From NCBI GenBank assembly GCA_963702025.1, contig OY969699.1, forward strand, positions 1,504,001 through 1,568,000: a stretch of 64,000 nucleotides of DNA, in the 5' to 3' direction. Both the position numbers and the translations under genes were made by a program. This DNA is from an uncultured bacterium (lineage in GTDB: Bacteria; Babelota; Babeliae; Babelales; Vermiphilaceae). Under the pieces are notes generated by a model. That model saw nothing but the letters and a program-made list of their open reading frames with translations. It was not told the DNA's origin and ran no database searches. Position 1 is the stretch's first letter; each line of letters begins with the position of its first letter. Below are positions 1 through 64,000 of this stretch, one piece after another.

Positions 1-2
1 CT

Positions 3-335
3 ATAAAAGAACGATTCCTCTATAAAGTGCTGGCATTTACCACTGGCACTCTCATGAACCTTGCCACTATTTTAATTAAACCATTGCTCCAATCAAATGA
101 ATCACAAACAAAACTCACTGCGGATCATTTGAATAAAATTCAATGCCCTATTTTCTTTATTCACTCAAACGATGATTCATATTGCCCATTACAAAACATC
201 CAAGATCTAACGGAAAAAGTACCGTGCAAAACATGTTGGTGGATCAATCAATCAGAGCATGCGCTTAATCATATTAAACATAAAAATGAGTATCAAAAAC
301 AGCTGAATATGTTTTTATCGAGTATGCTTGTTTAG
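3..335 (+). CDS. Alpha/beta hydrolase, C-terminal part (5' end outside window)
   Basis: Frame open from position 3; LNKIQCPIFFIHSNDDSYCP and a late His (SEHALNH) match the Asp/His end of the alpha/beta hydrolase fold. Confidence 0.65.
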   Translation: MKERFLYKVLAFTTGTLMNLATILIKPLLQSNESQTKLTADHLNKIQCPIFFIHSNDDSYCPLQNIQDLTEKVPCKTCWWINQSEHALNHIKHKNEYQKQLNMFLSSMLV

Positions 336-1144
336 TACAAATACTCATAGGCAAATATAATAGCTTTTTGCGTAGTGCCATTATTTTGATATTTGACCGT
401 AACCGGAACATTTGCCGGAATCGAAGAAGCTCCTAATGAGGACTGTCCCAAAATATATGTTTGTGGTGGACCAAATTCAAAGTTAGATATCGGTCGGACG
501 GTGAGACCTACAACCGTTGGCGTTGCTACCGCATAATTATTGGGCGATGCTACTTCCATTGTCACTGTATTATTAATCGTATCTATAGCAATTATCCTAC
601 CCAGATCATCAGTATTGGTGCCATCACTTAATATAATACAATAACCAACCATACTATTTGTTATCACCGAAGGAGAAACATTAATTATGGTGTCGCCAAC
701 ATTAACATCGTGCGTGATGGTACCAATGGGTAGATTTGATGGAATTTCAACAGTAACCTTGTCACCTTGATTAGTACTATCTGTGGTGAAGCTTGCTTGA
801 AGTAATGAAACATTGAAGGGCCAGGACATTTGAGCTGTAGTCATCCCGGGTCCAGTAGCAGTCAGAGTAAACGTTTCAGCTCTAAAATTACCACCGGTAG
901 GCACTGATTCTTGTTGAATTTTTACTTCATTACTCGCTATCTGATCCACTATTGATATGCTATTGGGGTTAATCACATGCGCGGTGTTATTTGGGCAAGT
1001 GGTTGGCGCAACGGTGTTCCATTCATACACGTTTTGAGCTTCAGTGATACAATAAATACGGTATTGATACACAACGCTCGGCGTGTCAGCAAAGCCTACA
1101 CTGATACCCAAAATAAATAACAATCCTATTTCTTTAAACTTCAT
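332..1144 (-). CDS. Secreted beta-rich hypothetical protein, last gene of the surface-protein array
   Basis: 270 aa ORF; signal peptide MKFKEIGLLFILGISVGFA; YRIYC...W...PTTCPNN..H motif. Confidence 0.75.
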   Translation of the reverse strand: MKFKEIGLLFILGISVGFADTPSVVYQYRIYCITEAQNVYEWNTVAPTTCPNNTAHVINPNSISIVDQIASNEVKIQQESVPTGGNFRAETFTLTATGPGMTTAQMSWPFNVSLLQASFTTDSTNQGDKVTVEIPSNLPIGTITHDVNVGDTIINVSPSVITNSMVGYCIILSDGTNTDDLGRIIAIDTINNTVTMEVASPNNYAVATPTVVGLTVRPISNFEFGPPQTYILGQSSLGASSIPANVPVTVKYQNNGTTQKAIIFAYEYLY

Positions 1145-1154
1145 TGTAATCCCT

Positions 1155-2828
1155 TTATATATTGGTAATCTTTACCGTTGTATAAACTTCATCACCAAAA
1201 CCCCCTGCTATCCCAAAGCCATCATTTGCTTCAGTGACTGTGCACTGATGTTGTATGGCAAGAGTGGTAACCTTATTTATGAGTATATTCGTTTCAATCA
1301 GCGAATAGGTAGCACCGCCAGAGCTATTCGCAATTGCAGAAGAACCGTAGGCAATAGTTGATCCATCAGTTATATTTTGCAAACGTACTTGGTGTAGCCC
1401 TACTTTATATGCCGGAGCGCTAATTTGAATAGTATAGGTTCCTGGCTGCAAAGTAATTTGATTTGATCCAAGAGAAATAGTGCTTGCTATTGCGGATATG
1501 ACTGTTAAATCTCTTGTCTGCCAAGCCCCTGCGGTAAAAGTACCGCCATTTGTTCCAGTTGATTTTTGGTCAGAGATAAAAACAGGAACAGAACTATTGG
1601 CCCCCGCAGGATCATCAACCACTCCGAGCACCCCCCATGAAGTATCCAAAGCACCTGCTGCTGTATATCTGGCCACCATAATATCACTATCATTCATGCC
1701 GATGGCAACAATATCACCATCACTTTGAATCAAGCAATCAACCCCTTGCGCATTCGATAGCAGTGCTATACCGTTGCTCCCAAAAGAATTATCTAATGAG
1801 CCGGCAGTGGTATACTGCAACACAGCCAAATTACTATCGGAAAAACCAGTAACCACTAAAGATCCATCCGCTTGAAGTGCTACCGCATTTGCTAAAGCGG
1901 TAGATCCTACTGTTTGCAATGTGATCCCACTGGCTCCAAACGTTGTATCTAAAGAGCCACTCGAAGCATAACGGGCAATAAAAGTATTTGTGTCGGAATA
2001 ACCGACACCGATAATATTTTCATTTGCATCAAGCACAATACAATTTAAAGCAGATTCCGAACCCGAAACAGTAGTTACGATACCGTTGATTCCAAAGGAA
2101 TTATCTAGCGTTCCATCGGTATTATAACGAGCGAGTGCAACCTCCCATGCGGAATTTATACGTGCAAACCCACCCACAATAATTTGCCCATTACTCTGAA
2201 TTACCACTGATTGCGCGCAAGCGCCAATGCCAATCTGAGTAGTAACAATACCACCGGCACCAAACGTTGTATCAAGAATACCTGCAGAGGTAAAGCGCAT
2301 AAGAATAAATTGCGATACCCCATTAAGCACTCCTGCACCGGCAACAATAATATTTCCATCAGTTTGCAATGCGCAAGAATAGGCCGAACACCCTCCGCCA
2401 ACCGCTTGCGTTACAATGCCGCTGCTGTTTTGCCCGAAGGTAGTATCCAATGAACCGTCCGTATTATATCGCGCTACTGCAAACTGAGCGCTATTATCTA
2501 ATAATGCAAATCCTGCTACTACTAAGTTGCCATCGCTTTGCAGCGCAATAGAAGTTGCTTGCGCGCTTGATCCTATAGCAGTGGTAACAAGTCCATTTGA
2601 ATTTGAACTGAAGGAACTATCAAAAGAACCATCCGTATTGTAACGATTTACCAAGAACTGCTGGCTATTTCCAATTGTGGCATTTCCAACAACAACAACT
2701 TTGCCATCGCTTTGCAAGACCCCAGCCTGCGATTGTGCCACAGAAATAGTTGGCACCGCGCAATGAACTGAATTAAAAAAAAGCAAAACAAACAATTTTT
2801 TAATAATACCTTTGATCTTCATCGTCAC
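1155..2828 (-). CDS. Secreted delta-60 repeat protein with C1q/TNF-like C-terminal domain
   Basis: Signal peptide; repeated LQSDG.IVVAG...ARY..DGSLDTTFG..G units; C-terminus TNGGTFTAGAWQTRDL...ITLQPGTY. Confidence 0.85.
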   Translation of the reverse strand: MTMKIKGIIKKLFVLLFFNSVHCAVPTISVAQSQAGVLQSDGKVVVVGNATIGNSQQFLVNRYNTDGSFDSSFSSNSNGLVTTAIGSSAQATSIALQSDGNLVVAGFALLDNSAQFAVARYNTDGSLDTTFGQNSSGIVTQAVGGGCSAYSCALQTDGNIIVAGAGVLNGVSQFILMRFTSAGILDTTFGAGGIVTTQIGIGACAQSVVIQSNGQIIVGGFARINSAWEVALARYNTDGTLDNSFGINGIVTTVSGSESALNCIVLDANENIIGVGYSDTNTFIARYASSGSLDTTFGASGITLQTVGSTALANAVALQADGSLVVTGFSDSNLAVLQYTTAGSLDNSFGSNGIALLSNAQGVDCLIQSDGDIVAIGMNDSDIMVARYTAAGALDTSWGVLGVVDDPAGANSSVPVFISDQKSTGTNGGTFTAGAWQTRDLTVISAIASTISLGSNQITLQPGTYTIQISAPAYKVGLHQVRLQNITDGSTIAYGSSAIANSSGGATYSLIETNILINKVTTLAIQHQCTVTEANDGFGIAGGFGDEVYTTVKITNI

Positions 2829-2844
2829 CTACCCACATTATTAC

Positions 2845-2875
2845 CTGCTGCTCGCCAGTTCAAGGCGAGCAGCAG
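2845..2875. terminator. Intergenic 12-bp GC stem-loop (terminator or mRNA-stabilising hairpin)
   Basis: CTGCTGCTCGCC-agttcaa-GGCGAGCAGCAG; no U-tract on the coding (minus) strand. Confidence 0.5.
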
Positions 2876-2886
2876 CTTATTATTTC

Positions 2887-4962
2887 TTACGACCCTATTG
2901 CCACATAATTAAAGTTAGTATTTATTAATGCTGAGTTGCCAACAACCGCAGAAGTGCTGCCCACACTCGCAACGCTCAACGATCCTACGGCGCCGCCCAT
3001 TACTTGAGTAAAAATAAGTGGCGCATTTGCAAATCCGGCGGCAGTATAATCAATGGTAACGCTGCCCGACAAACCGGTATTTGCGCTGCCGGTAAATACT
3101 TTTACGAATGAATTTTGTGGTGAGCCAAGCGCATAGAGTGTTTCATTTGCCGTATTAAAAATGAGATCTCCGGTTGTAGTAATATCGCCGACCACCGATT
3201 CTCCACCACCATTTACCGCAAGACCAACACCAGAAAGTGGCGCTCCTACAGCAACGTTACCAGATGGATTTATCGAAAGGTAACCTGCCCCATTTGTACT
3301 CAATGTTAACGTATTGGACACTGAGGATAATCCCGAATTGGTGCTGCCGCTAAACTGCAGTGAAGGAACATTTGGAGTTCCGGCAGGCAAGATCAATGAA
3401 CCGGTCATAGTATCGCCAGCCTTTAAAAGATTGCCCGAAGCAGTGCCAAGAACGCTTCCTTGCAATGTTGCATAGACCCGATTGGCGTAAAAACTACCCA
3501 CTGCGTCACGAGCAACAATGGCACCGGCAGTATTTAAGTTTGTAGCGCTTGTTGCTTGGTTAAGAACTTTGCCCGGCGTTTGAATTATTCCTAATTTTGT
3601 ATCTTCAATTCCCGCATTCACATTAATATCCGAATCCATTATCGAGTTACTCAGATTTAATTTTGAATAGGCAATATTGGCATATTCATCAATATTAATA
3701 TCGGTTATGCCATAAATATCTGCTCCGGCATTGTTGGGAGCAATCACAATACCCTGCACGCCAAATGTAGTATCCAATGAGCCGTCGGTATTATAGCGCG
3801 CCAGACCATAGTTACTACCGGCAGAGCCCGCTGCAACTATCTGACCATCTGATTGAATAACAACTCCCTGTGCGGCATCAGGGCCCGCTAAAACTGTTGT
3901 AACATACCCGACTGATCCGAAATTTGTATCTATTGATCCATCAGTATTAAACCGCGCCACGGCAAAATAGGAATCAGAAAAACCTGCAGCTATAATTTGG
4001 CCATTTTCTTGTAAAGCAATGCCGTTAATTTGCGCATATGAACCAATGGGTTGTATAACAATACCATTATTGCCAAAACTGGTATCAACCGATCCGTCAG
4101 CGTTGTAACGGACCAGTCCAAAATTATTCCCGGAACTACCACCCACAATAATTTGTCCATTACTTTGCAATACCAGAGAATAAGCTTCATCACCAAGACC
4201 GGTTGGCGTTGAAACAACACCATTGTTTCCAAAATTGCTATCCAAAGAACCATCGGTATTCAAACGCACCAAAACAAAACTCTGCAAACCATTAATAACT
4301 GAAAAGCCACCAGTAATAATTTGTTGATTTGATTGAATTGCTATAGCATTAGACGCTGAAATGTTTCCAACCTCGACAATTGTACTGCCATTAGAGCCAA
4401 AACTGGTATCAAGGATCCCATCGCTAGTATACCGGGCAACTAATATCTCGGGAGTACCATTGACCACAACAGCACCCGCAACCACTAATGATCCGTCATC
4501 TTGCATCACCAAACCGTTCCCATTGGCACCATCACCAAATGCAGTAAATGTAGTACCACCGGTGCCAAATGTATTATCTAAATTCCCGCTTGTATCAAAT
4601 CGCGCAATGAGCAATTCGCTCACGCCATTCACAATACCGCTACCAACAATAACACTGTTATTATTAGAATCAATAAGCAAAGCATTGGCATTAACCTGCG
4701 TAGTGCCCAAAATTGTTGTTACAAAACCATTATTTCCATAGGTAAGATCAAGTTGACCGGATGTGGTGTAACGTGCTATACCAATTTCTGCGTTATTATC
4801 AATTTGCGCATTACCGGCCGCAACAATAGTGCCATCACTTTGCAAACCTATCGCTTGGGCATTGCCACTATCAAAGGTTGCTCTAAGATCTTTATTGACC
4901 AAAATGAATGATAGCAAGAAAAGTAATGTAGTTAAATTTTTCTTAAAAAACATTTTTTCCAC
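2887..4962 (-). CDS. Secreted delta-60 repeat protein with tail-fibre-like C-terminal region
   Basis: Signal peptide; delta-60 units; IAYSKLNL..SI..SDI, ATSATNLNTAGAIVARD, GDTMTGSL, terminal FNYVAIG. Confidence 0.85.
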   Translation of the reverse strand: MEKMFFKKNLTTLLFLLSFILVNKDLRATFDSGNAQAIGLQSDGTIVAAGNAQIDNNAEIGIARYTTSGQLDLTYGNNGFVTTILGTTQVNANALLIDSNNNSVIVGSGIVNGVSELLIARFDTSGNLDNTFGTGGTTFTAFGDGANGNGLVMQDDGSLVVAGAVVVNGTPEILVARYTSDGILDTSFGSNGSTIVEVGNISASNAIAIQSNQQIITGGFSVINGLQSFVLVRLNTDGSLDSNFGNNGVVSTPTGLGDEAYSLVLQSNGQIIVGGSSGNNFGLVRYNADGSVDTSFGNNGIVIQPIGSYAQINGIALQENGQIIAAGFSDSYFAVARFNTDGSIDTNFGSVGYVTTVLAGPDAAQGVVIQSDGQIVAAGSAGSNYGLARYNTDGSLDTTFGVQGIVIAPNNAGADIYGITDINIDEYANIAYSKLNLSNSIMDSDINVNAGIEDTKLGIIQTPGKVLNQATSATNLNTAGAIVARDAVGSFYANRVYATLQGSVLGTASGNLLKAGDTMTGSLILPAGTPNVPSLQFSGSTNSGLSSVSNTLTLSTNGAGYLSINPSGNVAVGAPLSGVGLAVNGGGESVVGDITTTGDLIFNTANETLYALGSPQNSFVKVFTGSANTGLSGSVTIDYTAAGFANAPLIFTQVMGGAVGSLSVASVGSTSAVVGNSALINTNFNYVAIGS

Positions 4963-5027
4963 CTGAAAAATCTTTCTTTTATTTTTTATTCAAAAACACA
5001 CACAAAAAATTAGTTAAGCAAACCCTC

Positions 5028-7142
<2,115 letters not shown>

Positions 7143-7294
7143 TTATAAAAGAGAAAAATTCCTTACTCTTATAATTATTAGCTTATTTAATGTTCATTGT
7201 GCAAGAGCAAAAGAAAGGGCAGCAACTTAACGCTGTGCCCGTACCCATTTGGGTTGCTCGAAATTAGCCTCAGAAGTAATTCACCCAGAAGATC

Positions 7295-9868
7295 TTAAGC
7301 AACTTGCCGAATTTTTGTCCCGAGATTTCCATAAGCGATACCTCCAAAGCCACCTGAGCTAATAGCAGCGTCAAGATTAGCCTGTGTTAATGATATGCTG
7401 GTGTTCCATACTCCCGGATTTACTGTTAAATTAAAAGCATTTGCTGTAGTAGCACCATCGAGAGTGAGTCCCGATAATTTTAATAATGCGGCACTCGCAG
7501 TGGTCCCTGAATATCCCAGATCTCCACCGACATGCACATTAATTGCTCCAGCACCCCAAAGGGCAGCTACTCCATAATATGCATCATTAGTAACATACAC
7601 TTGTGCGTTTCCACCGCCTATATTACTAATATTTGGAATATCCATATTACCATTCCAAAATGCAGTTCCGACAATTACAAGCCCTTGAATATTTTGAAAT
7701 GGCGCATTAATTGCAACATCTCCATCAAGTAAAAGACTTGAGCCTGATGAATTAGTATCAAATTCTGTTCCAACTGAACCACCAAACAAGTAGGCAGCGC
7801 TATAGATTTCTCCGCCACCGAGCCAGGAATTTGTTGCTACCGAACCGGATCCGGATAATCCAAGAAGTTGATTATAGGTTGTATCACAACGCGATTCCAG
7901 TAAAAAGGTGAATGTTTGTGTAAATGTATTATCATATCCGCCTAATCCGCTCGGACCGACGATCCAAAGATGAGATAGCATAGAGGTATATTGACTAATG
8001 CTGATTGGACTAAAATTAATCAAATATATTTTGGTAGGTTTATATATAACATAATTATCACCGGAATTAATGGTCACAAAAGCGGGCGATGAATTATTCA
8101 GTGATCCTTGCGCTAAAGGCTCAGTAATAACGGCTGTACTGGATCCTAAATCCGCATCGACCCAAAACCAAGCATTTGCTGTGGTATCATTCACAAGATA
8201 ACCAACCCACTGTGTCCAAAAATTTGTCGATTGTGAGCTATCAATTACATTCCACCGCTGTCCTGTCGTTCTATTTTTAGCAACAATACTTGAAAATGTA
8301 CCCGATGCAACTTGCGTAAGCTGACCCGTAAAAGTTAAAATTCCATCGTTTATCATCTGCCCGGTGAATGCAACCGGATCAGAAAAATCGGGTTGATCAT
8401 TTAAGAATGTTACCGTTGTGGATTGTGGCAGAATTGGATCCGTTCCCCCCCACCGAGTAAGAAGTTCTTTATAGGTTCTAATAGGGGTCACTGAGGTAAG
8501 TCCACTATTTGCATCATTGCCATTAACTGGGTCAATAAACCATGCAGCCTGTAATAAATTAGGATTTACTACAGGATTGAATGAATTGTTTCCCGCGATA
8601 ACGGTCTGTATGTTCACTAACGGCGGTTGAGTTGCTATACCATTAATGCCCCATGAATTATCAATAATACCAGAGCCGCCATATGCAACTAATAAATACT
8701 CCTCGCTTGCATATCCAACAATAAGAATATCTCCATTACTTAATATTTGTACGGCATTGCCAACATTTACATTTTGGTAGATTGATAGTGCGTATCCAAC
8801 CGTATTGAATGTTGTATCCAAACTGCCGGTACTGGTATAACGGAGTACTATCAAATAATTATCTGAAAATCCAGTAACAATCAGATTACCGCTTGAATCA
8901 ATGGTTACTGCATAAGCTTGCGCTTGACTGCCAATACCGGTAGTAACAATACCATTGGTTCCAAAAGACGAATTTAAAACTCCTGCACTGGTATAATTAG
9001 CAAGACAAATTGAATTGTCTGAATTGCCAACGACAATAATATCTCCATTCGATTGAATCGCTACCCCCTGCGCTTGGGAAATTGTACCAATTTGCGTAGT
9101 TATTACTCCCGGTTGTGCTCCGGAACTATTAAAAGTAGTATCCAACGAACCATCGGTATTAAAACGAGCCACAGCAATCTCATTATTGCCATATGAAGCA
9201 TAGCCCGCAACCACAATTTTACCATCCGCAGGTTGTAAAGCGATCGCGTTAACTTTAGAACGATTGCCTATCGGTAGCGCCACGGTTCCGGGTAATGACC
9301 CACTACTATTGAATGATGAGTCAAGAGCACCAGCGGTTGGCGTATAACGAGCAACAAAAAATTGTGGGGTGCCATTATCAGTAGTAACGCCAGCTACAAC
9401 GCTACTGCCACTTGAATCAATAGCAATTGCATTGCCACTCGATCCAGCGCCAATAGATGTTGTAACAATACCACCGGCACCAAATGATGTATCAAGAGAA
9501 CCATCGGTATTATAGCGAGCAAGCGCTACTTGAGTAGTTCCATTGGAAATAGTATAGCCAACAACAACACTTAGTCCATTTGATTGAAGGGCAATATCCA
9601 ACCCATTTGCCGTATCGCCAATAGAGGTAGTTGTTATTCCATTACCATTAAATGTTGTATCCAGTTTACCAGTACTTGTGTAGCGGGCAACTACAAATTG
9701 ATCAGTATTATTAATGGCCGCTGTTCCAGCTGCAAGAATACTTCCATTAGATTGAACGGCGCATCCTGACGCTTGAGCTCCGCTAACATAAGCTGCCGGT
9801 AGTTTTATGGTACTGACACACAACAAAATGCAAAAAATTTGAAAAAACAACTTTGATACCCTCATCAC
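7295..9868 (-). CDS. Secreted delta-60 repeat protein with a unique C-terminal domain (beta-helix/pectin-lyase-like start motif)
   Basis: Signal peptide; delta-60 units; WFIDPVNGNDANSGLTSVTPIRT motif starts a distinct C-terminal region of about 420 aa. Confidence 0.8.
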   Translation of the reverse strand: MMRVSKLFFQIFCILLCVSTIKLPAAYVSGAQASGCAVQSNGSILAAGTAAINNTDQFVVARYTSTGKLDTTFNGNGITTTSIGDTANGLDIALQSNGLSVVVGYTISNGTTQVALARYNTDGSLDTSFGAGGIVTTSIGAGSSGNAIAIDSSGSSVVAGVTTDNGTPQFFVARYTPTAGALDSSFNSSGSLPGTVALPIGNRSKVNAIALQPADGKIVVAGYASYGNNEIAVARFNTDGSLDTTFNSSGAQPGVITTQIGTISQAQGVAIQSNGDIIVVGNSDNSICLANYTSAGVLNSSFGTNGIVTTGIGSQAQAYAVTIDSSGNLIVTGFSDNYLIVLRYTSTGSLDTTFNTVGYALSIYQNVNVGNAVQILSNGDILIVGYASEEYLLVAYGGSGIIDNSWGINGIATQPPLVNIQTVIAGNNSFNPVVNPNLLQAAWFIDPVNGNDANSGLTSVTPIRTYKELLTRWGGTDPILPQSTTVTFLNDQPDFSDPVAFTGQMINDGILTFTGQLTQVASGTFSSIVAKNRTTGQRWNVIDSSQSTNFWTQWVGYLVNDTTANAWFWVDADLGSSTAVITEPLAQGSLNNSSPAFVTINSGDNYVIYKPTKIYLINFSPISISQYTSMLSHLWIVGPSGLGGYDNTFTQTFTFLLESRCDTTYNQLLGLSGSGSVATNSWLGGGEIYSAAYLFGGSVGTEFDTNSSGSSLLLDGDVAINAPFQNIQGLVIVGTAFWNGNMDIPNISNIGGGNAQVYVTNDAYYGVAALWGAGAINVHVGGDLGYSGTTASAALLKLSGLTLDGATTANAFNLTVNPGVWNTSISLTQANLDAAISSGGFGGIAYGNLGTKIRQVA

Positions 9869-9903
9869 ATATCCTAAGATCTTAGAAGATTTAGCATTTT
9901 TTA

Positions 9904-9931
9904 GGGCGGTAGTCGTTTCAAACTACCGCCC
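9904..9931. terminator. Intergenic 10-bp stem-loop
   Basis: GGGCGGTAGT-cgtttcaa-ACTACCGCCC; followed by an A-run, not a U-run, on the minus strand. Confidence 0.45.
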
Positions 9932-9942
9932 CGATTTCATAT

Positions 9943-12054
9943 CTAAACACCTATAGCAAGATAATTAAACGGGACACTCAATACGGCACCACTTAATACT
10001 GATGCGGTCGTAGCCGTTATTGAATTGAGTCCCAAAATACCAACAATGCCACCTATTGAAGTAAGATAAATCAAAGGGGCACTGGTAAATCCTGCGGCAG
10101 AATAATTTATAGTTATCGTACCGGTGAGTCCTGTATTACCGGTTCCGGTATATATTTTAACTAAAGGTCCTTGAGTACTGCCAACTGCATTCAAGGTTGT
10201 TGCGCTCGTATTAAATAATATATTATCGGAACTTGACACATTGCCGGTTATCAGAGCACCACCACCATCAATAGTTAATCCTACTTCTGAAGAACCGGGA
10301 GTAGCAATGGTCACCGCCCCATTTGCATCTATGGAAAGCGCGCCAACACCATTAGTGCTTAGGGTTAAAATATTTGATGCAGCAGATAACCCAACATTAG
10401 TATTGCCAGTAAACTGCAGTGAAGGATTTGCAGCACTTCCGCCGGGAAGCACTAATGATCCGGTCATCGTATCGCCAGCGACAAGAACGTTATTGGATGC
10501 ACTACCCGTAACATCGCCCACCAAATCAGCCGTAATCACATTTGCGCTGAAATTACCTAAAGAATCACGCGCAACAATTGCGCCGGCAGTGTTTGTTGAA
10601 GTTGCCGTTGTAGCAGAATTTAAAACCTTTCCGGGCGTTTGGATCGTAGCCAATTTAGTATCCTGAATATTGGCACTGGTATTAATATCACTATCAACAA
10701 TGCTATTGGTAAGATCAAGCTGCGAATATTCAATGCCAGCGTTTGCTGCTAAATTGGCTGAAGTTAATCCAGTAATATCTGCCACTGAAGAACTATTTGG
10801 AAAAGCGGTAAAACCATTCGTTCCAAAAGTAGTATCGAGTGATCCATCGGTATTATAACGTGCAAGAAGAGCATTAGTGCTTGCATAACCACCAATTATA
10901 ATTTGACCACTGCTATTAAGCACCACAGTATTTGCAGCCGTACCCAAACCGGAGGAGTCCACAACAACACCCGGCTGATCACCACTACTATTAAAGGATG
11001 TATCCAGGGAGCCATCCGCAGCATTGTAACGAACAATTACAAATGAATTATCAGCAAGGCCGGCCGCAACGATATTTCCATCAGATTGAACCACCAAGCC
11101 ATTTACCTGAGCAAAAGATGCGCCACCAATTGCCGTTGTAACAATACCACTACTTCCAAATGCCGTATCAAGTGATCCATCAGAATTATAGCGAACCAAC
11201 ACAAAACTATTGCTGCCATTACCACCGCCAATAACAATTTGTCCATTGGATTGGATCACCAGAGCATAAGCGCCATTATTGCCGGCAGGGGTCAATACTG
11301 CTCCCGGCTGCACTCCACTCGAATTAAATGTTGTGTCCAATGAACCATCGGCATTATTAAATCGAGCAACGGTAAAACAAGAATTGCCGAATGTATCCTG
11401 CGCAAATCCGCCAACTAAAATCTGATCATCCGATTGCACAGCAACCGCGCGTCCGACTGATTGTTGCCCAATTTGAATGCTCACTACCCCACCTGAACCA
11501 AAAGAACTATCTAACGTACCATCGGTGTTACAGCGAGTTAGAGCGGTAACGGGAGAACCGCTCACTATAGCCACTCCTGCAGCAAGATATTGCCCGGTAG
11601 ATTGTAGAGCAACACCATTCGCTTGCCCACCATTTCCCACCAAATAAATATTATTTCCGGTACCGTTGAATGAAGTATCAGGGCTACCGTCAGTATTATA
11701 TAAAGCAATTGCAAAGTTCGTCGGAGGCACAATTGCATACCCTCCAACGAATGCTTCATTATTAGAAAGAAGAGTTAACCCATTGATTTCAGATTGGGTT
11801 GTACTTAATGCGGTGGCAACATAGCCGCTATTACCATAAGTAACATCAGGAATGCCAAAATTATTGTATCTGGCAATTGAAAATTGGACCAGGTCATTCA
11901 ATTCCACATAGCCGGCCCCAACAATGCTACCATCACTTTGAATTTGCACTGAAAAGATTTCAGCTGCGGTTACTCCCGGTGTCGCTGGTAGCTGAGAAGC
12001 AAAACCGGCAAGAAGGAGCAAAATAGACAATTTTTTTATCAAAAAAGTATTCAT
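9943..12054 (-). CDS. Secreted delta-60 repeat protein with tail-fibre-like C-terminal region (paralogue of 2887 and 12077)
   Basis: Signal peptide; delta-60 units; IQTPGKVLNSATTATSTNTAGAIVARD; terminal FNYLAIG. Confidence 0.85.
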   Translation of the reverse strand: MNTFLIKKLSILLLLAGFASQLPATPGVTAAEIFSVQIQSDGSIVGAGYVELNDLVQFSIARYNNFGIPDVTYGNSGYVATALSTTQSEINGLTLLSNNEAFVGGYAIVPPTNFAIALYNTDGSPDTSFNGTGNNIYLVGNGGQANGVALQSTGQYLAAGVAIVSGSPVTALTRCNTDGTLDSSFGSGGVVSIQIGQQSVGRAVAVQSDDQILVGGFAQDTFGNSCFTVARFNNADGSLDTTFNSSGVQPGAVLTPAGNNGAYALVIQSNGQIVIGGGNGSNSFVLVRYNSDGSLDTAFGSSGIVTTAIGGASFAQVNGLVVQSDGNIVAAGLADNSFVIVRYNAADGSLDTSFNSSGDQPGVVVDSSGLGTAANTVVLNSSGQIIIGGYASTNALLARYNTDGSLDTTFGTNGFTAFPNSSSVADITGLTSANLAANAGIEYSQLDLTNSIVDSDINTSANIQDTKLATIQTPGKVLNSATTATSTNTAGAIVARDSLGNFSANVITADLVGDVTGSASNNVLVAGDTMTGSLVLPGGSAANPSLQFTGNTNVGLSAASNILTLSTNGVGALSIDANGAVTIATPGSSEVGLTIDGGGALITGNVSSSDNILFNTSATTLNAVGSTQGPLVKIYTGTGNTGLTGTITINYSAAGFTSAPLIYLTSIGGIVGILGLNSITATTASVLSGAVLSVPFNYLAIGV

Positions 12055-12076
12055 GGGATCCTTTTAATTATAAGGT

Positions 12077-14140
12077 TTAAATACCGAGAGCAATATAGTT
12101 AAACGGCACATTAAAATTTGCTGGACTCATTATTGTTGCTGATTGATTCGTAATCAAATTAATACTCAACGTTACTGAGGTTCCACTAATAGAATTGGCA
12201 CATATAACCGGTGGATTACTAAATCCGGCAGCACTATAATCTATGGAAACCTGCCCTCGAAGTCCTGTATTTGCAACTCCAGAAAAGATTTTAACAAATG
12301 GCCCCTGCGTGCTTCCTACCGAATTTAGATCCAATGAGCTTGTATTAAAAACAATGTTCCCAGAACCTAAAATATCACCCTTTATTAATGCTCCCCCACC
12401 ATTAATAGTCAGTGCAGTTCCGGCAGTAGGGGTATTGATGAGCAAAGCTCCATTGCTATCAATAGCAACACGCTCAATTCCCTGGGTACTTATTGATAAT
12501 GTACCCGCATCGGCCGATAATCCGGTAGTTAAACTACCGTCAAATTGTAAAGCCGGTTGAGCAAATGTTCCCGAAGGCAACACCAGCGAACCGGACATGG
12601 TATCACCCGATTTTAATAGATTTTGAGTTGCGCTCCCGATAACGTTTCCTAGCAAATCGGCTGATATTACTTGAGCGCTAAAATTACCCAGTGTATCGCG
12701 GGCAACGATGGCTCCGGAGCTATTTAACGCGGTCGCCGTTGTTGCGGAATTAAGAACTTTGCCGGGAGTCTGAATTGTTTGCAATTTGGCATCTGCAATA
12801 GCCGCAGCGGCATTAATATCGCTATTAATTATGCTGTTATTTAAATTGAGCTTGGCATATGCAATATTCGCATCAGCGGCAATGTTAACATCGGCAATTC
12901 CAAAAATATCCGGCGCATTATAATCATTAGGAAAATTGATCACGCCATTAACACCAAATGTAGTATCAAGAGAACCATTAGTATTATAACGTAAAACAAC
13001 TGTCCCGTTATTTGAACTTCCACTCACTATAATTTGGCCATTGGATTGCAATGAAACAGAATTGGCAAGGGCCGTGGTGCCTGCTTCTGTTATCACAATA
13101 CCGCCTGAACCAAATGTGGTATCCAGAGAGCCATTCCTAGTATAGCGCGCAAGGGCAATATCGTTTTGTGAAAAGCCAACGGCAACAATCTTGCCATCAC
13201 TTTGCAATACAATATCATTAATTTGCGCACTGCTGCCAATAGCAGTGGTCACAATACCACCAAATCCAAAGGTTGTATCTAAAGATCCATTCGCTTTATA
13301 GCGTGCGAGCGCAAATTTTGCATTGCTCACCCCTGCCGCAATAATATAATTATTGGATTGAACAGCGATTGCATAAGCGCAAGCATCAGATCCTATGGGC
13401 GTAACGATGGTGCCGACACTACCAAAAGTAGTATCGAGTGAGCCATCGGTATTAAACCGCACCAAACCAAATTCACGCGTTCCGGCATTCACCGTATACC
13501 CGACTGTAATAATTTTTCCAGTATTTTGAAATGCAAAATCATAAGCACCCGCATTACCAAAAATGCGTTTGGTTGCTATACCACTCTCGCCAAATGAAGC
13601 GTCGAGAGTTCCATCAGCCTTATAACGAACAACAGTTACAATCGGTGCACCGCCGATTATGGAGGTACCCGCAGCAACATATCGATTGCTCGAATCAACC
13701 ATAATGGCATGCGCGCATGCGCCAGTCCCTATATATTGAGTAACAATACCGCTACCATTGAATGCCAGATCAAGATCGCCATTCTTATTGTACTGCGCAA
13801 GTGCAAATGTGGTCCCTGCCGATAGCTGCGCCAAGCCCGCAACTACCGCTTGACCGCTATTCATTGTTAATGCGTTAATAATAGCATCGGTACCAAGCGG
13901 CGTTGCAACATAGCCGTTATACCCATATGCGGTATCAATCGTTCCAAATGGCGTATAGCGGGCGAGCATTAATTGCTGCAAATTATTTACCGTTACCGTC
14001 CCTGCCACAATAATTTTATTATCATTTTGTAGTTGAACCGCATTTCCTTGCGCATTGGTAACTCCTAACGTTGCCATTATGCATATATTATGAGATAGCA
14101 GAAAGAAAATACCTATTTTTAAAACAATCCTCATCGGCAC
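12077..14140 (-). CDS. Secreted delta-60 repeat protein with tail-fibre-like C-terminal region
   Basis: AAAGGAG RBS just before GTG at 14140 (ATG at 14134 is the alternative); delta-60 units; same C-terminal module as 2887 and 9943. Confidence 0.85.
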   Translation of the reverse strand: MPMRIVLKIGIFFLLSHNICIMATLGVTNAQGNAVQLQNDNKIIVAGTVTVNNLQQLMLARYTPFGTIDTAYGYNGYVATPLGTDAIINALTMNSGQAVVAGLAQLSAGTTFALAQYNKNGDLDLAFNGSGIVTQYIGTGACAHAIMVDSSNRYVAAGTSIIGGAPIVTVVRYKADGTLDASFGESGIATKRIFGNAGAYDFAFQNTGKIITVGYTVNAGTREFGLVRFNTDGSLDTTFGSVGTIVTPIGSDACAYAIAVQSNNYIIAAGVSNAKFALARYKANGSLDTTFGFGGIVTTAIGSSAQINDIVLQSDGKIVAVGFSQNDIALARYTRNGSLDTTFGSGGIVITEAGTTALANSVSLQSNGQIIVSGSSNNGTVVLRYNTNGSLDTTFGVNGVINFPNDYNAPDIFGIADVNIAADANIAYAKLNLNNSIINSDINAAAAIADAKLQTIQTPGKVLNSATTATALNSSGAIVARDTLGNFSAQVISADLLGNVIGSATQNLLKSGDTMSGSLVLPSGTFAQPALQFDGSLTTGLSADAGTLSISTQGIERVAIDSNGALLINTPTAGTALTINGGGALIKGDILGSGNIVFNTSSLDLNSVGSTQGPFVKIFSGVANTGLRGQVSIDYSAAGFSNPPVICANSISGTSVTLSINLITNQSATIMSPANFNVPFNYIALGI

Positions 14141-14228
14141 GGTAACTCCTTTAAATGTAACCTTACTTCTTTGACCATACAAACTACTTTAAATTAATAA
14201 ATCCCTTCTCAATTAATTATTTAAAGAC

Positions 14229-18575
<4,347 letters not shown>

Positions 18576-18578
18576 TCC

Positions 18579-19352
18579 TTAGGAAACACGTGTTATGGTG
18601 AGAGTAATACTCGGTTGCACACCATTGATTGGTGTCATAATACTGCTATTGCCACTATTTGCCTCTAATTGCACAAAATCTGTCCCACCGGTAAATTGCA
18701 GTTTAAGCACATCGTTCTCATTAATCGATGCAATAAAAGAACGCGTTAGCGATAATGGTTTATTATTTGTTGGTTGTTGAATTGTTCCTTGGCTGCCGGG
18801 TATCTCAACACCATTAAGCACCGCAATTATACTAACGTTTGATAGCTGGGAGTTGGTGATGCGGCAAATCGCATCATATTCAATTAAATAATTGCCCGTC
18901 TGCGCACAAAAAAACTCTGCCGACGGCGGTAAAATTACCCATCCATTGATGATCGGCGCATCGGTGAATATTATATCCTGAAACGTTGGTGCAGAAACGC
19001 CAATAGTTTGAGTTATTGCTCGGTAAGCAAAAACATAATTAGCCCCGATCGCCCCACTGTTATAGATGGTGCCGCACACTACAAGGTTTCCTTGAACCTG
19101 TAAATTCTGTCCAATACATGCATTATTTGATACTTGCAAACTACAAAACTGTGAGCCCGTTAATGAGCAGCCGGAAGCACAGGCGCAGGTGATACACGAA
19201 CGAATATGCGCTAAATAATCTTGCGAAAGACCGCTATTTTCATCCAGAAATGATATAGGTCCCTTTTTTTCTTGCGCATTGATATCGAATGATTCTAATA
19301 ATATGAGCAAGAAAAAAAGATAGTTTTGTTTTATAGAATAAATGTACCTCAT
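18579..19352 (-). CDS. Secreted Cys-rich protein with BclA/C1q-like C-terminal domain
   Basis: Signal peptide; SCITCACASGC..FC; C-terminus NYVFAY...LNGVEIPGSQ...PSITLTITRVS, paralogous to the 5028 and 14229 tips. Confidence 0.75.
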   Translation of the reverse strand: MRYIYSIKQNYLFFLLILLESFDINAQEKKGPISFLDENSGLSQDYLAHIRSCITCACASGCSLTGSQFCSLQVSNNACIGQNLQVQGNLVVCGTIYNSGAIGANYVFAYRAITQTIGVSAPTFQDIIFTDAPIINGWVILPPSAEFFCAQTGNYLIEYDAICRITNSQLSNVSIIAVLNGVEIPGSQGTIQQPTNNKPLSLTRSFIASINENDVLKLQFTGGTDFVQLEANSGNSSIMTPINGVQPSITLTITRVS

Positions 19353-19584
19353 ACTACATCCCTTTTTTTTTATAGCATTACATTAGAGTTACTATATTTT
19401 TATATTCTACGCAACGAATTTTAACATGAACCCAAAAACAATTTAAGCAATAGTATTTAGCAATAAAATGAAGCATGCAAAAATTAATTTCCTTGCCAGG
19501 AACTGTTTTGTTGTATACCATATTCCGCGCGGATACAAAAAGTAAAAAAAATTCAAAATCAAAAAAATCATACGGAGTAGCATA

Positions 19585-21123
19585 ATGCGGCACATAAAAA
19601 TATCTTTGCAGCTAATAATCCTTTGCTTGGTAAACTCTAACGCATTTCCTCTGGTGAAAGTAAGTATAATAACTCACTTTGATAAAAATGATTCAATCGT
19701 TGATTTTTTGCATCAAGCAAGTGAGGAGGATTATGAAAATTGTCAGATATTGTTAGTTTCTAATAATGCCAGCCAACAACAAATAGCCGCAATTAAACAA
19801 TTTCAATATCTTTTGCATAATATAGTCTGTATTACTGATGAAACAAAAACTGTCGCAGCTCTTCTTAATGAAGCAATCAAAAATTCTTCAGGAAAATTCA
19901 TTACCCATTTACGCGTTGAGGATTATCGCCCGGCAGCATTGTTTAAAGCGCAAGCTAACGAGCTTGAAAAGAATAGCTCAGTTGATGTGGTATATGGCGA
20001 TTATTATATTACCTATGATAAAAATAAACCTACCAAGCAAGCAGATAAATGGTATTTAAGTGATCTACCTGAATTTAGTCCCCATTTACTTTATCGTGAT
20101 GTCCCGGGCCATCAAGCCATGTGGCGCAAATCACTGCACGAAAAATATGGTTATTTTAAAGAAGATTTTGAATTCCATTTTTTGTGGGAATTTTGGAACC
20201 GATGCGGCGCGCATGATGTTTTGTTTAAGAAGATAACGGGCAACCCGGGCACCTACTATTTTAACTATTTTAATCAGAAAAGAACAATGTTTGGCCCCGC
20301 CGATTTTGAAAAAAGCTATCAAGAAGAAAAATATATCCGCGACAGCTACTCCTCTTTGTGGAAACTCAAAGAGATTCAAAAGCCTTTTGTGATAGTTACT
20401 GCATCATATAAAAACAAGGATTGGTACAAATGGAACTTGGATATTATTTTATGTCAAAATTACACCAATTATCGCATCATCTATATTGATGATAAATCTC
20501 CCGATGATACCGGTAGATTAGTACAAGAATATGCCAAATCATTAGGCAAAGAAGACTTGATTGAAGTTATTATCAATGATCATAATGTCGGCGCCCTGGA
20601 AAACATATATAATGCTATTCATTCATGTAAAAAATATGAGATAGTGCTTCTTGTTGACGGTGATGACACGCTTGCCCATTATGATGTTTTGAAATATTTA
20701 AATACGGCCTATCAAGATCCTAACGTTTGGCTCACTTATGGCCAGTTTCAATGGTTCCCGGCGAACATTCCGGGATTTGCGCGTGAGATTCCGTCCGGTG
20801 TGCTTGAAAACAATACAATTCGCGAACATCGCTGGTTAACCACCCATTTGCGTACGTTTTATGCAGGATTGTTCCAGCTTATCAAGAGAGAAGATTTACT
20901 CTGGAACGATAGGTTTTTCCCCATGGCATGGGATCTTGGCATTATGTATCCCATGATAGAAATGGCCGCCTTTCGTACCAAATTTATTCCCGATATTCTT
21001 TATTTGTATAATACCGCAAATCAGATTAACGATAATAAAGTAAATCTTGACCTTCAAGGCGAAATTGATACTTTTATTCGGCATAAACAAAGATATCAAC
21101 CGATTTCAAGTTTCTTATATTAA
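19585..21123 (+). CDS. Two-domain family 2 glycosyltransferase with signal peptide
   Basis: Two GT-A domains (IYIDDKSPD, LLVDGDD); N-terminus MRHIKISLQLIILCLVNSNA. Confidence 0.85.
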   Translation: MRHIKISLQLIILCLVNSNAFPLVKVSIITHFDKNDSIVDFLHQASEEDYENCQILLVSNNASQQQIAAIKQFQYLLHNIVCITDETKTVAALLNEAIKNSSGKFITHLRVEDYRPAALFKAQANELEKNSSVDVVYGDYYITYDKNKPTKQADKWYLSDLPEFSPHLLYRDVPGHQAMWRKSLHEKYGYFKEDFEFHFLWEFWNRCGAHDVLFKKITGNPGTYYFNYFNQKRTMFGPADFEKSYQEEKYIRDSYSSLWKLKEIQKPFVIVTASYKNKDWYKWNLDIILCQNYTNYRIIYIDDKSPDDTGRLVQEYAKSLGKEDLIEVIINDHNVGALENIYNAIHSCKKYEIVLLVDGDDTLAHYDVLKYLNTAYQDPNVWLTYGQFQWFPANIPGFAREIPSGVLENNTIREHRWLTTHLRTFYAGLFQLIKREDLLWNDRFFPMAWDLGIMYPMIEMAAFRTKFIPDILYLYNTANQINDNKVNLDLQGEIDTFIRHKQRYQPISSFLY

Positions 21124-21373
21124 CGTGAACTCGACCTAAGAAAATTTTACCTATGTCCGCTCGTGGTGAGTGATTGCGAAGCAATCGTACCTGTCCTCCG
21201 AAGCTTTAGCGTAGGACGGATCGAACCATGCGGACAAAACACAATTGATTTTATTACTCAAAAGGCCGCATAGATTCGATATGCCTCATTTCATTCGGCT
21301 ACTCACTACGAGCGGCCTGAAGAAATTTACCTAAACTAAAGCTTTTTTATCAATTCTTAGGTCGAACTCGCGT
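21123..21373. mobile_element. Non-autonomous MITE with IS982-like ends, containing nested palindromic repeats
   Basis: Imperfect TIRs ACGTGAACTCGACCTAAGAA / TTCTTAGGTCGAACTCGCGT; flanking direct repeat TATATTA at 21116-21122 and 21374-21380. Confidence 0.65.
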
Positions 21374-21393
21374 TATATTAATTATTTTCTAAA

Positions 21394-21432
21394 AACTGAT
21401 TCGCCGCAAGTAACGCTTGCGGCGAATCAGTT
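21394..21432 (-). terminator. Rho-independent terminator between convergent genes
   Basis: 17-bp perfect stem AACTGATTCGCCGCAAG-taacg-CTTGCGGCGAATCAGTT with a T-run on the minus strand. Confidence 0.75.
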
Positions 21433-21457
21433 AACTTATGAACTTTTTAGGGAATGT

Positions 21458-22834
21458 CTAGTAAATGCCAACCGAAACGATCACGTCTCCCGTTTGCGCG
21501 CCGGCGGTTGATGATATTTGCATACAGATATCATCACCTTGGTCAAAGTGAACAGATACCGTATCCATAATTGCGAAAGTTTCTAAATCGCTCAACGTTA
21601 TTGATAGGATGGTATCCAGAGGCACAAGATCAGTTGGCCGTTTACGCTGTAAGGTAAATGTAGTGGACTGCCCGAGCCCCGGTGGGTCAACAACACGAAC
21701 AGTCATTGATAGAGCAACAAATTTTTGCAAAGCACTAATTAAAATGGGAATAAATGAAGCAAACCCCGTACCCGGACGCAAATAAAGCGTATCTCCCGGA
21801 CCAACGGGATTATCTGAATCTGCCCAAATAAAAAATGATGGGTAATCTAAGGAATCAAATCCAAGACCATTTGCTGTAGAATTAAATAAATACGTTGAAC
21901 CTAAACCCAATGTTCCGGAAGTTTGAGAAATATCAGCAGTTGAACCGCTTACTTGAGAACTAAAGCAGGATATAATCGTTATACCCGACATACTATTGGT
22001 TTCGATCCCAATCGAATCAGTCCCGCCATCCACTTGAATTGATGAAGTAGTCATTACGATATATTGATCCGACTCGGCAAGGACCCCTCTGGATCTCCCG
22101 CTACTATTTGAAGTAACATTTATAATTACTACTCCAAAAAGATCATTTATCGTTGGTACTGACAAACCGGTATAATTAACACCAATAATATCTGAAGTTG
22201 TAGGGCCCGCTTCAGTATTATCTAAGATAATTCGCACATATGTGATAGTGGTTGTTTCAAGATCCGGCCCTCCGGGGCTAACATGAGTAATCCCACGGAT
22301 TTGAACATCAGCAGCAGCAGTTACTTTTAAATCCAAAAATAAAAGACTTCCGCCTTCTCCTAATGTTATTAAATCAGTCGGCTCAGTAACGTTCAATTGT
22401 TGAATAGTCACAGTGTTTATGGAAACGCCCGCTAAGGTAACCCCCTCCGGCACAACAAGGACCTCATTATATACACCGGGATAAACCAACACTAAATCGC
22501 CATCATCCGCTTGTGACAATGCGACACCAATTGTTTGAAAGCGCGGACCATTTGCAGCACCTATATCATCATCGCCATCCACCTGATCAACAATCAGCGT
22601 ATTGCCGTAGCCGCCAATGATCGGGGTGCCGTTCACACATAACTGGCCGGTAACATTTGCATTGCAAAAGTTAGCCACCGATCCGGTGAAAGAACAGGTG
22701 CGCAACAGTTGCTGTTGAATCATGGGATCACTCGGTAAAGATCGTGGAATTTTGGCATACGAATTGCCACATACCAATAAATAAAAAAACACTAATACGC
22801 AATATTTCCATTTATGAAAGAAATATGACAGCAT
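21458..22834 (-). CDS. Secreted pectin-lyase-fold (beta-helix) surface protein
   Basis: Signal peptide; VDQVDGDD...FQTIGVAL...GDLVLVYPGVYNE motif typical of parallel beta-helix N-caps. Confidence 0.65.
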   Translation of the reverse strand: MLSYFFHKWKYCVLVFFYLLVCGNSYAKIPRSLPSDPMIQQQLLRTCSFTGSVANFCNANVTGQLCVNGTPIIGGYGNTLIVDQVDGDDDIGAANGPRFQTIGVALSQADDGDLVLVYPGVYNEVLVVPEGVTLAGVSINTVTIQQLNVTEPTDLITLGEGGSLLFLDLKVTAAADVQIRGITHVSPGGPDLETTTITYVRIILDNTEAGPTTSDIIGVNYTGLSVPTINDLFGVVIINVTSNSSGRSRGVLAESDQYIVMTTSSIQVDGGTDSIGIETNSMSGITIISCFSSQVSGSTADISQTSGTLGLGSTYLFNSTANGLGFDSLDYPSFFIWADSDNPVGPGDTLYLRPGTGFASFIPILISALQKFVALSMTVRVVDPPGLGQSTTFTLQRKRPTDLVPLDTILSITLSDLETFAIMDTVSVHFDQGDDICMQISSTAGAQTGDVIVSVGIY

Positions 22835-23008
22835 TGTCTACCTTTTTTTAGCGAAAACATAATTAACTATTACTCAACCAATTTGAGCCAATCAAAATAT
22901 CTTTGTCAAGAATTAAAATACTTCTGACAAATCACAAAGATGTGTGGAGTATGACTGAGAAAGGATTTAGCAAATCATTAGGAATTCTTGATTCCCCAAG
23001 GCAAAAAT

Positions 23009-24367
23009 TTACGGCAAAAGCTGATGCAACTTACTCATCAAGTAAAAGGGAATTGAAAATAATGTATATTGCACTTGTTCCCCTTGATGATTCTTTACAT
23101 TAACCGCGGTTTGACTTGGCAAATCAGAATTTATGCGGACCGCTGTAGTAAATTTCTTTAATCCCATAAAAAAATGCAATGATTTTAAACTACCGGTGCT
23201 CCCCGCTTTAACTTCCACCGGAATCACTTGATTACGATGTTGCATCACATAGTCAATTTCTGCATTCGAGCCTTTCTGATCGCGGTGCCAATAATAAAGA
23301 GCCGGTTCAACATAAAAAGGAGCAACAGTACGTAAAATCTGCCCCACTACTTGTTCGGCAATACCACGCTTGTTAACTAAATCAATTTCATCTATTGCGG
23401 ATAGCTGATCAAGAGATAACCCCAAAACTGTTGAACATAATCCAACATCTAAAAAAATTACCTTCATATATTTATCTTGAATTTCGGCCGCAAGAGGTAT
23501 TCCATTTGCGGCGCACCCGACCACACGATGACACACTCTCGCTTTGAAAAGTAAATCTAATGATTGCTTAATTGCGGGTATTTGCACAGAAGGATTTATT
23601 TTGCTATAAACAAATTTTTCGCCCAGATATAGGGGAACGGCCATCATAACTTCATCTAATCTTTGCGTGTTCATTCGCCCGCTATACTTGGCAAAATCAT
23701 CCCGATACGTAGCCATAAGATCATGATGCACTTGGCTAACTTCTTTGAGGGACCGTTTATGTATCCAATCATCTACTGCTTGCGGCATCCCTCCAATAAT
23801 TATGTACTCCTTAAAAAGCGTTAGAAGTTGCTCATGAATTTCTTGTGGAATTTCTGTCTCCCATTTAAAAGCGCTTATATATTCAACAAGCAAAGGCTTA
23901 TTGTTTGCCTGTAAAAATTCCTCGAAGGATAATGGCTCGAGATACATGTAATTGATACGGCCCACCGGCATACTAAAAGTATGCTCGGCAAGAACAAATT
24001 CCAAAAGGGACCCGGCAGCAATAACAGGCAACTCCGGCATATCCTCAGCGAACCATCGCAACTTAGCTAAAAGTTCGGGCGCGGCTTGAATCTCATCCAA
24101 AAATAATACGCATGTACTTGGATCAATAGATTCATTAAATGCCGCACTGAGATTGAGTATTATTCGTTGTGGGTCATTAGATGCAAAAAGAGATACTAAT
24201 TGCGGACGTTTTTCTAAATTTATTTCAATAAGTATCCGCTTCTGCCCTTTTGCCAACTCTCGCACGAGCCATGTTTTGCCAACTTGACGCGCACCGCGAA
24301 TCACTAGTGGCTTACGGGTAGTTGATGCCAACCATTCATTAAGAAATGGCATCCCTTTTCGATACAT
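23009..24367 (-). CDS. AAA+ ATPase (AAA_14 plus DUF4143)
   Basis: Walker A GARQVGKT, Walker B LFLDEIQ, GGMP, C-terminal EIDY...PVEVKAG. Confidence 0.9.
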   Translation of the reverse strand: MYRKGMPFLNEWLASTTRKPLVIRGARQVGKTWLVRELAKGQKRILIEINLEKRPQLVSLFASNDPQRIILNLSAAFNESIDPSTCVLFLDEIQAAPELLAKLRWFAEDMPELPVIAAGSLLEFVLAEHTFSMPVGRINYMYLEPLSFEEFLQANNKPLLVEYISAFKWETEIPQEIHEQLLTLFKEYIIIGGMPQAVDDWIHKRSLKEVSQVHHDLMATYRDDFAKYSGRMNTQRLDEVMMAVPLYLGEKFVYSKINPSVQIPAIKQSLDLLFKARVCHRVVGCAANGIPLAAEIQDKYMKVIFLDVGLCSTVLGLSLDQLSAIDEIDLVNKRGIAEQVVGQILRTVAPFYVEPALYYWHRDQKGSNAEIDYVMQHRNQVIPVEVKAGSTGSLKSLHFFMGLKKFTTAVRINSDLPSQTAVNVKNHQGEQVQYTLFSIPFYLMSKLHQLLP

Positions 24368-24552
24368 TATAAGGCCTCCTTGATGGTAATTTTAATAATT
24401 CTAACTGGTTAAATTAAGCCAAGTCAATAAAAGAGGGGGTTCTTTTTTAGAACAATTAATAAAAAGAGACGGTTGTTTTTAATTATAATATATAAATAAT
24501 ATTGTCATAATATATAATATATGATATTTTGATAAGCAAGGAGTATAAAATC

Positions 24553-24780
24553 ATGAAAAAAATAAATGTTACTTTTTCAATACCTACAGAAACAAATGAG
24601 CTTTTACATGCCCTAATCGGCAAAAAAAAATTGAGTTCTTTTGTCGCATCAACACTCAATAAAGCCCTTGAAGAAAAAATGGAAGCATTAAAAAGGGAAT
24701 ATGCCGAAGCTGAAAGAGACCCTGACAGAAAAAAAACTATTGAAGAATGGAAAACTCTCGATGCAGAGGGCTGGGAATGA
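24553..24780 (+). CDS. Putative antitoxin (ribbon-helix-helix-like)
   Basis: AAGGAG RBS then ATG 24553; small protein with acidic tail; ATGA overlap with the toxin gene. Confidence 0.7.
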   Translation: MKKINVTFSIPTETNELLHALIGKKKLSSFVASTLNKALEEKMEALKREYAEAERDPDRKKTIEEWKTLDAEGWE

Positions 24781-25112
24781 GCAAATATCCAAAAAGAGGG
24801 GAAATCTTTTGGGTCCATCTTGATCCAACAGTCGGCTCAGAGATCACCAAAAATCGTCCCTGTGTTATTATATCCAATAATGCCGGCAACCAAACATCAT
24901 CGAGAGTTATCGTCGCTCCTATCACAAGTAGTGTAAAAAGAATATTTAGTTTTGAGGTTCCCATTGAAATTAAAGGGAAAAAAGGAAAAATTCTTTTGGA
25001 TCAGATCAGGGCAATCGATAAAATTCGGATTTCTAACAAAATAGAATCTTGTAATGATGATATCATGGATGCCGTAGAAGATGCCTTAAAGATTGTTTTG
25101 GCGCTCAATTAA
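24777..25112 (+). CDS. mazF: PemK/MazF family toxin
   Basis: KRGEIFWVHLDPTVGSEITKNRPCVIIS...VAPITS...DQIRAIDK. Confidence 0.9.
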   Translation: MSKYPKRGEIFWVHLDPTVGSEITKNRPCVIISNNAGNQTSSRVIVAPITSSVKRIFSFEVPIEIKGKKGKILLDQIRAIDKIRISNKIESCNDDIMDAVEDALKIVLALN

Positions 25113-25229
25113 TGAAGTGCAGTGCTTAACGGCTCTTAAGAATAATCTTGCTTCTTCAAGAAATATTACGGAGCCCAAGAAGGAAATATACGCTCTACCA
25201 AAAAATAGATAAAATAAATCTGGCTGCGA

Positions 25230-26009
25230 TTAAAGCGCTGTCTGAAACTCTTTATGATTCTTAGAAAGTGCCAACAATCGTGGCACAAAAGGAAGATCCC
25301 AAAACTCCGGATAACAATAAGATGGGCAAAGAGCCACCGTTGGTGGATTATCAATAAAATAGCGATTTAAATGACTTTCATCATGCCATTTGGCGATAAT
25401 TTTTTGACCAAGATCCTGCACAATATGTTCGGCGCAGGTGGCTGTCAGCTTTAAAAATTCCTGGGTGGTGCCGCCATAAAATCCGCCGGCAAAATAGTAA
25501 AGCCCTTCACCATCACGCACGCAGGCGGTTGAGGCCGCATTTCTTTCATAGTCGTCATGCCGCTGATCCGGCAAAGTAAACCCCGGATGGCGCGTGGCAA
25601 CTCGTTCACCCAGAATTTCATCCCCCACCATGTTTACAAAAAGCATATCCGCATCACAGGCAAATAAATAATCAATCTCTTCAAAATAGGATGCGGCATT
25701 CCAATACACACTAAAACGCATCATGGTATCATAGGGCCAGCCAAGCCGTTTTTGTTCGATGCGGACCACGTTATCCGCTTGTGGCACGTGCCCATCAGTA
25801 AAAATAAAATAGGTGCGATGGTAACCGGGCAAAAAATAGGCATCGGCTGATTCCACTAATTCTTTAAGAAAAACCGTATATTTACCCGTTGCCATAATGA
25901 GCAAGCCAACGTTAAAACGCGGTTTTTCCGGATTTGCAGCATCGGATATATGATTCAAAAAAAGAATACCCATACTTAAATACAAAAATCTACGTAGTAA
26001 TTGGTTCAT
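25230..26009 (-). CDS. Family 6 glycosyltransferase (ABO-like alpha-1,3-GalNAc/Gal transferase) with signal peptide
   Basis: ATGKY, WPYDTMMRF, CDADM (DxD), YFAGGFYGG, WHDESHLNRY. Confidence 0.9.
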   Translation of the reverse strand: MNQLLRRFLYLSMGILFLNHISDAANPEKPRFNVGLLIMATGKYTVFLKELVESADAYFLPGYHRTYFIFTDGHVPQADNVVRIEQKRLGWPYDTMMRFSVYWNAASYFEEIDYLFACDADMLFVNMVGDEILGERVATRHPGFTLPDQRHDDYERNAASTACVRDGEGLYYFAGGFYGGTTQEFLKLTATCAEHIVQDLGQKIIAKWHDESHLNRYFIDNPPTVALCPSYCYPEFWDLPFVPRLLALSKNHKEFQTAL

Positions 26010-26025
26010 ATATCCTCAGTTTGTA

Positions 26026-26256
26026 CTCCTCCGTTCGCCTCGATGGAGCGCCCTTCGACAAAAAGCTCAGGATAAACTCCGCGCGAGTGCCTGTCCGCCG
26101 AAGCCTTGGCGAAGGCTGGAGAGAGGTCTCCATTCGGCCTTTCAGGCCTCTGGTTCGATGCGGCCAAAAGTGGCCTTACTCACCATAGACCTTCGACTGC
26201 CGCGGCCCCCGATTATCCTGAGCGAGAGAATCGAGTCGAAGGACCCGAACGGGGAG
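26026..26256. repeat. Composite palindromic REP-like element
   Basis: Ends CTCCTCCGTTCG / CGAACGGGGAG; internal CCTTCGAC..AAGCTCAGGATAA, CCTGTCCGCCGAAGCCTTGGCGAAGGCTGG and TGGTTCGAT..ACTCACCA sub-hairpins. Confidence 0.7.
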
Positions 26257-26260
26257 AGGT

Positions 26261-26947
26261 TCACCCTACCATAATATGCAAAATACATTCATCTTTATTT
26301 TTGACTTCTTGCCAGCTAAAACTTTTCACTTTATCTATGGTTTTTAGGAACGCTTCCATTTTTAATTTGCTATAGCGGTTTTGATAAGTGGTGTAGCCGC
26401 CAACGTTCACCATCCCACCCTTATCTTTAGCGCTATTATCCGGCGCCATAAAGAATACTACCAAAACTTCCTTGCCGGCTACGCGAATCATCTCTCTCAT
26501 TGCATCTTGATATGAATCGAGATGCTCTAAGATATGCCGCGCATACACTATATCAAAACTAGAATCGGCATGCGGCATATTTTGAATGCGGGCCCTTTCA
26601 GCCGGAATTCCCTGTTCTTTAGCTTTGGAAACAAATGTTGAAGAGATATCTAAACCTAAGTAATGAAGATCAGGGCAACTTCTTTTTAAGGGAACATAAT
26701 CAACACAAAAGCCACAGCCGACATCCAATATTGAGGTATATTGCTTTTGGATTATATGCAGCCGTGCCAGAATGCGAGAAACAGCATTTGGATCTCCCCA
26801 CCACCCGGCAAATTCTGCCTGGTTTTTTTCATCGGTAGTTCTAAATTCCCAAATTTCTTCATATTTTTTTAACGGGCCGAAGTCAGCAAATGTAATGCAA
26901 TTAACTGTTACAAAAACCAGAACAAATAATTTTTTACTTAAATTCAT
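26261..26947 (-). CDS. Class I SAM-dependent methyltransferase with signal peptide
   Basis: ILDVGCGF, GLDIS, RHILEH; start placed at MNLSKKLFVLVFVTVNCITFA because the upstream ORF extension lies in a repeat. Confidence 0.85.
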   Translation of the reverse strand: MNLSKKLFVLVFVTVNCITFADFGPLKKYEEIWEFRTTDEKNQAEFAGWWGDPNAVSRILARLHIIQKQYTSILDVGCGFCVDYVPLKRSCPDLHYLGLDISSTFVSKAKEQGIPAERARIQNMPHADSSFDIVYARHILEHLDSYQDAMREMIRVAGKEVLVVFFMAPDNSAKDKGGMVNVGGYTTYQNRYSKLKMEAFLKTIDKVKSFSWQEVKNKDECILHIMVG

Positions 26948-26988
26948 ATGTATACTCTTAATTTCAATAATGCAATCCGAAAAGCATG

Positions 26989-27080
26989 GTTCGATACGAT
27001 TGCTAACGCAATCACTCAGCACGAACGGACTCCACCACCGTTCGTGCTGAGTAGAAATCGAAGATTTCGTATCGAAGCAT
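26989..27080. repeat. REP-like hairpin element
   Basis: TTCGATACG...ACTCAGCACGAACGG-actccacca-CCGTTCGTGCTGAGT...CGTATCGAA. Confidence 0.75.
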
Positions 27081-27109
27081 CTTTTTACCTAATTCAATTT
27101 AAGAACTCG

Positions 27110-28099
27110 CTATTCTCTTCCCAGCCACTCCTTCACAATAAAAGGTTGATCACCAAATATGAGACTAATTTCATCTACAACCGTATCAGTGCCCGTAACT
27201 GTACCGTGCCATGGTGATATCTGCACTTTATAATCACCCAATTTCGACGCGATAAAAGAAAAATTTGAATCAGCACGAATCAAACAATCAAATCGTGTTA
27301 ATGCAAAAAAATCATCCAGCACATTAATAAATTCATTGTTTTCAGTAGTGCGGTAATCAAAAATCATGCGATCCGAGCGCACAGCCTCAGCATATTTTTG
27401 CGCAAGTTGGCCAGGATCATCATGATCGGTAAAAAGATAAACATATATGGTGCCGTGCTGAAACAATCGAGTAATTTTTTTAAGTTGTTCGATATAAAAT
27501 GAATCGGGGGCAAATCGTAATGGATGTGAAGCAGTGAGCTGCTCGGCCGTAATCCGATAAACGGGAATATCCCAACCCGTTCCCTTGCGCACATGAACCG
27601 CAACGGTAAGCTTATCAGCCGGCAGTGCCGGTATGCATGTCGGATTTAGTGGGCAAATCATTTTCTGCAACAGTGCTTTAAAACCGGGATCTTCCCAATC
27701 TACAAAGAATAAAAACGGGAAAATTTCATCATTACGATTAAATATCGATTCAGGAAAAAACGGAATCACATACAATGTGCCACTATCCGGATCAATAGTA
27801 GAATCGGCAAACGAATATTCAACAACCGCATCAAACTGCGCTTCAAGCTCTTGGCTATAATGAATCTCATAAAGATCAATCATTAACTGATCAGAGTAAC
27901 CAAATGGCTTATAGAGCAATGGAATTCTATATTTGTAAGAAATCCACTTTGCGTGGCAATAAGAAAGAAGATTGTCCCCAAATCTACCGCCGCTAAAGGT
28001 GTAAGTTACCGCGCTGGAGGTGCCCGATAGCGGAGAAACAAGAAACAAAATAATTATACTAAATAACATAATGCGCTGATAAGATACTGAAAAACTCAT
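27110..28099 (-). CDS. Family 11-like alpha-1,2-fucosyltransferase with signal peptide
   Basis: GGRFGDNL, AVHVRKG, FTD, DFFAL...LIRADSNFSF match GT11 motifs. Confidence 0.7.
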   Translation of the reverse strand: MSFSVSYQRIMLFSIIILFLVSPLSGTSSAVTYTFSGGRFGDNLLSYCHAKWISYKYRIPLLYKPFGYSDQLMIDLYEIHYSQELEAQFDAVVEYSFADSTIDPDSGTLYVIPFFPESIFNRNDEIFPFLFFVDWEDPGFKALLQKMICPLNPTCIPALPADKLTVAVHVRKGTGWDIPVYRITAEQLTASHPLRFAPDSFYIEQLKKITRLFQHGTIYVYLFTDHDDPGQLAQKYAEAVRSDRMIFDYRTTENNEFINVLDDFFALTRFDCLIRADSNFSFIASKLGDYKVQISPWHGTVTGTDTVVDEISLIFGDQPFIVKEWLGRE

Positions 28100-28266
28100 A
28101 TGCTCCCTCTTTACGCTCCCAATGAATTGTAAAATTACTTGTAAAATATCCCAACTTTTTATTCTTCACAACTGTAATTTTTCTTTTTTTTATTCGATCT
28201 AGACAAAACAATAGAAAATTAGTAATTCTTGAGCATTACATTTTTTTAAAAAAGTATGGTATTAAA

Positions 28267-29251
28267 ATGAATACAAAAAATATTTCTTTAAGAAGTCTTG
28301 GCGTCTACACTCTTATTTGCAGCCAGGCACTCATAGCCGCTCCAACGTTTGAAAAACAGTGGCAATATGCAGCATGAATATAATCGCATATGCAATTCCC
28401 TTAAAAAGCAAGGTCTGGAAGAATTAGAAGAAACACATGTGCATCCGTATTGGCAAGCCGAGAAAGAAGAAATAAGAAATTTTATATTAGGCGCACCCGA
28501 AAGCAATTTTCTAAGTAACTGGCAAATCCGTTACAATATGGTCAGAAAAGAAATGGGGGCTGCTCAAACGTATGAAATATGTTACTTGGAACATTGCATC
28601 AGCGAAAAGACAAAAAAACAACTTGCGCTTTTTAAAGAAAGTGATTTCGCACAACTTGATATAGACTGTTATCAATTCAATTGTTCAAGCAATACGCTCG
28701 GACATCTTTTTTATGCTGCAAAAGTCTTGGAAAACAAAAAAGATTTACCCATTAATACTATTGTTGAATTTGGTTCAGGATATGGAAACTTGGCACATAT
28801 TTTTAAAACAATTTTACCCGACTCAACTATTTTCCTCATTGATTTGCCGGAAGTATTAGCAATTCAGCTTCTTTTTTTAAAAGCAACAATGCCAAATGTT
28901 CCGGTATATTTTCATTCGGAAGCATGTGCTACATACCAAGAAAAAGCGATCCATCTACTACCAATACACCTTATTAAACAACTTACTATTAATACCGATC
29001 TTTTCATTTCCACTTTTGCGTTAAGCGAATCCACACAAACCATACAAAGATTGGTCATAAAAAATAACTTTTTTAATGCCAAAATGGTGTATATTACCGG
29101 GCAAATTGATGGCTGGGGAAATCTCGATTTTGTATCTCACCCAATCATCATCAGCGCAGTAAAAAGCTATTGTAAAACAACGCAGTGCCAACCAATGCAT
29201 TATATTTTAGGAGATCGTGTTTCATACGAAATTTTAGGCACAACGTATTAA
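28267..29251 (+). pseudogene. Putative sugar O-methyltransferase, frameshifted after its signal peptide
   Basis: ATG 28267 gives MNTKNISLRSLGVYTLICSQALIAAPTFEKQWQ, stop at 28375; catalytic frame (IVEFGSGYG, LIDLPE, STFALSE) is +1, from about 28349-28367. Confidence 0.65.
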
Positions 29252-30022
29252 AATTGCATAAATAGAGAGCAGTAATGAGAATAATATCAAAAATTGGGAT
29301 CCAACAGCTCGGTTTTTTATTCAGCATTTTTTTTATTGCAGCACTAACGGCAAATCCCCTCGGGGCAACAACAAACCAAACCGATTTGATTATTTATTCC
29401 TATGATCGCCCCATGCAACTCTACGCGCTGCTTGAATCAATCGAAAAGTATGTCACGGGACTAGCAACTATTTCTGTTATTTACCGCACCAGTAATCACG
29501 CATTTGAAGAGGCATACAAAGAGGTTCAAATCCACTTTACCAACGCACATTTTTTCAAACAATCACCACCGTATGATGATCTTAAAACATTAACGTGCGC
29601 ATGTTTTGCCCAAGCCAAGAGCCCGTATATCCTTTTTGGCGTTGACGATATTATTGTTAAAGATTTTATTAATCTTAATGAATGCATAGATGCGCTCGAA
29701 GAATCACATGCTCATGGCTTCTTCTTTCGGCTGGGGAAAAATCTTGATTTTTGCTACGCAATGAATTGTTCTCAACCTCTGCCACTTTTAAAAAATGTCC
29801 GGCCATGCATATATTCCTGGCATTTTAATGAAGGGCTTTATGATTGGCACTATCCTCATAACCTTGATTTTACCCTGTACTCTAAATCAGATTTTGAAAA
29901 TCTGATTGAATCACTCGATTATAAAACTCCCTACTCATTAGAATCACAACTCATGGGCCATGTGGAGTATAGTAGGATTGGACTTTGTTATGAATCATCA
30001 AAGATTGTTAACTTCCCTCTTA

Positions 30023-30946
30023 GAGCCTATCTGAAAACTAAATTTTCTTGATAATGATTATCTGGAAGGCGAATTGCACTAATGCAAGAAAGTTAATGGA
30101 TAACTTTTCATAGCGAGTGAAAATGCGCCTAAATCGATTTATCCAAGAAAAAGTTCTTTCAACTACCCATCGTTTTAAATCTTTCTCAGAAGCAACACGA
30201 GGTTTGTTTTTCGGCTTCTTTGGAGGCATGACAGGAGTAAAATTTCTTTTGATGGCTTCGGCCTTATTTTTTTTAGAAACAAAGCCTTTATCTGTGCGAA
30301 GATAATGATTTTTGGATTGTGGTATTTGTTGTTGCAAATTATCAATAAGGCTTACAAATACTTGCGTATCATGCCGATTGCCGCTCGCAATAGTGGCTCC
30401 AATCGGGATTCCTGCTTCTTCAACAACAAGATTTAATTTTGTTCCTAATTTTCTTCGATCCACAGGACTTTTTCCTGTTTTATCACCTCCTAAAGGCGAT
30501 TTTTTATGGTTAGAGTCTATTGATTGATCATGAAGAGCTAGGCCTATTTTTCGATCATAAAGCATCAAAACTGTTTTCCAAATTTTTTGAAAAGCACCCG
30601 CTCGAATAAGTTCTTTAAATCTTTGATAAATAGTTTTTGATGGGCCAAAACATAATGGCAGAGCTTCCCATTGACATCCAGTTCTTAACAGATAATACAT
30701 TCCAGCTATTAATGGTTCGTTATCCACACGAGGCCGCCCTGTTTTTTTTGGCGGAATATTTGCTGCTATAAAGTTATGAAATTCTTGCAAAAGTGGTTCA
30801 GGTATGACATATTTTGATGGTATAATTTCTTTGTAATTTAAAAGCTTCATATGAAAAATCCCTCTTTGTTTGTGTTGCTACTACAAGAGGGATTGTATTT
30901 TTTCTATCTATTTTTTCAACTGCCTACAGAGTTTTCAGATAGGCTC
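30023..30946 (-). mobile_element. IS5-family insertion sequence (IS1031-like), 924 bp
   Basis: 17-bp perfect TIR GAGCCTATCTGAAAACT; TTA target duplication at 30020-30022 and 30947-30949. Confidence 0.92.
30038..30850 (-). CDS. IS5-family transposase
   Basis: GRPRVD, LRTGCQW..LP, SIDS, TDKGF, RWVVERTFSWINRFRR. Confidence 0.92.
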   Translation of the reverse strand: MKLLNYKEIIPSKYVIPEPLLQEFHNFIAANIPPKKTGRPRVDNEPLIAGMYYLLRTGCQWEALPLCFGPSKTIYQRFKELIRAGAFQKIWKTVLMLYDRKIGLALHDQSIDSNHKKSPLGGDKTGKSPVDRRKLGTKLNLVVEEAGIPIGATIASGNRHDTQVFVSLIDNLQQQIPQSKNHYLRTDKGFVSKKNKAEAIKRNFTPVMPPKKPKNKPRVASEKDLKRWVVERTFSWINRFRRIFTRYEKLSINFLALVQFAFQIIIIKKI

Positions 30947-32559
30947 TTAATATCGTGCAAACCGATTGGCCAAACAATTGCGATAATAATTATGGCACCA
31001 CGCAATTACTCGAACTTTTTAACCAAGATCTCAAAATTGACATAAAGCCCATTCATGGCATTGCCAATAAATCGGCCCATATCTCCGGCAATACATTAAT
31101 TACCTTCGTACCCCGTAAACCGCTTGATGAGAAGCTTATTGTTATCGTAACCCCTTCGTATAATAATAAAGACTGGTGGGAGTGGAACCTTTCTTCTCTT
31201 TTGAATCAAAACTATAAGAATTATTACATTCTCATCACCGATGATTGCTCAACGGACGGCACCGGCGATGCATTGGAAAATTATATTACAAGCAACAATC
31301 TTGAACACAAAGTAAAACTGATAAGAAATAAAAAACGCCGTGGGGCATTATATAACCACTATATGATGATTCATGGTTGCCCTAATGAGGCAATAATTGC
31401 AAACGTTGATGGGGATGACAAATTACCAGATGATCCTGAAATATTAAATAGGCTTAATATGATTTATTCGTTGCAAGATGTCTGGCTCACCTATGGGCAA
31501 TTTGTAGAATATCCTAGTGGCCAAAAAGGATGGTGCTGCCCTATTCCTGAAAATATAGTTAAAAATAACTCTTTTAGAGAATTTACCCATTTGCCATCAC
31601 ATTTGCGAACCTATTATACGTGGCTTTTTAAATGTATAAAGCTTGAAGATCTCCTTGATCGCACCGGTAATTTTTATTCAATGACCTGCGATTATGCGAT
31701 GATGCTCCCCATGATAGAAATGGCCGGGGAACGGCATCTCTGCATACAAGATCAAATTATGTATGTCTACAATAGTAGCAATAATCTCAGCGATCACAAA
31801 ATCAGCAGACAACTCCAAGCTCATATTGCTCAAGTAATTTGCGCAAAAAAACGATACAACAGACTTCCTGAGAGTGCAGAATCTTTTGCTCAAAACCTTG
31901 AAAATGAAAAAGCTGATTGGATTATTTTTGCAGAAGATGCCAACCCTGAATTATTAGAACGATTTATCATATCAATACAACACAAAGTTACCGGAACCGG
32001 TGAGGTCTACATTCTTTATCTTTCATGGCCCACAACCGTTGAAAAATACAAAGAATTAAAAGAAAGATATTCTACCGTTAACTTTCTTGCAATCGATGAA
32101 AACCGTACTAATTTTAAAGAACTACTCACAAATCTGTATCATTATCAACTTAAGCATAATTATGTGCTCTTTTCTTTGGCAAATAATATTGTAGAACAAC
32201 CAATTAATCTTACTGATTGCATTCAAGCATTAGAAGAAACGCAAGCATATTCATTTTCATTAAAACTTTCAAAAGAAAATTCCTGCTACCCGCTTCCTAA
32301 ACATATGCCATTGCTTGAAATACACAATGATATATGCGCATGGAATTATGCGTGCGCAACTGATATGTGGGCATGTGCAAATAGCGTGGACCTAATGCTC
32401 TATCGCCGAAAAACACCAACTATTTCAAGTACTTTGCAAAACTATTGGATGTATTCGTGGATACATTTTGTTGGCTGGTGGTCACAAGAAGGTAATTTAG
32501 ATAAAATTGGTCTTTGTTTTAAATATCCAAAAATAGAAGAAGTAAAATAACGGCAAAAA

Positions 32560-33588
32560 ATGAGTATTTTTCTCAATAGAATCAATCTCTTATTACTATT
32601 ATTTGTTTACATAGCCAACGCTTCAGATTTTTTTTTGACCGGTGATATTTCAGATCTTTCTTCAAATGCAAAACGAATTGCCTGCGATTTAGGTAAAATT
32701 ACCGTGCTCACCCAACCAATTCACGAAGAAAGTTCACAAGCAATTCAAGGCCATTTTGCCGTTACGGGTAGTGTGCTGCGGGGGTTGAGAAAACTAGGTC
32801 TTCCTATGAATTATAACCCAAAAACTATTGATGAAGTTGGCGACCATCTCTTTGTACTGGTAAATATCGATGCTTTATATCAGGCAATAGAATTGAAACG
32901 GCAAAAAAAAATTAAAACTTTAACTGTAGGCCCGAATATCTTAAATAATCCTTCTGAATTTAATCATGTTTTAGGATCGCCAGAGATTGATTGGTATATC
33001 GCACCATGCAATTGGGCCCGAGATTGCAATGTTGAAGAAGAACCACTAATAAAAAACAAAACAGCTATTTGGTACGCGGGAGTTGATACTGAATATTGGA
33101 AACTACAGGAATCAAAAAAAGAAACAAAAACAATGTTAGTTTATTGGAAAACTGAACCGGAAAGCTTTTGCATAGAAATAGAAAATATTTTACATAAGCA
33201 TGGCTGGAAAACTAGGCGATTGCGCTATGGCAGCTATTCGCACGAAGTGTATAAACAAGTACTAAATGAAGTAGATGCTGCCATCTTTATTAGTTCCTCA
33301 GAATCACAAGGAATTGCACTTGCAGAGTGCTGGGCCATGGATGTGCCTACTTTGGTATGGAACCCGGGAAGAGTTTTCGTCCATAATCGATGGGTAGAGG
33401 CTAATTCAGCGCCTTATCTAACAGCGGCAACTGGATTTCTCTGGCAAACAATTACTGAATTTGAAGAATTATTGAATAATTTTGAACAACTAAAAAAAAA
33501 ATTCAAGCCCCGTGCATGGATTATCGATTATATGAGCGATGAGGCATCTATTTATTTATTACTAGATCTCATAAGATATTCGCTATAA
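32560..33588 (+). CDS. GT-B (family 4-like) glycosyltransferase with signal peptide
   Basis: SESQGIALAECWAMDVP (E-x7-E motif). Confidence 0.75.
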   Translation: MSIFLNRINLLLLLFVYIANASDFFLTGDISDLSSNAKRIACDLGKITVLTQPIHEESSQAIQGHFAVTGSVLRGLRKLGLPMNYNPKTIDEVGDHLFVLVNIDALYQAIELKRQKKIKTLTVGPNILNNPSEFNHVLGSPEIDWYIAPCNWARDCNVEEEPLIKNKTAIWYAGVDTEYWKLQESKKETKTMLVYWKTEPESFCIEIENILHKHGWKTRRLRYGSYSHEVYKQVLNEVDAAIFISSSESQGIALAECWAMDVPTLVWNPGRVFVHNRWVEANSAPYLTAATGFLWQTITEFEELLNNFEQLKKKFKPRAWIIDYMSDEASIYLLLDLIRYSL

Positions 33589-33657
33589 CTTGTACCATTC
33601 ATTTTTATATGGTAGAAAATTGCATATCATGTAAGCACAAAAAAAGGAAATCTAATT

Positions 33658-34443
33658 ATGTTCACTTTTTTTATCATTTTATTATTTAGTTCTTTTGCAT
33701 ATGCTGTAGAAGCACAAAATCTCTATTTAGATTTAATGAAAAAATGTTTAATCAATTCAATCTATCAAGACCCAGGCTGTAAAGAAGGAGAGGGCCCATA
33801 TCAAAAAGAAATTCGAGAAAATGGACTTGATTGGCCTCATACGGCTCATACTATGATAGGCCTTGGCAGACTTAATAACCTTCAATTTTGTGTAGAAGAG
33901 GTATTAAAAAACAATATCCCTGGTGACTTAATAGAAACAGGAGTATGGCGTGGAGGGGCGACAATCTTCATGCGTGCTATCCTGAAAGCATATAATAATA
34001 CAGAAAAAAAAGTGTGGGTAGCTGATTCATTTGAAGGGTTGCCAGCACCTAAACCATGGCTCTATCCCGCAGATACAGGCATTCAATTACACGCGTATAA
34101 ACAATTAGCAATCTCATTAGAACGAGTAAAATCAAATTTTGAACGTTACGATTTGCTTGATAATCAAGTCTGTTTTTTAAAAGGATGGTTCTGCGATACA
34201 TTGCCCACAGCACCTATAAAACAAATATCCGTTATGCGTCTTGATGGCGATTTATACGAATCGACAATGGATGCATTAATAAATCTATACCCGAAGCTTT
34301 CAATTGGGGGCTATGTAATTATAGATGACTATGGGATGGAATCATGCCGCAATGCTGTATTGGATTTCAGAAAACAATTTGGAATCACTGATGAAATGCA
34401 TTTTGTAGATCACACCGGTGCATTTTGGAAACGAGCTCAATAA
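33658..34443 (+). CDS. TylF/MycF/NovP family sugar O-methyltransferase with signal peptide
   Basis: TMIG..RL, GDLIETGVWRGG, DSFEGLP, RLDGDLYEST, IIDDY. Confidence 0.92.
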   Translation: MFTFFIILLFSSFAYAVEAQNLYLDLMKKCLINSIYQDPGCKEGEGPYQKEIRENGLDWPHTAHTMIGLGRLNNLQFCVEEVLKNNIPGDLIETGVWRGGATIFMRAILKAYNNTEKKVWVADSFEGLPAPKPWLYPADTGIQLHAYKQLAISLERVKSNFERYDLLDNQVCFLKGWFCDTLPTAPIKQISVMRLDGDLYESTMDALINLYPKLSIGGYVIIDDYGMESCRNAVLDFRKQFGITDEMHFVDHTGAFWKRAQ

Positions 34444-34467
34444 TTAGTCTCTTTTTTCCAAAGAATC

Positions 34468-35133
34468 ATGAAAAAAATAATTATTTTGTTAGTCCTAACG
34501 TTAGCACAAAAAACATATTGCCAAGAAATAAAAATCATTTGCACCGCTGCATTGATAGACCAAAATTTTGAAGAACGCAAAATTGAATATATTAACTCAT
34601 TAGAAGTTTTATCTTCATATGGTTATAGTAATCCATACGTTATTGAAGCCATAAAATCAACTGGCCCTACCTTTTTAGACAATTATTCATGCAAGGTTAT
34701 TTACACCAAGGTAAACAACTCTAATTTACACAATAAAGGAGTTAATGAAGCGAAATCAATATTAGAAGCCTTGAAATACTTGTATATTGATGATAATGAT
34801 ATGTTAATTAAAATTACCGGAAGATATTTTTTTACTTCGAATGCATTTCTTACACTAGTAAAAGAATCACCTGGATTTGATGGGTTCATCAAAACTGATA
34901 GCCATAATCAAGTCTTCACTGGTTGTTTTGCACTACGGTATAAACATTTTAAAGAATTTCTCTATCAGCTTAATTTAGAATTTATGGAAAACAACATGAT
35001 TAATATTGAATGGGAATTGGCACAATATATTAATTCTTTAGAAACAAACCAAATAAAAATCATGAAAGTAGAAAATCTGGGTATTACTGCGAATATTTTT
35101 GGAAATGGTAATCCTATTCTGACTTATTGGTAA
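34468..35133 (+). CDS. Secreted hypothetical protein, possibly glycosyltransferase-related
   Basis: Signal peptide; NKGVNEA...IKITGRY motif; lies within the glycosylation cluster. Confidence 0.55.
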   Translation: MKKIIILLVLTLAQKTYCQEIKIICTAALIDQNFEERKIEYINSLEVLSSYGYSNPYVIEAIKSTGPTFLDNYSCKVIYTKVNNSNLHNKGVNEAKSILEALKYLYIDDNDMLIKITGRYFFTSNAFLTLVKESPGFDGFIKTDSHNQVFTGCFALRYKHFKEFLYQLNLEFMENNMINIEWELAQYINSLETNQIKIMKVENLGITANIFGNGNPILTYW

Positions 35134-35148
35134 AATAAAAAGGATCTC

Positions 35149-35871
35149 GTGAAAAATCAATATATTTTCGGCACTATTTTAATGCTCATATTACGCATCG
35201 AGGCAAATCAGTCTCTTGATTCTTTAGGACTAGAATATGGAACCGACAAAAGCTCAATTTCTCACGCTTATACAAAAATCTACGAGAAGTACTTTTCACC
35301 ATTAAAAGAAAAACCATTAAGATTTTTAGAAATAGGATTTTTTCAAGGTAATTCAGCGCATATGTGGGAAAAATATTTTAGCGATGCACAGTTATTTTTT
35401 ATAGATATAGATCCTTTAACAAGAAATTTTTTCCAAAACTTTGCCAGAGCCAAGCTTTCTATTGTAAACCAAGAAAATCCAAACGAACTTAGTAATTTTA
35501 TTAGAGAAGTTGGTGGCGATTTTGATATTATTATTGATGATGGCGGACATACAATGAATCAGCAAATCATTAGTTTTAAAGTTTTATTCCCATTCCTTAA
35601 ATCAGGTGGGATCTACGTCATTGAAGATTTGCATACATCGTATACTTATATCCCTGATTATGAGCGCTTCCATTATAATAATACGCAAGGGCAAACCGCC
35701 GTTGAATTTTTACAAAGTCTCATTCACTCAATTAATAATGTGGGTGCTAGAAATGGCTGCGCTGACTTTTCTAAATGCCCCGAATCTCTTTATTCGCTAC
35801 TTTCCAAACATGAAAAAGAGATCGAATCACTACACTTTTATTGCTCTTTATGCTTTATATTTAAACGATAA
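35149..35871 (+). CDS. Class I SAM methyltransferase (MycE-like sugar O-methyltransferase) with signal peptide
   Basis: GTDK, LEIG, FDIIIDDGGH, GGIYVIEDLHTSY. Confidence 0.85.
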   Translation: MKNQYIFGTILMLILRIEANQSLDSLGLEYGTDKSSISHAYTKIYEKYFSPLKEKPLRFLEIGFFQGNSAHMWEKYFSDAQLFFIDIDPLTRNFFQNFARAKLSIVNQENPNELSNFIREVGGDFDIIIDDGGHTMNQQIISFKVLFPFLKSGGIYVIEDLHTSYTYIPDYERFHYNNTQGQTAVEFLQSLIHSINNVGARNGCADFSKCPESLYSLLSKHEKEIESLHFYCSLCFIFKR

Positions 35872-35881
35872 TAAGGAATTT

Positions 35882-36649
35882 ATGTATCTAACTATTATTT
35901 TGGGCATGCTATTAAATTGCATATCAATTTCTTGTCAAAATTATAGTCTACTACTACATACAAATAAAAATTTTCTTACAGAGTTAAAGGAATTATCTTT
36001 ATGGCCTGAAAACATACCTTTAAAACTCCACTTAGGTTGTGGCGAAAATCATATCAATGGCTATATTAACATAGATTATCCCCCAGTAGAACATACTGTA
36101 CAGGCTACCTCTGGCGCAGACATTTTTGCCGACATAACCACACTTCATCTTCCTCAAGAGAGTATTGACGAAATTCGCTCTCATCATGTTTTTGAACATT
36201 TTGACCGTCAACAGGCTCTCGCTCTCTTATGCAACTGGCACCTACAACTGAAAATTGGTGGCACCCTTATTATCGAAACGCCTGATTTTGAAAGAAGCGC
36301 AAAATTAATACTTTTAGATGATGCTCTTTCTTATAAAGAAAAACAAGCAATTTTAAGACATATTTTTGGCTCTCATGAAGCGCGATGGGCCATCCACTGT
36401 GATGGATGGTATGAAGCAAAATATCGGCACGTTCTACCGCTTTTGGGTTTTGAGGATATTACAATTGAACATTCTCGCTATTTAAATCTCTGCAATATAA
36501 CCGTGTCGGCACGAAAAACAAAAAGTCTTTATTGCAATGAACTCATATGCATTGCGCAAGAAATTTTACAAGAAAGTCTTGTGGCTGAATGTGAAACAAA
36601 AATGTATCAAGTATGGTGTGAACAATTTAATAGGGCTATGTTTCAATGA
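35882..36649 (+). CDS. SAM methyltransferase (type 11-like) with signal peptide
   Basis: AAGGA RBS then ATG 35882; LHLGCG, YINID, HVFEH, GGTLIIETPD. Confidence 0.8.
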   Translation: MYLTIILGMLLNCISISCQNYSLLLHTNKNFLTELKELSLWPENIPLKLHLGCGENHINGYINIDYPPVEHTVQATSGADIFADITTLHLPQESIDEIRSHHVFEHFDRQQALALLCNWHLQLKIGGTLIIETPDFERSAKLILLDDALSYKEKQAILRHIFGSHEARWAIHCDGWYEAKYRHVLPLLGFEDITIEHSRYLNLCNITVSARKTKSLYCNELICIAQEILQESLVAECETKMYQVWCEQFNRAMFQ

Positions 36650-38388
36650 AAAAAATTATAATTGTATCAAGTCTTCTTTTGTTGTTAAAGACGATAAACA
36701 TCATAGCTTATACTATTTATGAAAATTCTGCTGAATATGTAAATGTAGGATTCGACAATTGTGACATGCATACAAATGGAGAAGAGGATATCATTTCTCA
36801 TTTTATCAAAAATCGAGAAACGGTATTCGATATTGGTGCGAATGTTGGATCCTGGAGCCAAAAAGTTCTAACGAAAGTTAATAGTCCTCTGATTTTTGCA
36901 TTCGAACCCATTCCGGAGACTTTCAAAATATTACAAAATAATTTGAATCATCCTAATGTTCACATTTTCAATTTTGCTTTTGCCGATATTAAAGGTTTCA
37001 AAAGCATTGCGTACTATGATGCATCTCTCATTTTAGCAGAACTTAGCTCTTTTTATCCTCGGCCTATTGTTGAAGAAATGCATCAAACCAAACCAACTTT
37101 TTTGAAAGTACCAACGCATTCAATAGATAGTTTTTGTAAAGAAAAAAAAATTAATAGAATCCATTTTTTAAAAATTGATACTGAAGGATCAGAACTAGAC
37201 ATTTTAAAAGGATCAATACAAGCATTAGCACATAAAACAATCAATTGTATTCAATTTGAATATGGTGGGACTTACCAAGATGCAAAGACGACATTGCAAG
37301 AAGTTTATCAACTACTAACTCAAAATGGATATATTGTATTTAGAATCATTCCAGAGGGCCTAATTAAGATATCACAATGGTCAAATGATTTAGAAAATTA
37401 TCGCTATTCTAATTATTTAGCATTAGTAGATGATGCTTTGTTAGCCACAGAGCAAAATTCACAACCAGCTATCATTTTACCTCTTTTACCAGTAAAATCA
37501 GGCAAACTCGGTTGGGCTGGTGGCCCGCTGAACAAATCATTCTTGCAAACAATTCAAAAAATTTTTGATACATCGTTGCTTATCGAAACAGGCACATATA
37601 GAGGCGATAGTTCTGCAATTGCGGGAGATATATTTGAACAAGTGTATACAATAGAATTAAGCCCTTCGCTCTATGAAAAGGCATGTCAACGTTTTATAAA
37701 CGATCCTTCCATACTTCTTTATTGTGGAGATTCAGCAATAGTTCTGGAACAAATTTTGTCTTCTTTACAAAAGAAAGCAGTATTGTGGCTTGATGGGCAT
37801 TGGAGTGGGGGAGAAACAGCAAAAGGAACAACTAACACCCCGATATTAGAAGAATTAAATGCGGTTAAAAAAAGTATGATAACAAATAGTATTATATTGA
37901 TTGATGATATTCGTTTATTTCAAAAAAGTACGCAAAAAAATATTCATATATCTCTTGAAGGCTACCCGGAATTGAACATTATTATAGATGCCATTAGGCA
38001 AATAAACCCTAATTACTCGGTCTGGGTATATGGCGACATTTTAATCGCCTTTTCTGATTCAAATATTTCTGTAGCTCCTATTATTAGGGCAATGACAGTA
38101 AGTAGACTAAACATAGAAAATGAAAACAACCTTCTTGAAGCTGAAACAATAATAGCAAATGCTACAGAGGAAGAAATCTGCATTATAAAAGATTTATGCA
38201 ATGATTTTGCGGATGATGGTGGATATGGCTTTAATCGCTACTATCATTTTTGGTATGCCCTTACATTGTTAAAACGCAATGAAACTCTCGCATATAGTCA
38301 TATGAAATTGGCCTCGCACGGAGGATGCCGAAGGGCAGAATACTATTTGCAATCTTGGCAATGGAGTCAAGATATTGAAACTTTTTGA
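36646..38388 (+). CDS. FkbM-family methyltransferase fused to a second methyltransferase-like domain, with signal peptide
   Basis: FDIGANVG, FEP, LKIDTEGSE; second half IETGTYRG, WLDGHWSGG, IDD, paralogous to 46544. Confidence 0.85.
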   Translation: MKKIIIVSSLLLLLKTINIIAYTIYENSAEYVNVGFDNCDMHTNGEEDIISHFIKNRETVFDIGANVGSWSQKVLTKVNSPLIFAFEPIPETFKILQNNLNHPNVHIFNFAFADIKGFKSIAYYDASLILAELSSFYPRPIVEEMHQTKPTFLKVPTHSIDSFCKEKKINRIHFLKIDTEGSELDILKGSIQALAHKTINCIQFEYGGTYQDAKTTLQEVYQLLTQNGYIVFRIIPEGLIKISQWSNDLENYRYSNYLALVDDALLATEQNSQPAIILPLLPVKSGKLGWAGGPLNKSFLQTIQKIFDTSLLIETGTYRGDSSAIAGDIFEQVYTIELSPSLYEKACQRFINDPSILLYCGDSAIVLEQILSSLQKKAVLWLDGHWSGGETAKGTTNTPILEELNAVKKSMITNSIILIDDIRLFQKSTQKNIHISLEGYPELNIIIDAIRQINPNYSVWVYGDILIAFSDSNISVAPIIRAMTVSRLNIENENNLLEAETIIANATEEEICIIKDLCNDFADDGGYGFNRYYHFWYALTLLKRNETLAYSHMKLASHGGCRRAEYYLQSWQWSQDIETF

Positions 38389-38434
38389 ATGTTCATTTTC
38401 AAACTAGCCCGAAATTAAATTCCTGCTCTTTCTT

Positions 38435-39265
38435 CTATTCTTTTTGCCCAAGGTAAAGGATAAAGGTTGCTGGGCTTGAGACGTCTTTAAATTCACAATA
38501 ACGCATTGTTTTTACGCCAAGACTTTCATAGAGTCGGACATAATCAATGCCAATACAATTTAATGGTGACATACCAGATGGATTTATAACCGTCATATTA
38601 TACCAATCACTACCTTCATTTTTGTTTTCAATATGAAGTATATATTTTTTACTTACACGCACTATTTCTTGGGCTGATTTAACTGCGATGATAAAGGGAA
38701 GATGCATCATAACAGTACAAGTAAAAACTAAATCATAACCATCAGATGGCAAAAATGATAAATCGGGCAGACAACCTTTAATAATTTTAGCTTTTACAGG
38801 GATATCCGGTTTAATAATCCCGGTATTGATCTCAAAATTTTCTTTTATCTGTGCTAAATGTCGGCTATTATGCTCAACGCAGGTGATATCCATACGAGGG
38901 TTACTTGCATATAAATACTTGGATAATTTTCCACAACCCGCACCAAGATCGCATACGCTTGATATCCCTAACGGTAAAATAGTATCTAAAAGAATCCGAT
39001 GAGTAGGATGAATATCCGGAAAGTCATATTCGAAAACATTCCATTCTGCAAGTGAAGAAATGCCTGAATAGTTAACTTCATTTGATAAAGCATTAGCATA
39101 GAGCTTTTCTTCATAGCCAACATTGCAAAGAATGCCAATATCTTGCTTGGCAAGATTGCATTTAAGCAGTTGATTAAAATTATCCGTATGCGCAGACATT
39201 ATTTGCACTATTAAGCAGCTTCCTGAAATAAAATGCATTAAAAAATTTTTTCTTAGAAAGACCAT
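38435..39265 (-). CDS. Class I SAM methyltransferase with signal-like N-terminus
   Basis: VCDLGAGCG, YDLVFTCTVMMH. Confidence 0.8.
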   Translation of the reverse strand: MVFLRKNFLMHFISGSCLIVQIMSAHTDNFNQLLKCNLAKQDIGILCNVGYEEKLYANALSNEVNYSGISSLAEWNVFEYDFPDIHPTHRILLDTILPLGISSVCDLGAGCGKLSKYLYASNPRMDITCVEHNSRHLAQIKENFEINTGIIKPDIPVKAKIIKGCLPDLSFLPSDGYDLVFTCTVMMHLPFIIAVKSAQEIVRVSKKYILHIENKNEGSDWYNMTVINPSGMSPLNCIGIDYVRLYESLGVKTMRYCEFKDVSSPATFILYLGQKE

Positions 39266-39560
39266 ATAATACCCTTATTATTATTTAACATGAAAAAATA
39301 AACAGAAAAGAATGCATTGCATTGTCGGTTCATTAACTCTACTGTTTTGGGATCAACCAAAAATTACTTTGGCTTATTCAAGCAATTTTTTTTTAAAATG
39401 AAAAGATGATTTTAAAGTAATATTCGTTTTCTTCTAGTAGAACCCTCCATTACTCAAAAATTCTATTCACTTGCAAAATTGTAGCAGTTTTAAATAAGCA
39501 TATGCTATAAGAAAAAAGATCTTTCCAGGTAATCAAAACTATCTCAGTAACGGGAGAAAT

Positions 39561-41144
39561 ATGGCTATGAAAATAAAAAAAGCATTTCTATTCTTTTATT
39601 TCATCGGATTTATTACCGGCTCAATTGAATTGTGCTCTGCGCATGACTATATAACGGTGCTTAAAAAAAACGTTTTATATAAATTCGTTCATTTTGACAA
39701 AGCAACGGATAATTTTACCCAAAATATATTCCCTTCATGGGAAAATGAAACTTTTGATGTTTTTGACCAAGTAAAAGATCCTCAGGGCATCGCCATCGAT
39801 ATCGGCGCATGGATCGGAACAACCGCCATTTGGTTGTCCAAAAATTTTTCTCATGTCATAGCAATTGACGCCGATAAAGTTTCTCTTAACTGTCTCCGAT
39901 TAAATTTAGCCGCATCAGAATGTAACAATGTGACTATTTGTGAACGGCCCATTGCGCAAACAAGTAAAAAATTTATTTTTGGGCCCCGCGGCGATGAATT
40001 AAATGAATCAATTTCATACATCAAAGAAGAACTGGGTGCTTCCCCAGCGCACAGTAATCATGATTATGTTGTGCGCGGATTAGCTTTTAAACAGCTGGTA
40101 CATGATTATATATATGCAAATGATAAGTTAAAATCACAAAAAATATCCTTTATTAAATGCGATATTGAGGGTGGCGAAGAAAATATTATTGAAGATTTAT
40201 TGTATTTTGCGTATTACAATAAGGCAAGAGTCTATTTGTCGTTCCATCTGAATTGGTGGAAATCGAAAAAAATAACGGATTTTGAATATCTCTTTAAGTT
40301 CTTTAAAACAAACTGCCCTGTCGCCAATATCTGCGAGTATGTTAATAACAACCCGTTTGCTTCCCTTCTTTTTGAACCACTGGAGAGCAAAGATGTTCTG
40401 ATTAAGAAAAATATGCCGGTTGTGGTCATCGGTTATAATCAATATACCTATATAAAAAATATGGTCGCGCAATTGGAAAAATATACCTCTGATATCATCG
40501 TGGTTGATAATAATAGCACTTACAAGCCCTTAGTGGATTACTATGAAAAGGATTTTAAATACACGCTACTCAAACAAAAACGCAATTATGGCCACACGGT
40601 GTTTAAACAAAGCTTTGTGCAAAATTTAGTGGGTGATATCTATATTCTCACTGATCCGGATCTGGAATTTAACCCTAAACTCCCTACCAATTTTATTCAG
40701 GTTCTGATAGATGTTTCAAATTACTTTGGCTCTCATAAGACCGGCTTTGCCTTATTTATCGACGGCGATGATATACGAACCGACATTAAACTTGAGGGAA
40801 AATCAATTAAAGAATGGGAAAGCTCTAATTGGCAAAAGAAACTAAACTATCCGACCGCCCCTACTTTGGAGTTGTATAGAGCACCTCTTGATACTACGTT
40901 TTGCTTGGTCAATAAAAAACAGGGCGACTGGCACCAAAATAATGTTCGTGTAGCGGGTAATTATACCTGTAAACATCTTCCATGGCACAAAAATTTCAAG
41001 GATGCGCTCCTTCCGGGCGAATATGAAGCATACAAACAAAGCAACGTGTCGACCAACTGGTTTAAAAGAAATAAAATATTCACCAATGAGATGCTTTCCT
41101 TAATTTTTGAAAACATTGCAGCAATTGAGTTGTACCGTCTTTAG
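39561..41144 (+). CDS. FkbM methyltransferase / GT2 glycosyltransferase fusion with signal peptide
   Basis: IDIGAWIG, IKCDIEGGE; then IIVVDNNSTY, ILTDPD, APLDTTF. Confidence 0.8.
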   Translation: MAMKIKKAFLFFYFIGFITGSIELCSAHDYITVLKKNVLYKFVHFDKATDNFTQNIFPSWENETFDVFDQVKDPQGIAIDIGAWIGTTAIWLSKNFSHVIAIDADKVSLNCLRLNLAASECNNVTICERPIAQTSKKFIFGPRGDELNESISYIKEELGASPAHSNHDYVVRGLAFKQLVHDYIYANDKLKSQKISFIKCDIEGGEENIIEDLLYFAYYNKARVYLSFHLNWWKSKKITDFEYLFKFFKTNCPVANICEYVNNNPFASLLFEPLESKDVLIKKNMPVVVIGYNQYTYIKNMVAQLEKYTSDIIVVDNNSTYKPLVDYYEKDFKYTLLKQKRNYGHTVFKQSFVQNLVGDIYILTDPDLEFNPKLPTNFIQVLIDVSNYFGSHKTGFALFIDGDDIRTDIKLEGKSIKEWESSNWQKKLNYPTAPTLELYRAPLDTTFCLVNKKQGDWHQNNVRVAGNYTCKHLPWHKNFKDALLPGEYEAYKQSNVSTNWFKRNKIFTNEMLSLIFENIAAIELYRL

Positions 41145-41259
41145 GCGCACAATCATACACTGGCACCATGTCCAGCCGAGCTCATTTTGAATACGTAAAA
41201 GCCCTTTATTTTTTTTGCTTTCTTTTCTATACTCTGGACAAAATAGAAAAGGGTGAGTA

Positions 41260-42519
41260 ATGATTTGCCGCAGGTACTGTATAATTTTTTCGATTATTTT
41301 TTCGGGTAGCGCTCACAGCATCACCGGTCCGGTGCTCCTTGTTGTCGGAACCCGGCCCGAGGGAATCAAAATGATACCTGTTTATATCGCACTTAAAGAA
41401 GAGCAGATTCCGGTCCTTTTATGCTCCACCGGACAGCACACCGATCTTTTAGAAGATATTTTTGCCGCTTTTAGCGTTGAACCCGATTTTCGGTTCAATA
41501 TTATGAAACCGGGCCAAGATCTTTTTTATATAACCACGACCGTGCTTGATAAGATGAAAATGATTCTTCAAGAAATCAAGCCTTCATTAGTGATCGTGCA
41601 AGGCGATACCACCAGCGCAATGGCTGCCGCACTTGCTGCCTTTTATCTAAAGATCCCCGTTGGCCATGTTGAGGCAGGATTACGAACGGGCAATATAAAT
41701 GCACCCTACCCGGAAGAAATGAACCGCACTTTTATTAGTCTTATCGCTTCCTATCATTTTGCACCAACCGCCCTTTCAGTAAACAATTTACTCAAAGAGC
41801 ATATTGATCCAACCACTATTTTTTGTGTTGGCAATACCGTGGTTGATGCTCTTGCCATGATGAGCGAAACTATACGCGCCAAAGAAAATCTGATAAGCAA
41901 AGAGTTGGAAGAAACAATTTCTTGGTGCAAAAAAAATAATAAAAAAATCGTATTGCTCACCGCGCATCGCAGAGAATCATTTGATATCGGTCTAGTCTCA
42001 ATTTTCAGGGCCATACAATATTTGTTACAGGAACATTCAGATCTGGCAATTATTTATCCGATGCACCCCAATCCGATTATTAAGCGAAAATTTTTAGAAA
42101 CTGATCTGAACCATTGTGCAAATATCTTTGTTACTGCTCCCTTGAACTATACCGATATGATCTATCTATTAAATAATGTAGATTTTGTTGCCACTGATTC
42201 GGGGGGAATACAAGAAGAAGCGGTAAGCTTGGGCAAACCGGTGCTCGTATTGCGCAATGAAACTGATCGGCCCGAGGGGGTGCTCTATGGAGCGGCACAG
42301 TTGGTCGGCACTGATACGCAAACAATTATCGATTCATGCAATCGACTTCTTACTGATACCCCATCAAAAGGGTATTCAACAATTTACGGTGATGGCACCG
42401 CATCAAAAAAAATTGCAAAAATAGTAACTTCCTTACTAAAAAAAGGGGAAACCGATGTACAAAAAAATGTTATTCATTCTTATAGGTCTGGTGTGTATAA
42501 CCAACTACCGGCCCACTAA
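41260..42519 (+). CDS. wecB: UDP-N-acetylglucosamine 2-epimerase (non-hydrolysing) with signal-like N-terminal extension
   Basis: GTRPEGIKM, TGQH, VQGDTT, HVEAGLR, PEEMNR, HRRE, TDSGGIQEE. Confidence 0.95.
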   Translation: MICRRYCIIFSIIFSGSAHSITGPVLLVVGTRPEGIKMIPVYIALKEEQIPVLLCSTGQHTDLLEDIFAAFSVEPDFRFNIMKPGQDLFYITTTVLDKMKMILQEIKPSLVIVQGDTTSAMAAALAAFYLKIPVGHVEAGLRTGNINAPYPEEMNRTFISLIASYHFAPTALSVNNLLKEHIDPTTIFCVGNTVVDALAMMSETIRAKENLISKELEETISWCKKNNKKIVLLTAHRRESFDIGLVSIFRAIQYLLQEHSDLAIIYPMHPNPIIKRKFLETDLNHCANIFVTAPLNYTDMIYLLNNVDFVATDSGGIQEEAVSLGKPVLVLRNETDRPEGVLYGAAQLVGTDTQTIIDSCNRLLTDTPSKGYSTIYGDGTASKKIAKIVTSLLKKGETDVQKNVIHSYRSGVYNQLPAH

Positions 42520-43363
42520 TTGCAAAGAAATTCAAAAAAAACGGGTATTGATTGGGAGCCCGATACGGCAAAAACCTGCTATTTTAAAAGAGTTTTTGCA
42601 ATCATTGAAAGAATTGAATAATGAAACGTTTGAAGCGGATTACTTATTTGTTGATGATAATAACGATCCGGAATCATCATTAATGCTCAATACTTTTGTC
42701 AATGAAATACCCGAAGATTACGCCATTCTAAAATGTAACAACCCGGAAGAAGATGCCTATGTATGCAATGAACGCACCCATTATTGGCACGAAAAAATTA
42801 TTTGGAAGGTTGCCTATTTTAAAAATTGCATAATCGATTATGCGCTGCAACATTCTTACGACTATCTTTTTTTAATTGATTCAGATATCGTTCTGAATCC
42901 TAAAACCATTGATCATTTAATCGAAACCAATAAAGATATTGTTTCTAATATTTTCTGGACACACTGGCAACCGGAAAATCCCAAATTGCCGCAAGTATGG
43001 CTCATCGATGAATATCAATTTTATATATCAGGCCGCAATGAAAAATTAACCCAAGATGAAATACATGCAAGAACCGTCACATTTTTACAGCAATTGTTAT
43101 ACCCGGGAACCTACGAAGTTGGCGGACTGGGCGCCTGCACCTTGCTTTCACAAAAAGCATTACAAACCGGCGTTAACTTCAAAAAAATAAAAAATCTGAG
43201 TTTTTGGGGAGAAGACAGACATTTTTGTATTCGCGCGGCGGCCCTTGGCATTGAGCTGTTTGTGGATACCTATTATCCGGCCTATCACATTTACCGTGAA
43301 TCGGATCTGAACGGCATTCCTTTGTATAAACAAAATTGCGCAAATAACATTTACCAAATTTAA
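42455..43363 (+). CDS. GT-A (family 2-like) glycosyltransferase with signal peptide
   Basis: FVDD, FLIDSD, GGLGACTL, WGEDRHFC. Confidence 0.8.
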   Translation: MYKKMLFILIGLVCITNYRPTNCKEIQKKRVLIGSPIRQKPAILKEFLQSLKELNNETFEADYLFVDDNNDPESSLMLNTFVNEIPEDYAILKCNNPEEDAYVCNERTHYWHEKIIWKVAYFKNCIIDYALQHSYDYLFLIDSDIVLNPKTIDHLIETNKDIVSNIFWTHWQPENPKLPQVWLIDEYQFYISGRNEKLTQDEIHARTVTFLQQLLYPGTYEVGGLGACTLLSQKALQTGVNFKKIKNLSFWGEDRHFCIRAAALGIELFVDTYYPAYHIYRESDLNGIPLYKQNCANNIYQI

Positions 43364-43369
43364 AGGAAC

Positions 43370-44140
43370 ATGATGAACATACAAAAAATAACTTTTCTGA
43401 TCATATGTTGTTTTTTTGGGGGAACGATCCATCCGAAAAAAAAACAGAAGCTTGTCTTTTCTATGATTATGAAAAATGAAGCAGGTAGAAAATTACGGGA
43501 GTGCTTAGAAGAAATTAATCACTATGCGGATCTTGCGGTAATAATAGACGATGCGAGTACGGATAACAGTATCGCAATAGCACAAGAAATACTCGGTGAT
43601 AAACTGATCCTTATCAGAAATAGAGAGTCAAAATTTTCCAATGAAATTGTTTTACGCAAACAACAATGGGAAGAAACTATAAAAACAAACCCGGATTGGA
43701 TACTTAATATTGATGCCGATCAGATTTTTGAAACAAAAATGAGGGATGAAATTTATCGGCTCATCAATCAAGATGAAATAGATGTGTGGTGTTTCCGCTT
43801 ATACGATTTTTGGGATGAAACTCACTATCGAGATGACCAGATGTGGTGCGCGCATAACACCTACCGCTCTTTCTTGATTAGGTATAAAAAAGATTTTAAT
43901 TATACCTGGAAAGAAACGCCACAGCATTGCGGCCACTTCCCGCAAAGTATTTATTTTGGCGGATTGCGTATTGGCTATTCTCTTATGAGATTAAAGCACT
44001 ATGGGTGGGCAAAAGAAGAGGATCGGATTGCAAAATATTATCGGTATATGAAACTTGATCCGGGCGCCAAATATGGCAACCAAGCACATTACGATTCTAT
44101 TTTGGATACCAATCCTCATTTGCTCGAGTGGATTGAGTAA
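43370..44140 (+). CDS. Family 2 glycosyltransferase with signal peptide
   Basis: MKNE, IIDDASTDNS, NIDAD, KHYGW. Confidence 0.85.
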   Translation: MMNIQKITFLIICCFFGGTIHPKKKQKLVFSMIMKNEAGRKLRECLEEINHYADLAVIIDDASTDNSIAIAQEILGDKLILIRNRESKFSNEIVLRKQQWEETIKTNPDWILNIDADQIFETKMRDEIYRLINQDEIDVWCFRLYDFWDETHYRDDQMWCAHNTYRSFLIRYKKDFNYTWKETPQHCGHFPQSIYFGGLRIGYSLMRLKHYGWAKEEDRIAKYYRYMKLDPGAKYGNQAHYDSILDTNPHLLEWIE

Positions 44141-44176
44141 TATTTATTAAAATATATTTTTATTGTCTGGAATGCT

Positions 44177-45418
44177 ATGAAAAAAATACTTAAAATTGTA
44201 CTACTCATTTTACCTCTCTCCATGATCGCACGCGATCCACATTCAAAATATGACGCAACCCTAATCGGCATGATCTCATATCAAAGCGCCTGTAAACTGC
44301 CAGGATTATGGATAGACAACTTATATAAAGATTGCTCAATTAATTTCATACCAACCTGTTTCATGAATCTCGATTCGGCATCTGAAGTAACCAAATTAAT
44401 TGCACAAAACCCCGATAAAACTCCCGGCACCGTTAGTATATTGCTCGATAACGTAATTTGGACCCCTCAATATTGTTCATATACCTATGTACCAGATAGC
44501 CCTATTAAAATTGTTCTATCAATGCTGGAAGCATCAAAAATGATTCCGCAATGTGTACAGATTTTAAATACCAAATTCGATGCGGTCATAGTGCCTGATG
44601 AATACTGGATTCCAGTCTACCGAGAATCCGGCGTAACAATTCCTATTTTTGTGCTGCCCTGCGGGCTTGATCTTGATGGCCTGTTATCAAAACCATTACC
44701 CCGTAGACCGCATACCACCTTTACCTTTGGATTTTCCGGCGCATTCTGGGAACGAAAAAATCATGTAAAAGTGCTTGAAGCATTTGCGCAAGAATTCGGC
44801 AATGATCCCCATGTTCAATTAAGACTTCATGGGCGCGGAGGCTACCAATCTATTCTTAATGATTTATCTAGCCTTATAAAAAAATACCGTCTGGATAATG
44901 TAGAGATATTTACGGATCAATTTAGTCAACGGCAATTTGAAGATTTTATGACATCTCTTGATGTGTATGTGTTAGTTTCAACTGCCGAAGGTTATTCGAT
45001 CAGCCCCCGTGAAGCAATGGCGCTTGGCATTCCGTGTATATTATCAAACAACACCGCGCATATTACCCTATGCAACAGCGGATTTGTAAGGGCAGTAAAA
45101 GCGGAGATACCGCGCGATCCGGACCAATATGAAACATTACGCGGCATTGTTGATCGCGGTATTCAATTTGATTGCACCGTTGAAGATGTACGCGCAGCGA
45201 TGAGAGACGTCTATAACAATTATCAGTCATATTTAGAAAAAGCGGGCCCCGCTCGCCAGTGGGTAAGAAGATATTCATTTTCCACGCTTAAAGAAAAGCA
45301 TCTTAACTTTATTAAGCCTCCCCGTGTAATTCTGGGGAATGAAAACAAAGTTGAAAATGATTATTTAATGACCAATGATGCGAAACTTTATAATAAATAT
45401 CTACAGATTATACAGTAG
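44177..45418 (+). CDS. Family 4 (GT-B) glycosyltransferase with signal peptide
   Basis: ERKN, STAEGYSISPREAMALGIP. Confidence 0.85.
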   Translation: MKKILKIVLLILPLSMIARDPHSKYDATLIGMISYQSACKLPGLWIDNLYKDCSINFIPTCFMNLDSASEVTKLIAQNPDKTPGTVSILLDNVIWTPQYCSYTYVPDSPIKIVLSMLEASKMIPQCVQILNTKFDAVIVPDEYWIPVYRESGVTIPIFVLPCGLDLDGLLSKPLPRRPHTTFTFGFSGAFWERKNHVKVLEAFAQEFGNDPHVQLRLHGRGGYQSILNDLSSLIKKYRLDNVEIFTDQFSQRQFEDFMTSLDVYVLVSTAEGYSISPREAMALGIPCILSNNTAHITLCNSGFVRAVKAEIPRDPDQYETLRGIVDRGIQFDCTVEDVRAAMRDVYNNYQSYLEKAGPARQWVRRYSFSTLKEKHLNFIKPPRVILGNENKVENDYLMTNDAKLYNKYLQIIQ

Positions 45419-45430
45419 TACGGGATCCCC

Positions 45431-46528
45431 ATGAAACAATCACTCATTTTAGCAATTTTGGTAAGCCTCTTGCCTAATTCACTTTTATCCAAGAGCGCAT
45501 TAATCTTTGGCATTGCAGGGCAAGATGGCATATATCTAACTGAATTACTCCTGAGTAAAGGATATACAGTTCATGGTGTGGCAAGGAGATGTACAAATAA
45601 AAATCTAAAGCTACTCGATGTTTTTGCACAAAATAGAAATCTTCAGACAAAACTTATTTTACACTTTGGGGATGTGACTGACCCTCTTAATATACGTGAA
45701 CTTATCTCTCAAATAAATCCAGATGAAATATACAATCTAGCTGCACAAAGCAATGTAAAACTATCCTTTGATACCGCATTTCATACCGCTCAAACAAATG
45801 CGCTCGGAACTCTTAATATTTTAGAAGCCATACGGTCAATAAATACCAATATTCATTTCTACCAAGCATCGAGCGGTGAGATGTTTGGTAAAGCTGAAGG
45901 GTTACCTCAAAATGAAACTACTCCCTTCCATCCACAATCTCCCTATGCAATCGCCAAACTTTATTCTTATTGGATAACGGTAAACTATCGGAACGCCTAT
46001 GGCATTTTTGCCTGCAATGGCATTCTTTTTAACCATGAATCCCATTTAAGAGATGAAACATTTGTCACCAAAAAAATAACCCGTTCCGTTGCCCGCATTT
46101 ATTACGGACTGCAAGAAACATTGTATTTGGGAAATCTTAATGCGCGGCGCGATTGGGGCTTTGCCAAGGATTATGTTGAAACAATGTGGCTCATGCTTCA
46201 ACAAGAAAAACCTGCTGATTATGTTGTTGCCACCGGCAAGAACCATTCGGTTCGCGAGTTTGTTGAACATGCATTTAATGAAGTAGACGTTGAAATTGAA
46301 TGGCAAGGGGAGGGAACAGAAGAAAAAGGCATAGATAAAAAAACAGGCAAAATTATTGTTGCCGTTGATCCCGCCTATTTTAGACCAACAGAAGTAGAAT
46401 ATTCCATCGGTGACCCGTCCAAGGCAATTGCAGAGTTACGATGGCAACCAAAAACTGATTTCGCATCGTTGGTTACCCTTATGGTGCAGCATGATTTGGC
46501 CGAAACTAAAGAAGAAATGAAAAAATAG
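45431..46528 (+). CDS. gmd: GDP-mannose 4,6-dehydratase, divergent copy, with signal-like extension
   Basis: [44 protein letters not shown]. Confidence 0.9.
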   Translation: MKQSLILAILVSLLPNSLLSKSALIFGIAGQDGIYLTELLLSKGYTVHGVARRCTNKNLKLLDVFAQNRNLQTKLILHFGDVTDPLNIRELISQINPDEIYNLAAQSNVKLSFDTAFHTAQTNALGTLNILEAIRSINTNIHFYQASSGEMFGKAEGLPQNETTPFHPQSPYAIAKLYSYWITVNYRNAYGIFACNGILFNHESHLRDETFVTKKITRSVARIYYGLQETLYLGNLNARRDWGFAKDYVETMWLMLQQEKPADYVVATGKNHSVREFVEHAFNEVDVEIEWQGEGTEEKGIDKKTGKIIVAVDPAYFRPTEVEYSIGDPSKAIAELRWQPKTDFASLVTLMVQHDLAETKEEMKK

Positions 46529-46543
46529 TAAAAAAGGATTTTT

Positions 46544-47542
46544 ATGAAAAAAATACTATTACTAACATTTTGTATCACTCTCAATGCAATCGCATTGAAA
46601 ATTCCTACCAGCAGCAATTCACCTCATTTACGTTTCATAAATTGCAAGTCTTGGGATTTATGCACGCTCGATGAATCATTTATCGCTATGCTCGCTCGTG
46701 CCTTTAAGCCGGTAAATTTTGTAGAAACAGGCACATTTAAAGGTGACACCACTGATCGAGCATGCCGCTATTTTCCATTTAAATATACCATTGAGTTAAG
46801 CAAAGAATTGTATGACGGAGTCACCCAAAGATTCATGCATGACAAAACTGTATTTCCGTATCATGGTGATTCTGTTGAAATTTTACCAATGATAATTCAA
46901 TCATTAAAAGGAAAAACGCTCTTTTTTCTCGATGCGCATTTTAGTGGCAACGGAACGGCTAAGGGTTCAACTAATACTCCAATTTTGTCCGAACTTGAGA
47001 TTATTAAGAAGGCAGGTGTTACCGATGGCATAATTGTGGTTGATGATACCCGTATGTTTTACGAACACAATGCCTCTGTACAGGGAAGCATAATGGAAGG
47101 ATATCCATCGTTAGCAGCGATTATAAATAAAATTTTGGAAATAAACCCTGATTACTCCTTTGCAATCATCGCTGACGATTTAGTGGCATACCCGGCATCT
47201 GAAAATATAACGGTCTCCGCAGTAACCCGAGCAGTAACTATTAGTAGAGTTTATGATGGCAACAATTTCACGGTTGATGAAGTTTTAGCTGCAGAACAAA
47301 TTATTGCAAAAGCAACCGGAGATGAACGTGCTACCATTCAAATGCTGGCAGAACATTGTACTGAACCGTGGAGTAAAAAAGCAGGACTTTCCCGCCATTA
47401 TCCTCTATGGTACGGACTCATTTTATTTAATGAGAATAACCATGGTAGAGCAGAGTTATTTTTGCAAGAAGCAAAACAACGAGGGCTAAAACATCCATAT
47501 ATTGATTCTTATTTCAAACCACAATCATACAGTTTTCTTTAA
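46544..47542 (+). CDS. Methyltransferase-like protein with signal peptide
   Basis: VETGTFKG, FLDAHFSG, VDD; paralogue of the C-terminal half of 36646. Confidence 0.65.
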   Translation: MKKILLLTFCITLNAIALKIPTSSNSPHLRFINCKSWDLCTLDESFIAMLARAFKPVNFVETGTFKGDTTDRACRYFPFKYTIELSKELYDGVTQRFMHDKTVFPYHGDSVEILPMIIQSLKGKTLFFLDAHFSGNGTAKGSTNTPILSELEIIKKAGVTDGIIVVDDTRMFYEHNASVQGSIMEGYPSLAAIINKILEINPDYSFAIIADDLVAYPASENITVSAVTRAVTISRVYDGNNFTVDEVLAAEQIIAKATGDERATIQMLAEHCTEPWSKKAGLSRHYPLWYGLILFNENNHGRAELFLQEAKQRGLKHPYIDSYFKPQSYSFL

Positions 47543-47552
47543 TAAAATACTT

Positions 47553-48335
47553 TTACTTATATAGTTGCTCGTAATTAGCTTTATCCCAATACCAAGCCGG
47601 CGACTCTTCATAACGGGGTATATGATAAAATCCTAATTCATTATCTTTCCACGATGAATGGTGATAATCAATTTTATAAGGATTTGATAATCGATTTACA
47701 ATATGTTTAGTAAAATATTCTTCACAAAAATGGTAGTCCCCTTTAACGAACTTCTCGATCTCGGGATGATTTTTAAATAATTCGCGAGCGCAAGACACCT
47801 TAATAAAAAAGCAATCGGTATGGCAATAATCTTTAAGATGAGTTCGATCTTCTCTATCTTCAAATCCGATCCAATTCTTAATAACAATATCATGACCATC
47901 GATAATTTTGCCAACCGCTTTTTTAATCAGATTCATATCATTAATAAATACTGATTCATGTTTAAAAAGTATAATATCCTCATCGGCGCATGCCGGATCA
48001 TTTACTGCAATTTTTATTGAATTGATAATGCAATTTAAACAATCCAATTGTTTATCTCTGGATTGAAAAACCATACATGCCGGTTTTTGACCATTAAATT
48101 CTACATCCACATTTTGAGCGTCATTTGTTGCCACAAATATCTTTTTAAAGGGAATTAATGCCATATCCTTCTGGGTTGTTTCGATAAGTAATTGCTTACG
48201 GCCATATGAGGGCCCGGTACACAGAATAATTTTATGTTTTAATACATAATCAATGGCATTTTGACTTGGAATGACTGCCCCATAAGAAAGATTGCACATT
48301 AAAATGAGAGCAGTAATTATCAAGTGCTTTTTCAT
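47553..48335 (-). CDS. Secreted hypothetical protein
   Basis: 260 aa; signal peptide MKKHLIITALILMCNLSYG; no recognised motif. Confidence 0.6.
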   Translation of the reverse strand: MKKHLIITALILMCNLSYGAVIPSQNAIDYVLKHKIILCTGPSYGRKQLLIETTQKDMALIPFKKIFVATNDAQNVDVEFNGQKPACMVFQSRDKQLDCLNCIINSIKIAVNDPACADEDIILFKHESVFINDMNLIKKAVGKIIDGHDIVIKNWIGFEDREDRTHLKDYCHTDCFFIKVSCARELFKNHPEIEKFVKGDYHFCEEYFTKHIVNRLSNPYKIDYHHSSWKDNELGFYHIPRYEESPAWYWDKANYEQLYK

Positions 48336-48355
48336 TGACCAACCCTTATTTGTTA

Positions 48356-49054
48356 TTAATTGTTCGATCCTTTTGCTTTAAAGACCACCCAAATACGCGG
48401 TTGATCTTTATCGAGCAATACAGAAATACCTTTTTTACCAAAAAATTCATTAACGGCACGCGGCACTCCCGGATGACGGGTGGCATAATCATCACCGGCC
48501 ATAACACCACCCTCTTTTATTTTGGGCCACCATGCTTCCAAATCTTTAAGAACTTCTTCATAATTATGGTTTGCATCTAAAAATACGATATCAATTTCCC
48601 CGTCTTCAAAACGCCGCGCAGCATTAAGCGAAAAATCACGAATTAATTCGAAGCGATCCCCAAATACGCTCAATTTATTTTTTACCTTATGGAAAAATAT
48701 TTCGTAATAATTATCTGATGTCACAAGATTGGTAGAATCCCCATAATTTAAATAAGGATCAATACCATATAATTTCTTAATATTTGTTGCTTCCAATATT
48801 CTTTTGCAATGTGATCCAAAGGAAATACCTATTTCTATGGCCGTATGAAAACCATACTGATTTATCAATCGCGGCACTATATTATAATAGACCCCCCAAT
48901 CCGCATCACATCCCGCTTCCATTTTATCTAGATAGTCAAGAGCTTGATTAATTTCTATTAACGGTATTCTTGTTTGTACATGCAATTCATGCCTGTCTAA
49001 ATAGGCACAAAGTTTTATGCTTACCAATAACAATATTATTATTAATTTTTTCAT
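48356..49054 (-). CDS. Class I SAM methyltransferase (Methyltransf_24-like) with signal peptide
   Basis: IEIG, GIDPY, VFLDANHNY, GGVMAGDDY. Confidence 0.85.
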   Translation of the reverse strand: MKKLIIILLLVSIKLCAYLDRHELHVQTRIPLIEINQALDYLDKMEAGCDADWGVYYNIVPRLINQYGFHTAIEIGISFGSHCKRILEATNIKKLYGIDPYLNYGDSTNLVTSDNYYEIFFHKVKNKLSVFGDRFELIRDFSLNAARRFEDGEIDIVFLDANHNYEEVLKDLEAWWPKIKEGGVMAGDDYATRHPGVPRAVNEFFGKKGISVLLDKDQPRIWVVFKAKGSNN

Positions 49055-49898
49055 ATGAACCCTTTTTATTTATTAACGATTATTTTCTTTAACCAACCTT
49101 ATTTGACGTGTCTATAAATCCGGATTTGGCATATGTTTCTTGATTATTAAATATGAATTTTGGATAGGTTTCATCTATTTTGACTAAAGGAAAGGATGCG
49201 ATTCTCTTTTCCATATTTTTTCGATCCTTATTGGTCGGCGTGTCATATTCAGCATGCGCCCATGATGTTAGTTTGGTTACTACTCGATCATAACCACCCA
49301 TATAGGTAAGATGCCAACCCGCGTTATTAATGCCAGGAACCATTCTGCGTTGTGCTAAACTTCTACAATAATCCGGTGCAAATTTTTTTAAATCTTTATA
49401 AAAGACGCCTATCGATCCGGGCCACGGGGAATCTTTTGCGTCAAAACGATTAAAATAATATCTATACATTGCTTGGTTACAAAGGACCACTCTATGCCTA
49501 ACGGAGTCAGGCATTTCTTCAAGTGTTTTTTTAATTTCCGGAATAACTGATGGTCTTATAATCTCATCCGCATCTGAAATTAAAATTAAATCATCCGGCT
49601 CACAATCCTTGAGGCCCCTCATAATCTGATCACGTTGATAACGATCCCTCACCCAAGCATCATTTGTTGTGATCCGCTCATCAACAATAACATGAACTAT
49701 TTTATCTAAAAATTTTTCAAAATGTTGCTTATTCGCTTCAAAATAGAGCGGCTTAGGGTTACCCCTAAAGGTTTCACGTGATTCTACTAAAACAAATTTA
49801 TCCACATGATCATACAGTTCATGAAATCGAACCTCTAGAAGCTCGAGCTCATTAAAGAATAAAAAACAATCATAAATTTTTGCATAACCCATATTACT

Positions 49899-51226
49899 CA
49901 ATACTCCGGACAGTTTTAACATCTAATCATCCCGAATTTAATTGCACTTTTTAACCCTGGATCGAATTTTATTAAATTCGGGTCCAATCCTAACTTTGAA
50001 ATAATCTGTTTTGTGAGCATTTCATTGTAGTTTTTGCGCTTATGACTTGCCATGGAAAAAGGAACTTTTTCCGGCAAGCTTTTCTTGGCTTCAACCTCCT
50101 GAACCTTGGCTATTGTAAGAGCGGAAAAAGAGGCATTAAAGTGATGATTGAGCTTTTCTTTGCTGCGCGCTTGAGATTCGGTAAGTCCTGTAAATTGTTT
50201 CGCATCACGAAAAACAAACTCAATTTGAAAACGTGCCTTGTAAAAGTCATAAATATCACGCGCGCTTAACGAAAAATCTGTTGAAAAAAGAAGACAAATA
50301 GATTCTTTGTTTTTAACACATACAACTCGAACCGTTCGCTTAAGACTTATGCTGTAATAATCAGCAAAATACAATGAAATGTGTTCATCAATTTTATCTG
50401 AAAAATTAAAATTGCTGAGATCTTTTACATCAACTTTCTTTCCGTACTTTCTTGGCCTTCCGCGACCTCTATTTTGCTCAAAAACTAAATATCGTAAATT
50501 AGCATCAGATCGCAATCGACTTATTACATGATAATTATCAGATCTCATCGCCGATACAAATTGTTCTTTTGCAAAATAAGCATCACAAACTAAAAACTTT
50601 ATATCAAATTTTTCTTTGATTTTGGGAAGCTGCCCTTGAAGGCTATGAATATAAAAATTGATTCGAGTTGCATCAGATTTGCCAATTATTTGAACAATTT
50701 CATCTTTTGGTGGTGTTTGCTGAACAGAAAGCGGATATCCAATATTTTCGTCAACATCGATTAATGCTAGCCCGCTTGCCTCTAATCCTTTTTCAGATTT
50801 GCTTTGTGAACCATTCCAGAATGATTCTCTACCGTAAGTTTTTTTGCCTGATTTTTCTATGAAAAATGGATCAAATGCCAAGATCAGTCGCTTTTCTTGA
50901 ATGATTATTCTTTTCACCGCAATGAGGTTGAATTGAAGATAATCAAAGCATTTAGCAAAGTTTCGAGAAAAAGTTTTTTCGCTCATATCAGCATATCTAG
51001 CCATGTTGGCAAAATTTACGCGACCAGCCATCGAAAGTATCGTGCTCATCAGGTCATTTACAAACTTTTTTTGAGGTTTCGAAATTTTTGTCATTTTTTC
51101 CAAAATTTCCTGTATAATTTTCATTGCCGCATTTCCCTTTTTTGAGGAAGTTTGATTGACTCCCACTAATTATGGATATGCGGCCTAAACTTTCAAGTCA
51201 CTTTCAAAAAACTGTCCGAACTATTG
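49899..51226 (-). mobile_element. IS4-like DDE insertion sequence, 1328 bp
   Basis: TIRs CAATACTCCGGACAGTTTT / CAATAGTTCGGACAGTTTT (17/19); 8-bp TSD ATATTACT at 49891-49898 and 51227-51234. Confidence 0.9.
49916..51166 (-). CDS. DDE transposase (IS4/IS701-like)
   Basis: LAFD, VCDAYF, ISRLRSDA, YKARFQIEFVFRDAKQ (YREK-type motif); start may be the Met at 51124. Confidence 0.9.
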   Translation of the reverse strand: MGVNQTSSKKGNAAMKIIQEILEKMTKISKPQKKFVNDLMSTILSMAGRVNFANMARYADMSEKTFSRNFAKCFDYLQFNLIAVKRIIIQEKRLILAFDPFFIEKSGKKTYGRESFWNGSQSKSEKGLEASGLALIDVDENIGYPLSVQQTPPKDEIVQIIGKSDATRINFYIHSLQGQLPKIKEKFDIKFLVCDAYFAKEQFVSAMRSDNYHVISRLRSDANLRYLVFEQNRGRGRPRKYGKKVDVKDLSNFNFSDKIDEHISLYFADYYSISLKRTVRVVCVKNKESICLLFSTDFSLSARDIYDFYKARFQIEFVFRDAKQFTGLTESQARSKEKLNHHFNASFSALTIAKVQEVEAKKSLPEKVPFSMASHKRKNYNEMLTKQIISKLGLDPNLIKFDPGLKSAIKFGMIRC

Positions 51227-51408
51227 ATATTACTCAGAAACAATAATATAAATCCACTTACGATTTTGTTCATTATATCTCCTTTTTAAAAATTGCAGAT
51301 CATGACAAAGCTACTAAACAAATTATCTTCATGCAATCGAGGTACATAGTTTGTGAAATTCTTTATAATAATTTGCATTGTTTATAAGCAGAATCGTATT
51401 GTCGTAGC

Positions 51409-51547
51409 CCGTTCGTGCTGAGCTTGTCGAAGCATGATGAATTGCAGGAGATAATACAGAAAAACCAGTTGGCATACAAAAAATAAGCATACCATTAGCG
51501 CAAAAAAGTCATTTAAAAAAATGCTTCGACAAGCTCAGCACGAACGG
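51409..51547. repeat. REPIN-like element: 27-bp perfect inverted repeats around an AT-rich spacer
   Basis: CCGTTCGTGCTGAGCTTGTCGAAGCAT (51409-51435) and its exact reverse complement (51521-51547). Confidence 0.85.
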
Positions 51548-51650
51548 AGGGGACGCTGGATAACTTAGAATCAAACATATAACTACTTTGTCAACGCATT
51601 CAAAAATAGCTATGCTATGAAAAAAATATTTACACTAAAAAAGGTGCAGA

Positions 51651-52766
51651 ATGAACACTTGCTCAAGAATTATTCTATCTCTTTTACTGAGCATAATTCC
51701 CACATCCTCTTTCTCTCATATCAAAAAAATTGCACTTATTTTTGGCATCACGGGCCAAGATGGGGCCTATCTTGCCGAATTTCTTCTGGACAAAGGGTAT
51801 GAAGTGCATGGTGTTAAACGGCGATCATCAAGTTTTAATACCGCCCGAATAGACCATCTTTATCAAGATCCGCATCATAATAACAAAAAATTTAGTCTCC
51901 ATTATGGGGATCTATCAGATAGCGCCAACATTGCAAAACTGATTCAAGAAATTGAACCGGATGAAGTCTATAATTTAGGCGCGCAAAGCCATGTACGCGT
52001 TTCTTTTGATATCCCTGAGTATACCGCAGATATTGATGCGCTGGGCACCTTACGCATTCTAGAAGCGATTCATGTATCAAAAAAGAAGATCAAATTTTAT
52101 CAGGCATCAAGCAGCGAAATGTTTGGCAAAGTAGCAGAAATTCCTCAAACGGAAAAAACTCCCTTTTATCCCCGGTCACCTTATGGCTGCGCCAAAGTTT
52201 TTGCGTACTGGATCACGGTCAACTATCGTGAAGCGTATAGCATTTTTGCCTGCAATGGCATTTTGTTTAACCACGAATCACCCATCCGAGGAGAAACCTT
52301 TGTAACGCGAAAAATTACCCGCGCCGTTTCCAATATTTATCGCGGCTTACAAGAGACTCTTTATTTGGGCAATCTTGATGCACAACGGGATTGGGGGTAC
52401 GCAAAAGATTATGTGGAGGCTATGTGGCTCATGCTCCAACAAGATGAACCGAGCGATTATGTGATTGCCACCGGAGAAACTCATTCGGTGCGAGAATTTT
52501 GCGAATGCGCCTTTAAAGAAGTTGGCATAGAAATAGAATGGCACGGCACCGGATCGGATGAAAAAGGCATCGACAAAAAAACCGGCAAAGTGGTCGTCGC
52601 AATCGATCCAATCTATTTCCGTCCGTCGGAAGTTGATCTCTTAATCGGTGATGCAACATACGCGAAAGAAAAGCTCAACTGGCACCCCCGAACTGATTTT
52701 AAAGGACTGGTGAAGATTATGCTTGATCACGATTTGGGGATGACGAAAAAAATGAAGGATATCTAA
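51651..52766 (+). CDS. gmd: GDP-mannose 4,6-dehydratase with signal-like extension
   Basis: [58 protein letters not shown]. Confidence 0.95.
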
Positions 52767-53563
52767 TATATCAAATTTTCTTCGGCATACCGATCCTGCA
52801 AATACGTCTTCCAGATTGCCGGATGCAACTCTTTGATCCACTGATCAATCTGTTTTCTATATTCAGCATCAATTAATTTTGAATGGAACAACAGATCATC
52901 ACCGTGTGATTGCGATTCTCGATACAAATCAATCGCTTTTTTCTTGTGAAAATCATAGTGATTCATAAAATCATCAATATAATCAAGCGGTTCGCCGAGG
53001 AACATAATCGCTCTCACCAGAGTTTGAATCGGTCTTGAAAGAAGGTCCTCATAATAAATTAGAAGCCGATTTTCCGGCGCCCATTCATCAAACAAGGCAA
53101 TATTATCAAAATATATACGAGGATCGTCATTACCCTTTGCCTGCTGCCCCAACAACATCGGTAGGGTAATTTCTCTACCGCCGTGCCTGCTTAATGCTTC
53201 CTTGGGATTACGAACAATCAAAATGAGTTTATCATTAACAAAATCACCACCACTTTTACGAATTTCTTTACGCACGTGGACTTTTTCGATGGGTGGCCTG
53301 GTACAATCGATCTCAAATCCGGCCAACCAACCGATCGGATGGTCACGTTTATTATTCCTATTAAAACGATGAAATGTTGGCCGACCCGTATTATATTCCA
53401 GACAATAGCGCATCCAAGTATTTCCCGAACGCGGATAAGATGCCAAAAAAGTTCTTTGCCCATCATAGGCACATAAAATATCAAGTAGCTGGTCAGCGTT
53501 GCTGTGGACTGTTGCACTTCCACTACAAATAAAACACAACATAAGATAGAAAAATTTCCCCAT
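52763..53563 (-). CDS. PAPS-dependent sulfotransferase with signal peptide
   Basis: 5'-PSB motif SYPRSGNTW, 3'-PB motif [12 protein letters not shown]. Confidence 0.85.
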
Positions 53564-53661
53564 TACAACTCCTTTTCTTTTTAGTTAAAAAACACGTAAT
53601 TTTTTGTCAAGACCATTAAAAATATGTATTTTGTTAGAGATAACAAAAAAAAGGCTCAATA

Positions 53662-54585
53662 ATGAATCATTTTGTATTAATTTCCATAGTCTCAGTGGCG
53701 TTTACTGCTGCCGCATACGAAAAAGATTTTACCACACTACGACCAGTAACCATCGCCATATTAGCAAAAGATAAGGCACATTGTTTACCGCTTTATCTTT
53801 CCTGCATTGAAAAACAGACATGGCCCAAATCTATGACCTATTTGTATATCCGAACCAATGACAATAATGACAATAGCGCACAAATATTGCATGATTGGGT
53901 TAATAAAGTTAAGGATCAGTATTTAGGCATCTTTTTTGATGATTCCGATGCGCCGATTAGTGTAAAACAATACGTTCAACATGAATGGAACTGTACTCGG
54001 TTCAAAGTATTAGGTGCAATACGTCAAGCTTCTTTGGATTGGGCTTACGAACATGGGTCACATTATTTTGTGATTGACTGTGATAACTTTATATTTCCCC
54101 ATACGGTTGAAACAATGGTATACACGAATCTTCCTATAGTGGCGCCTTTGCTTCATAGCAATTGCGCATATTCAAACTTTCATGCGGATATCGACTCTAA
54201 CGGTTACCTAAAAGATTCGCCATTTTATCTACCATTAGTAAATAGAGAAATAAAAGGGCATGTACAAGTTCCGGTAGCTCATTGCACCTATTTTATTCGA
54301 CATGAAGTATTACCGGAGATGAGTTACGATGATGAAAGTTATCGCTACGAATATGTTATTTTTAGTGACAATGCACGGAAAAAAGAGATTCCACAATATC
54401 TTGATACCACCGATGTGTTTGGCTATGTTTCATTTGCCGAAAACTCAAATGATCTGGTCAAAGAGCCATGGTTTTTGCCATTTACTATGAAATTACATAG
54501 TTTTAACCCTTCGAGACCCGTCTTCGCCAAGGCTACGCCGGGCACCGCGCACGCTCCTCAGCCTGCCCGCCATAGCTCTGAATGA
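53662..54585 (+). CDS. GT-A glycosyltransferase resembling the COLGALT/PLOD (procollagen glycosyltransferase) N-terminal domain, with signal peptide
   Basis: IAILAKDKAHCLPLYL, IRTNDNNDNS..IL.DW, FVIDCD, VAPLL, YSNF, VPVAHCTY; last 25 aa or so derive from a repeat. Confidence 0.7.
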   Translation: MNHFVLISIVSVAFTAAAYEKDFTTLRPVTIAILAKDKAHCLPLYLSCIEKQTWPKSMTYLYIRTNDNNDNSAQILHDWVNKVKDQYLGIFFDDSDAPISVKQYVQHEWNCTRFKVLGAIRQASLDWAYEHGSHYFVIDCDNFIFPHTVETMVYTNLPIVAPLLHSNCAYSNFHADIDSNGYLKDSPFYLPLVNREIKGHVQVPVAHCTYFIRHEVLPEMSYDDESYRYEYVIFSDNARKKEIPQYLDTTDVFGYVSFAENSNDLVKEPWFLPFTMKLHSFNPSRPVFAKATPGTAHAPQPARHSSE

Positions 54586-54607
54586 GCGACGGCTGGGGAT
54601 GAGCGGA
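54507..54607. repeat. Nested palindromic repeat overlapping the CDS 3' end
   Basis: CCTTCGAGAC...CTCCTCAG...GATGAGCGGA (intact copy near 60517-60557) interrupted by two other hairpin units. Confidence 0.7.
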
Positions 54608-54657
54608 TACATTTTTATAACTCAATATTCCTTAATATTGCTTTAAGAGCAAAAAAA

Positions 54658-55107
54658 TTAAAGAGATTGGCCAAACATTTTAATAATTTCTTTATAAGCG
54701 GTAAAAATTATTCCAAGTACAAATAGGCAAAAGATTAACAAATAAAAATATTTATGTGGTTTAGGCGTTTCATGATACAATCTGCTTTTTATTAAATAAT
54801 CAAGCCCAATGTTAAAACCCAAGAGCAATGAAAATAAGATACAAGAAAATCCTAAAATTTTTTCTATACTCGGAAGGTTTTTTAAAAATTGAAATTCAAT
54901 AGTCAAAAAAGAGACAATGGATGCAAATATGCCAAAGATCGTGATTAAAGTCGCTTTATCAGTCTGAATTTGTTTAGCCATTTCATCTTTAGCTTCTTGA
55001 ACTGCTTTATTTTTTGCAGTTTCGATCATCTGTTTAACGTCATCAAGGTTAAGTTCCGGCTGCCCCTTGGTTTTAGCAGAAGTTTTTTGTTCAATTTTAA
55101 ATGACAT
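54658..55107 (-). CDS. Small membrane protein (three predicted TM helices after a charged N-terminus)
   Basis: 149 aa ORF; hydrophobic segments; flanked by 50-bp direct repeats. Confidence 0.65.
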   Translation of the reverse strand: MSFKIEQKTSAKTKGQPELNLDDVKQMIETAKNKAVQEAKDEMAKQIQTDKATLITIFGIFASIVSFLTIEFQFLKNLPSIEKILGFSCILFSLLLGFNIGLDYLIKSRLYHETPKPHKYFYLLIFCLFVLGIIFTAYKEIIKMFGQSL

Positions 55108-55109
55108 TT

Positions 55110-55373
55110 TTATAACTCAATATTTTTTAATATCGCCTTAAGAGCAAAAAAATAAATACGCCCACTTTCATTGCCAATTAACATTATCATTGGGACCATT
55201 GGCCCACCAAGAACATATGTATTAGAATACTCTTTACTAAATGGTTCACTTACAAAGCCCTCAAGTAATGTGACTGATTCGGTTATGCCGATTTTATCAG
55301 ACCTTTTTTGAAGCTCTTCAATAAGACTTTGTTTGACGTCTTCAAATTTGATTACTTTTTTCTTGTCATCCAT
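55110..55373 (-). CDS. Hypothetical protein
   Basis: 87 aa ORF, tightly coupled to the downstream gene. Confidence 0.6.
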   Translation of the reverse strand: MDDKKKVIKFEDVKQSLIEELQKRSDKIGITESVTLLEGFVSEPFSKEYSNTYVLGGPMVPMIMLIGNESGRIYFFALKAILKNIEL

Positions 55374-55486
55374 TTTATTTTTTTTTTTGTCAGGGAAAGC
55401 AGAAGATGCATTTTTATTTGATTATAAAGGCTTTTTTAAAAAAATCACTATCCCTAGGCGCTTCGGCACTCACCAGGAAAGGGTAA

Positions 55487-56176
55487 TTAAACAAAATCAG
55501 CACGAACAAAAATATCATCAACATGAAGATGAGTAATCAGAATAAATCCCTTTGAGCAAAGAAAATCCTGAATATACGGCTCATTATAATTATTTTCTAC
55601 GGTAATAACATCGATAGTAATTTTTGAAAAATCTATTGTTTTCAAGATCTCAAGTTCACTACCTTCTGTATCTAATGACATAAAGTCAATATGAGTGATC
55701 CCATATTTCCCTAGGAGAGTATCAAACCGCATCGCCGGCAGTTGTAATATTTTTGCTTCACCACCAAATTGGGCAATGTCATTCATTACTATAGCTAGTT
55801 GCCGCTCATCATAGGTGCCACACATGCCACTGAGCATTTCATCGCAACAATCCAAGTGTAAAAACGGCACCGTTCCTTCAGTGGAGCATACACAAGCATT
55901 AATGCACACACAACTACGGCATTGTTGTAATTTTTTAAAAAGATGTGGCAACGGTTCAATTGCTATACCTTTCCAACCCAAACGGTCAAAATAGTAGGTG
56001 TTACTAAAACTTTCACCGTCATGAGCCCCGATATCCAAATAAAAACCATCTTTCTTATCATGAAAAAAAATCTCATTTACAAACTTGTCTTGCCCAGCTT
56101 GGCTCTTATAATTGTCGTCAGCAGAAACGGAGAATGCCATCAAAAACAAAGAGAGTATGAGTAGTTTATTGTTCAT
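55487..56176 (-). CDS. FkbM-family methyltransferase with signal peptide
   Basis: YKSQAGQD, YLDIGAHDG..FSNT, IEP, SLDTEGSE; start at MNNKLLILSLFLMAFSVSA. Confidence 0.88.
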   Translation of the reverse strand: MNNKLLILSLFLMAFSVSADDNYKSQAGQDKFVNEIFFHDKKDGFYLDIGAHDGESFSNTYYFDRLGWKGIAIEPLPHLFKKLQQCRSCVCINACVCSTEGTVPFLHLDCCDEMLSGMCGTYDERQLAIVMNDIAQFGGEAKILQLPAMRFDTLLGKYGITHIDFMSLDTEGSELEILKTIDFSKITIDVITVENNYNEPYIQDFLCSKGFILITHLHVDDIFVRADFV

Positions 56177-56217
56177 TTTTTTCCTTATTAAATCCCCAAA
56201 CAGGTGCAAAATTAATG

Positions 56218-56240
56218 GGCGAATGAGGAATTCATTCGCC
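56218..56240 (-). terminator. Stem-loop after the GT-TPR gene
   Basis: GGCGAATGA-ggaat-TCATTCGCC. Confidence 0.45.
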
Positions 56241-56267
56241 TGCTTGTAATATTATTCTATTTCACAC

Positions 56268-57509
56268 TCAGGCAAAAGCATTTTGTTGGGCAAGCTTACG
56301 ATTTAAATAAAAAGAGAGATTCGTAAAAAGATGCGGATAATTATCATGCGTCTTCAATGCAGCACGAACCTCTTGCTCGCCCATGTCGAATTCACCGACG
56401 TACCAGGCGCATTGACCAAGAATATCATGACGAACATAATCATATGCCTCTTTTTCTACAAAAAGTGTGTCATTGGCCGGATAAGGAACCTGACAAGCTC
56501 GTTGCGCAAACAAAAAGGCACATGCATGATTACCTTCATGTAAATAATGTTGCGCTACACGAATAAGTGGCTCAACCCGGATCGGTCTCATCGTAAATGC
56601 TTGCAAATAATGATCAAGCGCTTCGGCCCAACAAGAACTGCCATCAGGATTTTTCATACGCTCAGTTACCGTTGCCAAACGATAGCGTGCCATAAAATCT
56701 TCCTCACACCAGCCAATTAAATGGGTACGTAATTCATAGTAGTAATAGGCATTATCAAGATCACCTAGACAATCAAATGTTTGCGCCAAATAGAAGCAGG
56801 TACGAGAATCTTGGGGATTAGCTAAGAATGCTTTAAGAAGCAATTCTTTATCACGCATCCATCGCCGCTGCGTTTTTTCGGCGCCAGCCCGTTCAACTTT
56901 TAGCTCAAAATAAATGCTATTGGGTGTCTTAAACTGTGTGCCTATCATAATCGTTTCGTGCACAACGCCGCCAAATCTCAAACTGGAACCGCCGCGCAAA
57001 AGACGTTGTGTACCAAAATCCAGGTCAGGTGAAACGATTCGCACCAAATATGAAGTATGCTCAGGATGTTCAAGCTCCCGTTCGCAAAAAGCAAGCAACT
57101 CTTCAACCCCATGCAAATACCATTCGGCATCTGGCATTAACATATATCCCGCGTGAGGGAATTTTTCTCCCACCAAATCGAGCGCCCGATTACGGGAAGT
57201 GGCAAAATCAACAAACGGTTCTTGAATTATGAAATAATTGGTCAAATGGTAATCCATAAAGAGCTCTTCGGCCTTGATCATCGTGGGCGATCGTGGATCA
57301 AGCCCCGTATCATAAACCACGTAGGCAATCTTTTCTCCCCGGGGATCTGCCTTGCAATACATTTCCAGAGTTTGTCTAATAACCGTTTCTTCATCTTTTA
57401 CCATTATAACAACAACCAAAAGGGGATCGGGCTTGGCGGTTTGTGCATAGGATGACTCAATAAAACATGCTAGAAATAAGATAGCGCACAGCGCAGAAAG
57501 AAACTTCAT
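56268..57509 (-). CDS. Family 2 glycosyltransferase with TPR repeats and signal peptide
   Basis: MVKDE, YDTG, FVDFATSRN, MPDAE, GVVHE, then helical TPR-like region (FYLAQT). Confidence 0.85.
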   Translation of the reverse strand: MKFLSALCAILFLACFIESSYAQTAKPDPLLVVVIMVKDEETVIRQTLEMYCKADPRGEKIAYVVYDTGLDPRSPTMIKAEELFMDYHLTNYFIIQEPFVDFATSRNRALDLVGEKFPHAGYMLMPDAEWYLHGVEELLAFCERELEHPEHTSYLVRIVSPDLDFGTQRLLRGGSSLRFGGVVHETIMIGTQFKTPNSIYFELKVERAGAEKTQRRWMRDKELLLKAFLANPQDSRTCFYLAQTFDCLGDLDNAYYYYELRTHLIGWCEEDFMARYRLATVTERMKNPDGSSCWAEALDHYLQAFTMRPIRVEPLIRVAQHYLHEGNHACAFLFAQRACQVPYPANDTLFVEKEAYDYVRHDILGQCAWYVGEFDMGEQEVRAALKTHDNYPHLFTNLSFYLNRKLAQQNAFA

Positions 57510-57608
57510 TTTTCTACTTCCTTTTTTTTTACTACTGACTTGCTGCTATTTATAAAACAAGAATTTTAAAATGTCTACCGCTTAATTGATTTTAAGTTAT
57601 ACTGAAAC

Positions 57609-58565
57609 TTGCTACTTACTTTTATAACCCTTGGACAATTAATGTTTTTAATAATTATTTTATATGGCCTTTTTGGCGCATCATTTCCCCTAAGTAAAAC
57701 ACTTCTTGGGTTCGCCGACCCAATTTTCTATACGGGCATCAGAATGTTTATTGCCGGTTCTATTCTTTTGATTTACCAATATTGTTATGCGCATCGTCAT
57801 CTTAAATTTAACTGGCACAATAAGTGGTACTATTTGCAAATTATTTTTTTTGGTATCTACTTAACCTATATTTTACGATTCATTGGACTTGGAACGTTAA
57901 CCTCTTCCAAAACAGCCTTTTTGTTTAACCTTATGCCCTTTTTCTCAGCATTTTATTCATTTTTAATGTTTAAGGAGAAGTTAACGCGCCAACAATGGCT
58001 TGGCCTAGCGATAGGCTTTGTTGGTTTTATACCAATACTCAAAACAACTTCACCACTAGAAAAGAGCTTGGGGGAAATTTTTTTTATTTCGTGGCCCGAA
58101 TTGGCCGTTTTGGCAGCAGTGGCGGCACAAAGCTATAGCTGGATAATTATGCGAAAATTGGTAAAAGAAAAAAGTTATGCGCCGAGCATGATTAATGGCA
58201 TGACTATGACGGCCGGCGGTATCCTTGCTCTTATCACCGCCTATTTTTGGGAAGGCAAACAAGAAATGGCCGACCCGGGCGCTTTTTTGAGCTTACTCAT
58301 TCTGGTGATTTTAATTAGTAATATTATTTGCCATAACCTCTATGCCTATCTGCTCAAACGCTATACTGCAACATTCTTGGCATTCGCCGGCTTTTTAGGG
58401 CCATTGTTTTCAGCATTTTATGGCTGGCTTTTTTTGGCAGAAAAAATTACCTGGCATTTTTATGTCTCGGCAATCATCGTGTTTATCGGCCTATACCTTT
58501 TCTATCAACATGAACTGGAAGTAGTTGGTATTGCCAATGAAAAAAAGCACTTAATTCATGATTAG
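57609..58565 (+). CDS. EamA/DMT family transporter
   Basis: About 10 hydrophobic segments in two repeats; RMFIAG, P.FSAF, FKEKL motifs; start may be ATG 57642. Confidence 0.88.
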   Translation: MLLTFITLGQLMFLIIILYGLFGASFPLSKTLLGFADPIFYTGIRMFIAGSILLIYQYCYAHRHLKFNWHNKWYYLQIIFFGIYLTYILRFIGLGTLTSSKTAFLFNLMPFFSAFYSFLMFKEKLTRQQWLGLAIGFVGFIPILKTTSPLEKSLGEIFFISWPELAVLAAVAAQSYSWIIMRKLVKEKSYAPSMINGMTMTAGGILALITAYFWEGKQEMADPGAFLSLLILVILISNIICHNLYAYLLKRYTATFLAFAGFLGPLFSAFYGWLFLAEKITWHFYVSAIIVFIGLYLFYQHELEVVGIANEKKHLIHD

Positions 58566-59219
58566 AAATGTTTGTTTAATAAAATAATAAGAATTAAAAG
58601 TTAAAACTTTTTCGCCTCTTGCGTTAAAAGGAGGCTTTGATAAGTCTAAGGGACGATAGTCTCCCCTACCGATATCATAATTATCACTTGATAGCGTGGA
58701 AGCATCGAGACCATTAGTAATAAGAATGTATTTATATTTGTGAAATTGCTTCATAACTCTGAAAATATCAGCATTTGTTAAATGCTGCAAAACATCTTTG
58801 CAAACCAGAAGATCCGCTACCGGAAGCTCACTATTTAAAGCATCGGCTTGAAAAAAATGAATATTTTCTTTCTCGAAACGAGATTTATTACGGACTATAA
58901 CTGATGCAACAACATCGTATCCTTTATAATCAACCCCATCCCAATTCATGAATCGAGTAAATTCCCAATCACCACAACCGAGATCTACAACACTTTTTAT
59001 ACTATTTTTTTCTATAAAATTTTGCAGAAATTCACGATATATTATCGTCACTTGATCGTCGGAACCCTCTCCACTCCAGCCAATACCTTCACAATTTTCT
59101 CCCCATACTTTATTAGCATAGATCTCAGAAAAGATTTCTTGTGCCAGTTTGTTTTGACTCACATCTGCCTGAACAGCAAGACAGAGCAGTATTCCTAAAA
59201 TACCCGTTAGACTACGCAT
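58551..59219 (-). CDS. Class I SAM methyltransferase with signal peptide
   Basis: FSEIY...WG...SGEGS, VVDLGCGD, KDVLQHL. Confidence 0.85.
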   Translation of the reverse strand: MRSLTGILGILLCLAVQADVSQNKLAQEIFSEIYANKVWGENCEGIGWSGEGSDDQVTIIYREFLQNFIEKNSIKSVVDLGCGDWEFTRFMNWDGVDYKGYDVVASVIVRNKSRFEKENIHFFQADALNSELPVADLLVCKDVLQHLTNADIFRVMKQFHKYKYILITNGLDASTLSSDNYDIGRGDYRPLDLSKPPFNARGEKVLTFNSYYFIKQTFLIMN

Positions 59220-59237
59220 TTCTCTCTCCTCATTAAA

Positions 59238-60290
59238 TTAGTTTATTTTAAAAAAACTTTTAACATACTGCAATGGATGAAAGGCTCCATGACTAATCTG
59301 ATTAATTTCATCTTGATAAAAGATCAATAAACCAATAAAAGTCACGAATGACGCGTATAAGAAATTGAGGGTGAGTGGTTCGCCAAGGAGAATATTACTA
59401 AATAAGTACACATACAATGGTACTGAAAACCCGGCAAGCGAAACAAAGGTTGCAGTATGCCTTTTGAGAAAGTGCGCATACATTGTGTAGCCGATCACGT
59501 TACCGATAATAATCGTGTAAAGAACTGCAAAAATTATTATATGGAGATTTGTGTCTGGCGTTACCGCTACATGCAAAAATTGTGTTGCATCAGAAAATGT
59601 ATACGGTGCAAAATAACCCTTCATAAAAGGAATTTTTTCTATTATAAAATTAGTACCTGCCCACAAAAAAGGAGTAACAAACGCAAGGATCCCACTTATG
59701 GTCATCAACAAACCATTTGCTTCGGGTGGTGTATAACGGTCTTTGCGTAATAATTGCTGTACCAACATCCATCCTATCCGGCCAATGGCCATGGCAAGCA
59801 GTGCGGCAATTTCCGGGTATGAGAATATTGACCAAGCAATAAGCTGATTTTCTCCCGTTGATGATGAAATAAGCAAAATGAGTGTCCCGGCAAAGCCGAG
59901 AATAATGCCAATTATTTTTTTCTTAGTAAGCCGTTCAGCCCAAAAAAGATACGCGTATAAGGCAGTTACAAAGGGGTCAAGACTCGCCAAGAATGCAGCT
60001 TTTGAGGTGAGCATATTTTTTAATGCATATGCTTTAAAAAGTGCCGGCACCAGCATAGTTAATAATGAAATACCCAACAGAATAAAAAGATCTTGTTTAA
60101 AATAGGCAAAAGAAAGCCGATGACTCTTTTTGCGATAATACAACAAAAGAATTATCCCCGCGCCCAACATGCGCAGACCGACCATTAATGAAAGAGAAAG
60201 CGCTGAAAGCGCATATTTATTGGCAACTGTTGCACTTGCTAAAAACGCAAAACCGAGAAAAACATCAAACATTACGGACAACCTTTGCAA
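59238..60290 (-). CDS. EamA/DMT family transporter
   Basis: Paralogue of 57609: LRMLGAG, SKAAFL, PFVTALY, YAHFLKRHTATF. Confidence 0.88.
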   Translation of the reverse strand: MQRLSVMFDVFLGFAFLASATVANKYALSALSLSLMVGLRMLGAGIILLLYYRKKSHRLSFAYFKQDLFILLGISLLTMLVPALFKAYALKNMLTSKAAFLASLDPFVTALYAYLFWAERLTKKKIIGIILGFAGTLILLISSSTGENQLIAWSIFSYPEIAALLAMAIGRIGWMLVQQLLRKDRYTPPEANGLLMTISGILAFVTPFLWAGTNFIIEKIPFMKGYFAPYTFSDATQFLHVAVTPDTNLHIIIFAVLYTIIIGNVIGYTMYAHFLKRHTATFVSLAGFSVPLYVYLFSNILLGEPLTLNFLYASFVTFIGLLIFYQDEINQISHGAFHPLQYVKSFFKIN

Positions 60291-60601
60291 GTGCTATCAA
60301 ATTTATTTAATATTATTTCCTTTAAAAGACTGGCCGCGCCCGCCATAGCTCGTTAGGTCGAGATAATTCATTTCGATGCAATGAGTCCAGCCTTCGCTTT
60401 TTTCTAGCCAGCTCATTAGTTCTAGCATTGAAGCTACGGCGGACAGCCTACGCTAGTTCTATCAAGCCCAAATTATTTCTATATCAATCCGTTAAAAAAC
60501 TGGCCGTGCCAGCCGTCCTTCGAGACGCAGCTTACGCTGCTCCTCAGGATGAGCGGAAGGACGCGTTTACTCCTGAGCTTGCCGAAGGGCTTGGCGTAGG
60601 C

Positions 60602-60688
60602 TGGTGCCGAGAGCCGGATTCGAACCGGCACAGTGTTGCCACCGCAGGCACCTGAAGCCTGTGCGTCTACCAATTTCGCCATCTCGGC
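60602..60688 (-). tRNA. tRNA-Leu(CAG)
   Basis: GCCGAGATGGCGAAATTGGTAGACGC, anticodon arm CAGGC-TTCAGGT-GCCTG, long variable arm, GGTTCGAATCC, CCA end. Confidence 0.95.
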
Positions 60689-60759
60689 ATATTTTCAATT
60701 AAGATTAGAATAAAGCAGTTATAAGAAAATGCAAAGAATAGTTTAAATAGGCCTATTTT

Positions 60760-61104
60760 TTAAAATTCTGCAAATTTCTTGCCTGCAAGAAAATGGATAT
60801 GACTATGAAAAACCACCTGCCCTGCATCAGCCCCATTATTCACCAATAATTTAAATGATTGGGACCCTGATAACCCTTTTGCTAATTGTTTTGCCATTAG
60901 TAGCATTTGACCAGCAAGATTGGTGTCAGAATCTTGAAATTCGGTAATATCAGCAATATGCCTTTTGGGCAGAATCAAATAGTGGATTGGCGCCTTGGGA
61001 TTAATATCTTTAATCACAATAATTTCTTGATTCTCTGCAATAATTGTTGCTGGTAATTCTCGAGCAATTATTTTACAAAAGATACATGAAGACATGTTAT
61101 TCAA
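60760..61104 (-). CDS. hinT: HIT family nucleotide-binding protein
   Basis: CIFCKI, DINPKAPIHYLILPKRH, GQVVFHSHIH. Confidence 0.92.
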   Translation of the reverse strand: MNNMSSCIFCKIIARELPATIIAENQEIIVIKDINPKAPIHYLILPKRHIADITEFQDSDTNLAGQMLLMAKQLAKGLSGSQSFKLLVNNGADAGQVVFHSHIHFLAGKKFAEF

Positions 61105-61339
61105 TCCAAAAATATTTTTATTATTATTTAAAAGAAGCTGACGGCTCTAGGTTGCTGCTCGTCCGTCTACGCTTTCACTTCGTCAATATCAATTACTAAA
61201 GAAGTTTGTGCTTCCCAGCCGTCGCTCTTCGAGCTATGGCGGGCAGGGCTGCCGGACAGTCTTCGCATCCTGCTTTTCAAATTTTTTGTTCTACCTTATA
61301 GGGTTGGCGAAGCCAGGCGTAGCCCGCTAGGGCGAAGAC

Positions 61340-61427
61340 TGGTGCCGGGGGTCGGACTCGAACCGACATGATGTCAAACATCGCTGGATTTTGAGTCCAG
61401 TGCGTCTACCAATTCCGCCATCCCGGC
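61340..61427 (-). tRNA. tRNA-Leu(CAA)
   Basis: GCCGGGATGGCGGAATTGGTAGACGC, CTGGA-CTCAAAA-TCCAG, GGTTCGAGTCC, CCA end. Confidence 0.95.
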
Positions 61428-61504
61428 ATTAAAATATGCTATTAATAATAGCGCAAATTACGCTATCGTCAATAAAAAACATCCCCTGTCTATATGCTTA
61501 TTGT

Positions 61505-62695
61505 TCAGATAACAAAGGCAACGTTCATGATTGGTGTATAAATCGCAACGATAAGTGTCCCAATCATAAGACCCAGAAATACCAGAAGACATGGACCAAA
61601 AAGTGCATTCGCGCGCGTCAAATTTTTTAAAAGGCGTTCTTCATGAAATTCGGCGATCCGAGTCAATATTTCTGTGAGCATCCCTGTCTCTTGCGCCACC
61701 TGCAAGAGCGCAATTGTTTCTTGATCACACAAAGTGGTACTTTCTTTCAATGCATGGGCCATTGTGTTGCCTGCTTTTACCTGATCGAATGCCCCATGTA
61801 ATTGCTTTCTTATATGCTGATTTGCAACAGACTCTTTTACAATATTGCATGCCTGAATAAGTGATGTGCCGCCTTCTAATAAAAGCGCCAGCGATTTAAA
61901 AAATGTTGCCATTGTATTTGCCGTATAAATTGCCGCTAAAAAAGGAACTCGCAATGTCAGAGCATCAATTCGCGATTTCCCCGAAGCGGTAGCTGCATAA
62001 ATTTTGGCACCATAAAAAGCTGCCGCACCGATGAGCATAAGCAAGATCATCTGCCAACTTTGAATAAAATTACTTACTCCAATTAAGAATTTGGTGCTAC
62101 CGGGCAACTCTTTGTGCAACGACCCAAAAACAGCCGTTAGTTGAGGCACCACAACAACTAAAATAATGGCAGTAACCAGTACAAAAAAAGCGGCAGTTAC
62201 TAACGGCAAAAGAAGCGCGCTGCGTAACTTTTTTTTAAATTCAGCAACCGATTCAAGATGTTTGCATAATACCTGCAGGGAACCTATGATATTCCCCGAT
62301 TCTTGTCCCACGCTCATCATTTGAACCATTATCGGACTAAAGAACTTGGGGAATTGGCACAACGCCTGCGATAAAAAGATACCATTATTAACTTGATGGG
62401 CAACGCCAGATGTTGCCGAGCCAAACCCGGTATGCGCGGTCTGGTGCGCAAGCAGAAAAAGTGCTTCAGGAAGCCGCATTCCTGATTTAATCAGCATAGT
62501 AAGTTGGGTGAAATAATGTATTTTATCCTGCAAACTCATCTGTTTTGATAGTCTAAATTTTTTCTGGCGGCAAGAAAGCAGCGCAACCTCTTGCTTTAAT
62601 AATACTCCATCGAGTTCTTCAGGAGTTCGCGCAAAATATATTCCTTTTTTTGTTCCTGCTTGCAGGGTAATGCCTTTCCATGAAAAATAGGGCAT
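61505..62695 (-). CDS. pilC: Type II secretion system F / type IV pilus platform protein PilC
   Basis: FTQLTMLIKSGMRLPEAL, GQESG, two GspF domains, terminal AIYTPI. Confidence 0.85.
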   Translation of the reverse strand: MPYFSWKGITLQAGTKKGIYFARTPEELDGVLLKQEVALLSCRQKKFRLSKQMSLQDKIHYFTQLTMLIKSGMRLPEALFLLAHQTAHTGFGSATSGVAHQVNNGIFLSQALCQFPKFFSPIMVQMMSVGQESGNIIGSLQVLCKHLESVAEFKKKLRSALLLPLVTAAFFVLVTAIILVVVVPQLTAVFGSLHKELPGSTKFLIGVSNFIQSWQMILLMLIGAAAFYGAKIYAATASGKSRIDALTLRVPFLAAIYTANTMATFFKSLALLLEGGTSLIQACNIVKESVANQHIRKQLHGAFDQVKAGNTMAHALKESTTLCDQETIALLQVAQETGMLTEILTRIAEFHEERLLKNLTRANALFGPCLLVFLGLMIGTLIVAIYTPIMNVAFVI

Positions 62696-62707
62696 AGCTC
62701 TCCTTGT

Positions 62708-62995
62708 TTAGAATACGGTAAGTTGACGCTCAATTCCCAATGCTGCCAGCAATTGTTCATAGGTAATATTCGTATCAATTTTTATTCTTTTATTGCGATC
62801 GGTTGCTCCCGAAACAATTGTTATATGATTTTGCGTAATTCGTAATGCCTTTGCAATAGTTTTAACGAGCTCCTCATTGGCAAGCCCGCGCTCGGCAGGA
62901 TTCTTTAAATAACCTTTAAGAATGCCTGATTTATCAATGATCCATCTGCTTTGCCCTGAAGAAGGAACCACTTTTATCTGAACAATTAATGCCAT
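62708..62995 (-). CDS. DUF167 (YggU/UPF0235) protein
   Basis: IKVVPSS, PAERGLANEEL, IVSGATDRNK. Confidence 0.85.
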   Translation of the reverse strand: MALIVQIKVVPSSGQSRWIIDKSGILKGYLKNPAERGLANEELVKTIAKALRITQNHITIVSGATDRNKRIKIDTNITYEQLLAALGIERQLTVF

Positions 62996-63087
62996 GATGT
63001 TCCTTTACAATTATGCTTTATCATAGACAATGCTTGCATAAAATCGCAAATAATTTATTCTTTTTGTATCTTTGAAAAATAAGTTAA

Positions 63088-63178
63088 GGAGAGATGGCTG
63101 AGTGGCCTAAAGCGCTTGCCTGCTAAGCAAGAGCTCCAGAAATGGGGCACGAGGGTTCGAATCCCTCTCTCTCCACCA
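63088..63178 (+). tRNA. tRNA-Ser(GCT)
   Basis: GGAGAGATGGCTGAGTGG, CTTGC-CTGCTAA-GCAAG, long variable arm, GGTTCGAATCC, CCA end. Confidence 0.95.
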
Positions 63179-63351
63179 TACTTCGCTAAAGCTTCGTATG
63201 GCAGGCCAGTTTCTTTTAAGGATTGGCTTAATTAAAATTTTGACATTAATAGCACTAAGCGAAGTATGCCCTTCGAAGCTCCGAAAGGAGCGAAGTAGGG
63301 CCTGGCGCAGCCTGGACTATTATGCTAAAGAGCAATTTTTAAAGATTTCAT

Positions 63352-63428
63352 GCGCCTATAGCTCAATTGGATAGAGCGTCAGACTACGGATCTGAAGGTT
63401 TAAGGTTCGACTCCTTATAGGCGCACCA
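63352..63428 (+). tRNA. tRNA-Arg(ACG)
   Basis: GCGCCTATAGCTCAATTGGATAGAGC, TCAGA-CTACGGA-TCTGA, GGTTCGACTCC, CCA end. Confidence 0.95.
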
Positions 63429-63619
63429 GTCTTCGCCTACGTGGGCTAGACTTCGAAGTATAAACACGGCTACGCCTGGCGCGGCCAGTCAATTATAGGG
63501 CGGAGTTTATCCTGAGCGAAGTCGAAGGGCCTGGCAGGCCAGTCTTTAAGGAAGCAAAATAAATTATAATAGCAAAATGCGAAGACTGTCCGGCATAGCC
63601 CGTATGGGCGACGACGGAC
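63429..63619 (+). repeat. Palindromic tRNA-trailer element upstream of the GIY-YIG gene
   Basis: CCA-GTCTTCGC...GGCTACGCCTGGC, then GCGAAGAC-TGTCCGGCATAGCCC..GGGCGACGACGGAC; related trailers follow the other three tRNAs. Confidence 0.75.
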
Positions 63620-63654
63620 TAGCTGGCATCTATTAAAGTTTTTTACCTAATAAC

Positions 63655-63918
63655 ATGATGCATTACGTATATATATTAAGATCTGTAAATTTTCGTAACC
63701 AGATTTACATTGGTGTAACTGTAAATCTGAAGAAAAGACTCTCAGACCATAATTGTGGAAATTCTGCTCACACTTCAAAATATAAGCCATGGGAATTAAA
63801 TTCTTATCATGCATTTAGCAATGAAAATACTGCTATAGCTTTTGAGAAGTATCTTAAGACACATTCTGGTAGAGCTTTTCTTAGCAAAAGATTAGTATCA
63901 AATAACATTCGCCCGTAA
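63655..63918 (+). CDS. Small GIY-YIG nuclease family protein
   Basis: HYVYILRS...IYIGVT.NLKKRL.DHN.G...TSKYKPW...AIAFEKYLK. Confidence 0.9.
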   Translation: MMHYVYILRSVNFRNQIYIGVTVNLKKRLSDHNCGNSAHTSKYKPWELNSYHAFSNENTAIAFEKYLKTHSGRAFLSKRLVSNNIRP

Positions 63919-64000
63919 AGGGCTTGCATCATCGCCCTTCGAATACTTCTACCTCTTGCAAATTGTGCCTCAAATAGTGTAATTTTTATATATCTAATCA

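What the first reader, a model, noticed from the sequence alone, without database searches (positions are those of the whole stretch)
41260..52766. Nucleotide-sugar enzymes WecB and two Gmd copies carry signal-peptide-like extensions
Seen: WecB starts MICRRYCIIFSIIFSGSAHS before ...VVGTRPE. The Gmd copies start MKQSLILAILVSLLPNSLLS-KSALIFG and [32 protein letters not shown]. Established: canonical Gmd and WecB begin within a few residues of the first Rossmann strand and are cytosolic; Gmd needs NADP+ and GDP-mannose. The three leaders are unrelated in sequence, which argues for selection for export rather than a start-calling accident. Inference: donors are converted outside the bacterial cytoplasm, which fits action in host cytosol best. 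The 45431 copy has diverged motifs (GIAGQDG, SSGE, ESHLRDE). No fcl/wcaG was seen in the window.
Basis: partly seen in the sequence, partly recalled or inferred. Interest (0 to 1): 0.8.

Follow-up and report, generated by a model that had tools for sequence, protein, structure and literature searches.

The report
Parasite exports its sugar-donor enzymes
In this Babelota (Dependentiae) bacterium, a group that lives inside protists, three normally cytoplasmic sugar-activating enzymes begin with secretion-type leaders, and the genome has no gene for their GDP-mannose substrate, so it likely builds surface glycans outside its own cytoplasm from host metabolites.

Summary
Observation confirmed. WecB and both Gmd copies carry 20-25 residue Sec-type leaders. 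Gmd 51651 has no other ATG/GTG/TTG start before its first strand. The single-contig genome has no leaderless gmd or wecB, no manC, no fcl and no TatC; its only Ugd also has a leader.

Leaders recur on Gmd in 31 of 49 Babelota genomes, and on Fcl, ManC and Ugd. All 16 genomes without manC had only leader-bearing Gmd among the copies fetched; all 24 with a leaderless Gmd have manC. All 7 Chlamydiota Gmd hits have leaders; about 43 Pelagibacterales hits have none.

Neighbours are leader-bearing glycosyl-, methyl- and sulfotransferases, including a fucosyltransferase-fold protein and a COLGALT1-like one, beside Ser/Thr-rich collagen-like fibre genes.

Export is predicted, not measured. Host cytosol is the likeliest site (0.45), but a host-fed periplasm is close (0.30): none of 40 glycan enzymes has the Met-Glu-type mature start that 64 of 100 ankyrin proteins have.

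Corrections: the two Gmd leaders resemble each other, and Gmd 45431 is a conserved divergent subfamily with its catalytic residues intact. Not found in 10 literature searches; this scan noted it before in other genomes.

The parts
41260..42519 (+). WecB, non-hydrolysing UDP-GlcNAc 2-epimerase with a predicted Sec leader (about 41260-41319, cleavage after AHS); the only copy in the genome
   Evidence: TIGR00236 411 bits; alignment to 1f6d/1vgv starts at residue 25; single match in genome; matrix score 9.4
45431..46528 (+). Divergent Gmd-like paralogue with a predicted Sec leader (about 45431-45490); member of a conserved leader-bearing subfamily; catalytic Ser147, Glu150, Tyr172, Lys176 kept
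   Evidence: TIGR01472 505 bits
51651..52766 (+). Canonical GDP-mannose 4,6-dehydratase with a predicted Sec leader (about 51651-51716); no alternative start codon
   Evidence: TIGR01472 607 bits
27110..28099 (-). Leader-bearing fucosyltransferase-fold protein (GT11-like), the likely GDP-fucose user; 4 paralogues in the genome, all with leaders
   Evidence: Model pLDDT 81.7; the Foldseek matches shown are all fucosyltransferases (FUT8, AtFUT1, POFUT1, NodZ; best E 7e-6); Atlas GT11 cluster 0.96
53662..54585 (+). Leader-bearing GT-A protein homologous to the N-terminal domain of procollagen galactosyltransferase COLGALT1
   Evidence: phmmer against PDB E 2e-32
56268..57509 (-). Leader-bearing GT2-TPR protein (SunS-like architecture)
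   Evidence: Atlas 0.99, PF00535 plus TPR clusters
42455..45418 (+). Three leader-bearing glycosyltransferases (Anp1-like, GT2, GT4) between wecB and gmd 45431 on the same strand
52763..53563 (-). Leader-bearing sulfotransferase (a PAPS user, by family)
   Evidence: PF00685; leader
32560..41144 (.). Block of leader-bearing methyltransferases (TylF, FkbM, Methyltransf_24; SAM users, by family), a GT2 fusion and unknown proteins
25230..26009 (-). GT6 glycosyltransferase with a weak leader
   Evidence: PF03414 E 7e-52; matrix score 2.3
49089..49922 (-). GT17 gene whose leader has been split off by the IS4-type element next to it
   Evidence: PF04724; leader remnant on the far side of the IS; six paralogues elsewhere have leaders
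1155..19352 (-). Array of secreted delta-60-repeat proteins, two with Gly-X-Thr collagen-like repeats (50% Ser+Thr in the 807-residue repeat region of 14229-18575), and a BclA_C protein; candidate glycan acceptors
   Evidence: TIGR02608; triplet counts; PF18573
57609..60290 (.). Two EamA/DMT transporters flanking a methyltransferase at the end of the block (2 of 4 in the genome); possible SAM or nucleotide-sugar carriers
   Evidence: PF00892; paralogue count; function not tested

Best explanation
WecB and both Gmd copies carry secretion-type leaders and are likely the donor-making part of a Sec-exported glycan assembly line that would work in, or in open contact with, the host cytosol, using host GDP-mannose and cofactors to glycosylate the bacterium's own secreted surface proteins. 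Shown: the leaders; the absence of leaderless copies and of manC, fcl and tatC; leaders on the neighbouring transferases; the pattern across the phylum. Inferred: (1) the proteins cross the inner membrane unfolded through Sec, are cut by signal peptidase I, and leave by the type II-like secretin system or in vesicles; (2) Gmd picks up NADP+ outside and turns host GDP-mannose into the 4-keto-6-deoxy intermediate, which the host's GDP-fucose synthase finishes in this genome and an exported Fcl finishes in many relatives, so Gmd boosts the GDP-fucose pool for four exported fucosyltransferase-fold proteins; (3) WecB and Ugd supply UDP-ManNAc and UDP-glucuronate; (4) the acceptors include the Ser/Thr-rich collagen-like fibres encoded next door.
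For: No manC: the only PF00483 matches are GalU and GlmU, and a ManC query gives no candidate. No fcl and no DegT-type aminotransferase (the one weak hit is a SufS-like protein by its N-terminal sequence), so a lone exported Gmd needs a host partner. Among the copies fetched, 16 of 16 manC-less genomes have only leader-bearing Gmd and 24 of 24 genomes with a leaderless Gmd have manC. Five manC-less genomes were checked after the pattern was seen, and all 5 had leaders. Leaders also occur on enzymes that consume cytosolic co-substrates (family knowledge): Fcl (NADPH) 20 of 37, ManC (GTP, Man-1-P) 9 clear plus 1 probable of 28, Ugd (NAD+) 23 of 30. One leader-bearing Gmd-Fcl fusion (G199) and one GT2-Gmd fusion (G178) were found. 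No TatC, two secretins, a signal peptidase I gene and six pilin-type genes. Leader-bearing UCH, RING, SET, DOT1 and HDAC-family proteins imply a Sec-to-host route (the same inference is in PMC4378268, passages). G187 (97% complete) has fucosyltransferase-fold genes but no true Gmd, Fcl or ManC match. Delta-60 genes occur in 16 of 31 leader-Gmd genomes and 0 of 18 leaderless-only genomes. Chlorovirus GMD relies on host GDP-mannose (PMC9614988, passages).
Against: Export and location were not measured, and no SignalP run was possible. 0 of 40 glycan enzymes and 0 of 9 fibre proteins have the Met-[EDQN] mature start, like 0 of 16 envelope proteins and unlike 64 of 100 ankyrin proteins. Lys, destabilising in the eukaryotic N-degron pathway (recalled), is the commonest predicted first residue of leader-bearing Gmds, 16 of 57. 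The RING, DOT1 and HDAC proteins also lack that start, which weakens the point. Babela grows in a vacuole (PMC4378268, passages), and chlamydial Sec/T2S substrates are found in the inclusion lumen as well as the cytosol (PMC6717882, passages). The fibre genes sit near the gmd genes only here and in same-genus G185; in G245, G241 and G231 they lie far away; 15 of 31 leader-Gmd genomes have no delta-60 match. The genomes are related, so the manC table (Fisher p 8e-7) overstates significance, and only the best-scoring Gmd copies were fetched.
Confidence: 0.45

Rival explanations
1. Golgi-like periplasm. The enzymes stop in the periplasm with the co-exported transferases and acceptors. Host GDP-mannose, NAD(P)(H), SAM and PAPS diffuse in through a lipid-A-free outer membrane, and EamA carriers may add UDP-sugars made by cytoplasmic GlmU and GalU. 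Finished glycoproteins are then secreted.
For: The glycan enzymes group with envelope proteins in lacking the Met-Glu-type start. No LpxC. A second Ndk and some relatives' glycosyltransferases have longer, anchor-like leaders. Two of four EamA genes close the cluster. GlmU, GlmS and GalU are leaderless. Sec delivers enzyme and acceptor to the same place.
Against: A lone Gmd without Fcl (this genome, G184, G185, G035, G007, G127) would need its intermediate to leave and return across the outer membrane. Fcl and Ugd need NADPH or NAD+ turnover, for which no periplasmic recycling is known (recalled). It needs the bacterium to lie free in the cytosol. The anchor-likeness of glycan-enzyme leaders is close to that of ankyrin leaders (medians 1.66 and 1.57).
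Confidence: 0.3
2. Vacuole lumen. The enzymes are secreted into the bacterium-containing vacuole and use nucleotide sugars brought in by recruited host transporters, as chlamydial glycogen enzymes do.
For: Babela develops in one vacuole (PMC4378268, passages). Chlamydial GlgA uses host UDP-glucose in the inclusion (PMC6717882, passages). 7 of 7 Chlamydiota Gmd hits have leaders and one has a leader-bearing Fcl beside it. It would also explain the missing Met-Glu start.
Against: It needs luminal NADPH, NAD+, GTP and Man-1-P as well as GDP-mannose, which a sealed lumen is not known to hold (recalled). Chromulinavorax replicates in the host cytoplasm (PMC6561590, section 7).
Confidence: 0.11
3. 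Effectors against the host. The enzymes mainly drain GDP-mannose or rewire host nucleotide-sugar pools, and the transferases modify host proteins rather than the bacterial surface.
For: About half of the proteome has leaders and many are host-type domains. The GT2-TPR and COLGALT-like proteins are protein-directed by family.
Against: The genes form a biosynthetic cluster with sugar methyl- and sulfotransferases. Whole ManC-Gmd-Fcl pathways carry leaders in G242, G244 and G227. WecB makes a donor typical of bacterial glycans. They lack the ankyrin-type start.
Confidence: 0.07
4. Not exported. The leaders are mis-called starts, tolerated extensions or cytoplasm-facing membrane tethers, and GDP-mannose is imported into the bacterial cytoplasm.
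For: Many relatives' Fcl and some Gmd keep the ancestral Met just after the leader. WecB has a GTG at the first strand. A WecB leader is clear in only 2 of 30 loci. EamA and three TLC nucleotide-carrier genes could import donors.
Against: Gmd 51651 has no alternative start. No clear Shine-Dalgarno site stood before the inner Met of the 7 Fcl genes inspected. Chance rate 0 of 750. The h-regions are short and cleavable-type. The leaders are kept across 62 of 120 homologues and in two phyla, and the consuming transferases have leaders too.
Confidence: 0.07

Closest known systems
Giant-virus glycosylation kits (chlorovirus PBCV-1 GMD A118R and GMER; mimivirus L230 collagen glycosyltransferase; CroV glycogene cluster), PMC9614988, passages read
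   Same: The parasite encodes Gmd, Fcl, Ugd, glycosyl- and methyltransferases, relies on host GDP-mannose and decorates its own surface or collagen-like proteins. The window's GT11-like and GT2-TPR proteins have look-alike clusters rich in viral members.
   Different: Viral enzymes are made in the host cytoplasm and need no export. Here a cellular organism has to move them across its inner membrane, unfolded.
Chlamydia trachomatis glycogen enzymes secreted into the inclusion (GlgA, GlgB, GlgX; host UDP-glucose via SLC35D2), PMC6717882, passages read
   Same: Normally cytoplasmic carbohydrate enzymes of an intracellular bacterium work outside the cell on a host nucleotide sugar.
   Different: These use type III signals and make a storage polymer; the donor-making GlgC is not secreted. 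Here Sec-type leaders sit on the donor-making enzymes themselves.
Sec and type II secretome of Babelota (Babela massiliensis PMC4378268; Chromulinavorax destructans PMC6561590, 44% of CDS with signal peptides), passages read
   Same: Same lineage, same export route, same high share of leader-bearing proteins (863 of 1576 ORFs by a crude rule with false positives).
   Different: The passages describe ankyrin, ubiquitin-system, protease and nuclease effectors, not nucleotide-sugar or glycan enzymes.
Cytoplasmic manC-gmd-fcl and wecB-wecC modules (E. coli colanic acid, O-antigen and ECA type; localisation recalled)
   Same: Same enzyme families, above the equivalog cut-offs. Leaderless versions persist in 24 of 49 Babelota genomes, in several loci beside membrane-embedded transferases.
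   Different: Leaders on every copy in this genome; no manC or fcl, and no WecC (the one dehydrogenase of that family scores as Ugd).

Membership tests
GDP-mannose 4,6-dehydratase (TIGR01472) | Equivalog score above cut-off | tested here: met
   607 (51651) and 505 (45431) against 415
GDP-mannose 4,6-dehydratase (TIGR01472) | Catalytic Ser/Thr, Glu, Tyr, Lys and GxxGxxG (roles recalled) | tested here: met
   Kept in both copies. The 45431 subfamily changes AQSH to AQSN, loses the RRSSSFN loop and alters RGETF.
GDP-mannose 4,6-dehydratase (TIGR01472) | Dehydratase activity on GDP-mannose | not testable with these tools
   Needs an assay; the 45431 copy may have changed activity
WecB non-hydrolysing UDP-GlcNAc 2-epimerase (TIGR00236) | Score above cut-off and conserved GTRPE, GDT, HVEAGLR, PEE, HRRES, DSGG motifs | tested here: met
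   411 against 210; NeuC model only 72 against 236; alignment to 1f6d
Sec / signal peptidase I leaders | Basic n-region, hydrophobic h-region, small residues at -3/-1 | tested here: met
   Home-made rule and genome-trained matrix, with chance controls; the cleavage site of both Gmds is uncertain by 2-3 residues; no SignalP
Sec / signal peptidase I leaders | Used as the translation start, translocated and cleaved in vivo | not testable with these tools
   Only indirect: no alternative start in Gmd 51651
Tat substrates | TatC in the genome and a twin-arginine consensus | tested here: not met
   No TatC match, while 11 of 14 control genomes ring; only the WecB leader has an RR pair
Babelota Met-Glu-type secreted proteins (ankyrin class) | Met-[EDQN] right after the leader | tested here: not met
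   0 of 40 glycan enzymes against 64 of 100 ankyrin proteins
Cytoplasmic manC-gmd-fcl module | Leaderless Gmd with manC and fcl in the genome | tested here: not met
Chlamydial inclusion glycogen pathway | Type III secretion signal and glycogen enzymes | not tested
   Leaders here are Sec-type; a type III system was not searched for in this genome. PMC4378268 (passages) reports type II as the only system in Babela.

The most novel reading that the evidence does not exclude
Babelota, and environmental Chlamydiae that share these genes, run a complete out-of-cell glycosylation factory. Donor synthesis (ManC, Gmd, Fcl, Ugd, WecB), transfer, methylation and sulfation are all Sec-exported and fuelled by host GTP, NAD(P)H, SAM and PAPS, so a bacterium glycosylates its coat the way a giant virus does. 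No such bacterial pathway was found in the literature searched.
Probability: 0.6. Interest if true: 0.85.

Novelty: new variant of a known kind. Interest (0 to 1): 0.72.

Why it matters
Nucleotide-sugar synthesis is treated as strictly cytoplasmic in bacteria. A phylum-wide exported version would show a new way for reduced intracellular bacteria to outsource surface-glycan building without importers. It would also mean that cytoplasm-only metabolic models of Babelota misplace these pathways. It would tie Babelota, environmental Chlamydiae and giant viruses to one shared glycosylation gene pool in protist hosts. Cultured Babelota exist, so the claim can be tested directly by N-terminal proteomics and fractionation.

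Tried and rejected
SignalP, Phobius and Prodigal are not installed. A home-made ORF caller and leader rule were used; they give false positives where a first beta-strand is hydrophobic (GlmU, PyrG, MnmA, SecA, DnaN), so enzyme leaders were called by eye against the start of the domain.

Gmd tree (93 rows, quick tree only, the careful run did not finish): the backbone is unresolved and several free-living rows sit on long branches. Two automatic labels were wrong and were corrected by eye for the table (L018 is leaderless, L024_2 has a leader). The tree suggests that chlamydial and Babelota leader-Gmds interleave and that some leaders arose inside leaderless groups (L290, L011, L019). No clade test was run, so the number of gains and any donor are not claimed.

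The ALIFG motif was tried as a marker of the exported clade and rejected: 67 of 79 parsed genomes with it are leaderless.

'45431 is a decaying copy' was rejected. '45431 is a reductase that replaces Fcl' was considered, since PBCV-1 GMD also makes GDP-D-rhamnose (PMC9614988), and left open: G184, G185 and G007 lack Fcl with only one Gmd-family match, and G175 has both a long-branch second copy and Fcl.

A single-sequence fold of 27110 failed (pLDDT 34.5), and sequence searches of PDB and Pfam did not name it. No phage match for 53662. No RNA holder was listed for the locus.

Supplements of the Babelota papers were not read; they may list these proteins among signal-peptide predictions.


Full report
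Observation. The three ORFs and leaders are as described. They are a WecB and two Gmd-family proteins above the NCBIfam equivalog cut-offs, and solved homologues begin where the leaders end. In-frame stops lie 1-4 codons upstream. Gmd 51651 has no ATG, GTG or TTG between Met1 and the first strand; the alternative starts of the other two lack a Shine-Dalgarno site. Such leaders arose in 0 of 750 out-of-frame readings of upstream DNA and in 0.3-0.5% of base shuffles. A matrix trained on this genome's own secreted proteins scores them like envelope proteins. SignalP was not available. One claim fails: the two Gmd leaders share 7 of 15 residues, so they are not independent evidence.

Organism. The genome is a single contig of 1.60 Mb, 95% complete, in a phylum of 261 genomes that all fall in one order. 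A close Gmd homologue is labelled Babeliales. It has about 100 ankyrin-cluster genes and three TLC nucleotide-carrier genes. I take it to be Babelota (Dependentiae), strictly intracellular bacteria of protists (PMC12172432, abstract). A crude rule finds leaders on 863 of 1576 ORFs, with false positives; 44% was reported for Chromulinavorax (PMC6561590, passages). It has a signal peptidase I gene, six pilin-type genes and two secretins, but no TatC and no LpxC. Export would therefore be by Sec, unfolded, and Gmd would have to find NADP+ outside.

What the genome lacks. There is no leaderless gmd or wecB. There is no fcl, no manC and no DegT-type aminotransferase. The only Ugd-family protein, at G000:165200-166585, also has a leader. 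GlmU, GlmS and GalU are leaderless. The bacterium thus has no gene to make Gmd's substrate or to finish its product.

Neighbourhood. Of 41 ORFs between 19585 and 59238, 28 pass the leader rule. Of the four glycan genes that fail, one has a leader from an inner Met, one has its leader in another frame just upstream, one had its leader split by an IS, and one lies directly behind another IS. The block holds GT2, GT4, GT6, GT17, Anp1-like and GT2-TPR proteins, many methyltransferases and a sulfotransferase. The protein at 53662 matches the N-terminal domain of procollagen galactosyltransferase COLGALT1 (E 2e-32). The protein at 27110 folds (pLDDT 81.7) like FUT8, AtFUT1, POFUT1 and NodZ and has three leader-bearing paralogues. 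Upstream lie secreted delta-60-repeat proteins, two with Gly-X-Thr collagen-like repeats (50% Ser+Thr in the largest), and a BclA_C protein.

Relatives. Among the 120 best homologues of Gmd 51651, 62 have leaders of varied sequence, including the first 51 (four of these seen by eye behind a mis-called start); the other 58 do not. I fetched Gmd loci from 48 other Babelota genomes, picked from the top rows to span families. With this genome, 31 of 49 have a leader-bearing Gmd, 18 have only leaderless ones and 6 have both (hand calls; tally). All 16 without a manC match have only leader-bearing copies among those fetched, and all 24 with a leaderless copy have manC. Five manC-less genomes were fetched as a test after the pattern was seen, and all five had leaders. 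Kin are not independent, and weaker Gmd copies were not fetched. Leaders also occur on Fcl (20 of 37; the second batch of 11 was chosen from leader-Gmd genomes), ManC (9 clear and 1 probable of 28) and Ugd (23 of the 30 best matches). G242, G244 and G227 have leaders on all of ManC, Gmd and Fcl; G199 has one leader on a Gmd-Fcl fusion. WecB is the exception: a clear leader in only 2 of 30 loci, both in this genus and different in sequence, so that gain looks recent. Twelve have leaders: all 7 labelled Chlamydiota, one Babelota, one unlabelled and three 'uncultured Pseudomonadota'. The other 67, about 43 of them Pelagibacterales, have none. The tree is too weak to count gains.

The diverged copy. 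Gmd 45431 heads a subfamily of 8 sequences. The 7 complete ones have leaders, and four come from contigs of the same length as a canonical leader-Gmd hit, probably the same contigs. They keep Ser147, Glu150, Tyr172 and Lys176 and share AQSN for AQSH, loss of the RRSSSFN loop and a changed RGETF; SSGE is private to two of them. This fits a changed activity or regulation rather than decay. A reductase role, as in PBCV-1 GMD (PMC9614988, passages), is possible but untested.

Mechanism. Leaders sit on enzymes that by family need GDP-mannose, GTP, Man-1-P, NADPH, NAD+, SAM and PAPS, so the working site must draw on a cytosolic pool that is not the bacterium's. In this genome a lone Gmd feeding four fucosyltransferase-fold proteins is simplest if the host's GDP-fucose synthase finishes the job. 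G187 has such transferases with none of the three pathway genes. Leader-bearing UCH, RING, SET, DOT1 and HDAC proteins imply that Sec substrates reach the host. I therefore put the host cytosol, or a surface open to it, first (0.45). Against this, 245 of 629 leader-bearing proteins start their predicted mature chain with Met plus a polar residue, mostly Met-Glu (14 expected). The Met-[EDQN] start is in 64 of 100 ankyrin proteins but 0 of 40 glycan enzymes, 0 of 9 fibre proteins and 0 of 16 envelope proteins. A host-fed periplasm (0.30) or a vacuole lumen (0.11) would explain that, although the RING, DOT1 and HDAC proteins lack the start too. The fibres are the likely acceptors: delta-60 genes occur in 16 of 31 leader-Gmd genomes and 0 of 18 leaderless-only ones, but are near gmd only within this genus. 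Export with use of host donors, whatever the compartment, I put at about 0.85-0.9.

Comparison and novelty. It works like the giant-virus glycosylation kits (PMC9614988, passages) and like the chlamydial glycogen enzymes secreted into the inclusion (PMC6717882, passages), but is a member of neither. Ten literature searches (listings and abstract starts) found no report of Sec-exported nucleotide-sugar enzymes. Term searches in the main text of four Babelota papers found none either: PMC6561590 (passages and section 7), PMC4378268, PMC4776705 and PMC12172432 (passages). PMC11495043 (passages) added nothing. Supplements were not read, and most subscription journals are outside the library. Four earlier unchecked notes of this scan describe the same phenomenon in other genomes and one describes the Met-first rule; I saw them after my own tests.

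Verdict. The feature is real and phylum-wide, and it is shared with environmental Chlamydiae. The finding is one part of an exported glycan kit that also covers donor synthesis. The compartment is unresolved. New variant of a known kind; interest 0.72.

Noticed in passing
G000 genome-wide: 245 of 629 leader-bearing proteins have a small residue, then Met, then a polar residue right after the h-region (14 expected); Met-Glu dominates, with no Shine-Dalgarno site before the inner Met. Enriched in ankyrin proteins, also seen in WD40, LRR, UCH and SET proteins, absent from envelope proteins. Met-Glu/Asp/Gln/Asn is the eukaryotic NatB acetylation consensus (recalled).
   Followed up: partly
G000:127203 (+), 490855 (+), 548737 (+), 565062 (-), 1018258 (-), 1107720 (-) and others: Other normally cytosolic enzymes with leaders: a second Ndk next to a leaderless one, a HIT protein, a nitroreductase, the AhpC peroxiredoxin, two P-loop kinases, GNATs, a PPDK-domain protein, an acyl-CoA thioesterase. 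The exported sugar pathway is part of a wider export of metabolism.
   Followed up: partly
window 49916-51166 (-): IS4-type element with a 100% identical copy at G000:861145-862473; it has inserted into the leader of the GT17 gene at 49089 and split it.
   Followed up: yes
window about 28240-29251 (+): NanM-like methyltransferase whose leader lies in another frame just upstream: a frameshift, either a pseudogene or an assembly error.
   Followed up: partly
window 30038-30850 (-): Transposase-like ORF between two glycosyltransferase-like genes; the GT2 at 30955 behind it has no leader.
   Followed up: no
window 14229-18575 (-): 1448-aa secreted protein with delta-60 repeats and about 270 Gly-X-Y triplets, mostly GST and GQT, with no Lys and little Pro in the repeats; unlike animal collagen, like BclA-type fibres.
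   Followed up: partly
L011 (G199), L020 (G178), L029 (G142), L042 and other family f1 loci: Fusions: leader-Gmd-Fcl, leader-GT2-Gmd, leader-DUF1796-Fcl, and leaderless WecB-WecC fusions common in this family.
   Followed up: partly
L103: A record titled Chlamydia trachomatis has a leader-bearing Gmd and the same gene order as the environmental Chlamydiia locus L094; the title is probably a mislabel.
   Followed up: no
L091, L115, L134: Three 'uncultured Pseudomonadota' records have leader-bearing Gmd; they could be other intracellular lineages or mislabelled Babelota.
   Followed up: no
G000:498013 onward and 496861: A second glycan island: six tandem leader-bearing GT17 genes beside a fucosyltransferase-fold paralogue.
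   Followed up: no
window 23009-25112: An AAA ATPase-like ORF and a small PemK/MazF-like ORF (named from sequence by recall, not tested) interrupt the block.
   Followed up: no
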